Shown here: positions 1 to 64,000 of the stretch, piece after piece
Layout of the letters: each line of letters starts with the position of its first letter
Position numbering within the stretch: the first letter of the stretch is position 1
Assembly: GCA_009914755.4 (NCBI GenBank)
Contig: CP068257.2
Location: 6,240,001-6,304,000 of the forward strand
DNA length: 64,000 nucleotides
Direction of reading: 5' to 3'
Origin: the human T2T-CHM13v2.0 reference genome, Homo sapiens
Made by a program: the position numbers and the translations under genes
Notes under the pieces: generated by a model
What the model was told of the DNA's origin: nothing
The model's database searches: none
What the model saw: the letters and a program-made list of their open reading frames with translations, nothing else

Positions 1-2800
1 TAACATGTCACAATGTCCCTGTAGCCATATCCTTGACAAAAGTGACATCACCTGGGTGATCAGTGCGGAGATATGTCACAATGTCTCCAGTAGGCAGAGC
101 CTAGACAAGAGATACATCACCTCGGTGATCAATGCAGAGATATCTCACAATACCCCCTGTAAGCAGAGGCTAGACAAGACTTACATCACCTGGGTGATCA
201 GTGCAGAGATATGTCATAAATCCCACTGTAGGCAAAGCCTAGACAGTTTTACATCACCTCAGCGATCAGTGCAGAGATATGTCCCAATGTTCCTCTAGGC
301 AGAGCTTAGGAAAGAGTCACATCTCCTGGGTAATCAGTGCAGAGTTAAGTCACAATGCCCCCATAGGCAGAGCCTAGACAACACTTACATAACCCGGGTG
401 ATCCGTGCAGAGTGATGTCACAACGCCCTCTGTAGGCAGAGACTTGAAAAGGGTTACATCACCTGGGTGATCAGTGCAGAGATATGTCACTATGTCCCCT
501 GTAGGCAGAGCATAGAGAAGAGTTGCATCACCTGGGTGATTAGTGCAGATATATGTCACAATGTCCCCTGTAGGCAAAGCCTAGGCAAGAGTTACATCAC
601 CTTTGTCATCAGTTCAGGGATATGGGAAAACGTTCCTGTAGGCAGAGCCTAGACAAAGTTACATCACCTAGCTGATCAGTGCAGAGATATTTCACAATAC
701 CCCCTATAAGCAGATCCTAGACAAGATTTGAATCACCTGGGTGAACAGTGCAGAGATATTTCACAATGCCCCCTTTGGGCAGAGGGTAGACAAGAGTTAC
801 ATCACCTAGGTGATCAGTGCAAAGAGTTGTCAAAATTCTCTGTAGGCAGTGCGTACAAAAGTGTTACACCACATAAGTGATCAGTGCAGAGATATGTCAC
901 AAAGCTCCTGTAGGCAGAACTTAGATGAGTTACATCACCTTGGTGATCAGTGCAAAGGTATGTCAATAAGCCCCCGGTAGGCAAAGCCTAGACAATAGTT
1001 ACATCAGTTCGGTGATCAGTGGCAAGATCTCTCACAATTCCCCTGTCGGCAGAGCTTATACAACCGTTACATCACCTGGGTGATCAGTGCAGAGATATGT
1101 CACAATGCCCTCATAGGCAGATCCAAGACAAGAGTCCGTCACCTGGGTGATCAGTGCCGAAACATGTCACAATGCCCCCTTAGGCAGAGCCTAGACAAAA
1201 ACCCCTTTACCTGGATGATCAGTGCAGATTTATGTCACAAAGTCCCTTTAGGCAGATCCTAGACAAGAGTTAAATCACTTGGATGATCAGTGCAGAGATA
1301 TGTCACAATACCACTCAACCCAGAGCCTAGAAAACGGTTACATGACCTAGGTGATTAGTGCAGAGATACATCGCAATGTCCTTGTAGGCAGAGCCTTGAC
1401 AAGTGGTACATCACCTGGGTGATCATTGCAGGGATATGTCACAAAGCACCCTGTAGGCAGATCCTAGAAAACAGTTACATCATCTGGGTGATCATTGCAA
1501 AGATATGTCACAATGTCAATGTAGGCAGAGGCTAGACAAGTGTTACATGACCTAGGTGATCAGTGCAGAGATACATCGCAATGCCCCTGTAGGCAGAGTC
1601 TTGGCAAGTGGTATATCACCTGGTTGATCATTGCAGGGATATGTCACAAAGCACCCTGTGGGCAGATCCTAGAGAAGAGTTATATCACCTGGGTGATCAG
1701 TGCAGAGATATGTCACAAGACCCCTGTAGGCAGAGCCTAGACAAGAGTTATATCACCTGGGTGATCAGTGCAGTGAAATGTCAAAATGCCGTGTGGCCAG
1801 AGCCTAGACGAAAGTTACAGCACCTGGGAGATCAGTGCAGAGATATGTCACAATATCCCCAGTAGGCAGAGACCAGGCAAGAGTTGCATCACCTGGGGAT
1901 CAGTGCAGAGATATGTCTCAATCCCCCTGTGGGCACAGCCTCGACAACAGTTACATCACCTCGGTTAACAGTGCAGAGATATGTCAAAATGCCCCTGTAG
2001 GCAGAGCCTACAAAATTGTTACATCACTTAGGTGATCAGTGCAGAGATATGTCACAGTACCCCCTGTAAGCAGAGCCAGACCAGAGTTAGATCACCAGGG
2101 TGATCAATGCAGAGATATGTGACCATTCCCCTTTAAGCAGAGCCTAGACAATTGTCACATCACCTGAGTGATCAGTGCAGAGATCTGTCACAATGCCCCT
2201 TAAGGCAGAGCTTAGACCAGAGTTACATCACCTGGATGATCAGTGCAGAGATATGTCACAGAGCCCCCATAGGCAAATCCAAGACATGATTCCATCACCT
2301 GAGTGATCAGTGCAGAAATTTATGACAATGACCCCAGTAAGCAGAGCCTAGAGAAGGGTCCCATCACGTAGATGATCAGTGCAGAGTTATGTCACAAGGC
2401 CCCCTATAGGCAGAATCTGGACAAGAGTTACATCACCTCGGTGATTAAAGCGGTGATATGTCACTATACCCTGTAGGCAGAGCCTAGTCAAGCGTTACAT
2501 CACCTGGGTGATCAGTGCAGAGCTATGCCACAAAGCCCCCATACACAGAGCCTAGAAAAGTGTCTCATCACTTGGGTGATCAGTGCAGAAATATGTCACA
2601 ATGCCCCCATAGGCAGATCCAACACAAGAGTTACATCACCTGGGTGATCAGTGTAGATATGTCACAATGCCCCCATAGGCAGAGACTACACAAAAGTCCC
2701 ATCACCTGGGTGATCAGTGCAGAGATATGTCACAAAGCCCTTGTAGGCAGAGCCTAGACAAGTGTTACATCACTTTGTTGATCAGTTCAGAGATGTGTCA
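1..2800 (+). repeat. Beta-satellite array (68-69 bp monomers, + polarity)
   Basis: Tandem about 68-bp periodicity with the recurring motif ggtgatcagtgcagagatatgtcacaatg...gttacatcacct. Each monomer carries a Sau3A site (gatc). Confidence 0.9.
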
Positions 2801-3452
2801 TGCTCACTGTTTGCTCCTGGAGCTCTGCGGGCACCAGCAAACATGCAGGGAAAGGTGGAAGACCGGCATGGTGCCTTCGCTCTCCTTGCCAGTTTCCAAA
2901 CCGGCCACACTGAATACTCCCCATGATGGCGCACACGGGAATCCATCGTCAGGCCATCACGCCGCGGAGGCATCTTCTCTCTGGGGTCTCACTCTGGTCT
3001 CCTACATGGAAATGAACGAGAGCCACAAGCCTGCATGTGTGAGACTGTCCCGGCAATAGCGAAACCTTCAGGCATTGCCTCCTTCACGGAGAGAGGGCCT
3101 GGAACTATCAATACTCCCACGGAGTTTCAGTTCCACACTCCCCTCCACCCTCTCTAGCCGGTTTCTCCCTGCTGAAGATCCGTGTGAGCCCAGAGAGCGG
3201 CTTCCAGTTCCCACGGGATTCCTGGAGAGGTCCGAAGAGCCAGCTCCCGAAACGCACACCCCTCACCCCTTCCCCCTCGCCCCCTTCCTCTTCGTCTCTC
3301 TGGCCCCACCACCAACCTCACCACGCCCTCCTCCCCACACCACCAGCCCCCGGCCGCAGGCCTCGACGCCCTGGGACCCTTCCAGGGCGGGGCAGGCTGT
3401 CCCAGGGCTCACCGCCATTCATGAAGGGGTGGAGCCTGCCTGCCTGTGGGCC

Positions 3453-3460
3453 TTTATAGG
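3453..3460 (+). promoter_or_regulatory. TATA-like box (tttatagg) about 140 bp upstream of the DUX4-like ATG of unit A
   Basis: Motif conserved at the equivalent position in units B, C, D, E and F. Corresponds to the position of the TACAA/TATA-type box described upstream of the DUX4 ORF in D4Z4. Confidence 0.3.
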
Positions 3461-3485
3461 AGCCGCTGGCTGGCTGTCCGGGTAG

Positions 3486-4861
<1,376 letters not shown>

Positions 4862-5565
4862 GACGCGGGGTTGGGACGGGGTCAGGTCTGGGCAGGGTGG
4901 TGGCCTCTTTTTCGCGGGGAACACCTGGCTGGCTATGGAGGGGCGTGTCTTCCCCCACCCCCTCCACTGGGCTGACCAGCCTGGGATTCCTGCCTTCTAG
5001 GTCTTGGCCCGGTGAGAGACTCCCCACAGCGGAGAACTGCCATTCTTTCCTGGGTTTCCTGGGGATCCCAGAGCCGGCCCAGATAGCAGCATGTAGGCCG
5101 CCTACTATGAAAGCACGGGTTTGCGGGCAGCCGCATGGGCTGTGGGAGCAGCCCGGGCAGAGCTCTCATGCCTTTCCACTACCCCACCCACGCCTGACCA
5201 CCCCATCCCCACCCCCACCCCCAACCCCCGGAAAATGCATCCTCCCCTGGGCTGGGTGTAGACCCCCGTCCCGGGAAACACCGGACCCAGGCAGCGTCCA
5301 GGCCTGACAACCCTCCAGTGGCTCGCCTCCTCTGCACCTCCGCGCCACTGTCGCCGGCCTGCCCATGCCCCTGCAGCATCCCAGCTACCACCATGGAGCT
5401 CCTGGCGGCGGAACGCAGACCTCTAGCTCTCTTTGCTGGCCTCCTGGCTAGACCTGTGCTCATTGCCCACCCCGGTTGACGTGCAACGGAGCCCGCTGGC
5501 CTCTCTGTGACCTTGTCCGTCTGTGAAATTCAGGCGGAGGCTCTCCCAACACCTTCCGACGCTCT

Positions 5566-8078
5566 TCCGTCAAAGCCTGGAAAATAGTTACATCTCCTGG
5601 ATGATCGTTTCAGAAATTTGTCACAATGCTCCCTCCCTGCAGAGTCTAGAGAAGATTTGCATCATTTGGGTGATCAGTGCAGAGATATATCACAATGTCC
5701 CCTGTACAAAAAGCCTGGAAATGGTTTACATCACCTCGGTGATCAGTGCATAGGTATGTCAGAAATCCCCAGTAGGCTGAACCTAGAAAAGTGTTGCATC
5801 ACTTAGGTGATCAGTGTAGTGATATGTGAAAATTCCCGTGCAGACAGAGCCTAGACAAGTGTTACACCACATAGTGATCAGTGCAGGGATAAGTCCTAAA
5901 GCTTCCTGTAGGCAGAGTGTAGACAACTGTTTCCTCCCTGTGGTGATCAGTGTAGTGATATGTCTCAAAGCCCCTGTAAGCAGAACCTTGACAAGGGTTA
6001 CATCACCTGTTAGATCAGTAGAAACGTATATCACAAAGCCCCCTGAAGGCAAAGCCCAGACAATTGTTACATCACCTGGGTGAGCAGTGGAGAGATCTGT
6101 CACAATGCCCCAGTAGGCAGAGCTTAGACAAGGGTTACATCACCTGGGTGATCAGTGTAGAGATATGTCAAAACGCTCCTGTAGTCTGAACCTAGACAGG
6201 AGTTACACCACCTGGGTTATCAGTGCAGAGATATGTGAGAATTCCCGTGTAGGCAGAGCCTGGACAAGTGTTACATCACCTAGGTTATCAGTGCAGGTAT
6301 AAGTCGTAAAGCCCCCTGTAGACAGAGCGTAGAAAAGAGTTTCTTTCCCAGGGTGATCAGTCCAGAGATGTGTCACAAAGCCCCTGTAGGCAGAGCCTAG
6401 ACAAGAGTTTCATCACTTGGTTGATCAGTTCAGAGATGTGTCACAATTTCCATGTAGGCAGATCTAAGACAAGAGTCCATTACCTGGGTGATCAGTGCAG
6501 AGATATGTCACAATGCCACTGTAGGCAGAGCCTAGACAAGAGTTACATGACTTAGGTGATCAGTGCAGAGATACATCGCAATGCCCCTGTAGCAGAGCCT
6601 TGACAATTGGTATATCACCTGGGTGATCATTGCAGGCAAATGTCACAAAGCACCCTGTAGGCAGATCCTAGAAAAGAGTTACATCACCTGGGTGATCAGT
6701 GCAGAGATATGTCATAATGCCACTGGAGGCAGAGCCTAGACAAGAGTTACATGACCTAGGTGATCAGTGCATATATACATCGCAATGCCCCTGTAAGCAG
6801 AACCTTAACAAGTGGTATATCACCTGGGTGATCATTGCAGTGATATGTCACAAAGCACCCTGTAGGCAGATCCTAGAGAAGAGTTATATCACCTGGGTGA
6901 TCAGTACAGAGATATGTCACAAGCCCCCTGTAGGCAGAGCCTAGACAAGAGTTATATCACCAGGGTGATCAGTGCAGTGATATGTCACAATGCCGTGTAG
7001 CCAGAGCCTAGACTAAAGTTACAGCACCTGGGAGGTCAGTGCAGAGATATGTCACAATGTCCCCAGTAGACACAGACCAGGCAAGAGTTGGATCACAGAG
7101 GGATCACTGCAGTGATATGTCTCAATCCCCCTGTGGGCATAACCTACACAAGAGTTACATCACCTCGGTTAACATTGCAGAGATATGTCAAAATGCCCCT
7201 GTAAGCAGAGCCTACACAAATGTTACATCACTTAGGTGATCAGTGCAGAGATATGTTACAATACCCCCTGTTAGCAGAGCCTAGACAAGAGTTGCATCAC
7301 CTGGGTGATCAGAGCAGAGATGTGTGACAAGGCTCCTTTAAGCAGAGCGTAGACAATAGTTACATCACCTGAGTGATCAGTGCAGAGATCTGTCACAATG
7401 CCCCTTTAGGCAGAGCTTAGACCAGAGTTACATCACCTGGGTGATCAGTGCAGTGATATTTCACAATGCCCCCATAGGCAAATTCAAGACAAGAGTCCGT
7501 CACTTGGGTGATCAGTGCAGAAATATGTGACCATGCCCCCTGTAGGCAGAGCCTAGAGAAGAGTCCCATCACCTGGGTAATCAGTGCAGAGATATTTCAC
7601 AATGCCCCTGCAGGCAGAGCATAAGCAAGAGTTACATCACCGAGAAGATCAGTGCAGAGATATGTCACAAGGCCCCCTATAGGCAGAGCTTGGACAAGAG
7701 TTACATCACCTTCGTGATCAATGCAGTTGTATGTCACTATGCCCCGTAGGCAGAGCCTAGTCAAGCGTTACATCACCTGGGTGATCAGTGCAGAGATATG
7801 TCACAAAGCTCCCATACATAGAGCCTAGACAAGAGTCGCATCACCTGGGTGATCAGTGCAGAAATATGTCACAATGCCCCCATAGGCAGATCCAACACAA
7901 GAGTTACATCACCTGGATGATCAGTGTAGAGATATGTCAAAAAGCCCCCACAGGCAGAACCTAGACAAAAGTCCCATCACCTGGGTGATCAGTGCAGAGA
8001 TATATCACAAAGCCCCTGTAGGCAGAGCCTAGACAAGGGTTACATCACTTTGTTGATCAGTTCAGAGATGTGTCATGC
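5566..8078 (+). repeat. Beta-satellite array (+ polarity)
   Basis: 68-bp tandem monomers. The first 0.6 kb is the conserved downstream flank shared by all cores (tgcataggtatgtcagaaatccccagtaggctgaacctag...). Confidence 0.9.
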
Positions 8079-8523
8079 TGACTGTTTGCTCCCGGAGCTC
8101 TGCAGGCATCTGGAAACATGCAGGGAAGGGTAGAAGACCGTCATGGTGCTTTCGCTCTCCTTGCCAGTTTCCAAACCAGCCACACTGTAGACTCCCCATA
8201 TTGCCCCACACGGGAATCCATCGTCAGGCCATCACGCCGGGGAGGCATCTTCTCTCTGGGGTCTCACTCTGGTCTCCTACGTGGAAATGAACGAGAGTCA
8301 CACGCCTGCGCATGGGAGACTGTCCCAGCAATGGCGACACCCACAGGCACTGACTACTTCACGGAGACACGGCCTGGAACACTCAAGACTCCCACGGAGG
8401 TTCAGTTCCACACCCCTCCACCCTCCCAGGCCGTTTTCTCCCTGCTCAAGATGCGTGGGAGCCCAGAGAGTGGCCTCCAGTTCCCGCGGGATTCCTGAAG
8501 TGGTCCGGAGAGCCAGCCCCTGA

Positions 8524-10128
<1,605 letters not shown>

Positions 10129-10838
10129 GTCGCTGGGTTGGGAAGGGGTTGGGTTGGAACAGGGCGGTGGCCTCCCTTTCGTGGCGAACACCTAGCTGGC
10201 TATGAAGGGGCGTGTCTTTCCCCGCCCCCTACACCAGGCTCACCGGCCTGGGATTCCTGCCTTCTTGGTCTACACCCGGTGAGAGACTCCACAGAGTGGA
10301 GAACTGCCATTCTTTCCTGGGCATCCCAGGGATCCCAGAGCCGGCCCAGGTACCAGCAGGTGGGCCGCCAACTGCGCATGCACGGGTTTGTGGGCAGCCG
10401 CCTGGCTGTGGGAGCAGCCTGGACAGAGCTCTCCTCTCTTTCCTCCACCCCACCCCCGCCTGACCAGCCCCTCCACACCCCCAACCCCCACCCCTGGAAA
10501 ATGCGTCCTCCCCTGGGCTGGGTGGAGACCCCCATCCCGCAAAACATCAGGCCCACGCAACGTCCAGGCCTGACACCCCTCCAGCGGCTCGCCTCCTCTG
10601 TGCCTCCATGCCACCATCACCGGCCTGCCCGTGCCCCTGCAGCCTCCCAGCTGCCACCATGGAGGGCCTGGCGGTGGAACCTCAACCTCTAGCTCTCTTT
10701 GCCGACCTCCTGGCTAGACCTGAGCTCATTGCGCACGCCGGCTGACGAGCAAGGGAGACCGCTGGCCTCTCTGTGCCCTTGTACATCCGTGAAATTGTGG
10801 CTGAGGCTCTCCCAACACCTTCCGACGCTCCTTGGTCA

Positions 10839-11218
10839 CAGCCTGCAGAATACTTACATCTCCTGGATGATCAGTTCAGAAATATGTCACAATGACCCCT
10901 CCCTGCGGAGCCCAGAGAAGATTTGCATCATTTGGGTGATCAGTGCAGAGATATTTCACAATGTCACCTGCAAAAAAAGCCTGGAAATGATTTATGTCAC
11001 CTCGGTGATCAGTGCATAGGTATGTCAGAAATCCCCAGTAGGCTGAACCTAGACAAGGGTTACATCACTTAGGTGAACAGTGTAGAGATATGTGAAAATT
11101 CCCGTGTAGACAGAGCCTAGACAAGAGTTACATCACCTAGTGATCAGTGCAGGGATAAGTCGTAAAGTCTCCTGTAGGCAGAGGGTAGAAAAGTGTTTCC
11201 TCCTTGGGGTGATCAGTG
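10839..11218 (+). repeat. Beta-satellite (+ polarity), the downstream flank of unit B cut short by an inversion junction
   Basis: Matches the first 365 bp of the flank that follows unit A. Ends at ...ggtgatcagtgc|ctactggagacattgtgacatatct, where the monomer polarity flips. Confidence 0.85.
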
Positions 11219-13664
<2,446 letters not shown>

Positions 13665-14374
13665 ACTAAAGAGTGTCGGAAGGTGTTGGGAGAGCCTCAG
13701 CTGGAATTTCACAGACGGACAAGGGCACCGAGAGGCCAGCGGGCTCCCTTGCACGTCAGCAGGTGTGCACAATAAGCGCAGGTCTAGCCAGGAGTCCGGC
13801 AAAGAGAGCTAGAGGTCTGCGTTCCGCCACCAGGCCCTCCATGGTGGCAGCTGGGAAACTGCAGGGTCACGGGCGGGCTGGCGATGGTGGCGCGGTGGCG
13901 CAGAGGAGGCGAGCCGCCGGAAGGGTGTCAGACCTGGACGCTGCAAGTGCCCGGTGTTTCGTGGGACGGGGGTCTCCACGTAGCCCAGGGGAGGATGCAT
14001 TTTACGTGGGTGCCGATGGGGGAGGGTATGGGTTGGTCAGGCGGGGGTGGGGTGGTGGAAAAGCATGAGAGCTCTGCCCTGGCTGCTCCCACTGCCCAGG
14101 CGGCTGCCCACAAACCCGCGCATGCGCAGTAGGCGTCCCATCTGCTGGTACCTGGGCCGGCTCTGGGATCTCCGGGATGCCCAGGAAAGAATGGCAGTTC
14201 TCCACTGTGTGGAGTCTGTCACCGGGCCTAGACTTAGAAGGCAGGAATCCCAGACCGGTGAGCCCAGTGTAGGGGGCGGGGGAAAGACACGCCCCTCCAT
14301 AGCCAGCCAGGTGTTCCCCGCGAAAAAGAGGCCACCGCCCTGCCCCGACCCGACACCGTCCCAACCCTGTGTCC

Positions 14375-15815
<1,441 letters not shown>

Positions 15816-16438
15816 TCATGAATGGCGGTGAGCCCTGGGACAGCCTGCCCCACCCCGGAAGGGTCCCAGGATGTCGAGGCCTGCGGCCGGGGGGTGGTGG
15901 GGTTTGGGGGAGGGCGTGGTGATGGTGGTGGTGGGGACAGAGGCACGAACAGGAAGGGGGCGAGGGGAAAGGGGTGAAGGGGGCGCTTTTTGGGGGCTGG
16001 CTCTCTGGACCTCTCTAGCAATCCCGCGGGAACTGGAAGCCGCTCTCTGGGCTCCCACGCATCTACAGCAGGGAGAAACCGGCCTGGGAGGGTGGTGGGG
16101 AGTGTGGAACTGAACCTCCGTGGGAGTCTTGAGGGTTCCAGGCCCACTCTCCGTGAAGGAGGCAGTGCCTGTGGGTGTTGCTGTTGTCTGGAAAGTCTCA
16201 CACACACAGGCCTGTGGCTCTCGTTCGTTTCCACGTAGGAGACCAGAGCGAGACCCCAGAGAGAAGATGCCCCCCCGGCGTGATGGTCTGACGATGGATT
16301 CCCGTTTGCGGCAAAATGGGGAGTCTGCAGTGTGGCCGGTTTGGAAACTGGCAAGGAGAGCGAAGGCACCATACCGGTCTTCCACCCTTCCCTGCATGTT
16401 TCCGGGTGCCCGCAGAGCTCCGGGAGCAACATTCAGCA

Positions 16439-19400
16439 TGACACATCTCTGAACTGATCAACAAAGTGATGTAACCCTTGTCTAGGCTCGGCCTACAGGG
16501 GCTTTGTGACATATCTCTGCACTGATCACCCAGCTGATGGGACGTTTGTCAAGGATCTGTCCATGGGGGCATTGTGACATATCTCTACACTGATCACCCA
16601 GGTGATGTAACTCTTGTGTAGTCTCTGCCTATGGGGGCATTGTGACTTATTCCTGCACTGATCACCCAGGTAATGGGACTCTTGTCTAGACTCTGTGTAT
16701 GGGGGCTTTGTGACATATCTCTGCATTGATCACCCAGGTGATGTAACGCTTGACTAGGCTCTGCCTACGGGGCATAGTGACATATCACTGCATTGATCAC
16801 CGAGGTGATGTAACTCTTGTCCAGATTCTGCCTATAGGGGACCTTGTGACATATCTCTGCACTGATCACGCAGGTCATGTAACACTTGCTTACCCTCTGC
16901 CTGCAGGGGCATTGTGAAATATCTCTGCACTGATCACCCAGGTGATGGGACTCTTCTCTAGGCTCTGCCTACTGGGGGCATTGTCACATATTTCTGCACT
17001 GATCACCCAGGTGATGGACTCTTGTCTTGGATTTGCCTATGGGGGCATTGTGACATATCTCTGCACTGACCACCCAGGTGATGTAACTCTGGTCTCAGCG
17101 CTGCCTAAAGGGGCATTGTGACAGATCTCTGCACTAATCACTCAGGTGATGTAACAATTGTCTAGGCTCTGTTTAAAGGGGCCTTGTCACATATCTCTGC
17201 ACTGATCACCCAGGTGATGTAACTCTTGTCTAGGCTCTGCTTACAGGGGGTATTGTGACATATCTCTGCACTGATAACCTAAGTGATGTAACACTTGTGT
17301 AGGCTCTGCATACAGGGGCATTTTGACATACCTCTGCACTGTTAACCAAGATGATGTAACTTTTGTCTAGGCTGTGTCCACAGGGGGATTGAGACAAATC
17401 TCTGCACTGATCTCGAGGTGATCCAACTCTTGCCTGGTCTCTGCCTACTCGGGATATTGTGACATATCTCTGCACTGATCTCCCAGGTGCTGTAACTTTA
17501 GTCTAGGCTCCGGCTACACGGCATTGTGACATATCACTGCAATAATCACCCAGGTGATATAACTCTTCTCTAGGCTCTGCCTACAGGGGTCTTGTGACAT
17601 ATATCTGCACTGACCACCCACGTGATGGGACGCTTCTCTAGGCTCTGCCAACAGTGGCATTGTGACATATCTGTGCACTGATCACCCAGCTGATGTAACT
17701 CTTTTCTAAGATCTGCCTACAGGGTGCTTTGTGACATATCCCTGCAATGATCACTCAGGTGATGTACCAATTTTCAAGGGTCTGCCTACAGGGACATTGC
17801 GATGAATCTCTGCACTGATCACCTAGCTCATGTAACTCTTGTCTAGGCTCTGCCTACAGTGGCATTGTGACATATCTATGCACTGATCCCCCAGGTGATT
17901 CGACTCTTGTCTAGAATCTGTCCACAGGGGATATTGTGAAATATCACTGCACTGATCAACTAGGTGGTGTAACTCTTGTCTACCCTCTGTCCAACGGGGT
18001 ATTGTGAAATATCTCTGCACTGATCACCATGGTGATTCAACTCTTGTCTAGGATCTGCCTACAGGGGGTATTGTGAAATATCTCTGCACTGATCAACTAG
18101 GTGGCGGAACTCTTATCTAGGCTCTGCCTACAGGGGCGTTTTCACATATCCCTAAACTGAAGACAAAGGTGATGTAACTCTTGCCTAGGCTTTGCCTACT
18201 GGGGACATTGTGACATATATCTGCACTGATCACCCAGGTGATGCAACTCTTGCCTAGGCTTTGCCTACAGGGGACATTGTGACATATTTCTGCACTGATC
18301 ACCCAGGTGATGCAACTCTTGCCTAGGCTTTGCCTACAGGGGACATTGTGACATATTTCTGCACTGATCACCCAGGTGATGCAACTCTTCTCTGTGCTCT
18401 GACTACAGGGGACATTGTGACATATCTCTGCACTGATCAACCGGGTGATGCAACTCTTCTCCATGCTCTGCCTACAGGGGGCATTGTGAGATATCTCTGC
18501 ACTGATCACCCAGGTGTTGTAACTCTTTTCTAGTCTCTACCTACAGAGGGTGTTCTGACATCACTCTGCAGAGATCACCCGGGATATCTAACTCTTGTCT
18601 AGGCTCTGCCTATGGGGGCATTGTGACTTATCTCTGCACTGATCACCCAGGAGATGTGACTCTTGTCTAAGCTCTGTCTAGAGGGACATTGGAACATATC
18701 TCTGCACTGATCGCTGAGGTGATGTAAAACTTCTCTACGCTTTGCCTAAAGTGGGATTTATGACATATCTCTGCACTGATCACCCAGGTGATATAACTCT
18801 TGTCTAGGCTCTGCCTACAGGGGGGCTTGTGACATATCTCTGCACTGATCACCCAGGTGATATAACTTTTCTCTAGGATCTGCCTACAGGGTACTTTGTG
18901 GCATATCCCTGCAATGATCACCCAGCTGATTTACCGCCTGTCAAGGCTCTGCCTACAGGGACATTGCGATGTATCTCTGCACTGATCACCTAGGTCATGT
19001 AACTCTTGTCTAGGCTCTGCCTACACTGGCATAGTGACATATCTCTGCACTGATCATCCAAGTGATGTAACATTTGTCTAGGATCTGCTTAAAGGGACTT
19101 TGTGACATAACTCTGCACTGATCATCCAGGTGATGGGGCTTTTCTCTAGGCTCTGCCTAAGGTGGCATTGTGAAATATTTCTGCACTGATCACCCAGGTG
19201 ACGGACTCTTGTCTTGGATCTGCCTATGGGCGCATTGTGACATATCTCTGCAGTGATCACCCTGGTGATATAACTGTTGTATAATCTCTGCCTACAGGGG
19301 AACTGTGAGAGATCTCTCCACTAATCACCCAAGTAAGGTAACTATTGTCTAGGCTTTGCCTACAGGGGGCTTTGTGATATACATTTGCACTGATCACCCA

Positions 19401-22024
19401 GGTGAAGTAACTCATCTAAATTGTGCCTACAGGAGCTTTGTGACATATCTCTGCACTGATCACCCAGGTGATGCAACTCTTCCCTATGCTCTGCCTACAG
19501 GAGGCATTTTGAAATATCTCTGCACTGATCACCCAGGTGATGTAACTCTTTTCTAGTCTCTACCTACAGAGGGTGTTCTGACATCACTCTGCAGAGATCA
19601 CCCGGGATATCTAACTCTTGTCTAGGCTCTGCCTATGGGGGCATTGTGACTTAGCTCTGCACTGATCACCCAGGAGACGTGTCTCTTGTCTAAGCTCTGC
19701 CTAGAGGGACATTGGGACATATCACTGCACTGATCACTGAGATGATGTAACTCATGTATAGGCTTCGCCTACAGGAGGCATTGAGACATATCTCTGCACT
19801 GATCACCGAGGTGATGCAACTCTTCTCTGGGATCTGCTTACAGGGGGCATTGTGACATATATCTGCCCTGATAACCCAGGTGAGGTAACTCTTGTCTAGG
19901 CTCTTCCTACTGGAGACATTGTGACATATGTCCGCACTGATCACCCAGGTGATGTCACTTTTGTCAAGGATATGGTTATAGGGATATTGTGACATGTCAC
20001 TGCACTGATCACACAGCTGATGTAACCCTTGTGTAGGCTCTGGATACAGGGGGTTGTGACACATCACTGCACTGATCACCCAGGTGATGTAACCCTTGTC
20101 TAGGCTCTGTCAAAAGGGGGCATTGTGACACAAGTCTGCACTGATCATCCAGGTGATGGGAGTCTTGTCTAGGCTCTGCCTACAGGGGCATTGTGACATA
20201 TCTCTGCAGTGATCACGCAGGTGATGTGACTCTTGTCTATATCTGCCTACTGGCGTCATTGTGGCATATTTCTGCACTGATCACCCAGGTGATGGACTCT
20301 TGTCTTGGATCTGCCTATAGGGGCATAGTGACATATCTCTACACTGATCACTCATGTGACGTAAGGCTTGTCTAAGCTGCACCTAAAGGGGAATTGTGAC
20401 AGATATTTCCACTGATCACCCAGGTGATGTAACAATTTTCTGGGATTTGTCTACAGGGGGCTTTGTGACATATCTTTGCACTGATCACCCAGGAGATGTA
20501 ATTCTACTCTAGGCTCGGCATACAGGGGCTTTGTGACATATTTCTGCACTGATCACCGAGTTGATGTAACTCTTGTCTAGTCTCCGCCTACAGGCGGTAT
20601 TGTGACGTATCTCTGCACTGGTCACCCAGGTGATGTAACATTTATCTAGGCTCTGCCTACTGCGGCGTTGTGACATAGCTCTGCACAGATCACCTAGGTT
20701 ATGTAACTCTTGTCCTCTCTCTGCCTACAGGGGGCATTGTGAAATATCTCTGCACTGATCACCCAGGTGATGGGACTCTTCTCTATACTCTGCCTAGAGG
20801 GGGATTTGTGACATATCTCTACACTGATCACCCATGTGATGGAAGCCTTGTCTAGGCTCTGTTTATGGGGGCATTGTGTCAAATGTCGGCACTGATCACC
20901 GAGGTGTTGTAACTCTTTTCTAAGCTCTGTCTACCGGGATTTTTGTGACATATCACTGCACTGATCACCTAGGTGATGTAAGCCTTGTGTGGGCTTTGCC
21001 TACAGAACGATTTGTGACATATCTATGCAATGATCTCTGAGGTGATGCAACTCTTGTCTAGGCACTGCCTACAAGGGACATTGGTACATATCTCTGCACT
21101 GATTACCCAGATGATGGACCCTTGTCTTAGATCTGCCTACATGGACATTGTGACACATCTCTGAACTGATCAATGAAGTGATGAAACTCTTGTCTAGGCT
21201 CTGCCTACAGGGGCTTTGTGACACATCTCTGCACTGATCACCCTGGGGAGGGAACTCTTGTCTACGCTCTGCCTACAGGAGGCTTTATGACTTATACCTG
21301 CACTGATAACCTAGCTGATATAACACTAGTCTAGGCTCTGCCTACACGGGAATTCTCACATATCTCTGCACTGATCACCCGGGTAATGTAACTCCTGCCT
21401 AGGTTCAGACTACAGGAGCGTTTTGACATATCTCTGCACTGATCACCCAGGTGATGTAACACTTGTCTAAGCTCTGCCTACAGGGGCATTGTGACAGATC
21501 TCTCCACTGCTCACCCAGGTGATGTAACAATTGTCTGGGCTTTGCCTGCCGGGGGATTTGTGATATACATTTCCACTGGTCAAACAGGTGATGTAACCCT
21601 TGTCAAGGTTCTGCTTACAGGGGCTTTGTGACATATCTCTGCACTGATCACCCCAGGGAGGAAACAATTGTCTACACTCTGCCTACAGGAGGCTTTACGA
21701 CTTATCCCTGCACTGATCACTAGGTGATGTAACACTTGTCTAGCCTCTGTATACACGGGAATTTTCACATATCTCTACACTGATCACCTAAGTGATGTAA
21801 CCCTTGTCTAGGTTCAGCCTACTGGGGATTTCTGACATACCTATGCACTGATCACCGAGGTGATGTAAATCATTTCCAGGCTTTTTGTAGAGGGGACATT
21901 GTGATATATCTCTGCACTGATCACCCAAATGATGCAAATCTTCTCTAGGCTCTGCAGGGAGGGGGCATTGTGACATATTTCTGAACTGATCATCCAGGAG
22001 ATGTAACTATTCTCCAGGCTTTGA
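16439..22024 (-). repeat. Beta-satellite array (- polarity)
   Basis: 68-69 bp monomers. Includes a run of 69-bp gatgcaactcttgcctaggc monomers with two perfect copies at 18241-18378. Confidence 0.9.
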
Positions 22025-22731
22025 CTAAAGAGTGTCGGAAGGTGTTGGGAGAGCCTCAGCCAGAATTTCACGGTGGACAAGGGCACAGAGAGGCCAGCTG
22101 CCTCCCTTGCAAGTCAGCTGGGGTGCGCAATGATCGCAGGTCTAGTCCGGAGGCCGGCAGAGACAGCTAGAGGTCTGAGTTCTGCCGCCAGGAGCTCCAT
22201 GGTGGCAGCTGGGAGGCTGCAGGGGCACGGGCGAGCCGGCGACGGTGGCGTGGAAGCACAGAGGAGGCGAGCCGCTGCAGGGGTATCAGGTCTGGACGCT
22301 GCGCGGGCCCGGTGTTTCACGGGTCGTGGGTCTCCACCGAGCCCAGAGGAGGATGCATTTTCCGGGGGTGGGGGGTGGGGGTGGTGAGGGAGTGGTCAGG
22401 CCGAGGTGGGGTGGTGGTAAGACATCAGGGCTCTGCCGGGTTGCTCCCACAGCCCATGTGGCTGTGCACAAACCTGTAAGTGTGCAGTAGGTGGCCCACC
22501 TGCTGGTACCTGGGCCGGATCAGGGATCCCCAGGATGCCCATGAAAGAATGGCAGTTCTCCGCTGTGTGGAGTCTCTCACTGGGCCCAGACCTAGATGGC
22601 AGGAATCCCAGGCTGTTCAGCTAGGTGAAGGGGGTTGTGGGAAGAGTTGCCCCTCCATAGCCAGCCAGGTGCTCCCCGTGATAGAGAGGCCACCACCCTG
22701 CCCCAACCCGACCCCATACCAACCACGCATC

Positions 22732-24014
<1,283 letters not shown>

Positions 24015-24134
24015 TCAGAATTTCACGGACGGACACGGGCAGAGAGAAGCCGCCGTGCTCCGTGCACCTCAGCCGGCCTGTGCACTGCGGCAGGAGCAGC
24101 CAGGAGGCCTGCCCTGACAGCCAGCCAGACGCTC

Positions 24135-24143
24135 TGATAAAGG
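24135..24143 (-). promoter_or_regulatory. Degenerate TATA-like box (tttatcag on the - strand) upstream of the unit D ORF
   Basis: Positional homologue of the box in the other units. The motif is mutated. Confidence 0.2.
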
Positions 24144-24786
24144 CCTGCAGGCAGGCATGCTCCACCCCTTGATGAATGGCGGTGAGTCCTGGGACAGACC
24201 GCCCACCCTGGAAGGGTCGCAGAGAGCCGAGGCCTGCTGGTGGTGTGGTGGGGGGAGAGGGTGTGGTGATGGTGGCGATCAGGCTGGAGAGCCTAAGAGG
24301 AAGGGGGCGAGGGGGAAGGGGTGAGGGGGCGCGTTTCTGGGGCTGGCTCTCCGGACCTCTCCAGGAATGCCGTGGGAACTGGAAGCCACTCTCTGGGCTC
24401 CCACGCATCTTCAGCAGGGAGAAACGGGACTGGGTGGGTAGAGGGAGTGTGGAACTCAACCTCCGTGGGAGTCTGGAGTGTTCCATGCCCTCTCTCCGTG
24501 AAGGAGGCAGTGCCTGTGGGTGTGGCCGTTGCCGGGACAGCCTCACACGCGCAGGCATGTGGCTCTCATTCATCAACACGTAGGAGACCAGAGCGAGACC
24601 CCAGAGAGAAGATGCCTCCCCGGCGTGATGGCCTGACGATGGACTACCGTGTGCAGCAACATGGGGAGTCTGCAGTGTGGCCGGTTTAGAAACTGGGAAG
24701 GAGAGCGAATGCACCATGCTGGTCTTCCACCCTTCCCTGCATGTTTCCGGGTGCCCGCAGAGCTCCGGGAGCAAACAGTCAGCATG

Positions 24787-27700
24787 ACACATCTCTGAAC
24801 TGATCAACAAAGTGATGTAACTCTTTTCTAGGCTCTGCCTAAAGGGGCTTTGTGACATAGCTGTGCACTGATCACTCAGGTGATGGGACTTTTGTCTAGG
24901 CTCTGCCTATGGGGGCATTGTGACATATCTCTAGACTGATCACCCAGGTGATGTAACCCTTGTGTTGGATCTGTTTATGGGGGCATTGTGACATATTTCT
25001 GCACTGATCACCCAGGTGATGGGTCTCTTATCTAGGTTCTGTGTATGGGTCCTTGTGACATAACTCTGCACTGATCACCCAGGTGATGTAACGCTTGACT
25101 AGGCTCTGCCTACGGGGCATAGTGACATATCACTGCATTGATTACTGAGGTGATGTAACTCTTGTCCAGGCTCTGCCTATAAGGGGCCTTGTGACATATC
25201 TCTGCACTGATCACCTAGGTGACGTAACACTTGCTTACACTCTGCCTGCAGGGGCATTGTGAAATATCTCTGCACTGATCACCCAGGTGATGGGACTCTT
25301 CTCTAGGCTCTGCCTACTGGGGGCATTGTCACATATTTCCGCACTGATCACCCAGGTGACGGACCCTTGTCTTGGATTTGCCTATGGGGGCATTGTGACA
25401 TATCTCTGCACTGATCACCCAAGTGATGTAACTCGGGACTAAGCTCTGCCTACAGGGGCATTTTGACAAATCTCTGCACTGTTAACCGAGGTGATGTAAC
25501 TCTTGTCTAGGCTGTGCCCACAGGGGTATTGAGACATGTCTCAGCACTGATCCCGAGGTGATCCAACTCTTGCCTGGTCTCTGCCTACTGGGGACATTGT
25601 GACATATCTCTGCACTGATCTCCCAGGTGCTGTAACTTTAGTCTAGGCTCTGTCTACACGGCATTGTGACATATCACTCCACTGATCACCCAGTTGATAT
25701 ACCTCTTGCCCAGGCTCTGCCTACTGGGGCCTTGTGACATATCTCTGCCCTGATCATCTAGGTGATGTAACTCTTGCTTACGCTCTGCCTGTTCGGGCAT
25801 TGTGAAATATCTCTGCATTGATCACCCAGGTGATGGGACTCTTCCCCAGGCTCTGCCTACTGGGGGATTGTCGCATATTTCTGCACTGATCACCCAGATG
25901 ACGGACTCTTGTCTTGGATTTACCTATGAGGGCATTGTGACAGATCTCTGCACTAGTCACTCAGGTGATGTAACTTTTGATTATGCTCTGCCTACAGGGG
26001 CTTTGTGACATATCTCTGCACTGATCACCCAGGTGATGTAACTGTTGTCTAGGCTCCACCTACAGGGGGTATTGTGACATATCTCTGCACTGATCACCAA
26101 GGTGATATAACTCTTCTCTAGGATCTGCCTACAGGGTGCTTTGTGACATATCCCTTCAATGATCACCCAGGTGACATACCAGTTGTCAAGGCTCAGCCTA
26201 CAGAGGCATTGCGATGTATCTCTGCAACAACCACCTAGGTAATGTAACTCTTGTCTGGGCTTTCCCTACAGTGGCATTGTGACATATCTCTGCACTGATC
26301 ACCCAGGTGATGTAACTCTTTTCTAGGATCTGCCTACAGGGTGCTTTGTGACATATCCCTGCAATGATCACCCAGGTGATGTACCAGTTGTCAAGGCTCT
26401 GCCTACAATGACATTGCGATGTATCTCTGAACTGATCACCTAGGTCATGTAACCCTTTTCTTGGCTCTGCCTAGAGTGGCATTGTGACATATCTATGCAC
26501 TGATCATCCAAGTGATGTAACATTTGTCTATGATCTGCCTAAAGGGTCTTTGTGACATAACTCTGCACTGATCATCCAGGTGATGGGGCTTTTGTCTAGG
26601 CTGTGCCTAAGGGGGAATTGTGACATGTTTTTGCACTGACCACCCAGGTGACGGACTCTTTTCTTGGATCTGCCTATGGGGGCATTGTGACATATCTCTG
26701 CATTGATCACCCGGGTGATGTAACTGTTGTATAAACTCTGCTGACAGGGGAATTGTGAGACATCTCGCCACTGATCACCCAACTGATGTATCTATTGTCT
26801 AGGCTTTGCCTACAGGGGGCTTTGAGACATACATTTTCACTGATCACCCAGGTGATGTAACTCATCTAAGTTCTGCCTACAGGAGCTTTGCGACATATTT
26901 CTGCACTGATGACTTAGGGGATGTAACACTATTATAAGCACTGCCTCCAGGGAATTTTGACAAATCTCTGCACTGATCACCTAGGTGATGAAACTCTTGT
27001 CTACACTCTGCCCAAATGGGGAATTGTGAAATATCTCTGCACGGATCACCCAGGTGATTCAACTCTTGTCTACGATCTGCCTACAGGGGGTATTGTGAAA
27101 TATCAATGCACTGATCAGCTAGGTGATGTAACACTTGTCAACCTCTGTCTACAGGGGAGTTTACACATATCCCTGAACTGATGACACAGGTGATGTAACT
27201 CGTGCCTAGGCTTTGCCTACAGGGGACACTGTGACATATCTCTGCACTGATCCCCCAGGTGATGCAACTATTCTCTATGATCTGCCTACAGGGGAAATTG
27301 TGACATAACTCTGCACTTATCACCCAGGTGATGCAACGCTTCTCTATGCCCTTCCTACAGGGGGTATTGTGACATATCTCTGCACTGATCACCCAGGTGT
27401 TGTAACCCTTTTCTAGTCTCTGCCTATGGCGGGCGTTGTGAATCACTCTGCACGGATCACCCGGGTTATGTAACTCTTGTCTAGGCTCTGCCTATAGGCG
27501 CTTTGTGACTTATCACTGCACTGATCACCCAGGAGATGTGACTCTTGTCTAAGCTCTGCCCAGAGGGACATTGGGACATATCTCTGCACTGATCGCTGTG
27601 GTGATTTAAAACTTGTCTAGGCTTTGCCTACAGTGGGATTTATGACATATCTCTGCGCTGATCACCCAGGTGATGTAACTCTTGTCTAGGCTGTGCTTAC

Positions 27701-28855
27701 AGGGGGTATTGTGAGATATCTCTGCACTGATCACCCAGGCGATGTAACTCTTTTCTAGGCTCTGTGTACAGGGATTTTTGTGACATACCACTGCACTGAT
27801 CACTTGGTGATGTAAGCCTTGTATGGGCTTTGCGTACAGAAGGCTTTGTGACATATCTATGCACTGATCTCTAAGGTGATGCAACTCTTGTCTAGGCATT
27901 GCCTACAGGGGACATTGGTACATATCTCTGCACTGATCACCCAGGTGATTGACTCTTGTCTTAGATCTGCCTACATGGAAGTTGTGACACATCTCTGAAC
28001 TGATCAACCAAGTGATGAAACTCTTGTCTAGGCTCTGCCTACCGGGGCTTTGTGACACATCTCTGCACTGATCTCCCTTGGGAGGAAACTCTTATCTACG
28101 CTCTGCCCACAGGAGGCCTTATGACTTATACCTGCACTGATAACGTAGGTGATGTAACAGTTGTCTAGACTCTGCCTAAACGGGAATTCTCTCATATCTC
28201 TTCACTGATCACCTGGGTGATGTAACTCCTGTCTAGGTTCAGCCTACAGGAGCATTTTGACATATCTCTACACTGATCACCCAGGTGATGTAACCCTTGT
28301 CTAAGCTATGCCTACAGGGCTATTGTGAAACGTCTCTCCACTGTTCACCCAGGTGATGTAATAATTGTCTGGGCTTTGCCTACAGGGGGCTTTGTGATAT
28401 ACATTTCCACTGATCAAACAGGTGATGTAACCCTTGTCAAGGTTCTGCTTACAGGGGCTTTGTGACATTACTCTGCACCGATCACCCCAGGGAGGAAACA
28501 GTTTTCTAAACCCTGCCTATAGAAGGATTTATGACTTATCCCTGCACTGATCACTAGGTGATGTAACACTTGTCTAGGGTCTGTCTACACGGGAATTTTC
28601 ACATATCTCTACACTGATCATCTAAGTGATGTAACCCTTGTCTAGGTTCAGGCTGCTGGGGATTTCTGACATACCTATGCACTGATCACCGAGGTGATGT
28701 AAATCATTTCCAGGTTTATTGTACAGCGGACATTGTGATATATCTCTCCACTGATCACCCAAATGATGCAAATCTCTAGGCTCCGCAGGGAGGAGCATTG
28801 TGACATATTTCTGAACTGATCGTCCAGGAGATATAACTATTCTCCAGGCTTTGAC
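24787..28855 (-). repeat. Beta-satellite array (- polarity)
   Basis: 68-bp tandem monomers. The first 0.9 kb matches the conserved upstream flank of the other cores. Confidence 0.9.
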
Positions 28856-29562
28856 TAAACAGCGTTGGAAGGTGTTGGGAGAACCTCAGCGGGAATTTCA
28901 CGGACCGACAAGGGCACAGAGAGAACTGAGACCTCCCTTGCACGTCAGCCAGGGTGCTCAATGAGCGCAGGTCTAGCCAGGAGGCTGTCAAAGAGAGCTA
29001 GAGGTCTGGTTTCTGCCGCCAGGTGGTCCATGGTGGCAGCTGGGAGGCTGCAGAAGCACGGGCGCGACAGTGACGGTGGCGCGGAGCCGCAGAGGCGGCA
29101 AGCCGCCGGAGGGGTGTGAGGCCTGGAGGCTGCGCGGTACCGGTGTTTCACGGGACGGGGGTCTCCACCCAGCCCAGGGGAGGATGCATTTTCCTGGGCT
29201 GGAGTGTGGGTGTGGGGAGGGGGTGATCAGGCGGGGTGGGGTGGTGGAAAGGCATGAGAACACTGCCTGGGCTGCTCCCACAGCCCAGGCGACTGCCCGC
29301 AATCCCTCGCGTGCACAGTAGGCGGCCAACCTGCTGGTATCTGGACTGGCTCTGGGATCCCCGGGATGCCCAGGAAAGAATGGCAGTTCTCCGCTGGGTG
29401 GAGCCTCTCACCAGGCCTAGACCTAGAAGGCAGGAATCCCAGGCCGGTCAGCCTGGTGGATGGGGCGGGGGGAAGACACGTCCCTCCATAGCCAGCCAGG
29501 TGTTCCCCGGGAAACACAGGCCACCGCCCTGCCCCGACCCGACACCTTCCCAACCCCGCGTC

Positions 29563-31002
<1,440 letters not shown>

Positions 31003-31628
31003 TCACGAATGGTTGTGAGCCCTCGGACAGCCCGCCCCACCACGGAAGGATCCCAGGGCCTCGAGTCCTGTGGCAGGGGTGTGGTGGAGTGGGGTGGGAG
31101 GGCGTGGTGATGGCCGTGGTGGGGCCGGAGACACGAAGAGGAAGTGGGAGAGGGGGAAGGTGTGGGGCGGGGGCGTTTCAGGCGCTGGCTCTTAGGACTG
31201 CTCCAGGAATCCCGAGGGAACTGGAAGCCACTCTCTGGGCTCCCATGCGTCTTCAGCAGGGAGAAACCGGCCTGCGAGGGTGGAGGGGAGTGTAGAACTG
31301 AATATCCATGGGAGTCTTGAGTGTTCCAGGCCCTCTCTCCGTGAAGGAGGCAGTGCCTGTGGGTGTCGCCATTGCCAGCGCAGTCTCACAAAGGCAGGCG
31401 TTTGGCTCTCGTTCATTTCCACGTTGGAGACCAGAGCCAGACCCCAGAGAGAAGATGCCTCCACGGCGTGATGGCCTGACGATGGATTCCTGTGTGCGGC
31501 AACATGGGAAGTCTGCAGTGTGGCCGGTTTGGAAACTGGCAAGAGAGCGAAGGCACCATACCAGTCTTCCACCCTTCCCTGCATGTTTCCGGGGGCCTGC
31601 AGAGCTCCGGGAGCAAACAGTCAGCATG

Positions 31629-34600
31629 ACACATCTCTGAACTGATCAACAAAGTGATGTAACTCTTGTCTAGGTTCTACCTACAAGGGCTTTGTGACAT
31701 ATCACTGCACTGATCACCCAGGTCATTCAACTCTTGTCTAGGATCTGCCTACAGGGGGTATTGTGAAATATCTCTGCACTGATCAACTAGGTGATGTTAC
31801 CCTTGCTAGGCTCTGCCTACAGGGGCGTTTTCACATACCCCTGAACTGATGACAAAGGTGATGTAACTCATGCCTAGACTTTGCCTACAGGGCACATTGT
31901 GACATATCTCTGCACTGATCACTCAGGTGATGTAACTATTGTCTAGGCTCTGCTTAAAAGGGCCTTGTCACATATCTCTGCACTGATCATCCAGGAGATG
32001 TAACTCTTGCCTAGGATCTGCTTACAGGTGGTATTGTGACATATCTCTGCACTGATCACCTAAGTGATGTAACAGTTGTGTAGGCTCTGCCTACAGGGGC
32101 ACCTTGACATATCTCTGCACTGTTAACCGAGGTGATGTAACACTTGTCTAGGCTGTGCCCACAGGGGGATTGAGACATATCTCTGCAATGATCGCGAGGT
32201 GATCGAAGTCTTGCGTGGTCTCTGCCTACTGGGGACATTGTGACATATCTCTGCACTGATCTCCCAGGTTCTGTAACTTTAATCTAGTCTCTGGCTACAA
32301 GGCATTGTGACATATCACTGCACTGATCACCCAGATGATATAACTCTTGTCTAGGCTCTACCTACAGGGGGATTGTGACATATCTCTGCAATGATAACCC
32401 AGATGATATAACTCTTCTCTAGGATCTGCCTACATGGTGATTTGTGACATATACCTGCAATGATCACCCAGGTGATATACCACTTGTCAAGGCTCTGCCT
32501 AGAGGGGCATTGCAATGTATCTCTGCAGTGATCACCTAGGTCATGTAACTCCTGTCTAGGCTCTGCCTACAGTGGCATTGTGACATATCTCTGCACTGAT
32601 CAACCAGGTGATGTAACTCTTTTCTAGGATCTGCCTACAGGGTGCTTTGTGACATATCCCTGCAATGATCACCCAGGTGATGTACCACTTGTCAAGACTC
32701 AGCCTACAGAGACATTGTGATGTATCTCTGCACTGATCACCTAGGTCATGTAACTCTTTTCTAGGCTCTGCCTACCGTGGCATTTTGACATATCTTTGCA
32801 CTGATCACCCAGGTGATGTAACAATTATCTAGGATCCGCCTAAAGGGACTTTGTGACATAACTCTGCACTGATCATCCAGGTGATGGAGCATTTGTCTAC
32901 GATCTGCCTAAGGGGGCATTGTGACATATTTCTGCACTGATCACCCAGGTGACGGACTCTTGTCTTGGATCTGCCTATGGGGGCATTGTGACATACCTCT
33001 GCACTGATCACCCAGGTGATATAACTGCTGTATAAGCTGTGCCTACAGGGGAATTGTGAGAGATCTCGCCACTGATCACCCAAGTGATGAAACTATTGTC
33101 TAGGCTTTGCCTACAATGACATACCTTTGCACTGATAATCCAGGTGATGTAACTCATCTAAGTCCTGCCTACAGGAGCTTAGTGACATATCTCTGCACTG
33201 ATCACTTAGGTGATTTCACACTTTTATAAGCACTGCCTACAGGGAATTTTGACAAATCTCTGCACTGATCACCTAGGTGACGTAAACCTTGTCTGCCCAC
33301 TGCCCAAAGGGGGCACTGGGAAATATCTCTGCACTGATCACCCAGGTGATTCAACTCTTGTCTAGGTTCTGCCTACAAGGGGTAATGTGAAATATCTCTG
33401 CACTGATCAACTAGGTGATGTAACTCTTGTCTAGGCTCTGACTACAGGGTACATTGTGACATATCTCTGCACTGATCACCCAGGTGATGCAACTCTTCTC
33501 TATGCTGTGCCTACAGGGGACATTGTGACATATCTCTGAACTGATCACCCAGGTGATGCAACTCTTTTCTATGCTCTGCCTACAGGGGGCATTGTGATAT
33601 ATCGCTGCACTAATCACCCAGGTGATTCCACTCTTGTCTAGGATCTGCCTACAGGGGGTATTGTGAAATACCTCTGCACTGATCAACTTGGTGATGTAAC
33701 TCTTGTCTAGGCTCTGCCTGCAGGGGTGTTTTCACATATCCCTGAATTGATGACAAAGGTGATGTAACTCTTGTCTAGGCTCTGCCTATGGGGGCATTGT
33801 GACTTATCTCTGCACTGATCACGCAGGAGATGTGACACTTGTCTAAGCTCTGCCTAGAGGGACATTGGGACATGTCACTGCACTAATCTCTGAGGTGATG
33901 TAAAACTTGTCTAGGCTTTGCTTACAGTGGGATTTATGACATATCTCTGCACTGATCACCCAGGTGATGTAACTCTTGTCTAGGCTCTGCTTACAGGGGG
34001 TATTGTGAGATATATCTGCACTGATCACTCAGGCGATGTAACCCTGGTCTAGGCTCTGCCTACAGGGGCATTTTCACATATCACTGTACTGATCATGGAG
34101 ATAATGTAACTCTTGTATAGGCTTTGCCTACAGGGGACATTGAGACATATCTCTTCACTGATCACCGAGGTGATGTATCTCTTGTCTATGCTCTGCCTAC
34201 TGGAGACATTGTGATATATCTCCGCACTGATAACCCAGGTGATGTCACTTTTGTCAAGGATATGGCTACAGGCAGATTGTGACATGTCACTGCACTGATC
34301 ACATAGCTGATGTAACACTTGTCTAGGCTCTGGCAACACGGAGCTTGTGACACATCTATGCACTGATCACCCAGGTGATGTAAACCTTGTCTAGGCTCTG
34401 CCAAAAGGAGGCATTGTGACATAACTCTGCAATGATCACCCAGCTGATGGGACTCTTGTCCAGGCTCTGCCTACAGAGGCATTGTGACGTGTCTACTCAG
34501 TGATCACGCAGGTGATGTAACTCATGTCTATATCTGCCTACTGGCGGCATTGTGTCATATTTCTGCACTGATCACCCTGGTGATGGACTCTTGTCTTGGA

Positions 34601-37600
34601 TCTGCCTATGGGGGCATAGTGACATATCTCTGCACTGATCGCTCATGTGATGTAATGCTTGTCTAAGCTGTGCCTAAAAGGGAATTATGACAGATATCTC
34701 CACTGATAACCCAGGTGATGTAACAATTTTCTGGGATTTGTCTACACGGCCTTTGTGACATATATTTGCACTGATCACCCAGCAGATGTAACTCTTGTCT
34801 AGGATCGGCCTTCAGGGGCATTGTGACATATTTCTGTACTGATCAACCAGGTGATGTAACTCTTGTCTAGGCCCCGCCTACAGGGGGTATTGTGACGTAT
34901 CTCTGCACTGATCAGCCAGGTGATGTAATATTTATCTAGGATCTGCCTACAGGGGTGTTTGACATAGCTCTGCACAGATCACCTAGGTTATGTTACTCTT
35001 GTACACTCTCTGCTTACAGGGGGCATTGTGAAATATCTCTGCACTGATCACCCAGGTGATGTAACAGTTGTCTAGGCTCTGCTTACAGGGGGTATTGTGA
35101 GTTATCTCTGCGCTGATCACTAAGGTGATGGAAGTCTTCTCTAGGCTCTGTCTATGGGTGCATTGTGTCATATATCTGCATTGATCATCCAGGTGATGTA
35201 ACTCTTGTCTAGGCTCTGCCTACAGGGTCATTTTAACATATCACTGCACTGATCACCGAGATGATGTAACTCTTGTATAGGCTTCGCCGACAGGGGGCAT
35301 TGAGACATATCTCTGCACTGATCAAAGTGGTGATGCAACTCTTGTCTGGGATCTGCCTACAGGGGACATTGTGACATATCTCTGCACTGATCACCCTCGT
35401 GATGCAACTCTTCTCTATGCTCTGCCTACAGGAGACATTGTGAAATATATCTGCATTGATCACCCTGGTGAAGCAACTCTCCTCTATGCTCTGCCTACAG
35501 GGGGCATTGTGACATATCTCTGCACTGATCACCCTGGTTATGTAACTCTTGTCTAGGCTCTGCCTACGAGGGCATTGTGACTTATCTCTGCACTGATCAC
35601 CCAGGAGATGTAACTTTTGTCTAGGCTCTGCCTACTGGAGACATTGTGACATACCTCCACACAGATCACCCAGGTGATGTCACTTTTGTCAAGGATATGG
35701 CCACAGGGACATTGTGACATGTCACTACACTGATCACACAGCTGATGTAACACTTGTCTAGGCTCTGGCTACAGGGGGCTTGTGACACATCTCTGCACTG
35801 ATCATCCAGGTGATGTAACCCTTGTCTAGGCTCTTCCAAAAGGGGCACTGTGAAATAAATCTGCACTGATAACCCAGGTGATGGGACTCTTGTCTAGGCT
35901 CTGCCTACAGGGGCATTGTGACATATCTCTGCAGTGATCACGCAGGTGATGTAACTCTTTTCTATATCTGCCTACTGGCGGCATTGTGGCATATTTCTCC
36001 ACTGATCACCCGGGTGATGGACTCTTGTCTTGGATCTGCCTATGGGGGCATAGTGACGTATCTCTGCACTGATCAGTCATGTGGTGTAACGCTTCTCTAA
36101 CATGAGCCTAAAGGGGAATTGTGACAGACATCTCCACTGATCACCCAGGTGATGTAGCAATTTTCTCGGATTTGCCTACAGGGTGGTTTATGACATATCA
36201 TTGCACTGATCACCCAGGAGATGTAACTCTTGTCTAGGCTCTGCCTACAGGGGCTTTGAGACGTATTTCTGCACTGATCACCCAGGTTATATAACTCTTG
36301 TCTAGGCTTTGTCTACAGGGGGTTTTTGACATATCTCTGCACTGATCACCCAGGTGATATAACTCTTCCCTAGGATCTGCCTACAGGGTGCTTTGTGACA
36401 TATCCCTGCAATGATCACCTAGGTGATATATCACTTGCCAAGGCTCTGCCTACAGGGGCATTGCAATGTATCTCTGCACTGATCACCTAGGTCAGGTAAC
36501 TCTTGTCTAGGCTCTGCCTACAGTGGCATTGTGATATACCTCTACACTGATCACCCAGGTGATGTAACTCTTTTCCAAGATCTGCCTACAGGGTGCTTTG
36601 TGGCACATCCCTGAAATGATCACCCAGGTGATGTACCACTTGTCAAGGCTCTGCCTACTGGGAAATTGCGATGTATCTCTGCACTGATCACCTAGGTCTT
36701 GTAACTCTTGTCTAGGCTCTGCCTACAGTGGCATTGTGACATATCTCTGCACTGATCATCCAAGTGAAGTAACACTTGTCTAGGATCTGCCTAAAGGGAT
36801 TTTGTGATATAATTCTGCACTGATAATCCAGGTGATGGGGCCTTTGTCTAGGATCTGCTTAAGGGGGCATTGTGACAAATTTCTCCACTGATCACCCAGG
36901 TGACGGACTCTTCTCTTGGATCTGCCTATGGGGACACTGACACATCTCTGCTCTGATCACCCAGGTGATGTAACTGTTTTATAAGCTCTGCAGACAGGGG
37001 AATTGGAAGAGATCTCGCCACTGATCACCCAAGTGATGTAACTATTGTCTAGCCTTTGCCTACAGGGGGCTTTATGACATACCTTTGCACTGATCACCCA
37101 GGTGATGTATCTCATCTAAGTTCCGCCTACAGGAGCTTTGTGACATATCTCTGCACTGATCACTTAGGTGATGTAACACATTTCTAGGCACTGCCTACAG
37201 GGAAATTTGACAAGTCTCTGCAATGATCACCTAGGTGATGTAACTCTTTTCTACCCTCTGCCCAAAGTGGGCATTGTGAAATATCTCTGCACTGATCACC
37301 CAGGTGATTCAACTCTTGTCTAGGATCTGCCTACAGGGGGTATTGTGAAATATCTCTGCACTGATCAACTAGGTGATGTAACTCTTGTCTAGGCTCTGCC
37401 TACAAGGGCGTTTTCACATATCCCTGAACTGATGACACAGCTGATGTGAGTCTTGCCTATGCTTTGCCTACAGGGGACGTTGTGACATATCTCTGCACTG
37501 ATCACCCTCGTGATGCAACTCTTCTCTATGCTCTGCCTACAGGAGACATTGTGAAATATATCTGCATTGATCACCCTGGTGATGCAACTCTCCTCTATGC

Positions 37601-39312
37601 TCTGCCTACAGGGGCATTGTGACATATCTCTGCACTGATCACCCTGGTTATGTAACTCTTGTCTAGGCTCTGCCTACGGGGGCATTGTGACTTATCTCTG
37701 CACTGATCACCCAGGAGATGTAACTTTTGTCTAGGCTCTGCCTACTGGAGACATTGTGACATACCTCCACACAGATCACCCAGGTGATGTCACTTTTGTC
37801 AAAGATATGGCTACAGGGACATTGTGACATGTCACTGCACTGCATACACATCTGATGTAACAGTTGCCTAGGCTCTGGCTAACGGGGGCTTGTGACACAT
37901 CTCTGCACTGATCACCCATGTGATGTATCCCTTGTCAAGGCTCTGCCAAAAGGGGGCATTGTGACATAACTCTTCACTGATCACCCATGTGATGGGACTC
38001 TTGTCTAGGCTCTGCCTACAGGGACATTGTGACGTATCTCTGCAGTGATCACGCAGGTGATGTACCTCTTGTCTATATCTGCGTACTGGCGGCATTGTGG
38101 CATATTTCTGCATTGATCACACAGGTGATGGACTCTTTTCTTGGATCTGCCTATAGAGGCATAATTACATATCTCTGCACTGATCACTCATGTGATGTAA
38201 CGCTTGTCTAAGCTGCGCCTAAAGGGGAATTGTGACAGATATCTCCAGTGATCACCCAGGTGATGGAACAATTTTCTGGGATTTGTCTACAGGGGGTTTT
38301 GTGACATATCTTTGCACTGATCACCCAGGAGATGTAACTCTTGGTTAGGGTCTGCCTACAGGGGCTTTGTGACATATCTCTACACTGATCACCCATGTGA
38401 TGTAACTCTTTTCTAGGCTCCACCTAAAGGGGTTATTTTGACATATATCTGCACTGATCACCCAGGTGATGTAACTCTTGTCAAGGCTAAACCTACAGGG
38501 GGTATTGTGAAGTATCTCTTCCCTGATCACCCAGGTGATGTAACTCTTGTCTAGGCTCTGCCTGCAGGGGCTTTGTGACATATTTCTACACTGATCACCA
38601 AGGAGATGTAATTCTTGTTTAGGCTTTGCCTACTGGGTCTTAGTGATATATTTCTGTACTGATCACCCAGGTGATGTAACTGTTCTGTAGTTTCCACCTT
38701 GCAGAGTTATTTTGACGTATCTCTGCACTGATTACCCAGGTGATGTAACCCTTGTCTAAGCTCTGCCTACAGGGGCATTGTGACAGCTCTCTCCACTGCT
38801 CACCCAGGTGATGTAACAATTGTCTGGGCTTTGCCTACAGGGGGCTTTGTGATATACATTTCCACTGATCAAACAGGTGATGTAACCCTTGTCAAGGTTC
38901 TGCTTACAGGGGCTTTGTGACATATCTCTGCACTGATCATCCCAGGGAGGAAACATTTATCTACACTCTGCCTACAGGAGGTTTTAGTACTTACCCCTGC
39001 ACTGATCACTAGGTGATGTAACACTTGTCTAGGCTCTGTCTACACAGGAATTTTCACTTATCTCTACACTGATCACCTAAGTGATGTAAACCTTTTCTAG
39101 GTTCATCCTACTGGGGATTTCTCACATACCTATGCACTGATCACCGAGGTGATGTAAATCATTTCCAGGCTTTTTGTACAAGAGACATTGTGATATATCT
39201 CTGCACTGATCACCCAAATGATGCAAATCTTCTCTAGGCTCCGCAGGGAGGGGGAATTGTGACATATTTCTGAACTAATCATCCAGGAGATGTAACTGTT
39301 CTCCAGGCTTTG
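31629..39312 (-). repeat. Beta-satellite array (- polarity), the longest spacer in the window at about 7.7 kb
   Basis: 68-69 bp monomers. Contains recurring variant blocks (69-bp gatgcaactcttctctatgc runs at about 33400-33700 and 37440-37650). Confidence 0.9.
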
Positions 39313-40010
39313 ACTAAAGAGAGTCGGAAGGTGTTCGGAAAGCCTCAGCCAGAATTTCACTGACGGACAGGGGCACAGAGAGGTCAGCGGGCTCCCTTGC
39401 ACGTCAGCCGGGGTGCACAATGAGCGCAGGTCTAGCCAGGAGGCCGGCAAAGAGAGTTAGAGGTTTGCGTTCCGCCACCAGTCGTTCCATGGTGGCAGCT
39501 GGGAGGCTGCTGGGGTACGGGCGGGCCGCTGACGGTATCGCGGGGGCGCAGAGTAGGCGAGCCGCCGGAGGGGTGTCAGGCCCGGACGCTGTGCGGGTCC
39601 GGTGTTTCACAGGACATGGGTCTCACCCAGCCCAGGGGAGGACGCATTTTCTGAGGGTTGGGGGTGGGGTGGGGTGGGGATCGTCAGGCGGGGGTGGGGT
39701 GGTGGAAAGGCATGAGAGCTCTGCCTGGGCTGTTCCCACAGCAAAGGCGGCTGCCCGCCTACCCGCACGTGCGCAGTAGGCGGCCCACTTGCTGGTACCT
39801 TGGCCGGCTCTGTGGTCCCCAGGATGCCTAGGAAAGAATAGCAGTTCTCCCCTTTGTGGAGCGTCTCACCGGGCCTAGACCTAGAAGGCAGGAATCTCAG
39901 GCCAGTCAGCCCGGTGGAGGTGGTGGGAGGAAGACACGCCCCTCCATAGCCAGCCAGTTGTTCCCCATTAAGCAGAGGCCACCGCCCTGCCCCGACCCGA
40001 CCCCGTCCCA

Positions 40011-41460
<1,450 letters not shown>

Positions 41461-42084
41461 TCATGAATGGCGGTGAGCCCTGGGACAGCACGCCACATCC
41501 TGGAAGGGTACCAGGGCGCCGAGGCCTGTGGCCGGTGGCTGGTGAGGTGGGAGGGAGGGCGTGGTGATGGGGGTGGTGGGGCAGGAGATATGAAGAGGAA
41601 GGGGGCGAGGGGGAAGGGGTGAGGAGGGTGCGTTTTGGGAGCTGGCTCTTCGGACCTCTCAAGGAATCCCGTGGGAACTGGAAGCCACTCTCTGGGCTCC
41701 CACGCGTCTTCAGCAGGGAGAAGCCGGCCTGGGAGGGTGGAGGGGAGTGTGGAACTGAACCTCCGTGGGAGTCTTGAGTGTTCCAGGCCCTCTCCGTGAA
41801 GGAGGCAGTGCCTGTGGGTGTCGCTGTTGCCGGGACAATCTCACACACGCAGCCGTGTTGCTCTCATTCATTTTCACGTAGAAGACCAGAGCGAGAACCC
41901 AGAGAGAAGATGCCTCCCCGGCGTGATGGCCTGACATTGGATTCCCGTGTGCGGCAATATGGGGAGTCTGCAGTGTGGCCGGTTTGGAAACTGGCAAGGA
42001 GAGCAAAGGCACCATGCCAGTCTTCCACCCTTCCCTGCATGTTTCCGGGTGACCGCAGAGCTCCGGGAGCAAACATTCAGCATG

Positions 42085-45000
42085 AAACATCTCTGAACTC
42101 ATCAACAAAGTGATGTAACAGTTGTCTAGGCTCTGCCTACAGGTGCTTTGTGACATATCTGTGCACTGATCACCCAGGTGATGGGACTTTTGTCTAGACT
42201 CTGCCTATGGGTGCATTGTGAGATATCTCTACACTGATCAACCAGGTGATGTAACTCTTGTGTTGGATCAGCCTATGGGGACATTGTGACATATTTCTGC
42301 ACTGATCACCCAGATGAAGGGACCCTTGTCTAGGCTCTGCGTATGGGGCTTTGTGACATATCTCTGCACTGATCACCCAGGCGAAGTAAAGCATGACTAG
42401 GCTCTGCCTACAGGGCATAGTGACATATCACTGCATTGATCACCAAGGTGATGTAACTCTTGTCCAAACTCTGCCTATAGGGGGCCTTGTGACATATCTC
42501 TGCACTGATCATCTTGGTGATGTAACTATTGCTTATGCTCTCCCTGCAGGGGCATTGTGAAATATCAGAGCACTGATCACCCAGGTGATGGGACTCTTCT
42601 CTAGGCTCTGCCTACTTGGGGCATTGTCACATATTTCTGCACTGATCAGCCAGGTGACAGGCTCTTGTCTAGGCTATGCCTACAGTGGCATTGTGACATA
42701 TCTCTGCACTGATCACCCAGGTGATGTAACTCTTTTCTAGGATCTGCGTACAGGGTGCTTTGTGACATATCCCTGCAATGATCACCCAGGTGATGTACCA
42801 CTTGTCAAGGTTCTGCCTACAGGGACATTGCGATGTATCTCTTCACTGATCACCTAGGTCATGTAACCCTTGTCTAGGCTCTGCCTACAGTGGCATTGTG
42901 ACATGTCTCTGTACTGATCATCCAAGTGATGTAACTCTTATCTAGGATCTGCCTAAAGGGACTTTGTGACATAACTCTGCACTGATCATCCAGGTGATGA
43001 GGCTTTTGTCTAGGCTCTGCCTAAGGGGGCATTGTGACATATTTCTGCACAGAGCAACCAGGTGATGGACTCTTGTCTTGGATCTGCCTATGGGGGCATT
43101 GTGACATATCTCTGCACTGATCACACAGGAGATGTAACTGTTGTATGAGCTCTGCCTACAGGGAAATTCTGAGAGATCTCTCTACTGAACACCCAAGTGT
43201 TGTAACTATTGTCTAGGCTTTGCCTACAGGGGACATTGTGACATATCTCTGCAATGATCACCCAGGTGATGCATCTCTTCTCTATGCTCTGCCTACAGGG
43301 GACATTGCGACATATCTTTGCACTGATCACCCAGGTGATGCAACTCTTCTCTATGCTCTGACTACAGGGGACATTGTGACACATCCCTGCACTGATCAGC
43401 CAGGTGATGCAACTCTTCTCTATGCTCTGCCTACAGGGGGAATTGTGACATATCTGTGCCCGGATCACCCAGGTGATGTAACTCTTTTCTAGTGTCTGCC
43501 TACAGAGGGCGTTGTGACATCACTCTGCACGGATCACCCGTGTTATGTAACTCTTGTCTAGGCTCTGCGTACAGGGACATTGTGACTTATCTCTGCACTG
43601 ATCACCCAGGAGATGTGACTCTTGTCTAAGCTCTGCCTAGAGGGACATTGGGACATATCTCTGCACTGATCGCTGGGGTGATGTAAAACTTGTCTAGGCT
43701 TTGCCTACAGTGGGTTTTATGACATATCTCTGCATTGGTCACCCAGGTGATGTAAGTCTTGTCTGGGCTCTGCTTACAGGGGTTATTGTGAGATATCTCT
43801 GCACTGATCACCCAGGTGATGTAACTCTTGTCTAGCCTCTCCCTACAGGGGCATTTTAACATATCACTGCACTGATCACCGAGGTGATGTAACTCTTATA
43901 TAGGCTTCGGCAACAGGGGTCATTGAGACATATCTCTGCACTGATCACCGAGGTGATGCAACTCTTGTCTGGGATCTGCTTACGTGGGGCATTTTGACAT
44001 ATCTCTGCCCTGATCACCCAGGTGATGTAACTCTTATCTAGGCTCTGCCTATTGGAGACATTGTGACATATCTCCGCACTGATCACCCACGTTATGTCAC
44101 TTTTGCCAAGGATATGGCTACAGGGACATTGTGACATGTCACTGCACTGATCACACAGCTGATGTAACTCTTGTCTAGGCTCTGGCTACAGGGGCTTTTG
44201 ACACATCTCTGCACTGATCACCCAGGAGATGTAACACTTGACTAGGCTTGGCCTACAGGGGATTTGTGACATATTTCTGCATTGATCACCCAGGTGATGT
44301 AACTCTTGCTTAGGCTCTGACTACAGGGGCTTTGTGACATATTTCTGTACTGATAACCCAGGTGATGTAACTCTTTTCTAGGCTCCACCTACAGGGGGTA
44401 TTGTGACATATCTCTGCACTGATCAACCAGGTGACGGATTGTTTTCTTGGATTTGCCTATGGGGGCATTGTGACATATATCTGCACTGATAACGCAGGTG
44501 ATGTAACACTGGTCTAAGCTCTGCCTAAAGGGGCATTGTGACAGGTCTCTGCTCTGATCACTCAGGTGATGTAACCATTTTCTAGGGTTTGCCTACAGAG
44601 GGCTTTGTGACATACCTTTGCACTGATCACTCAGGTGATGTAACACATCTACGTTTGCCGACAGGAGCTTTGTGCCATATCTCTGCACGGATCTCTTCGG
44701 TGATGTAACACTTTTATAAGCACTGCCTACAGGGAATTTTGACAAATCTCCCCACTGATCACCTTGGTGATGTAACTCTTTTCTAGGATCTGCCTACAGG
44801 GTGCTTTGTGACATATCTCTGCACTGATCACCCAGGTGATTCAACTCTTGTCTAGGATATGCCTACAGGGGGTATTCTGAAATATCTCTGCACTGATAAA
44901 CTAGGTAATGTAAGACTTGCCTAGGCTCTGCCTACAGGGGCTTTTTCACATATCCCTGAATTGATGACCAAGGTGATGTAACTCTTGCCTAGGCTTTGCC

Positions 45001-48000
45001 TACAGGGGACATTGTGACATAACTCTGCAGTTATCACCCAGGTGATGCAACTCTTCTCTATGCTCTGCCTACAGGGGACATGGTGACATATCTCTACACT
45101 GATCACCCAGGTGATGTACCTATTTTCTATTCTCTGCCTACAGAGGGCGTTGTGACATCACTCTGCACGGGTCACCCGGGTTATGTAACTCTTGTCTAGG
45201 ATCTGCCTATGGGAACACTGTGACTTATGTCTGCACTGATCACCCAGGAGATGTGACTCTTGTCTAAGCTCTGCCTATAGGCATATTGGGACATATCTCT
45301 GCACTGATCTCTGAGGTGACATAAAATTTGTCTAGGCTTTTCCTACAGTGGGATTTATGTCATATCTCTGCACTGATCACCCAGGTGATGTAACTCTTGT
45401 CTAGGCTCTGCCTACAGGGGCTATTGTGTGATATCCCTGCACTGATCACCCAGGTGATGTAACTCTTGTCTAGGCTCTGCCTACAGGGGCATTTTCACAT
45501 ATCACTGCACTGATCACAGAGATGATGTAACTCTTGTATAGGCTTCGACGACAGGGGCATTGAGACATATCTGTGCACTGATCACCGAGGTGATGCAACT
45601 CTTGTCTTGGATCTGCTTATAGGGGGCATTGTGACATATCTCTGCCCTGATCACCCAGGTGATGTAACTCTTGTCTAGGCTCTGCCTACTGGAGACATTG
45701 TGACATATCTCTGCACTGATCACCCAGGTGATGTCACTTTTGTCAAGGATATGGCTACAGGGACATTGTGACATGTAAATGCACGATCACACATCTCATG
45801 TAACTCTTGTCTAGGCTCTGGCTAGAGGTGGCTTGTGACACATCTTTGCACTGATCACCCATGTGAAGTAACTATTGTTTAGGCTCTGCTTAAAGGGACC
45901 TTGTCGCATATCTCTGCACTTATCACCCAGGTGATGTAACACTTGTTTAGGCTCTGCTTACAGAAGGTATTGTGACATATCTCTGCACTGATCACCTAAG
46001 TGTTGTAACAATTGTGTAGGCTCTGACTACAAGGGTATTTTGAAATATCCCTGCACTGTTAACCGAGGTGATGTAACTCTTGTATAGGCTGTGCCCACAG
46101 GGGAATTGAGACATAACTCTGTACTGATCACGAGGTGATCCAACTCTTGCCTGGTCTCTGCCTACTGGGGACATCGTGACATATCTCTGCACTGATCTCC
46201 CAGGTGCTGTAACTTTAATCTCGGCTCTGGCTACACGGCATTGTGACATATCACTGCACTGATCACCCAGATTATATAACTCTTGTCTAGGCTCTGCCTA
46301 CAGGGGGCTTGTGACATATCTCTGCACTGATCACCCAAGTGATATAACAATTCTCCAGGATTTGCCTACAGGGTGCTGTTTGACATATCCCTGCAATGAT
46401 CTCCCAGGTGATATACCACTTATCAAGGCTCTGCCTACAGGGGCATTGCCATGTATCTCTGCACTGATCACCTAGGTCATGTAACTCTTGTCTAGGCTCT
46501 GCCTACAGTGGCATTGTGACATATCTCTTCACTGATCACTCAGGTGATGTAACTCTTTACTAGGATCTGCCTAAATGGTGCTTTGTGACATCTCACTGCA
46601 ATGATCACCCAGGTGATGTACCACTTGTCAAGGCTCAGCCTACAGGGACATTGCGATGTATCTCTGCACGGATCACCTAGGTCATGTGAAACTTGTCTAG
46701 GCTCTGCCTACAGTGGTATTGTGGCATATCTCTGCACTGATCATCCAAGTGATATAACTCTTGTCTAGGATCTGCCTAAAGGGACTTTGTGACATAACTC
46801 TGCACTAATCATCCAGGTGATGGGGCTCTTGTCTAAGCTCTGCCTAAGGGGGCATTGTGACATATTACTGCACTGATCACCCAGGTGACGGACTATTGTC
46901 TTGAATCTGCCTATGGAGGCATCATGACGTATCTCTGCACTGATCACCCATGTGATGTAACTGTTGTATATGCTTCGCCTACAGGGGAATTGTGAGAGAT
47001 CTCGCCACTGTTCACGCAAGTGATGTAACTATTGTCTAGGCTTTGCCTACAGAAGTCTTTGTGACATACCTTTGCACTGTTAACCCAGATAGTGTAACTC
47101 AACTAAGTTCTGCCTTCAGGAGCTTTGTGACATATCTCTGCACTGATCACTTAGGTGATGTAACACTTTTATAAGCACTGCCTACAGGGAATTTTGACGA
47201 ATCTCTGCACTGATCACCTAGGTGAAGTAACTCTTGTCTACCCTCTGCCCAAAGGGGGCATTGTGAAATATTTCTCCACTGATCACCCAGGTGATTCAAC
47301 TCTTTTCTAGGATCTGCCTACAGGGGGTATTGTGAAATATCTCTGCACTGCAAAACTAGGTGATGTAACACTTGTCTAGGCTCTGCCTACATGGGCGTTT
47401 TCACATATCCCTGAACTGATGACAAAGGTGATGTAACTCTTGCCTAGCCTTTACCCACAGGGGACGTTGTGACATATCTCTGCACTGATCACCCAGGTGA
47501 TGTAACTCTTCTCTATGCTCTGTCTACAGGGCAGATTGTGACATAACTCTGCACTGATCACCCAGGTGATGCAACTCTTCTCTATGCAGTGCCTACAGGG
47601 GGTATTGTGACATACCTCTGCACTGATAACCCAGGTGATGTAACCCTTTTCTACTCTCTGCCTACTGAGGGCATTGTGACAACACTCTGCACGGAATACC
47701 CGTGTTATGTAACTCTTGTCTAGGCCCTGCCTATGGGGGCACTGTGGCTTATCTCTGCACTGATCACCCAGGAGATGTGACACTTTTCTAAGCTCTGCCT
47801 GGAGGGACATTGGGACATTTCTCTGCACTGATCGCTGAGGTGATGCAAAACTTGTCTAGGCTTTGCGTACAGTGGGTTTTATGACATATCTCTGCACTGA
47901 TCACCCAGGTGATGTAACTCTTGTCTAGGCTCTGCTTACAGAGGGTATTGTGAGATATCTCTGCACTGATCACCCAGGGGATGTAACTCTTGTCTAGGCT

Positions 48001-50259
48001 GTGCCTACTGGAGACATTGTGACATATCACTGCACTGATCACCGAGATGTTGTAACTCTTGTATAGGCTTCACTGACAGGGGGCATTGAGACATATCTCT
48101 ACACTGATCACCGAGGTGATGCAACTATTGTCTGGGATCTGCTTACAGGGTGCATTGTGACATATCTCTACCCTGATCACCCAGTTGATGTAACTCTTGT
48201 CTAGGCTCTGCCTACTGGAGACATTGTGACATATCTCCGCACTGATCACCCAGGTGATGTTAGTTTTGTCAAGGATATCGCTACAGGGACATTGTGACAT
48301 GTCACTGCACTGATCACACAGCTGATGTAACTCTTGTCTAGGCTCTGGCTACAGGGGCATTGTGACATAACTCTGCACTGATCACCCAGGTGATGTGACA
48401 CTTGTCTAGGCTCTGCCTACAGGGGCATTGTGAAATATCTCTGCAGTGATAACGCAAGTGATGTAACTTTTGTCTATATCTGCCTACTGGCGGCATTGTG
48501 GCATATTTCTGCACTGATCACCCAGGTGATGGACTCCTGTCTTGGATTTGCCTATGGGGGCATAGTGACATATCTCTGCACTGATCACTCATGTGATGTA
48601 ACGCTTGTCTAAGCTGCGCCTAAAGGGGAATTGTGACAGATATCTCCCCTGATCACCCAGATGATGTAACGATTTTCTGTGATTTGTCTACAGGGGGATT
48701 TGTGACATATCTTTGCACTGATCACCCAGGAGGTGTAACTGTTGTCTATGCTTGGCCTATATGGGATTTGTGACATATTTCTGCACTGATTACCCAGGTG
48801 ATGTAACTCTTGTCTAGGCTCCACCTCCAGGGGGTATGGTGACGTATCTCTGCACTGATCACTCAGTTGATGTAACATTTATCTAGGCTCTGCCTACAGA
48901 GATGTTTTGACATAGCTGTGCACAGATCAACTAGATTATGTAACTCTTGTCCACTCTCTGCCTACAGGGGGCATTGTGAAATATCTCTGCACTGATTACC
49001 CAGGTGATGGGACTCTTTTCTATACTCTGCCTAGAGGGGGAATTTGTGACAAATCTCTGGACTGATCACCCAGACGATGGAAGTCTTGTCTAGGCTCTGT
49101 CTATGAGGTCATTGTGTCAAATATCTGCACTGATCACCCAGTTGATTTAACTCTTGTCTAGGCTCTGTCTAGAGGGATTTTTCTAACATATCACTGCACT
49201 GATCACCTAGGTGATGTAAGCCTTGTATGGGCGTTGCCTACAGAAGGCTTTGTGACAGATCTGTGCACTGATCTCTGAGGTAATGCAACTCTTGTCTAGG
49301 CACTGCCTACAGGGTACATTGGTACATACCTCTGCACTGATCACCCAGGTGATGGACTTTTGTCTTAGATGTGCCTACATGGACATTGTGACACATCTCT
49401 GAACTGATCAACCAAGTGATGAAACTCTTGTCTAGGCTCTGCCTACAGGGGCTTTGTGACACATCTCTGCACTGATCACCCTGGGGAGGGAACTCTTGTC
49501 TATGCTCTGCCTACAGGAAGCTTTATGACTTATACCTGCACTGATAACCTAGGTGATGTAACACTTGTCTAGGCTCTGCCTACACGGGAATTCTCACATA
49601 TCTCTGCACTGATCACCGAGGTGATGTAACTCCTGTCTATGTTCAGCCTGCAGGAGAGTTTTGACATATCTCTGCACTGATCACCCAGGTGATGTAACCC
49701 TTGTCTAAGCTCTGCCTACACGGGCATTGTGACAGATCTCTCCACTGCTCACCCAGCTGATGTAACAATTGTCTGGGATTTGCCTACAGGGGCTTTGTGA
49801 TATACATTTCCGCTGATCAAACAGGTGATGTAACCCTTGTCAAGGTTCTGCTTATAGGGGCTTTATGACATATCTCTGCACTGATCACCCCAGGAAGGAA
49901 ACACTTGACTACACTCTGCCTACAGGAGGCTTTACGACTTATCCCTGCACTGATCACTAGGTGATGTAACACTTGTCTAAGCTCTGTATACACGGGAATT
50001 TTCACATATCTCTACACTGCTCACCTAAATGATGTACCGCTTGTGTAGGTTCAGCCTACTGTGGATTTCTGATGTACCTATGCACTGATCACCGAGGTGA
50101 TGTAAATCATTTCCAGGCTTTTTGTACAGGGGACATTGTGATATATCTCTGCACTGATCACCCAAATGATGGAAATCCTCTCTAGGCTCCGCAGGGAGGG
50201 TGCATTGTGACATATCTCTGAACTGATCATTCAGTTCTGTAACTATTCTCCAGGCTTTG
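42085..50259 (-). repeat. Beta-satellite array (- polarity, about 8.2 kb)
   Basis: 68-69 bp tandem monomers with the same flank series adjacent to the cores. Confidence 0.9.
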
Positions 50260-51125
50260 ACTAAAGAGTGTCAGAAGGTGTTGGGAGATCCTCAGCCGGA
50301 ATTTCACGACAAGGGCACAGAGAGGCGAGAGGGCTCCCTTACACGTCAGCCAGTGTGCGCAATGAGCGCCGGTCTAGCCAGGAGGCCAGCAAAGAGAGCT
50401 AGAGGTCAGCGTTCCACCGCCAGGCGCCCCATGGTGGCAGCTGGGAGGCTGCAGGGGCACGGGCTCTTTTAAAGGCCCGCAGGCAGGCAGGCTCCACCAC
50501 TTCATGAATGGCGGTGAGCCCTGGGACAGCCCGCCCCACACCAGAAGGGTCCCAGCTCGTCGAGGCCTGTAGCCGGAGGGTGATCGGGTGTGGGGGGATG
50601 GCGTGGTGATGGTGGTGGTGGGGCTGGATAGACGAAGAGGAAGGGGGCGAAGGGGAAAGGGTGAGGGGGGCGCGTTTCGGGAGCTGGATCTCCGGACCTC
50701 TCCAGGAATCCCGCGGGAACTGGAGGCTGCTCTCTGGGCTCCCACGCGTTTTCAGCAGAGACAAACTGGCCTGGGAGTGTGGCCGGGAGTGTGGAACTGA
50801 ACTTCCGTGAGTCTTCAGTGTTCCAGGCCCTCTCTCCGTGAAGGAGGCAGTGCCTGTGGGTGGCGCCATTGCCAGGACAGTCTGACACACGCAGCCATGT
50901 GGCTGTCATTTATTTCTACTTTGGAGACCAGAGCGAGACCCCAGAGAGAAGATGCCTCCCTAGCGTGATGGACTGACGATGGATTCCCGTGTGCAGCAAC
51001 ATGGGGAGACTGCAGTGTGGCCGGTTTGGAAACTGGCAAGGAGAGCGAAGGAACCATGCCGGTCTTCCACACTTCCCTCATGTTTCCGGGTGCCCGCAGA
51101 GCTCCGGGAGCAAACAGTTAGCATG
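50260..51125 (-). repeat. D4Z4-like core unit G, internally deleted (3' tail fused to promoter and LSau-like region, ORF absent)
   Basis: The tail sequence (50260-50465) is joined at cacgggc|tcttttaaaggcccgcaggcagg directly to the TATA-box region. Upstream-region homology then continues to 51125. About 1.9 kb present in the other cores is missing. Confidence 0.8.
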
Positions 51126-53759
51126 ACACATCTCAGAACTGTTCAACAAAGTGATGTAACACTTGTCTAGGCTCTGCCTACAGGGGCTTTGTGACATATC
51201 TCTGCACTGTTCACCCAGCTGATGGGAGTTTTTTCTAGGCTCTGCCTGTGGGGACATTGTGACATATCTCTACACTGATCACCTTGGTGATGTAACTCTT
51301 GTGTTGGATCTGCCTATGGGGGCATTGTGACATATTTCTACACTGATCGCCCAAGTGATGGGACTCTTGTCTAGGCACTGTGGATGGGGGCTTTGTGACT
51401 TATCTCTGCACTGATCACCCAGGTGATGTAACGATTAACTAGGCTCTGCCTACGGGGCATAGTGACATATCACTGCATTGATCACCGAGGTGATGTAACT
51501 CTTGTCCAGGCTCTGCCTATAGGGGGCCTTGTGACATATCTCTGCACTGATCACCTAGGTGATGCAACTCTTGCTTACGCTCTGCCTGCAAGGCATTATG
51601 AAATATCTCTGCACTGATCACCAAGGAGATGGGAATCTTCTCTAAGCTCTGCCTACTGGGGGCATTGTCACATATTTCTGCACTGATCACCCATGTGATG
51701 GACTCTTGTCTTGGATTTGCCTATGGGGGCATTGTGACATATCTCTGCACTGATCACCCAGGTGATGTAACTCTTGTCTAAGCTCTGCCTAAAAGGGCAT
51801 TGTGACAGATCTCTGCACTGATCACTCAGGTGATGTAACTATTGTCTAGGCTCTGCTTAAAGGGGCCTTGTCACATATCTCTGCACTGATCACCCAGGTG
51901 ATGTAACTCTTGTCTAGGCTCTGCTTAAACCTGGTATTGTGACGTATCTCTGCACTGATCACATAAGTGATTTAACACTTGTGTAGGCTCTGCATTCAGG
52001 GGCATTTTGACATATCTCTGCACTGTTAACCGAGGTGATGTAACCCTTGTCTAGGCTGTGCCCACAGGGGGATTGAGACATATCTCTGCACTTATTCCGA
52101 GAAGATCCAACTCTTGCCTGGTCTCTGCCTACTGGTGACATTGTGACATATCTCTGCACTGATCTCCCAGGTGCTCTAACTATATTCTAGGCTCTGGCTA
52201 CACGGCATTGTGACATATCACTGTACTGAACACCCAGGTGATATAACTCTTGTCTAGGCTCTGCCTACAGGGGGCTTGTGACATATCTCTGCACTGATCA
52301 CCCAGGTGATATAACTCTTCTCTAGGATCTGCCTACAGAGTGCTTTGTGACATATCCCTGCAATGATCACCCAGGTGATATACCATATGTCAAGGCTCTG
52401 CCTACAAGGGCATTGTGACAGAACTCTGCACTGATCACCCAGGTGATGGGACTCTTGTCTAGGCTCTCCCAACAGTGGCTTTGTGACATATCCCTTCACT
52501 GATCACCCAGGTGATGCAAATCTTTTGTAGGATCTGCCTACAGGGTGCTTTGTGACATATCCCTGCAATGATCACCCAGGTGATATACCACTTGTCAAGG
52601 CTCTGCTTACAGGGGCATTGCGATGTATCTCTGCACTGATCACCTAGGTCATGTAACTCTTGTCTAGGCTCTGCCTACAGTGGCATTGTGACATATCTCT
52701 GCACTGATCATCCAAGTGATGTAACTCTTTTCCAGAATCTGCCTAAAGGGACTTTGGGACACAACTCTGCACTGATCATCCAGGTGTTGGGCTTTTGTCT
52801 AGGCTCTGCCTAAGGGGGCAATGTGACATATTTCTTCACTGATCACCCAGGTGACTGAGTCTTGTCTTGGATCTGCCCATGGGGGCATTGTGACATATCT
52901 CTGCACTGAACACCCAGGTGATGTAAGTGTTGTACAAGCTCTGCCTACAGGGGAATTGTGAGGGATCTCACCACTGATCACCATAGTGATGTAAATATTG
53001 TCTAGGCTTTGCCAACAGGAGGCTTTGGAACATACCTTTGCACTGATCACCTAGGTGATGTAACTCATCTAAATTCTGCCTACAGGAGCTTTGTGACACA
53101 TCTCTGCACTGATCACTTAGTTGATGTAACACTTTTATAAGCACTGCCTATAGGAAATTTTGACAAATCTCTGCACTGATCACATATGTGATGTAACCCT
53201 TGTCTACCCTCTGCCCAAAGGGGGCATTGTGAAATATCTCTGCATTGATAACCCAGGTGATTCAACTCTTGTCTAGGATCTGCCTACAGGGGGTATTGTG
53301 AAATATCTCTGCACTGATCAGCTAGGTGATGTAACTCTTGTCTTGGCTCTGCCTACATGGGCGTTTTCACATATCCCTGAACTGATGACAAAGGTGATGT
53401 AACTCTTGTCTTGGCTCTGCCTACATGGGCGTTTTCACATATCCCTGAACTGATGACAAAGATGATGTAACTCTTGCCTAGGCTTTGCCTACAGGGGACA
53501 TTGTGACATATCTCTGCACTGATGAAGTGATGAAACCCTTGTCTAGGTTTAGCCTATTGGGAATTTCTGTCATACCTATGCACTGATTACGGAGGTGATG
53601 TAAATCATTTCCAGGCTTTTTGTACAGGGGACATTGTGATATGTCTCTGCACTGATCACCCAAATGATACAAATCTTCTCTATGCTCTGCAGGGAGGCTG
53701 CATTGTGACATGTTTCTGAACTGATCATTCAGGAGATGTAACAATTCTCCAGGCTTTGA
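51126..53759 (-). repeat. Beta-satellite array (- polarity)
   Basis: 68-bp monomers. A perfect 68-bp tandem duplicate lies at about 53326-53461. Confidence 0.9.
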
Positions 53760-55658
<1,899 letters not shown>

Positions 55659-58600
55659 AAAGCCTGGAGAATAGGTACATCTCCTGGATGATCAGTTCAG
55701 AAATGTGTCACAATGCCCCCTCCCTGCGGAGCATAGAGAAGATTTGCATCATTTGGGTGATCAGTGCAGAGATATAACACAATGTCCCCTGTACAAAAAG
55801 CCTGGAAATGATTTACATCACCTTGGTGATCAGTGCATAGGTATGTCAGAAATCCCCAGTAGGCTGAACCTAGACAAGGGTTACATCACTTAGGTGATGA
55901 GTGTAGAGATATGTGAAAATTCCCGTGTAGACAGAGCCAAGACAAGTGTTACATCACCTAGTGATCAGTGCAGGGATAAGTCGTAAAGCCTCCTTTAGGC
56001 AGAGTGTAGAAAATTGTTTCCTCCCTGGGGTGATCAGTGCAGAGAAATGTCACAAAGCCCCTGTAAGCAGAACCTTGACAAGGGTTACATCACCTGTTTG
56101 ATCTGCGGAAATGTATATCACAAAGCCCCCTGTAGGCAAAACCCAGACAATTGTTACATCACCTGGGTGAGCAGTGGAGGGATCTGTCACAATGCCCCTG
56201 TAGGCAGAGCTTAGACAAGGGTTACATCACCTGGGTGATCAGTGAATAGATATGTCAAAACGTTCCTTTAGGCTGAACCTAGACAGGAGTTACATCAACC
56301 AGGTGATCAGTGCACAGATATGTGAGAATTCCTGTGTAGGGAGAGCCTAGACCAGTTTTTCATCAACTAGGTTATCTGTGCAGGTATAAGTCATAAAGCC
56401 TCCTGTAGGCAGAGCGTAGACAAGAGTTCCATCCCCAGGGTGATCAGTGCAGAGATGTGTCACAAAGCCCCTGTAGGCAGAGGCTAGACAATAGTTTCAT
56501 CACTTGTTTGTTCAGTTCAGAGATGTGTCACAATGTCCATGTAGACAGATCTAAGACAAGCGTCCATCACCTGGGTGATCAGTGCAGAGATATGTCCCGA
56601 TGTCCCCTGTAGGCACTGCCTAGACAAGAGTTGCATCACCTCAGAGATCAGTGCATAGATATGTCACAAAGCCTTCTATAGGCAAAGCCCATACAAGGCT
56701 TACATCACCTAGGTGATCAGTGCAGTGATATGTCACACAAATCCCTGTAGACAGACCGTAGACAAGAGTTACATCACCTGGGTGATCAGTGCAGATATTT
56801 GACACAATGCCCCCATAGACAGAGTCTAGACAAGACTTCCATCTCCTGCGTGATCAGTGCAGAGATATGTCACAAATCTCCCTCTAGGCAGAGTATAGAG
56901 AAGAGTCCCATCACCTGGGTGACCAGTGCAGAGTTACTTCACAATATCCCCTGTAGACAGAGAGTTGACAAGAGTTACATAACCTACGTGACCTGTGCAG
57001 AGCTATATCAAAACGCCCCTGTAGGCAGATCCTATGTAAATGTTACATCACCTGGGTGATCAGTGCAGAGATACGTCACAATAGCCCCTGTAGGTGGAGC
57101 CTAGAAATGAGTTACATCACCTGGGTGATCAGTGCAGAGATAAGTCACAATGCACCCTGTAAGCTGTGCATAGAGAAGAGTTGCATCACCTGGGTGATCA
57201 GTACAGAGATATGTCACAATGGCCCCTGTTGGCAGAGCACAGAGAAGAGTTGCATCACCTGGGTGATCAGTGCAGAGATATGTCACAGTGCCCCCGTAGG
57301 CAAGGCCTAGGCAAGAGTTACATCACCTTTGTCATCAGTTCAGGGATATGTGAAAACGCCCCTGTAGGCAGAGCCTAGACGAGTGTTACATCACCTAGTT
57401 GATTAGTGCAGAGATATTTCACAATACCTCCTGTAGGCAGATCCTAGACAAGAGTTGAATCACCTGGGTGATCAGTGCAGAGATATTTCACAATGCCCCC
57501 TTTGGGCAGAGGGTAGACAAGAGTTATATCACCTAGGTGATCCGTGCAGAGATTTGACAAAATTCCCTGTATGCAGTGCTTATAAAAGTGTTACATCACC
57601 TAAGTGAGCAGTGCAGAGATATGTCACAAAGCTCCTGTAGGCAGAACTTAGATGAGTTACGTCACCTGGGTGATCAGTGCAAAGGTATGTCACAAAGCCC
57701 CGTGTAGGCAAAGCCTAGAATATCGTTACATCACTTGGGTGATCAGTGGTGAGATTTCTCACAGTTCACCTGTCGGCAGAGCTTATACAACAGTTACATC
57801 ACCTGGGTGATCAGTGCAGAGACATGTCACAATGCCCCCATAGGCAAATCCAAGACAAGAGTCCGTCACCTGGGTGATCAGTGCAGAAATATGTCACAAT
57901 GCCCCCTTAGGCAGAGCCTAGACAAAACCCCATCACCTGGATGATCAGTGCAGAGTTATGTCGCAAAGTCCCTTTAGGCAGTTCCTAGACAATGTTACAT
58001 CACTTGGATAACCAGAGCAGAGATATGTCACAATGCCAATGTAGGCAGAGCATAGACAAGATTTACATGACCTAGGTGATCAGTGCAGAGATGCATCGCA
58101 ATGAACCTGTAGGCAGAGCCTTGACAAGTGGTACATCACCTGGATGAACATTGCAGGGATATGTCACAAAGCACCCTGTAGGCAGATCCCAGAAAATAGT
58201 TACATCACCTGGGTGATCAGTGCAGTGATATGTCACAATGCCACTGTAGGCAGAGCCTAGACAAGAATTACATGACCTAGGTGATCAGTGCAGAGATACT
58301 TCGCAATGCCCCTGTAGCCAGAGCCTTGACAAGTGGTATATCACCTGCGTGATCATTGCAGGGATATGTCACAAGGCACCCTGTAGGCAGATCCTAGAGA
58401 AGAGTTATATCACCTAGGTGATCAGTGCAGAGATATGTCACAAGCCCCCTGTAGGCAGAGCCTAGACAAGGGTTATATCACCTGGGTGATCAGTGCAGTG
58501 ATATGTCACAATGCCGTGTAGCCAGAGCCCAGACTAAAGTTACAGCACCTGGGAGATCAGTGCAGAGATATGTTACAATGTCCCCATTAGGCACAGACCA

Positions 58601-61600
58601 GACAACAGTTGGATCACCTCGGGATCAGTGCAGACATATGTCTCAATCCCCCTGTGGGCACAGCCTAGACAATTGTTACATCACCTCGGTTAACAGTGCA
58701 GAGATATGTCAAAATGCCCCTGTAGGCAGAGCCTTCGCAAGGATTACATCACTTATGTGATCAGTGCAGAGATATGTCACAATACCCCCTGTAAACAGAG
58801 CCTAGACAAGAGTTACATCACCTGGGTGATCAGTGCAGAGATATGTGACAAGGCCCCTTTAAGCAGAGCCTAGACAACAGTTACATCACCGGAGTGATCA
58901 GTGCAGAGATCTTTCACAATGCCCTTTTAGGCAGAGCTTAGACCACAGTTACATCATCTGGGTGATCAGTGCAGAGATATGTCACAATGCCCCCATAGGA
59001 AAATCCAAGAAAAGAGTCCGCCACATGGGTGATCAGTGTAGAAATATGTGACAATAGCCCCAGGAGGCAGAGCCTAGAGAAAAGTCCAATCACCTGGGTG
59101 ATCAGTGCAGAGATATGTCACAAAGCCCCCATACACAGAGCATAGACAAGAATCCCATCACCTGGGTGATCAGTGAAGACATATGTCAAAATGACCCCAG
59201 AGGCAGATCCAACACAAGAGTTACATCACCTGGCTGATCAGTGCAGAGATATGTCAGAATGCTCCTCTAGGCTGAACCTAGAAATGAGTTACATCAACTG
59301 AGTGATCAGTGCAGAGATATGTGAGAATTCCCGTGTAGGCAGAGTCTAGACAAGTGTTACATCACCTAGGTTATCAGTGCAGGTATAAGTCATAAAGCCT
59401 CCTGTAGGCAGAGCATAGACAAGACTTTCCTCCCCAGGGTCATCAGTGCAGAGATGTGTCACCAAGCCCATTTAGGCAGAGCCTAGACAAGAGTTTCATC
59501 ACTTGGTTGATCAGTTCAGAGATGTGTCACAATGTCCATGTAGGCAGATCTAAGACAAGAGTCCATCTCCTGGGTGATCAGTGCAGAGATATGTACCAAT
59601 GTCCCCTGGAGGCAGTGCCGAGACAAGAGTTGCCTCACCTTAGCGATGAGTGCATAGATATGTCACAAAGCCTTCTGTAGGCAAAGCCCATACAAGGCTA
59701 ACATCACCTAGGTGATCAGTGCAGTGATATGTCACAAAAATTCCTGTAGACAGAGCCTAGAAAAGAGTTACATCACCTGGGTGATCAGTGCAGATATTTG
59801 ACACAATGCCCCCATGGACAGAGCTTTGACAAGACTTCCATCACCTGGGTGATCAGTGCAGAGATATGTCACAAACCCCCTCTAGGCAGAGTAAAGAGAA
59901 GTGTCCCATCACCTGAGTGATCAGTGCAGAGATATTTCACAATGCCCCTGTAGGCTGAGAGTGGACAAGAGTTACATAACCTAGGTGATCTGTGCAGAGC
60001 TATTTCAAAACGCCCCTGTAAGCAGAGCCTAGATAAATGTTACATCACCTGGGCGATCAGTGCAAAGATACGTCGCAATACCCCCTGTAGTTGGAGCCTA
60101 GACAAGAGTTACATCACCCGGGTGATCAATGAAGAGATACTTCACAATACACCCTGTAGTTGGAGCAGAGACAAGAGTTACATCACCTGGGTGATCAGTA
60201 CAGAAATATGTCACAAAGCCCCTGTAGGCAGAGCCTAGAAAAGAGTTACATCACCTAGTTGATCAGTGCAGAGATATTTCACAATGTCCCCTATAGGCAA
60301 AGCCTAGACGTGAGTTACATCACCTTTGTAATCAGTTCACGGATATGTGAAAACGCCCCTGTGGGGAGAGCCTAGACAAAAGTTACATCACCTAGGTGAT
60401 CAGTGCAGAGATATTTCACAATATCCCCTGTAAGCAGATCCTAGACAAGAGTTGAATCACCTGGGTGATCAGTGCAGAGATATTTCACAATGCCCCCTTT
60501 GAGCAGAGTGTAGACAAGAGTTACATCACCTAGGTGATCAGTGCAGAGATTTGTCAAAATTCCCTGTAGGCAGTGCTTATAAAATTGTTATATCACATAA
60601 GTGATCAGTGCAGAGATATGTCACAAAGCTCCTGTAGGCAGAACTTAGATGAGTTACATCACCTGGATGATCAGTGCAAAGGTATGTCACAAAGCCCCCT
60701 GTAGGCAAAGCCTAGACAATAGTTACATCAGTGGGGTGATCAGTGGCGATATCTCTCACAATTCCCCGGTAGGCAGAGCTTATACAACAGTTACATCAGC
60801 TGGGTGATTATTGCAGAGATATGTCACAATGCCCCCATAGGCAGATCCAAGACAAGAGTCCGTCACCTGGGTGATCAGTGCAGAAATATGTCACAATGCC
60901 CACTTAGGCAGAACCTAGACAATAGCCGCATCACCTGGATGATCAGTGCAGAGTTATGTCACAAAGTTCCTTTAGGCAGATCCTAGACAAGAGTTGCATC
61001 ACTTGGATGATCAGTGCAGAGATATGTCACAATTCCACTGTAGGCAGAGTCTAGACAAGAGTTACATGACCTAGGTGATTAGTGCAGAGATACAGCGTAA
61101 TGTCCCTGTAGGCAGGGCCTTGACAAGTGGTACATCACCTGGATGATTATTGCATGGATATGTCACAAAGCATCCTGTAGGCAGATCCTAGAGAAAAGTT
61201 ATATCACCTGGGTGATCAGGGCAGAGTTATGTCACAAGCCCCTGTAGGCAGAGCCTAGACAAGAGTTATATCACTTGGGTGATCAGTGCAGTGATATGTC
61301 ACAATGCCGTGTAGCCAGAGCCTAGACTAAAGTTACAGCACCTGGAAGATCAGTGCAGAGATATGTCACAATGTCCCCAGTAGGCAGAGACCAGGCAAGA
61401 GTTGGATCACCTCAGGATCAGTGCAGAGTAATGGCTCAATCCCCATGTGGGCACAGCCTAGACAAGGGTTACATCACCTCGGTTAACAGTGCAGAGATAT
61501 GTCAAAATGCACCTGTAGGCATAGCCTACACAAGTGTTACATCACTTAGGTGATCAGTGTAGAGATATGTCCCAATACCCCTGTAAGCAAAGCCTAGGAA

Positions 61601-63893
61601 AGGGTTACATCACCTGGGTGATCAGTGCAGAGATATGTGACAAGGCCCCTTTAAGCAGAGCCTAGACAATAGTTACATCACCTGAGTGATCAGTGCAGAG
61701 ATCTGTCACAATGCCCCTTTAGGCAGAGCTTAGACCAGAGTTACATCACCTGGGTGATCAGTGCAGGGATATGTCACAATGCTCCCATAGGCAAATCCAA
61801 GACAAGAGTCTGTCACCTGGGTGATCAGTGCAGAAATATGTGACAATGCTCCCAGTAGGCAGAGCCTAGAGAAGAGTCCCATCACCTGGGTGATCAGTGC
61901 AGAGATATTTCACAATGCCCCTGCAGGCAGAGCGCAAGCAAGCTTTACATCACCTAGATGATCAGTGCAGAGATATGTCACAAGCCCCCCAATAGGCAGA
62001 GCCTGGACAAGAGTTATATCACCTCGGTGATCAATGCAGTGATATATCACTATGCCCCGTAGGCAGAGCCTAGTCAAGCATTACATCACCTGGGTGATCA
62101 GTGCAGAGATATGTCACAAAGCCCCCAAACCCAAGGCCTAGACAAGAGTCCCATCACCTGGGAGATCTGTGAAGAAATATGTCACAATGCCCCCATAGGC
62201 AGATCCAACACAAGAGTTACATCACCTGGGTGATCAGTGTAGAGATATGTCACAATGCCTGCATAGGCAGAGCCTAGACAAAAGTCCCATCACTTGGGTG
62301 ATCCGTGCAGAGTGATGTCACAGCGCCCTCTGTAGGCACAGACTAGAAAATAGTTGCATCACCTCAGTGATCAGTGCGGAGATATGTCAAAATGTCTCCA
62401 GTAGGCAGAGACTAGACAAGAGTTATATCACCTGGGTGATCAGGGCAGAGATATGTCACAATGCACCCTGTTAGCAGATCCCAGACAAGAGTTGCATCAC
62501 CTCGGTGATCAGTGCAGAGATATGTCTCAATGCCCCCTGTCTGCGAAGCCTATACAAGAGTTACATCATCTCGGTGATCAGTGCAGTGATATGTTAAAAT
62601 GCCCCTGTATGCCGAGCCTAGACAAGAGTTACATCACCTGGTTGATCAGTGCAGAGATATCTCACAATACCCCCTATAAGCAGAGCCTAGACAAGAGTTA
62701 CATCACCTGGGTGATCAGTGCAGACATATGTCATAAATCGCACTGTAGGCAAAGCCTAGACAAGTTTTACATCACCTCAGCGATCAGTGCAGAGATATGT
62801 CCCAATGTCCCTCTAGGCAGAGGTTAGACAAGAGACACATCTCCTGGGTGATCACTGCAGTGCTAAGTCACAATGCCCCAATAGGCAGAGCCTAGACAAG
62901 AGTTACATAACCAGGGTGATCCGTGAAGAGTGATGTCACAACGCCCTCTGTAGGCAGAGACTAGAAACGAGTTACATCACCTGGGTGATCAGTGCAGAGA
63001 TATGTCACAATGCCCCCTGTAGGCAGAGCATAGAGAAGAGTTGCATCACCTGGGTGATCAGTGCAGAGATATGTCACAATGGCCCCTGTAGGCAGAGCAT
63101 AGAGAAGAGTTGCATCACCTGGGTGATCAGTGCAGTGATATGTCACAATGGCCCCTGTAGGCAGAGCATAGAGAAGAGTTGCATCACCTGGGGATCAGTG
63201 CAGAGATATGTCACAATGTCCCCTGAAGGCAAAGCCTAGGCAAGAGTTACATCACCTTTGTCATCAGTTCAGGGATATGTGAAAATGCCCCTGTAGGCAG
63301 AGCCTAGACAAGAGTTACATCACCTAGTTGATCAATGCAGAGATATTTCACAATACCCCCTGAAGGCAGATCCTAGACAAGAGTTGGATCACCTGGGTTA
63401 ACAGTGCAGAGATATTTCACAATGCCCCCTTTGGGCAGAGGGTAGACAAGAGTTACATCACCTAGGTGACCACTGCAGAGATTTTTCAAAATTCCCTATA
63501 GGAAGTGCTTATAAAACTGTTACATCACCTAGATAATCAATGCAGAGATATGTCACAAGGCCCCCTGTAGGCAGAGCCTGGACAAGAGTTACATCACCTC
63601 GGTTATCAATGCAGTGATATGTCACTATGTCCTGTAGGCAGAGCCTAGTCAAGCGTTGCATCACCTGGGTGATCAGTGCAGAGATATGTTCACAAAGCCC
63701 CCATACACAGAGCCTAGACAAGAGTCCCATCACCTGGGTGATCAGTGCAGAAATAGGTCACAATGCCCCCATAGGAAGATCCAACACAAGAGTTACATCA
63801 CCTGGGTGATCAGTGTAGAGTTATGTCACAATGCCCCCATAGGCAGAGCCTAGACAAAAGTCCCATCACCTGGTGATCAGTGCAGAGATATGG
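55659..63893 (+). repeat. Beta-satellite array (+ polarity, about 8.2 kb)
   Basis: + polarity monomers. The first 0.6 kb is the conserved downstream flank seen after units A and B. Confidence 0.9.
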
Positions 63894-64000
63894 TTTTCCG
63901 GGCAGACCTCCTGGCTGCACCTGCTGCAGTGCACAGGCCGGCTGAGGTGCACGGGAACCCGCGGGCTGGCGGAGCTCTGCGGGCACCCGGAAACATGCAG
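63894..64000 (+). repeat. Start of another D4Z4-like core (+ polarity) with a rearranged 5' junction
   Basis: The satellite ends at ...gcagagatatgg. Next comes a 70-bp fragment homologous to the promoter region (ggcagacctcctggctgcacctgctgcagtgcacaggccggctgaggtgcacggga). Then ggagctctgcgggcacccggaaacatgcag, which is the normal core 5' end. Confidence 0.55.

What the first reader, a model, noticed from the sequence alone, without database searches (positions are those of the whole stretch)
16439..17300. The duplicated unit is a composite duplicon: conserved ordered satellite-variant series flank every core
For at least 0.8 kb on the 5' side of each core the same succession of idiosyncratic monomers recurs. 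Examples are ...gcctacggggcatagtgacatatcactgcattgatcac... and ...ggtgatggactcttgtcttggatttgcctatgggggcattgtgac.... It is seen at 16439-17300 (unit C), 24787-25650 (D), 31629-? (E), 42085-42900 (F), 51126-51760 (G), and as the reverse complement before units A and B. The 3' flank (tgcataggtatgtcagaaatccccagtaggctgaacctag...) recurs for at least 0.5 kb at 5566, 10839 and 55659, and as the reverse complement at 13100, 21470, 28300, 38760, 49700 and 53500. A further recurring block of 69-bp gatgcaactcttctctatgc monomers appears at about 374-650, 18180-18540, 27180-27450, 33400-33700, 37440-37650, 43220-43500, 45000-45100, 47460-47650, 57100-57380 and 62960-63250. So amplification acted on segments larger than the 2.8-kb core, with variable satellite expansion or contraction between them.
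Basis: seen in the sequence. Interest (0 to 1): 0.5.

Follow-up and report, generated by a model that had tools for sequence, protein, structure and literature searches.

The report
D4Z4-like plus beta-satellite composite repeat
This is primate heterochromatin in which a dead DUX4-like (D4Z4/LSau) element and about 75-80 beta-satellite monomers in a fixed order were copied together as one unit of about 8 kb; this composite repeat is already catalogued, so the finding is correct but ordinary.

Summary
The window is 68/69-bp beta satellite interrupted by 2.77-kb GC-rich cores: six full, one internally deleted, one broken by an inversion, one cut by the window end. Both core/satellite junctions are base-for-base the same in every unit except the rearranged last one. 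In-register flank monomers are 91-93% identical, against 76% for random monomer pairs. The conserved order covers the whole inter-core satellite, not just 0.5-0.8 kb. It follows one series of about 73-82 monomer types. 441 of 647 adjacent type pairs recur at least 3 times, against about 5 in shuffles. Shorter intervals are in-register deletions; longer ones are partial re-duplications without a core. The 69-bp "gatgcaactcttctctatgc" block is one type in this series.

The core is a 5'-truncated D4Z4-like unit carrying a DUX4-like double-homeobox pseudogene. Its consensus matches the T2T-CHM13 "LSAU-BSAT composite" subunit consensus sequences at 98-99%. The same idea was published for the Y-linked DUXY locus (2009) and the T2T repeat catalogue (2021/22). 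It is therefore already known, and interest is low.

The parts
2801..5566 (+). Core A: 5'-truncated D4Z4-like (LSau) unit. DUX4-like pseudogene at about 3594-4861.
   Evidence: blastn to core C 86.1% over 2772 nt. tblastn with recalled DUX4 maps to core positions 794-2025. 5 stops.
8076..10830 (+). Core B: D4Z4-like unit. DUX4-like pseudogene from about 8866, with TTG in place of ATG and frameshifts.
13669..16438 (-). Core C: D4Z4-like unit. DUX4-like pseudogene at about 15644-14391.
   Evidence: ORF 14802-15572(-) matches PDB DUX4 6e8c at E=2e-61. Pfam Homeodomain, two stretches, E=3.6e-20. Stops at codons 23 and 283.
22028..24784 (-). Core D: D4Z4-like unit (pseudogene)
28858..31626 (-). Core E: D4Z4-like unit. 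Full-length DUX4-like reading frame at about 30831-29566, with 3 premature in-frame stops before the terminal stop.
   Evidence: (82.5% aa identity over 424 aa)
39317..42082 (-). Core F: D4Z4-like unit (pseudogene)
50264..51123 (-). Core G: D4Z4-like unit with an internal 1.9-kb deletion. Keeps positions 1-663 and 2565-2770 in ORF orientation; the DUX4-like ORF is lost.
53763..55338 (-). Core H: 3' 1.58 kb of a D4Z4-like unit, ending at an inversion breakpoint
55336..55653 (+). Core H': last 318 bp of a D4Z4-like unit in the opposite orientation. The junction with H at 55336-55338 is an inversion breakpoint, not a palindrome.
63891..64000 (+). Start of unit I, with an aberrant 5' junction: satellite, then core positions 671-746, then core from position 18. 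Cut by the window end.
16439..22027 (-). Reference inter-core satellite between C and D: 82 monomers, a nearly complete ordered series. It runs from the 5'-flank types (Aa Ab Ad Ae Af ...) to the 3'-flank types (... Bk Aa Bl Bm Bn Ag Bo Bp Bq Br Bs Bt Bu Ce).
1..2800 (+). 5' flank of A: 42 monomers, series types Aa-Bh in order, one monomer fewer than in C
5567..8075 (+). A-B interval of 37 monomers. 3' flank of A is 5567-6510 (series positions 69-82). 5' flank of B is 6511-8075. The middle of the series, about 45 monomers, is deleted in register.
10831..11218 (+). 3' flank of B, 5-6 monomers, cut by the orientation switch at 11217-11219
11219..13668 (-). Satellite on the other side of the switch. 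12520-13668 is the 3' flank of C: 17 monomers, 0.937 identity to the reference series.
24785..28857 (-). D-E interval of 60 monomers. 5' flank of D, with a 3-monomer deletion after monomer 10. 3' flank of E at 27781-28857.
31627..39316 (-). E-F interval of 113 monomers. The 5' flank of E is rearranged after its first monomer. The series is partly re-duplicated without a core. 3' flank of F at 38713-39316.
42083..50263 (-). F-G interval of 120 monomers. 5' flank of F collinear for 8-9 monomers. The mid-series is repeated about 2.5 times. 3' flank of G at 49184-50263.
51124..53762 (-). G-H interval of 39 monomers. 5' flank of G, collinear with C for about 20 monomers, then a jump to the last 3 monomers of the series (53568-53762).
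55654..63890 (+). H'-I interval of 121 monomers. 3' flank of H' at 55654-57078 (21 monomers). Two coreless joins of series end to series start, at about 59257-59392 and 62253-62458. 5' flank of I at 63556-63890.
18349..18486 (-). Example of the 69-bp 'gatgcaactcttctctatgc' monomers, type Ba x2. There are 23 Ba monomers in 12 places, always in the context Ax Ay Az Ba Ba Bb Bc Bd Be.

Best explanation
The window is a piece of a hominid LSAU/beta-satellite composite satellite (a 'beta-composite array'). This is heterochromatin of the kind found on acrocentric short arms and in pericentromeric transition regions.

An ancestral unit of about 8.4 kb was amplified in tandem as a whole. It consisted of a 2.77-kb 5'-truncated D4Z4-like core, with a DUX4-like retrogene copy and a pLAM-like 3' end, joined at fixed points to about 75-82 beta-satellite monomers of 68/69 bp in a fixed order. 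Amplification was most likely by unequal exchange between sister chromatids or homologues, or by replication-based duplication.

The copies then decayed independently:
- CpG-driven decay destroyed all the DUX4-like ORFs.
- Misaligned but in-phase exchange between beta-satellite monomers deleted or re-duplicated parts of the monomer series. This gave core-to-core spacings of 3.5 to 10.9 kb and some coreless repeats.
- At least two orientation switches and two core rearrangements followed.

Shown here: the anatomy, the shared junctions, the ordered series, the star-like divergence and family membership. Inferred: the recombination mechanism, the single-burst timing and the chromosomal location. 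No cellular function is implied, and the DUX4-like genes here are dead.
For: Core identity:
- DUX4 double homeodomain: PDB 6e8c E=2e-61; Pfam Homeodomain, two stretches.
- A recalled DUX4 sequence aligns over 411-424 aa in five of the six full cores and in two overlapping segments spanning 1-424 in D, at core positions about 794-2061.
- All copies carry stops or frameshifts.

Family membership:
- The six-copy core consensus matches T2T-CHM13 COMP-subunit_LSAU-BSAT family-1 (99.2% of 399 nt), family-10 (98.3% of 117 nt) and family-4 (98.5% of 399 nt). Family-5403 is absent.
- The satellite is 68/69 bp, with GATCAGTGC in 352 of 644 monomers.

Co-amplification:
- Identical 5' and 3' junction sequences in all units but I.
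- The junction monomer is always 56-59 bp.
- In-register flank identity is 0.91-0.93, against 0.76 background and against shifted registers.
- There is one ordered series of about 70 monomer types across all ten satellite segments. 441 of 647 adjacent type pairs recur, against 4.7 in shuffles.
- Self-alignments of 4-5.4 kb span flank, core and flank.

Burst and decay:
- Pairwise identities are uniform for cores (0.838-0.862) and for flanks.
- 705 singleton sites, against 2-11 sites shared by any one pair of cores.
- CpG columns are 67% identical against 89% for other columns.

Literature:
- Beta-composite arrays, and more than 200 inversion breakpoints in beta-satellite arrays.
- LSAU-BETA composite on 16 chromosomes, with 80-95% identity in centromere transition arrays.
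- A 5'-truncated D4Z4-pLAM copy is the commonest form, with 319 copies.
- At the DUXY locus, length variation is restricted to beta satellite, and genes and satellites evolved in concert.
Against: - Cores are more diverged than the satellite flanks (85% against 91-93%).
- Per site class the core is still about 1.4 times more diverged: AT sites 4.7% against 3.1%, non-CpG GC sites 6.8% against 5.0%. Base composition therefore does not explain all of the difference. Part is selection bias from clustering, and the rest is unexplained.
- Transition:transversion is about 0.9 at non-CpG sites. This is unusual for mammalian neutral decay.
- Species and chromosome could not be determined with the collections available.
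- The orientation switches at 11217-11219 and 55336-55338 cannot be explained by one simple two-break inversion.
Confidence: 0.9

Rival explanations
1. A beta-satellite higher-order repeat existed first. D4Z4-like cores then inserted independently, by transposition or retrotransposition, at the same preferred site in each repeat.
For: The ordered monomer series also occurs without cores, at the coreless joins near 59257-59392 and 62253-62458.
Against: - Both junctions are identical to the base in seven to nine units.
- There is no target-site duplication and no poly(A) tail.
- 11 nt of the interrupted monomer are missing in every copy.
- The coreless joins are not the empty site Ce|Aa. They join Bm to Ac and Bg to Ac, as expected from deletion by misaligned exchange.
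- The core has no mobile-element features.
- Cores and flanks show the same star-like pattern.
Confidence: 0.03
2. Only the cores were amplified. The flank similarity arose afterwards, by gene conversion or homogenisation among the satellite monomers next to the cores.
For: Flanks are more alike (91-93%) than cores (85%). Whole-flank identities first looked structured, for example C-D 93.4% against C-F 83.9%.
Against: - The apparent structure disappears when only collinear monomers are compared: sd 0.010-0.014. It came from deletions and insertions, not from substitutions.
- Conversion would not create identical junction breakpoints, or a 70-type order extending more than 5 kb from the cores.
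- Most of the core/flank difference follows CpG and GC content.
Confidence: 0.04
3. The similarity is no more than generic monomer similarity in the array, or it is an assembly artefact that duplicated segments.
For: Any two stretches of the array align at about 81%.
Against: - In-register identity exceeds shifted registers by 5-35 points.
- Bigram recurrence is 441 against a maximum of 18 in shuffles.
- Copies differ by 7-15%, with CpG-biased substitutions. They are therefore old paralogues, not collapsed or duplicated reads.
Confidence: 0.01

Closest known systems
LSAU-BSAT (LSAU-BETA) composite repeat of T2T-CHM13 (Hoyt et al., bioRxiv 10.1101/2021.07.12.451456), also called 'beta-composite arrays' (Altemose et al., 10.1101/2021.07.12.452052)
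   Same: - D4Z4/LSau-derived subunits family-1, -4 and -10 are present in the published order and orientation at 98-99% consensus identity.
- The cores alternate with 68-bp beta satellite.
- Within-array identity of 83-93% fits the 80-95% reported for arrays in centromere transition regions.
- Orientation switches fit the reported inversion-rich beta-satellite arrays.
   Different: Nothing defining differs.
- This window is the form without subunit 5403.
- I did not find the monomer-resolution order of the beta-satellite part (about 73-82 types) spelled out in the texts I could read. Figures were not available.
Human and chimpanzee Yq11 DUXY locus (Schmidt et al. 2009, PMC2671837)
   Same: - An imperfect tandem repeat of LSAU cores carrying DUX4-related genes, spaced by 68-bp beta-satellite blocks.
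- Length variation is restricted to the satellite.
- That paper concludes genes and satellites were amplified together as a cassette and changed by unequal crossing-over.
   Different: - DUXY has four units with block sizes of 125-7709 bp. Here there are at least nine units with blocks of 37-121 monomers.
- The DUXY block sizes do not match, so this is a different locus.
Distal end of the 4qA D4Z4 array: last partial D4Z4, then pLAM, then beta satellite (FSHD locus)
   Same: A 126-nt stretch of pLAM/DUX4 exon 3, recalled from memory, aligns across every core|satellite 3' junction here at 77-83%. This junction is therefore the same as the 4qA one. It agrees with the report that the 5'-truncated D4Z4-pLAM copy is the commonest dispersed form.
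   Different: - 4q/10q D4Z4 units are 3.3 kb, nearly identical, directly head-to-tail and carry an intact DUX4 ORF.
- Here the units are 2.77 kb, about 15% diverged, separated by 2.5-8 kb of satellite, and all ORFs are broken.
- The position of the 4qA ATTAAA poly(A) signal reads ATGTCACA here.
Alpha-satellite higher-order repeats
   Same: Monomers that are only about 76% alike recur in a fixed multi-monomer order. Copies of the same position are much more alike, at 92%.
   Different: - The monomer family is different, and the period is far longer (about 75-82 monomers plus a non-satellite core).
- Inter-copy identity is 91-93% rather than 95-100%, so this is an old array that is no longer being homogenised.

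Membership tests
Beta satellite (Sau3A family, BSR) | Tandem monomers of about 68 bp | tested here: met
   TRF period 68 across all arrays. Wrap-around alignment gives 657 monomers, of which 301 are 68 bp, 237 are 69 bp and 82 are 67 bp.
Beta satellite (Sau3A family, BSR) | Conserved GATCAGTGC block and a Sau3A (GATC) site in most monomers, as cited in PMC2671837 | tested here: met
   GATCAGTGC is exact in 352 of 644 monomers. GATC is present in 548 of 644.
LSAU-BSAT / LSAU-BETA composite (T2T-CHM13 repeat catalogue) | Contains composite subunits family-1, family-4 and family-10 | tested here: met
   Published consensus excerpts against the six-copy core consensus: 99.2% of 399 nt, 98.5% of 399 nt and 98.3% of 117 nt. 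Each individual core matches at 89-96%.
LSAU-BSAT / LSAU-BETA composite (T2T-CHM13 repeat catalogue) | Optional subunit family-5403 (variant form) | tested here: not met
   No hit of the 399-nt excerpt anywhere in the window. The window is therefore the form without 5403, which the catalogue lists as one of its two forms. This does not exclude membership.
LSAU-BSAT / LSAU-BETA composite (T2T-CHM13 repeat catalogue) | LSau/D4Z4-like elements interspersed with beta-satellite blocks, arrayed | tested here: met
   Nine or more cores alternate with satellite blocks of 6-121 monomers.
LSAU-BSAT / LSAU-BETA composite (T2T-CHM13 repeat catalogue) | Location on acrocentric short arms or in pericentromeric transition regions of a hominid genome | not testable with these tools
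   No primate genome collection was available. Only the 80-95% within-array identity reported for transition-region arrays is consistent with this window.
D4Z4 macrosatellite / DUX4 gene family | Double-homeobox (DUX4-type) coding sequence | tested here: met
   PDB DUX4 6e8c E=2e-61 over both homeodomains. Pfam PF00046, two stretches. 62-83% aa identity to recalled DUX4 across the six full cores, full length or nearly so in five.
D4Z4 macrosatellite / DUX4 gene family | 3.3-kb unit repeated directly head-to-tail | tested here: not met
   Units are 2755-2770 bp and are separated by 2.5-8.2 kb of beta satellite. About 0.8 kb lies upstream of the ATG. This fits the 5'-truncated dispersed form described in PMC10620044.
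D4Z4 macrosatellite / DUX4 gene family | Intact DUX4 open reading frame | tested here: not met
   Every full copy has premature stops and/or frameshifts (2-5 stop symbols in the frame read from the start). B and D have also lost the ATG. G has lost the ORF by deletion.
Higher-order repeat in the strict alpha-satellite sense | Ordered set of diverged monomers repeated as a block | tested here: met
   Ordered series of about 70 types. Bigram recurrence 441 of 647, against 4.7 in shuffles.
Higher-order repeat in the strict alpha-satellite sense | Near-identity (about 95-100%) between copies of the block | tested here: not met
   Same-type monomers average 91.8%. In-register flanks are 0.89-0.96 identical.

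The most novel reading that the evidence does not exclude
The beta-satellite part of this composite may not be a loosely variable spacer. It may be a single fixed 'super-repeat' of about 75-82 distinguishable monomers which, with the D4Z4-pLAM core, formed one unit of about 8.4 kb that expanded in a single burst. All later length variation would then be reducible to a handful of in-phase deletions and duplications. If this monomer-resolution model is not already in the T2T figures or supplements, it would give a coordinate system for tracing how D4Z4-like cassettes, including the pLAM/poly(A) junction used in FSHD, spread among chromosomes.
Probability: 0.3. Interest if true: 0.3.

Novelty: already known. 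Interest (0 to 1): 0.15.

Why it matters
It matters mainly as a correct annotation. The 'cores' are dispersed, dead D4Z4/DUX4-like units, and the duplicon is the catalogued LSAU/beta-satellite composite.

These arrays have practical relevance:
- They confound FSHD diagnostics and Cas9 or nanopore targeting of D4Z4 (PMC10620044).
- They are hotspots of inversion and copy-number change on acrocentric arms.

The monomer-type series derived here is a usable ruler for describing such rearrangements. It does not reveal a new kind of element or mechanism.

Tried and rejected
1. Core/flank discordance. Whole-flank global alignments suggested that flanks have a structured tree (C-D 93%, F 84%, E 78%) while cores are star-like. 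That would have meant separate histories. I rejected this. Restricting to collinear monomers makes the flanks star-like too, so the structure came from indels of whole monomers.

2. Composition as the full explanation for cores being more diverged than flanks. This is only partly true. After splitting sites into CpG, GC and AT classes, the core is still about 1.4 times more diverged.

3. H/H' as a palindrome. Rejected: there is no mirror symmetry around 55336-55338. The two orientation switches do not fit one simple two-break inversion either.

4. Rfam scan of the whole window, prompted by the MIR8078 link mentioned for LSAU composites. No family reached its gathering score.

5. Mapping every interval to the 82-monomer reference interval by best hit. 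This works, but the result is fragmented because the reference contains internal duplications. The cluster-label strings are the clearer representation.

6. The protein and structure database tools, and the phage, plasmid and E. coli collections, were not used. They cannot inform a primate satellite.
Full report
**What is in the window**

Tandem Repeats Finder shows a 68-bp satellite over most of the 64 kb. It is interrupted by GC-rich (about 65%) segments.

blastn with the segment 13669-16438 defines the cores:
- Six full cores of 2755-2770 bp: A 2801-5566, B 8076-10830, C 13669-16438, D 22028-24784, E 28858-31626 and F 39317-42082.
- G, 50264-51123, which has a 1.9-kb internal deletion.
- H, 53763-55338, a core broken by an orientation switch and fused to the inverted H' at 55336-55653.
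- The start of a further unit at 63891.

The cores are only 84-86% identical to each other and have very few indels. The satellite changes strand at 11217-11219. Core-to-core spacings are 5275, 8359, 6830, 10459, 10947 and 3499 bp.

**Checking the observation**

*5' flank.*
All out-of-register placements in the array give about 81%.
The first 5'-flank string lies 323-325 bp from the core edge in five units.

*Monomer decomposition.*
- I cut the satellite into 657 monomers by wrap-around alignment to the consensus. I then compared them column by column.
- In-register identity exceeds identity at register shifts of 1-3 monomers for about 9-13 monomers on the 5' side. On the 3' side it does so for about 17 monomers.
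- For strictly collinear monomers, pairwise identity is 0.911 +/- 0.010 (5' monomers 1-6) and 0.931 +/- 0.014 (3' monomers 1-9). The mean over all monomer pairs is 0.758.

*3' flank.* The 3' string lies 176-182 bp from the edge in all nine units.

*Exceptions.*
- Unit E shares only its first 5' monomer before a local rearrangement.
- The 3' flank is cut to 0.39 kb at B by the orientation switch.
- The 3' flank is only about 0.2 kb at H.

**The order extends over the whole satellite**

Average-linkage clustering at 12% distance gives 70 monomer types with at least three members, covering 564 of the 657 monomers. Written as type strings, all ten satellite segments follow one series:

Aa Ab Ac Ad Ae Af Cf Bj As Ag Ah Bf Ai Aj Ak Al Am An Ao Ap Aq Ar As At Ch Au Av Aw Ax Ay Az Ba Ba Bb Bc Bd Be Bf Cr Ci Cj Bg Bh Bv Bw Ck Cl As Cm Cn Co By Cp Bz Cq Ca Cb Cc Cd Bk Aa Bl Bm Bn Ag Bo Bp Bq Br Bs Bt Bu Ce, then the core.

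- The 82-monomer interval 16439-22027 is almost the full series.
- The 37-, 39- and 60-monomer intervals are the same series with in-register internal deletions.
- The 113-121-monomer intervals repeat parts of it without a core.
- Two coreless joins of series end to series start lie at about 59257-59392 and 62253-62458.
- 441 of 647 adjacent type pairs belong to bigrams seen at least three times. In 500 label shuffles the mean is 4.7 and the maximum 18.
- Same-type monomers are 91.8% identical. Neighbouring monomers are 76.6% identical.
Two occurrences were missed, at 19441 and at 35372-35509.
- Self-alignment finds blocks of 4-5.4 kb at 86-87% that run through flank, core and flank. An example is 12089-17489 against 20446-25832.

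**The junctions**

In gene orientation the 5' junction reads ...GTTACATCACTTTGTTGATCAGTTCAGAGATGTGTCA|TGCTGACTGTTTGCTCCCGGAGC. It is the same in A-G. The 3' junction reads ...CTCCCAACACCTTCCGACGCTCTT|TAGTCAAAGCCTGGAGAATAGTTACATC. It is the same in all nine units.

- The junction monomer is always truncated to 56-59 bp.
- Eleven bases of the monomer are missing.
- There is no target-site duplication and no poly(A) tail.

All units therefore descend from one junction-forming event. Only unit I differs: its order is satellite, then core 671-746, then core from position 18.

**What the core is**

- The ORF 14802-15572(-) contains two homeodomains (Pfam PF00046, E=3.6e-20). It matches the solved DUX4 double homeodomain (6e8c, E=2e-61).
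- A DUX4 protein sequence recalled from memory aligns over 411-424 residues at 63-83% identity in five of the six full cores. In D it aligns in two overlapping segments spanning residues 1-424. The ORF lies at core positions about 794-2061.
- Every copy has premature stops and/or frameshifts (2-5 stop symbols in the frame read from the start), and two have lost the ATG.
- The majority consensus of the six cores matches the published T2T-CHM13 consensus excerpts for COMP-subunit_LSAU-BSAT family-1, family-10 and family-4. The identities are 99.2%, 98.3% and 98.5%. Family-5403 is absent.
- A recalled 126-nt stretch of 4qA pLAM/DUX4 exon 3 aligns across each 3' junction at 77-83%. The core therefore ends like the distal 4qA D4Z4-pLAM-beta-satellite junction.
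- The satellite carries the beta-satellite hallmark GATCAGTGC in 352 of 644 monomers.

**History**

- Cores are star-like. There are 705 singleton columns, against 2-11 columns shared by any particular pair.
- In-register flanks are equally uniform.
- CpG columns are 67% identical and other columns 89%.
- Consensus GC is 69.6%, against 65% in the copies.
- Per site class, the core is about 1.4 times more diverged than the typed satellite monomers. Part of this is clustering bias and part is unexplained.

This fits amplification of the whole unit in one period, followed by independent, methylation-driven decay and occasional in-phase unequal exchange within the satellite.

**Comparison with what is known**

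[quoted passage not shown] They also report more than 200 inversion breakpoints in beta-satellite arrays of chr1 and the acrocentrics.
- Hoyt et al. catalogue the LSAU-BETA composite on 16 chromosomes, in forms with and without subunit 5403. Arrays in centromere transition regions show 80-95% identity.
- Butterfield et al. report that a 5'-truncated D4Z4-pLAM copy is the commonest dispersed form, with 319 copies on the acrocentrics and pericentric chr1.
- Schmidt et al. (2009) described the same architecture at the Y-linked DUXY locus. Length variation there is confined to beta satellite. They concluded that genes and satellites were amplified together and changed by unequal crossing-over.

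**Verdict**

- The element is a member of a known, catalogued composite satellite.
- Novelty: already known. Interest: low.

Species (human or another great ape) and chromosome could not be determined with the available collections.

Noticed in passing
window 14391-15644 (-), and equivalent positions in cores A, B, D, E and F: Each 2.77-kb core carries a DUX4-like double-homeobox pseudogene (PDB DUX4 E=2e-61). Every copy is disrupted by premature stops and/or frameshifts. Key homeodomain residues are mutated in core C, for example QIWFQN to QIRFQN and QKSFQN.
   Followed up: yes
window 11217-11219 and 55336-55338: Two orientation switches bracket a 44-kb segment. One is satellite-to-satellite. 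The other joins core position 1578 to inverted core position 318 (core C coordinates). The junction is not a palindrome, and the pair cannot be explained by one simple two-break inversion.
   Followed up: partly
window 50264-51123 (unit G) and 63891-64000 (unit I): G lacks core positions 664-2564 in ORF orientation. I starts with a 76-bp fragment of core positions 671-746 placed in front of core position 18. Both breakpoints fall at about 663-671, next to a roughly 100-bp internal direct repeat of the core (about 80% identical to a copy near 2640-2735). This may be a recombination hotspot.
   Followed up: partly
window about 59257-59392 and 62253-62458: Coreless joins, where the end of the monomer series runs back into its beginning (Bk Aa Bl Bm .. 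Ac Ad, and Cj Bg .. .. Ac). These are units that lost the core plus adjacent monomers by misaligned exchange. Type Aa occurs on both sides of the core and may have mediated one of them.
   Followed up: partly
3' junctions, e.g. window 21943-22069 (-), 39232-39358 (-), 55612-55738 (+): A 126-nt 4qA pLAM/DUX4 exon 3 sequence recalled from memory aligns across the core|satellite boundary at 77-83%. Its distal two-thirds align to the first, truncated beta-satellite monomer and the start of the next. The position of the FSHD-permissive ATTAAA poly(A) signal reads ATGTCACA here, which is the ordinary beta-satellite sequence. This needs checking against the reference pLAM sequence.
   Followed up: partly
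all six full cores and the typed satellite monomers: The substitution spectrum relative to consensus is odd. Outside CpG, transitions:transversions are about 0.7-1.1, with many C>A/G>T changes and a strong G/C to A/T bias. There are also very few indels: 7-30 gap columns per 2.77-kb pair, despite about 15% divergence.
   Followed up: no
cores against in-register flanks: Cores (85% pairwise) are more diverged than their co-amplified satellite flanks (91-93%). CpG and GC content explain most of the excess but not all of it. AT sites differ at 4.7% against 3.1% from consensus.
   Followed up: partly
window 16439-22027 and elsewhere: Short local tandem duplications lie inside the series: An Ao Ap repeated (205-bp period), Ba x2-3, Cg x2, and Ba Bb Bc Bd repeated in the reference interval. 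These explain the 137- and 205-bp periods reported by Tandem Repeats Finder.
   Followed up: partly

What the first reader, a model, noticed from the sequence alone, without database searches (positions are those of the whole stretch)
50440..50490. Unit G is a deletion derivative: the 3' tail is fused to the TATA-box region and the whole ORF is removed
The junction ...ggctgcaggggcacgggc|tcttttaaaggcccgcaggcaggcaggctccaccac... joins tail sequence (normally about 200 bp 3' of the stop) to the promoter TATA-like box. About 1.9 kb is lost, including the ORF and 5'UTR. There is 3-bp ggc microhomology relative to the intact copies. The result is a solo LSau-like/promoter remnant flanked by the usual satellite series. 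Deletion variants inside D4Z4-like units are less often documented than whole-unit copy-number changes.
Basis: seen in the sequence. Interest (0 to 1): 0.5.

Follow-up and report, generated by a model that had tools for sequence, protein, structure and literature searches.

The report
Internally deleted D4Z4-like repeat unit
One copy of a DUX4-pseudogene repeat embedded in primate beta-satellite DNA has lost about 1.9 kb, including the whole gene; the same deletion junction turns up in several other slightly different copies elsewhere, so it is an old, copied variant of a known repeat and is ordinary.

Summary
The window is 68-bp beta satellite interrupted by ~2.9-kb GC-rich D4Z4/DUX4-like units, the "LSAU-BSAT composite" known from human T2T assemblies. 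Unit G (non-satellite part 50230-51123) aligns to each of six full units with one large gap of 1893-1904 bp, always at 50464|50465, plus only 1-7 bp indels. The gap removes 134 bp between the TATA box and the ATG, the 1269-bp double-homeobox ORF and 499 bp of 3' flank. The junction has 3 bp of microhomology (GGC), which random breakpoint pairs reach 7.7% of the time.

New here: the deletion is not private to this unit. Six contigs from seven-plus samples in three metagenome studies (presumably host DNA) carry the identical 27-nt junction. They are 95.7-98.4% identical to G and 96.5-99.3% to each other. An intact-type contig (L002) falls inside the same clade. So one old deletion occurred in one sub-lineage and was then copied by duplication.

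All units here are pseudogenes, and none has the 4qA poly(A) signal. ORF-less "partial" D4Z4-like units are already tabulated in T2T surveys. Interest is low.

The parts
50230..50464 (-). Retained 3' tail of unit G (235 bp). It corresponds to the last part of the 3' flank of the full units, starting 499 bp after their stop codon and running to the beta-satellite boundary.
   Evidence: BLAST and pairwise alignment to A-F; feature map; TRF array limit at 50229.
50462..50464 (.). 3-bp junction microhomology: GGC on the + strand, GCC in gene sense.
   Evidence: Overlap of the two BLAST blocks. Breakpoint sequences in A-F and L002. Chance expectation P(>=3) = 0.077.
50465..50477 (-). TATA-box motif, mutated: GGCCTTTAAAAGA (intact units have GGCCTTTATAAGA). 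The deletion starts immediately 3' of it.
   Evidence: The motif lies about 141 nt upstream of the ATG in full units. This is the position of the HEFT1 TATAA / D4Z4 TACAA box described in PMC12376486; that equivalence is an inference.
50465..51123 (-). Retained upstream/promoter region of unit G (659 bp; the LSau/promoter-like part of the D4Z4-like unit).
   Evidence: Aligns at 86-88% to the upstream ends of A-F and at 96-98% to L001-L005.
50159..50254 (-). Homologue of the 4qA pLAM exon-3 / poly(A)-signal region, straddling the tail/beta-satellite boundary. The poly(A)-signal position reads GTCACA, not ATTAAA.
   Evidence: The 98-nt pLAM sequence taken from PMC7822190 aligns at 80.2% here and at 78-87% at the same place in every unit.
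50282..50399 (-). R2: a diverged copy (~76%) of the 5'UTR/start-codon segment (R1) that follows the TATA box in full units. In G it sits about 65 nt downstream of the junction.
   Evidence: Local alignments, score 26-40 against shuffled 12 +/- 2; explicit alignments.
50399..50890 (-). Fortuitous 163-codon ORF that reads across the junction (...AFKRA|RAPAAS...). It is not a gene. It was used as a probe to find other copies of the junction.
   Evidence: no Pfam match; hits.
42089..50229 (.). Flanking 68-bp beta-satellite array on the tail side of G.
   Evidence: TRF: period 68, 119 copies.
51124..53765 (.). Flanking 68-bp beta-satellite array on the promoter side of G.
   Evidence: TRF: period 205 = 3 x 68.
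29064..30965 (-). Reference: the segment of full unit E that is missing from G (1902 bp). It comprises 134 bp from TATA to ATG, the 1269-bp ORF (ATG 30831, stop 29565-29563) and 499 bp of 3' flank.
   Evidence: Homeodomains confirmed in the sister units.

Best explanation
The window is a hominoid beta-satellite array interspersed with ~2.9-kb D4Z4-like units. This is the 'LSAU-BSAT / LSAU-BETA composite', and the units belong to the 5'-truncated D4Z4-pLAM class.

Each full unit reads, in gene sense: about 660 bp of upstream/promoter region, a TATAA box, a 134-bp 5'UTR, a decayed DUX4-type double-homeobox ORF, about 730 bp of 3' flank ending in a pLAM-like segment, then beta satellite.

Unit G descends from such a unit after a single ~1.9-kb internal deletion. 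One breakpoint lies 3 nt past the TATA box and the other 499 bp past the stop codon. They were joined cleanly at a 3-bp GCC microhomology. The most likely mechanism is non-homologous or microhomology-mediated end joining of a double-strand break, or a replication template switch. The mechanism is inferred, not shown.

The deletion did not happen in this unit in situ. It happened once in an ancestor belonging to a sub-lineage about 12% diverged from units A-F. That short element, with its adjacent beta-satellite monomers, was later copied by segmental duplication. This produced a small family of short units now 1-4% apart, of which G is one.

It has no coding capacity. All neighbouring full units are also pseudogenes, and none has the 4qA poly(A) signal. 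The functional consequence is therefore most likely nil.
For: Shown:
- The spacers are 68-bp beta satellite.
- The full units carry DUX4-type homeodomains: Pfam PF00046, and PDB DUX4 6e8c at E = 2e-61.
- G has a single gap of 1893-1904 bp against all six units, at one G position.
- Breakpoint sequences and microhomology are; the feature map is.
- The tail is pLAM-like.
- The identical 27-nt junction is present in six independent contigs, L001, L003, L004, L005, L007 and L008, from studies XIAO21-1, CHEN22-1 and AOGA20-1.
- Nine distinct junction-type ORF variants exist in one 90% cluster.
- The deleted copies plus intact-type L002 form one clade at 95.8-99% identity, against 84-89% to A-F.
- All deleted copies share TAAAAGA, while L002 has TATAAGA.
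- The flanking beta-satellite monomers of L001 and L003 match G's flanks at 98-100%.

Literature context:
- LSAU-BETA composites show 80-95% within-array identity near centromeres (bioRxiv 10.1101/2021.07.12.451456).
- T2T-CHM13 holds 319 copies of a ~3.1-kb 5'-truncated D4Z4-pLAM unit, interspersed with BSAT in both orientations (PMC10620044).
Against: - The end-joining mechanism is inferred only from the junction, and 3 bp of microhomology is expected by chance 7.7% of the time.
- The contigs are short metagenome assemblies of presumed host DNA. Their host species is not known, and repeats can be collapsed or chimeric. 'Seven distinct copies' could therefore mix paralogues, alleles and orthologues.
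- L002 ends about 60 bp before the tail-side breakpoint, so the intact ancestor is seen on the promoter side only.
- In the tree L002 nests within the deleted copies rather than being their sister. That pattern needs noise, gene conversion or assembly chimerism to explain it.
- No primate genome could be searched, so copy number and chromosomal location are unknown.
Confidence: 0.82

Rival explanations
1. A recent, private (possibly polymorphic) deletion that occurred in this particular unit of this array, as the first reader implied by proposing a population presence/absence test.
For: Only one short unit exists among the eight units of the window.
Against: The same junction is found in six independent contigs that differ from G by 2-4% and from each other by 0.7-3.5%. 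G is only 86-89% identical to its neighbours but 96-98% to those contigs.
Confidence: 0.04
2. The short form is the ancestral 'empty' LSau element, and the 1.9-kb ORF-bearing segment is an insertion (for example the DUX4 retrogene) present in the other units.
For: DUX4 is regarded as a retrogene (PMC12376486). The extra segment starts just after a TATA box. A copy of the 5'UTR (R2) lies next to the junction.
Against: - There is no poly(A) run at the 3' end of the segment, and only 3 bp of duplication.
- The segment includes 499 bp of non-coding 3' flank.
- Intact-type L002 lies inside the short-unit clade and keeps the unmutated TATAA.
- ORF-bearing units are the large majority here, and in T2T-CHM13 there are 319 copies (PMC10620044).
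Confidence: 0.04
3. Non-allelic homologous recombination, or single-strand annealing, between the two diverged direct repeats R1 (5'UTR) and R2 (tail) produced the deletion.
For: R1 and R2 are about 76% identical over 115-137 bp and bracket most of the deleted segment.
Against: The junction is not inside the repeats, and it is out of register by 54 nt. G keeps the ~62 nt that precede R2 in the tail and lacks all of R1.
Confidence: 0.04
4. The same deletion arose independently several times at a fragile or hotspot site.
For: The sequence is GC-rich and repeat-rich. A second rearrangement junction in the window (unit H, 55336-55338) also has 3-bp microhomology.
Against: All seven copies have the identical 27-nt junction. 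They share the linked TATAA>TAAAA change and cluster together.
Confidence: 0.03
5. An assembly artefact: a collapse or mis-join within a repeat in the source assembly.
For: Satellite-embedded repeats are hard to assemble.
Against: The junction was recovered independently in assemblies from at least six samples in three studies.
Confidence: 0.01

Closest known systems
LSAU-BSAT (LSAU-BETA) composite repeat: divergent, 5'-truncated ~3.1-kb D4Z4-pLAM units interspersed with beta satellite on human acrocentric short arms, 1q12 and other pericentromeres (Hoyt et al., bioRxiv 10.1101/2021.07.12.451456; Butterfield et al. 2023, PMC10620044)
   Same: 68-bp beta-satellite spacers. ~2.9-3.1-kb GC-rich units carrying a DUX4-like ORF and a pLAM-like end. 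Units occur in both orientations. Within-array identity is 84-89% (reported 80-95%). Inversion breakpoints are present.
   Different: Unit G lacks the central 1.9 kb, keeping only the promoter-side 659 bp and the last 235 bp. The species and chromosome of the window could not be established with these tools.
'Partial' D4Z4-like units lacking DUX4 exon 1, from the T2T-CHM13 census (PMC12963445, Table 1)
   Same: A D4Z4-like element in a bsat array with the promoter-side sequence but no >1200-bp exon 1. Such units make up a sizeable fraction of each array; at 1q12, 25 of 56 partial units lack it.
   Different: That census scores presence or absence of modules and does not describe junctions. Whether this particular junction class is among those units was not testable here.
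Distal 4qA end of the D4Z4 array (truncated D4Z4 + pLAM + beta satellite)
   Same: The unit ends in a pLAM-like segment that runs directly into beta satellite. The published 98 nt around the 4qA poly(A) signal aligns at 78-87%.
   Different: The poly(A)-signal position reads GTCACA in every unit of the window. There is no intact ORF upstream, and in G there is no ORF at all.
Known deletions at the FSHD locus (whole-unit D4Z4 contractions; the 4qB-generating deletion discussed in PMC3488192)
   Same: Loss of sequence within a D4Z4-related repeat.
   Different: Those remove integral 3.3-kb units or a D4Z4+pLAM+beta-satellite block. This one is intra-unit, lies in a heterochromatic pseudogene array, and has no link to disease.

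Membership tests
LSAU-BSAT composite / D4Z4-like element | Embedded in arrays of 68-bp beta satellite | tested here: met
   TRF finds period 68 (and multiples) on both sides of G: 42089-50229 and 51124-53765.
LSAU-BSAT composite / D4Z4-like element | Sequence homology to the non-coding parts of D4Z4-like units (upstream/promoter region with a TATAA/TACAA box) | tested here: met
   659 bp align at 86-88% to the upstream ends of six ORF-bearing units. The TATA motif is at the homologous position.
LSAU-BSAT composite / D4Z4-like element | DUX4-type double-homeobox ORF (exon 1, about 1.27 kb) | tested here: not met
   Absent from G. Present but decayed in A-F. G is therefore a partial member, in the sense of the 'partial' class of PMC12963445.
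LSAU-BSAT composite / D4Z4-like element | pLAM-like 3' end adjoining beta satellite | tested here: met
   The published 98-nt pLAM segment aligns at 80.2% to 50254-50159.
LSAU-BSAT composite / D4Z4-like element | Match to the reference D4Z4 sequence / RepeatMasker LSAU consensus, and location in an annotated LSAU-BSAT region of a primate genome | not testable with these tools
   No primate genome or repeat library is available. D4Z4 sequence recalled from memory was used only as a lead.
Expression-competent DUX4 unit (4qA-permissive type) | Intact ~424-codon ORF | tested here: not met
   The ORF is deleted in G. No ORF of 400 aa or more exists in any unit of the window.
Expression-competent DUX4 unit (4qA-permissive type) | ATTAAA poly(A) signal in the pLAM exon 3 | tested here: not met
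   The equivalent hexamer is GTCACA in all nine tails.
End-joining (NHEJ/MMEJ-type) deletion | Single clean junction without inserted or rearranged sequence | tested here: met
   One gap and no filler bases.
End-joining (NHEJ/MMEJ-type) deletion | Short microhomology at the junction, beyond chance | tested here: inconclusive
   3 bp in A, C, E, F and L002. The empirical P(>=3 bp) is 0.077.
End-joining (NHEJ/MMEJ-type) deletion | No in-register extended homology at the breakpoints (excludes NAHR) | tested here: met
   The only nearby homology (R1/R2, ~76%) is offset by 54 nt and is not at the junction.
Retrogene pre-insertion (empty) site | The extra segment ends in poly(A) and is flanked by 7-20-bp target-site duplications | tested here: not met
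   No A-run at the 3' end, and only a 3-bp repeat.
Retrogene pre-insertion (empty) site | Filled units monophyletic to the exclusion of empty ones | tested here: not met
   Intact-type L002 clusters inside the short-unit clade. Caveat: L002 is a short metagenome contig.

The most novel reading that the evidence does not exclude
The short unit may be more than debris. It would be a separately propagating sub-family of the LSAU-beta-satellite composite. In it, the DUX4-type promoter region (with a weakened TAAAA box) sits about 65 nt upstream of a diverged copy of the DUX4 5'UTR (R2) and the pLAM-like exon-3 homologue. That arrangement could make a promoter-only unit driving non-coding transcription into beta satellite. 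Its unique junction would also mark exchanges between heterochromatic arrays.
Probability: 0.07. Interest if true: 0.4.

Novelty: new member of a known kind. Interest (0 to 1): 0.13.

Why it matters
It matters little for biology. The array is made of decayed, non-coding D4Z4-like pseudogenes, reported as heavily methylated in human blood DNA (PMC10620044), and losing one ORF changes nothing obvious.

There are three modest practical points:
- The junction 27-mer is a unique tag for a small sub-family of short units. It could be used to trace duplication and exchange among beta-satellite/LSau arrays once complete genomes are searched.
- Short units keep promoter-side and pLAM-like sequence. They are therefore potential off-targets for the promoter-, DBE-, exon-3- or pLAM-directed PCR and Cas9 assays used in FSHD work.
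- ORFs read from these repeats sit in metagenome and bacterial protein catalogues as 'proteins'. That is host contamination.

Tried and rejected
- MAFFT global alignment of G with the full units misplaced G's tail, producing a spurious 54-nt insertion and a terminal gap. I replaced it with pairwise alignment using a low gap-extension cost.
- The scan of JGI metagenome contigs with a 20-mer across the junction returned one locus, L006. It shares only those 20 bases with the window and is an unrelated 49%-GC contig, so it is a chance match. Roughly a few such hits are expected for a 20-mer in a collection of that size.
- The scan of bacterial/archaeal genome contigs with the 27-mer junction found nothing.
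- Rfam found no family at gathering score anywhere in the window. The MIR8078 mentioned for LSAU composites was not detected.
- The bacterial promoter/terminator scan is irrelevant to a primate sequence and was ignored.
- The supplementary tables of PMC10620044, which list locations of D4Z4-pLAM copies and of the two 'unlinked pLAM' sequences, are not held.
- Species assignment failed. Named protein hits are Pan, Nomascus and contaminant entries at 67-83% identity, which is uninformative for diverged pseudogenes.
- Structure prediction and fold search were not used, because nothing here encodes a protein.

Full report
**What the window is.** The window alternates between roughly 47%-GC stretches and roughly 65%-GC blocks. 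The AT-richer stretches are tandem 68-bp repeats with the beta-satellite consensus, at 71-76% matches between copies.

Self-BLAST defines eight GC-rich units:
- A: 2724-5629, gene on +
- B: 7999-10894, gene on +
- C: 13606-16515, gene on -
- D: 21965-24859, gene on -
- E: 28795-31703, gene on -
- F: 39256-42159, gene on -
- G: 50202-51200, short
- H: about 53594-55822, rearranged

The full units are only 84-90% identical to one another. Their translations contain paired-type homeodomains (Pfam PF00046). They match solved human DUX4 double-homeodomain structures at E = 2e-61 (6e8c). The C-terminal ORF piece of unit E matches ape 'homeobox domain-containing' proteins. No unit has an ORF of 400 codons or more, so all are pseudogenes.

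This is the architecture described in human T2T work as beta-composite or LSAU-BETA/LSAU-BSAT arrays:
- Within-array identity is 80-95% near centromeres (bioRxiv 10.1101/2021.07.12.451456).
- T2T-CHM13 has 319 copies of a ~3.1-kb 5'-truncated D4Z4-pLAM unit, interspersed with BSAT in both orientations (PMC10620044).

I could not determine the species or chromosome. No primate genome is available in these tools.

**Checking the observation.** The quoted sequence is at the stated place. G splits into two blocks that match the two ends of every full unit. Pairwise global alignment gives exactly one large gap (1893-1904 bp) against each of A-F, always between G positions 50464 and 50465. Otherwise there are only 6-8 indels of 1-7 bp, at 86-89% identity.

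On the + strand the tail side reads ...GGCTGCAGGGGCACGGGC. The promoter side resumes with TCTTTTAAAGGCC. In the full units the bases just before TCTTATAAAGGCC are ...CAGCGGC (A, C, E, F), so GGC is shared by both breakpoints. Random breakpoint pairs about 1.9 kb apart in these units show 3 bp or more of microhomology 7.7% of the time. The microhomology is compatible with end joining but proves nothing.

**What was lost and what remains.** Motif mapping on the six full units gives this order in gene sense:
- the TATA motif GGCCTTTATAAGA
- 134 nt to the ATG
- a 1269-nt ORF frame with both homeoboxes
- the stop codon
- 498-499 nt to the tail-side breakpoint

The deletion therefore removes the transcription-start/5'UTR region, the whole ORF, and about 500 bp of 3' flank (not about 200 bp).

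G retains 659 bp of upstream/promoter sequence (50465-51123). It ends in a mutated box, TTTAAAAGA against the intact TTTATAAGA. It also retains 235 bp of tail (50230-50464).

The TATAA motif is at the position of the HEFT1 TATAA / D4Z4 TACAA box described in PMC12376486. That equivalence rests on position and on my recollection of the D4Z4 sequence, and it is an inference.

The tail is pLAM-like. The 98 nt around the 4qA poly(A) signal, as printed in PMC7822190, align at 78-87% to the tail/beta-satellite boundary of every unit, including G at 50254-50159. The poly(A)-signal hexamer is GTCACA everywhere.

**The deletion is shared, not private.** A fortuitous 163-codon ORF reads across the junction (50399-50890, minus strand). 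Searching it against the 5.8-billion-protein collection returned one full-length hit at 95% identity. All other hits stop at the junction.

Its 90% cluster holds nine distinct junction-type sequences (...AFKRARAPAASQLPPWGAWR[W/R]NADL). It also holds one intact-type sequence, P0112 (...AFIRATGWLSGQ...).

I fetched the DNA for six junction-type members: L001, L003, L004, L005, L007 and L008. They come from ENA metagenome assemblies of six samples in the studies labelled XIAO21-1, CHEN22-1 and AOGA20-1.
- All carry the identical 27-nt junction.
- They align to G essentially without gaps at 95.7-98.4% identity.
- They differ from each other by 0.7-3.5%.
- L001 and L003 extend into the flanking beta satellite and match G's own flanking monomers at 98-100%.

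These contigs are presumably host DNA in microbiome samples. That is an inference, and the host species is unknown.

The intact-type contig L002 (2487 bp, from a seventh sample) has TATAAGA followed by GCCACTGG..., that is, normal 5'UTR and ORF sequence. In the 650-715-bp promoter-side segment it is 97.4-98.9% identical to the deleted copies but only 86-89% to A-F. It falls inside the deleted-copy clade in a neighbour-joining tree.

**Interpretation.** A single deletion occurred in one sub-lineage of D4Z4-like units whose intact form still exists. The short element, with its adjacent satellite, was then duplicated several times.

The evidence against recurrent independent deletions:
- identical junctions in all copies
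- the shared TATAA>TAAAA change
- monophyly of the deleted copies

The evidence against the short form being an ancestral empty site:
- no poly(A) or target-site duplication at the ends of the extra segment
- the nesting of L002 within the short-unit clade

Independent recovery in many assemblies argues against an assembly artefact.

NAHR is unlikely, although I noticed a relevant feature. About 115-140 bp following the TATA box (the 5'UTR through the first codons, R1) are ~76% identical to a segment of the tail (R2) that starts about 62 nt after the tail-side breakpoint. The junction is outside these repeats and 54 nt out of register. Homologous exchange between them cannot have produced G. 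They may at most have helped bring the two regions together, which is speculation. The most likely mechanism is therefore end joining or a template switch at GCC. This is inferred from the junction only.

**Comparison with what is known.** Full units here match the published '5'-truncated D4Z4-pLAM' class. ORF-less 'partial' D4Z4-like units are common in the T2T-CHM13 census. For example, at 1q12 only 31 of 56 partial units have an exon 1 longer than 1200 bp, with similar fractions on the acrocentrics (PMC12963445 Table 1). I found no paper describing this particular junction, but the papers searched score modules, not junctions. I therefore file G as a new (or at least not explicitly described) member of a known kind. 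It is a partial LSau/D4Z4-like element of a beta-satellite composite array. It fails the 'has a DUX4 ORF' feature by construction.

**Verdict.** The core interpretation is supported, with three corrections: the distance from the stop codon, shared rather than private status, and partial units not being unusual. Function is most likely none. Interest is low.

Noticed in passing
window 53594-55822 (junction at 55336-55338): Unit H is an inversion junction. 53594-55338 is a normal-orientation unit running from its tail up to about 19 nt before the homeobox-2 WFQN motif (it matches C 13500-15246). It is fused there, with 3-bp GGG overlap, to an inverted 487-bp tail piece (55822-55336, matching C 13500-13986). 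Beyond it the beta satellite runs in the opposite orientation to the end of the window.
   Followed up: partly
window ~11156-11235: Beta-satellite orientation flips between units B and C, so the two units lie tail to tail. The AT skew of the window changes sign here and again at unit H. This fits the many inversion breakpoints reported for beta-satellite arrays (bioRxiv 10.1101/2021.07.12.452052).
   Followed up: partly
every full unit, e.g. C 15771-15630 (R1) and 13812-13672 (R2); in G 50282-50399 (R2 only): There is an internal diverged direct repeat. The ~140 bp after the TATA box (5'UTR, ATG and first codons) are ~76% identical to the pLAM-like end of the 3' tail. So each unit ends in what looks like the start of another, truncated unit just before the beta satellite begins. 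This may bear on the origin of the pLAM region.
   Followed up: partly
beta-satellite monomers adjoining the units, e.g. 49952-50229, 21715-21992, 55689-55966, 10868-11145, 2587-2799, 51125-51339: The satellite monomers immediately flanking the GC-rich units are 93-96% identical between units. They are better conserved than the GC-rich cores (84-90%) and than bulk satellite (71-76%). The composite repeat therefore includes specific flanking monomers. The cores may simply decay faster, for example through CpG loss.
   Followed up: no
P0118; P0001 and P0109-P0117: ORFs read from these primate repeats are present in public protein collections as microbial or metagenomic proteins. One example is 'hypothetical protein Kyoto166A_1130 [Helicobacter pylori]', 83% identical to the DUX4-like C-terminal ORF of unit E. 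This is host-DNA contamination of bacterial and metagenome assemblies.
   Followed up: no
window-wide: unit starts at 2724, 7999, 13606, 21965, 28795, 39256, 50202, 53594: The spacing between successive D4Z4-like units varies from about 3.4 to 10.9 kb, because the beta-satellite spacers differ greatly in length. The composite has no fixed period in this array.
   Followed up: no
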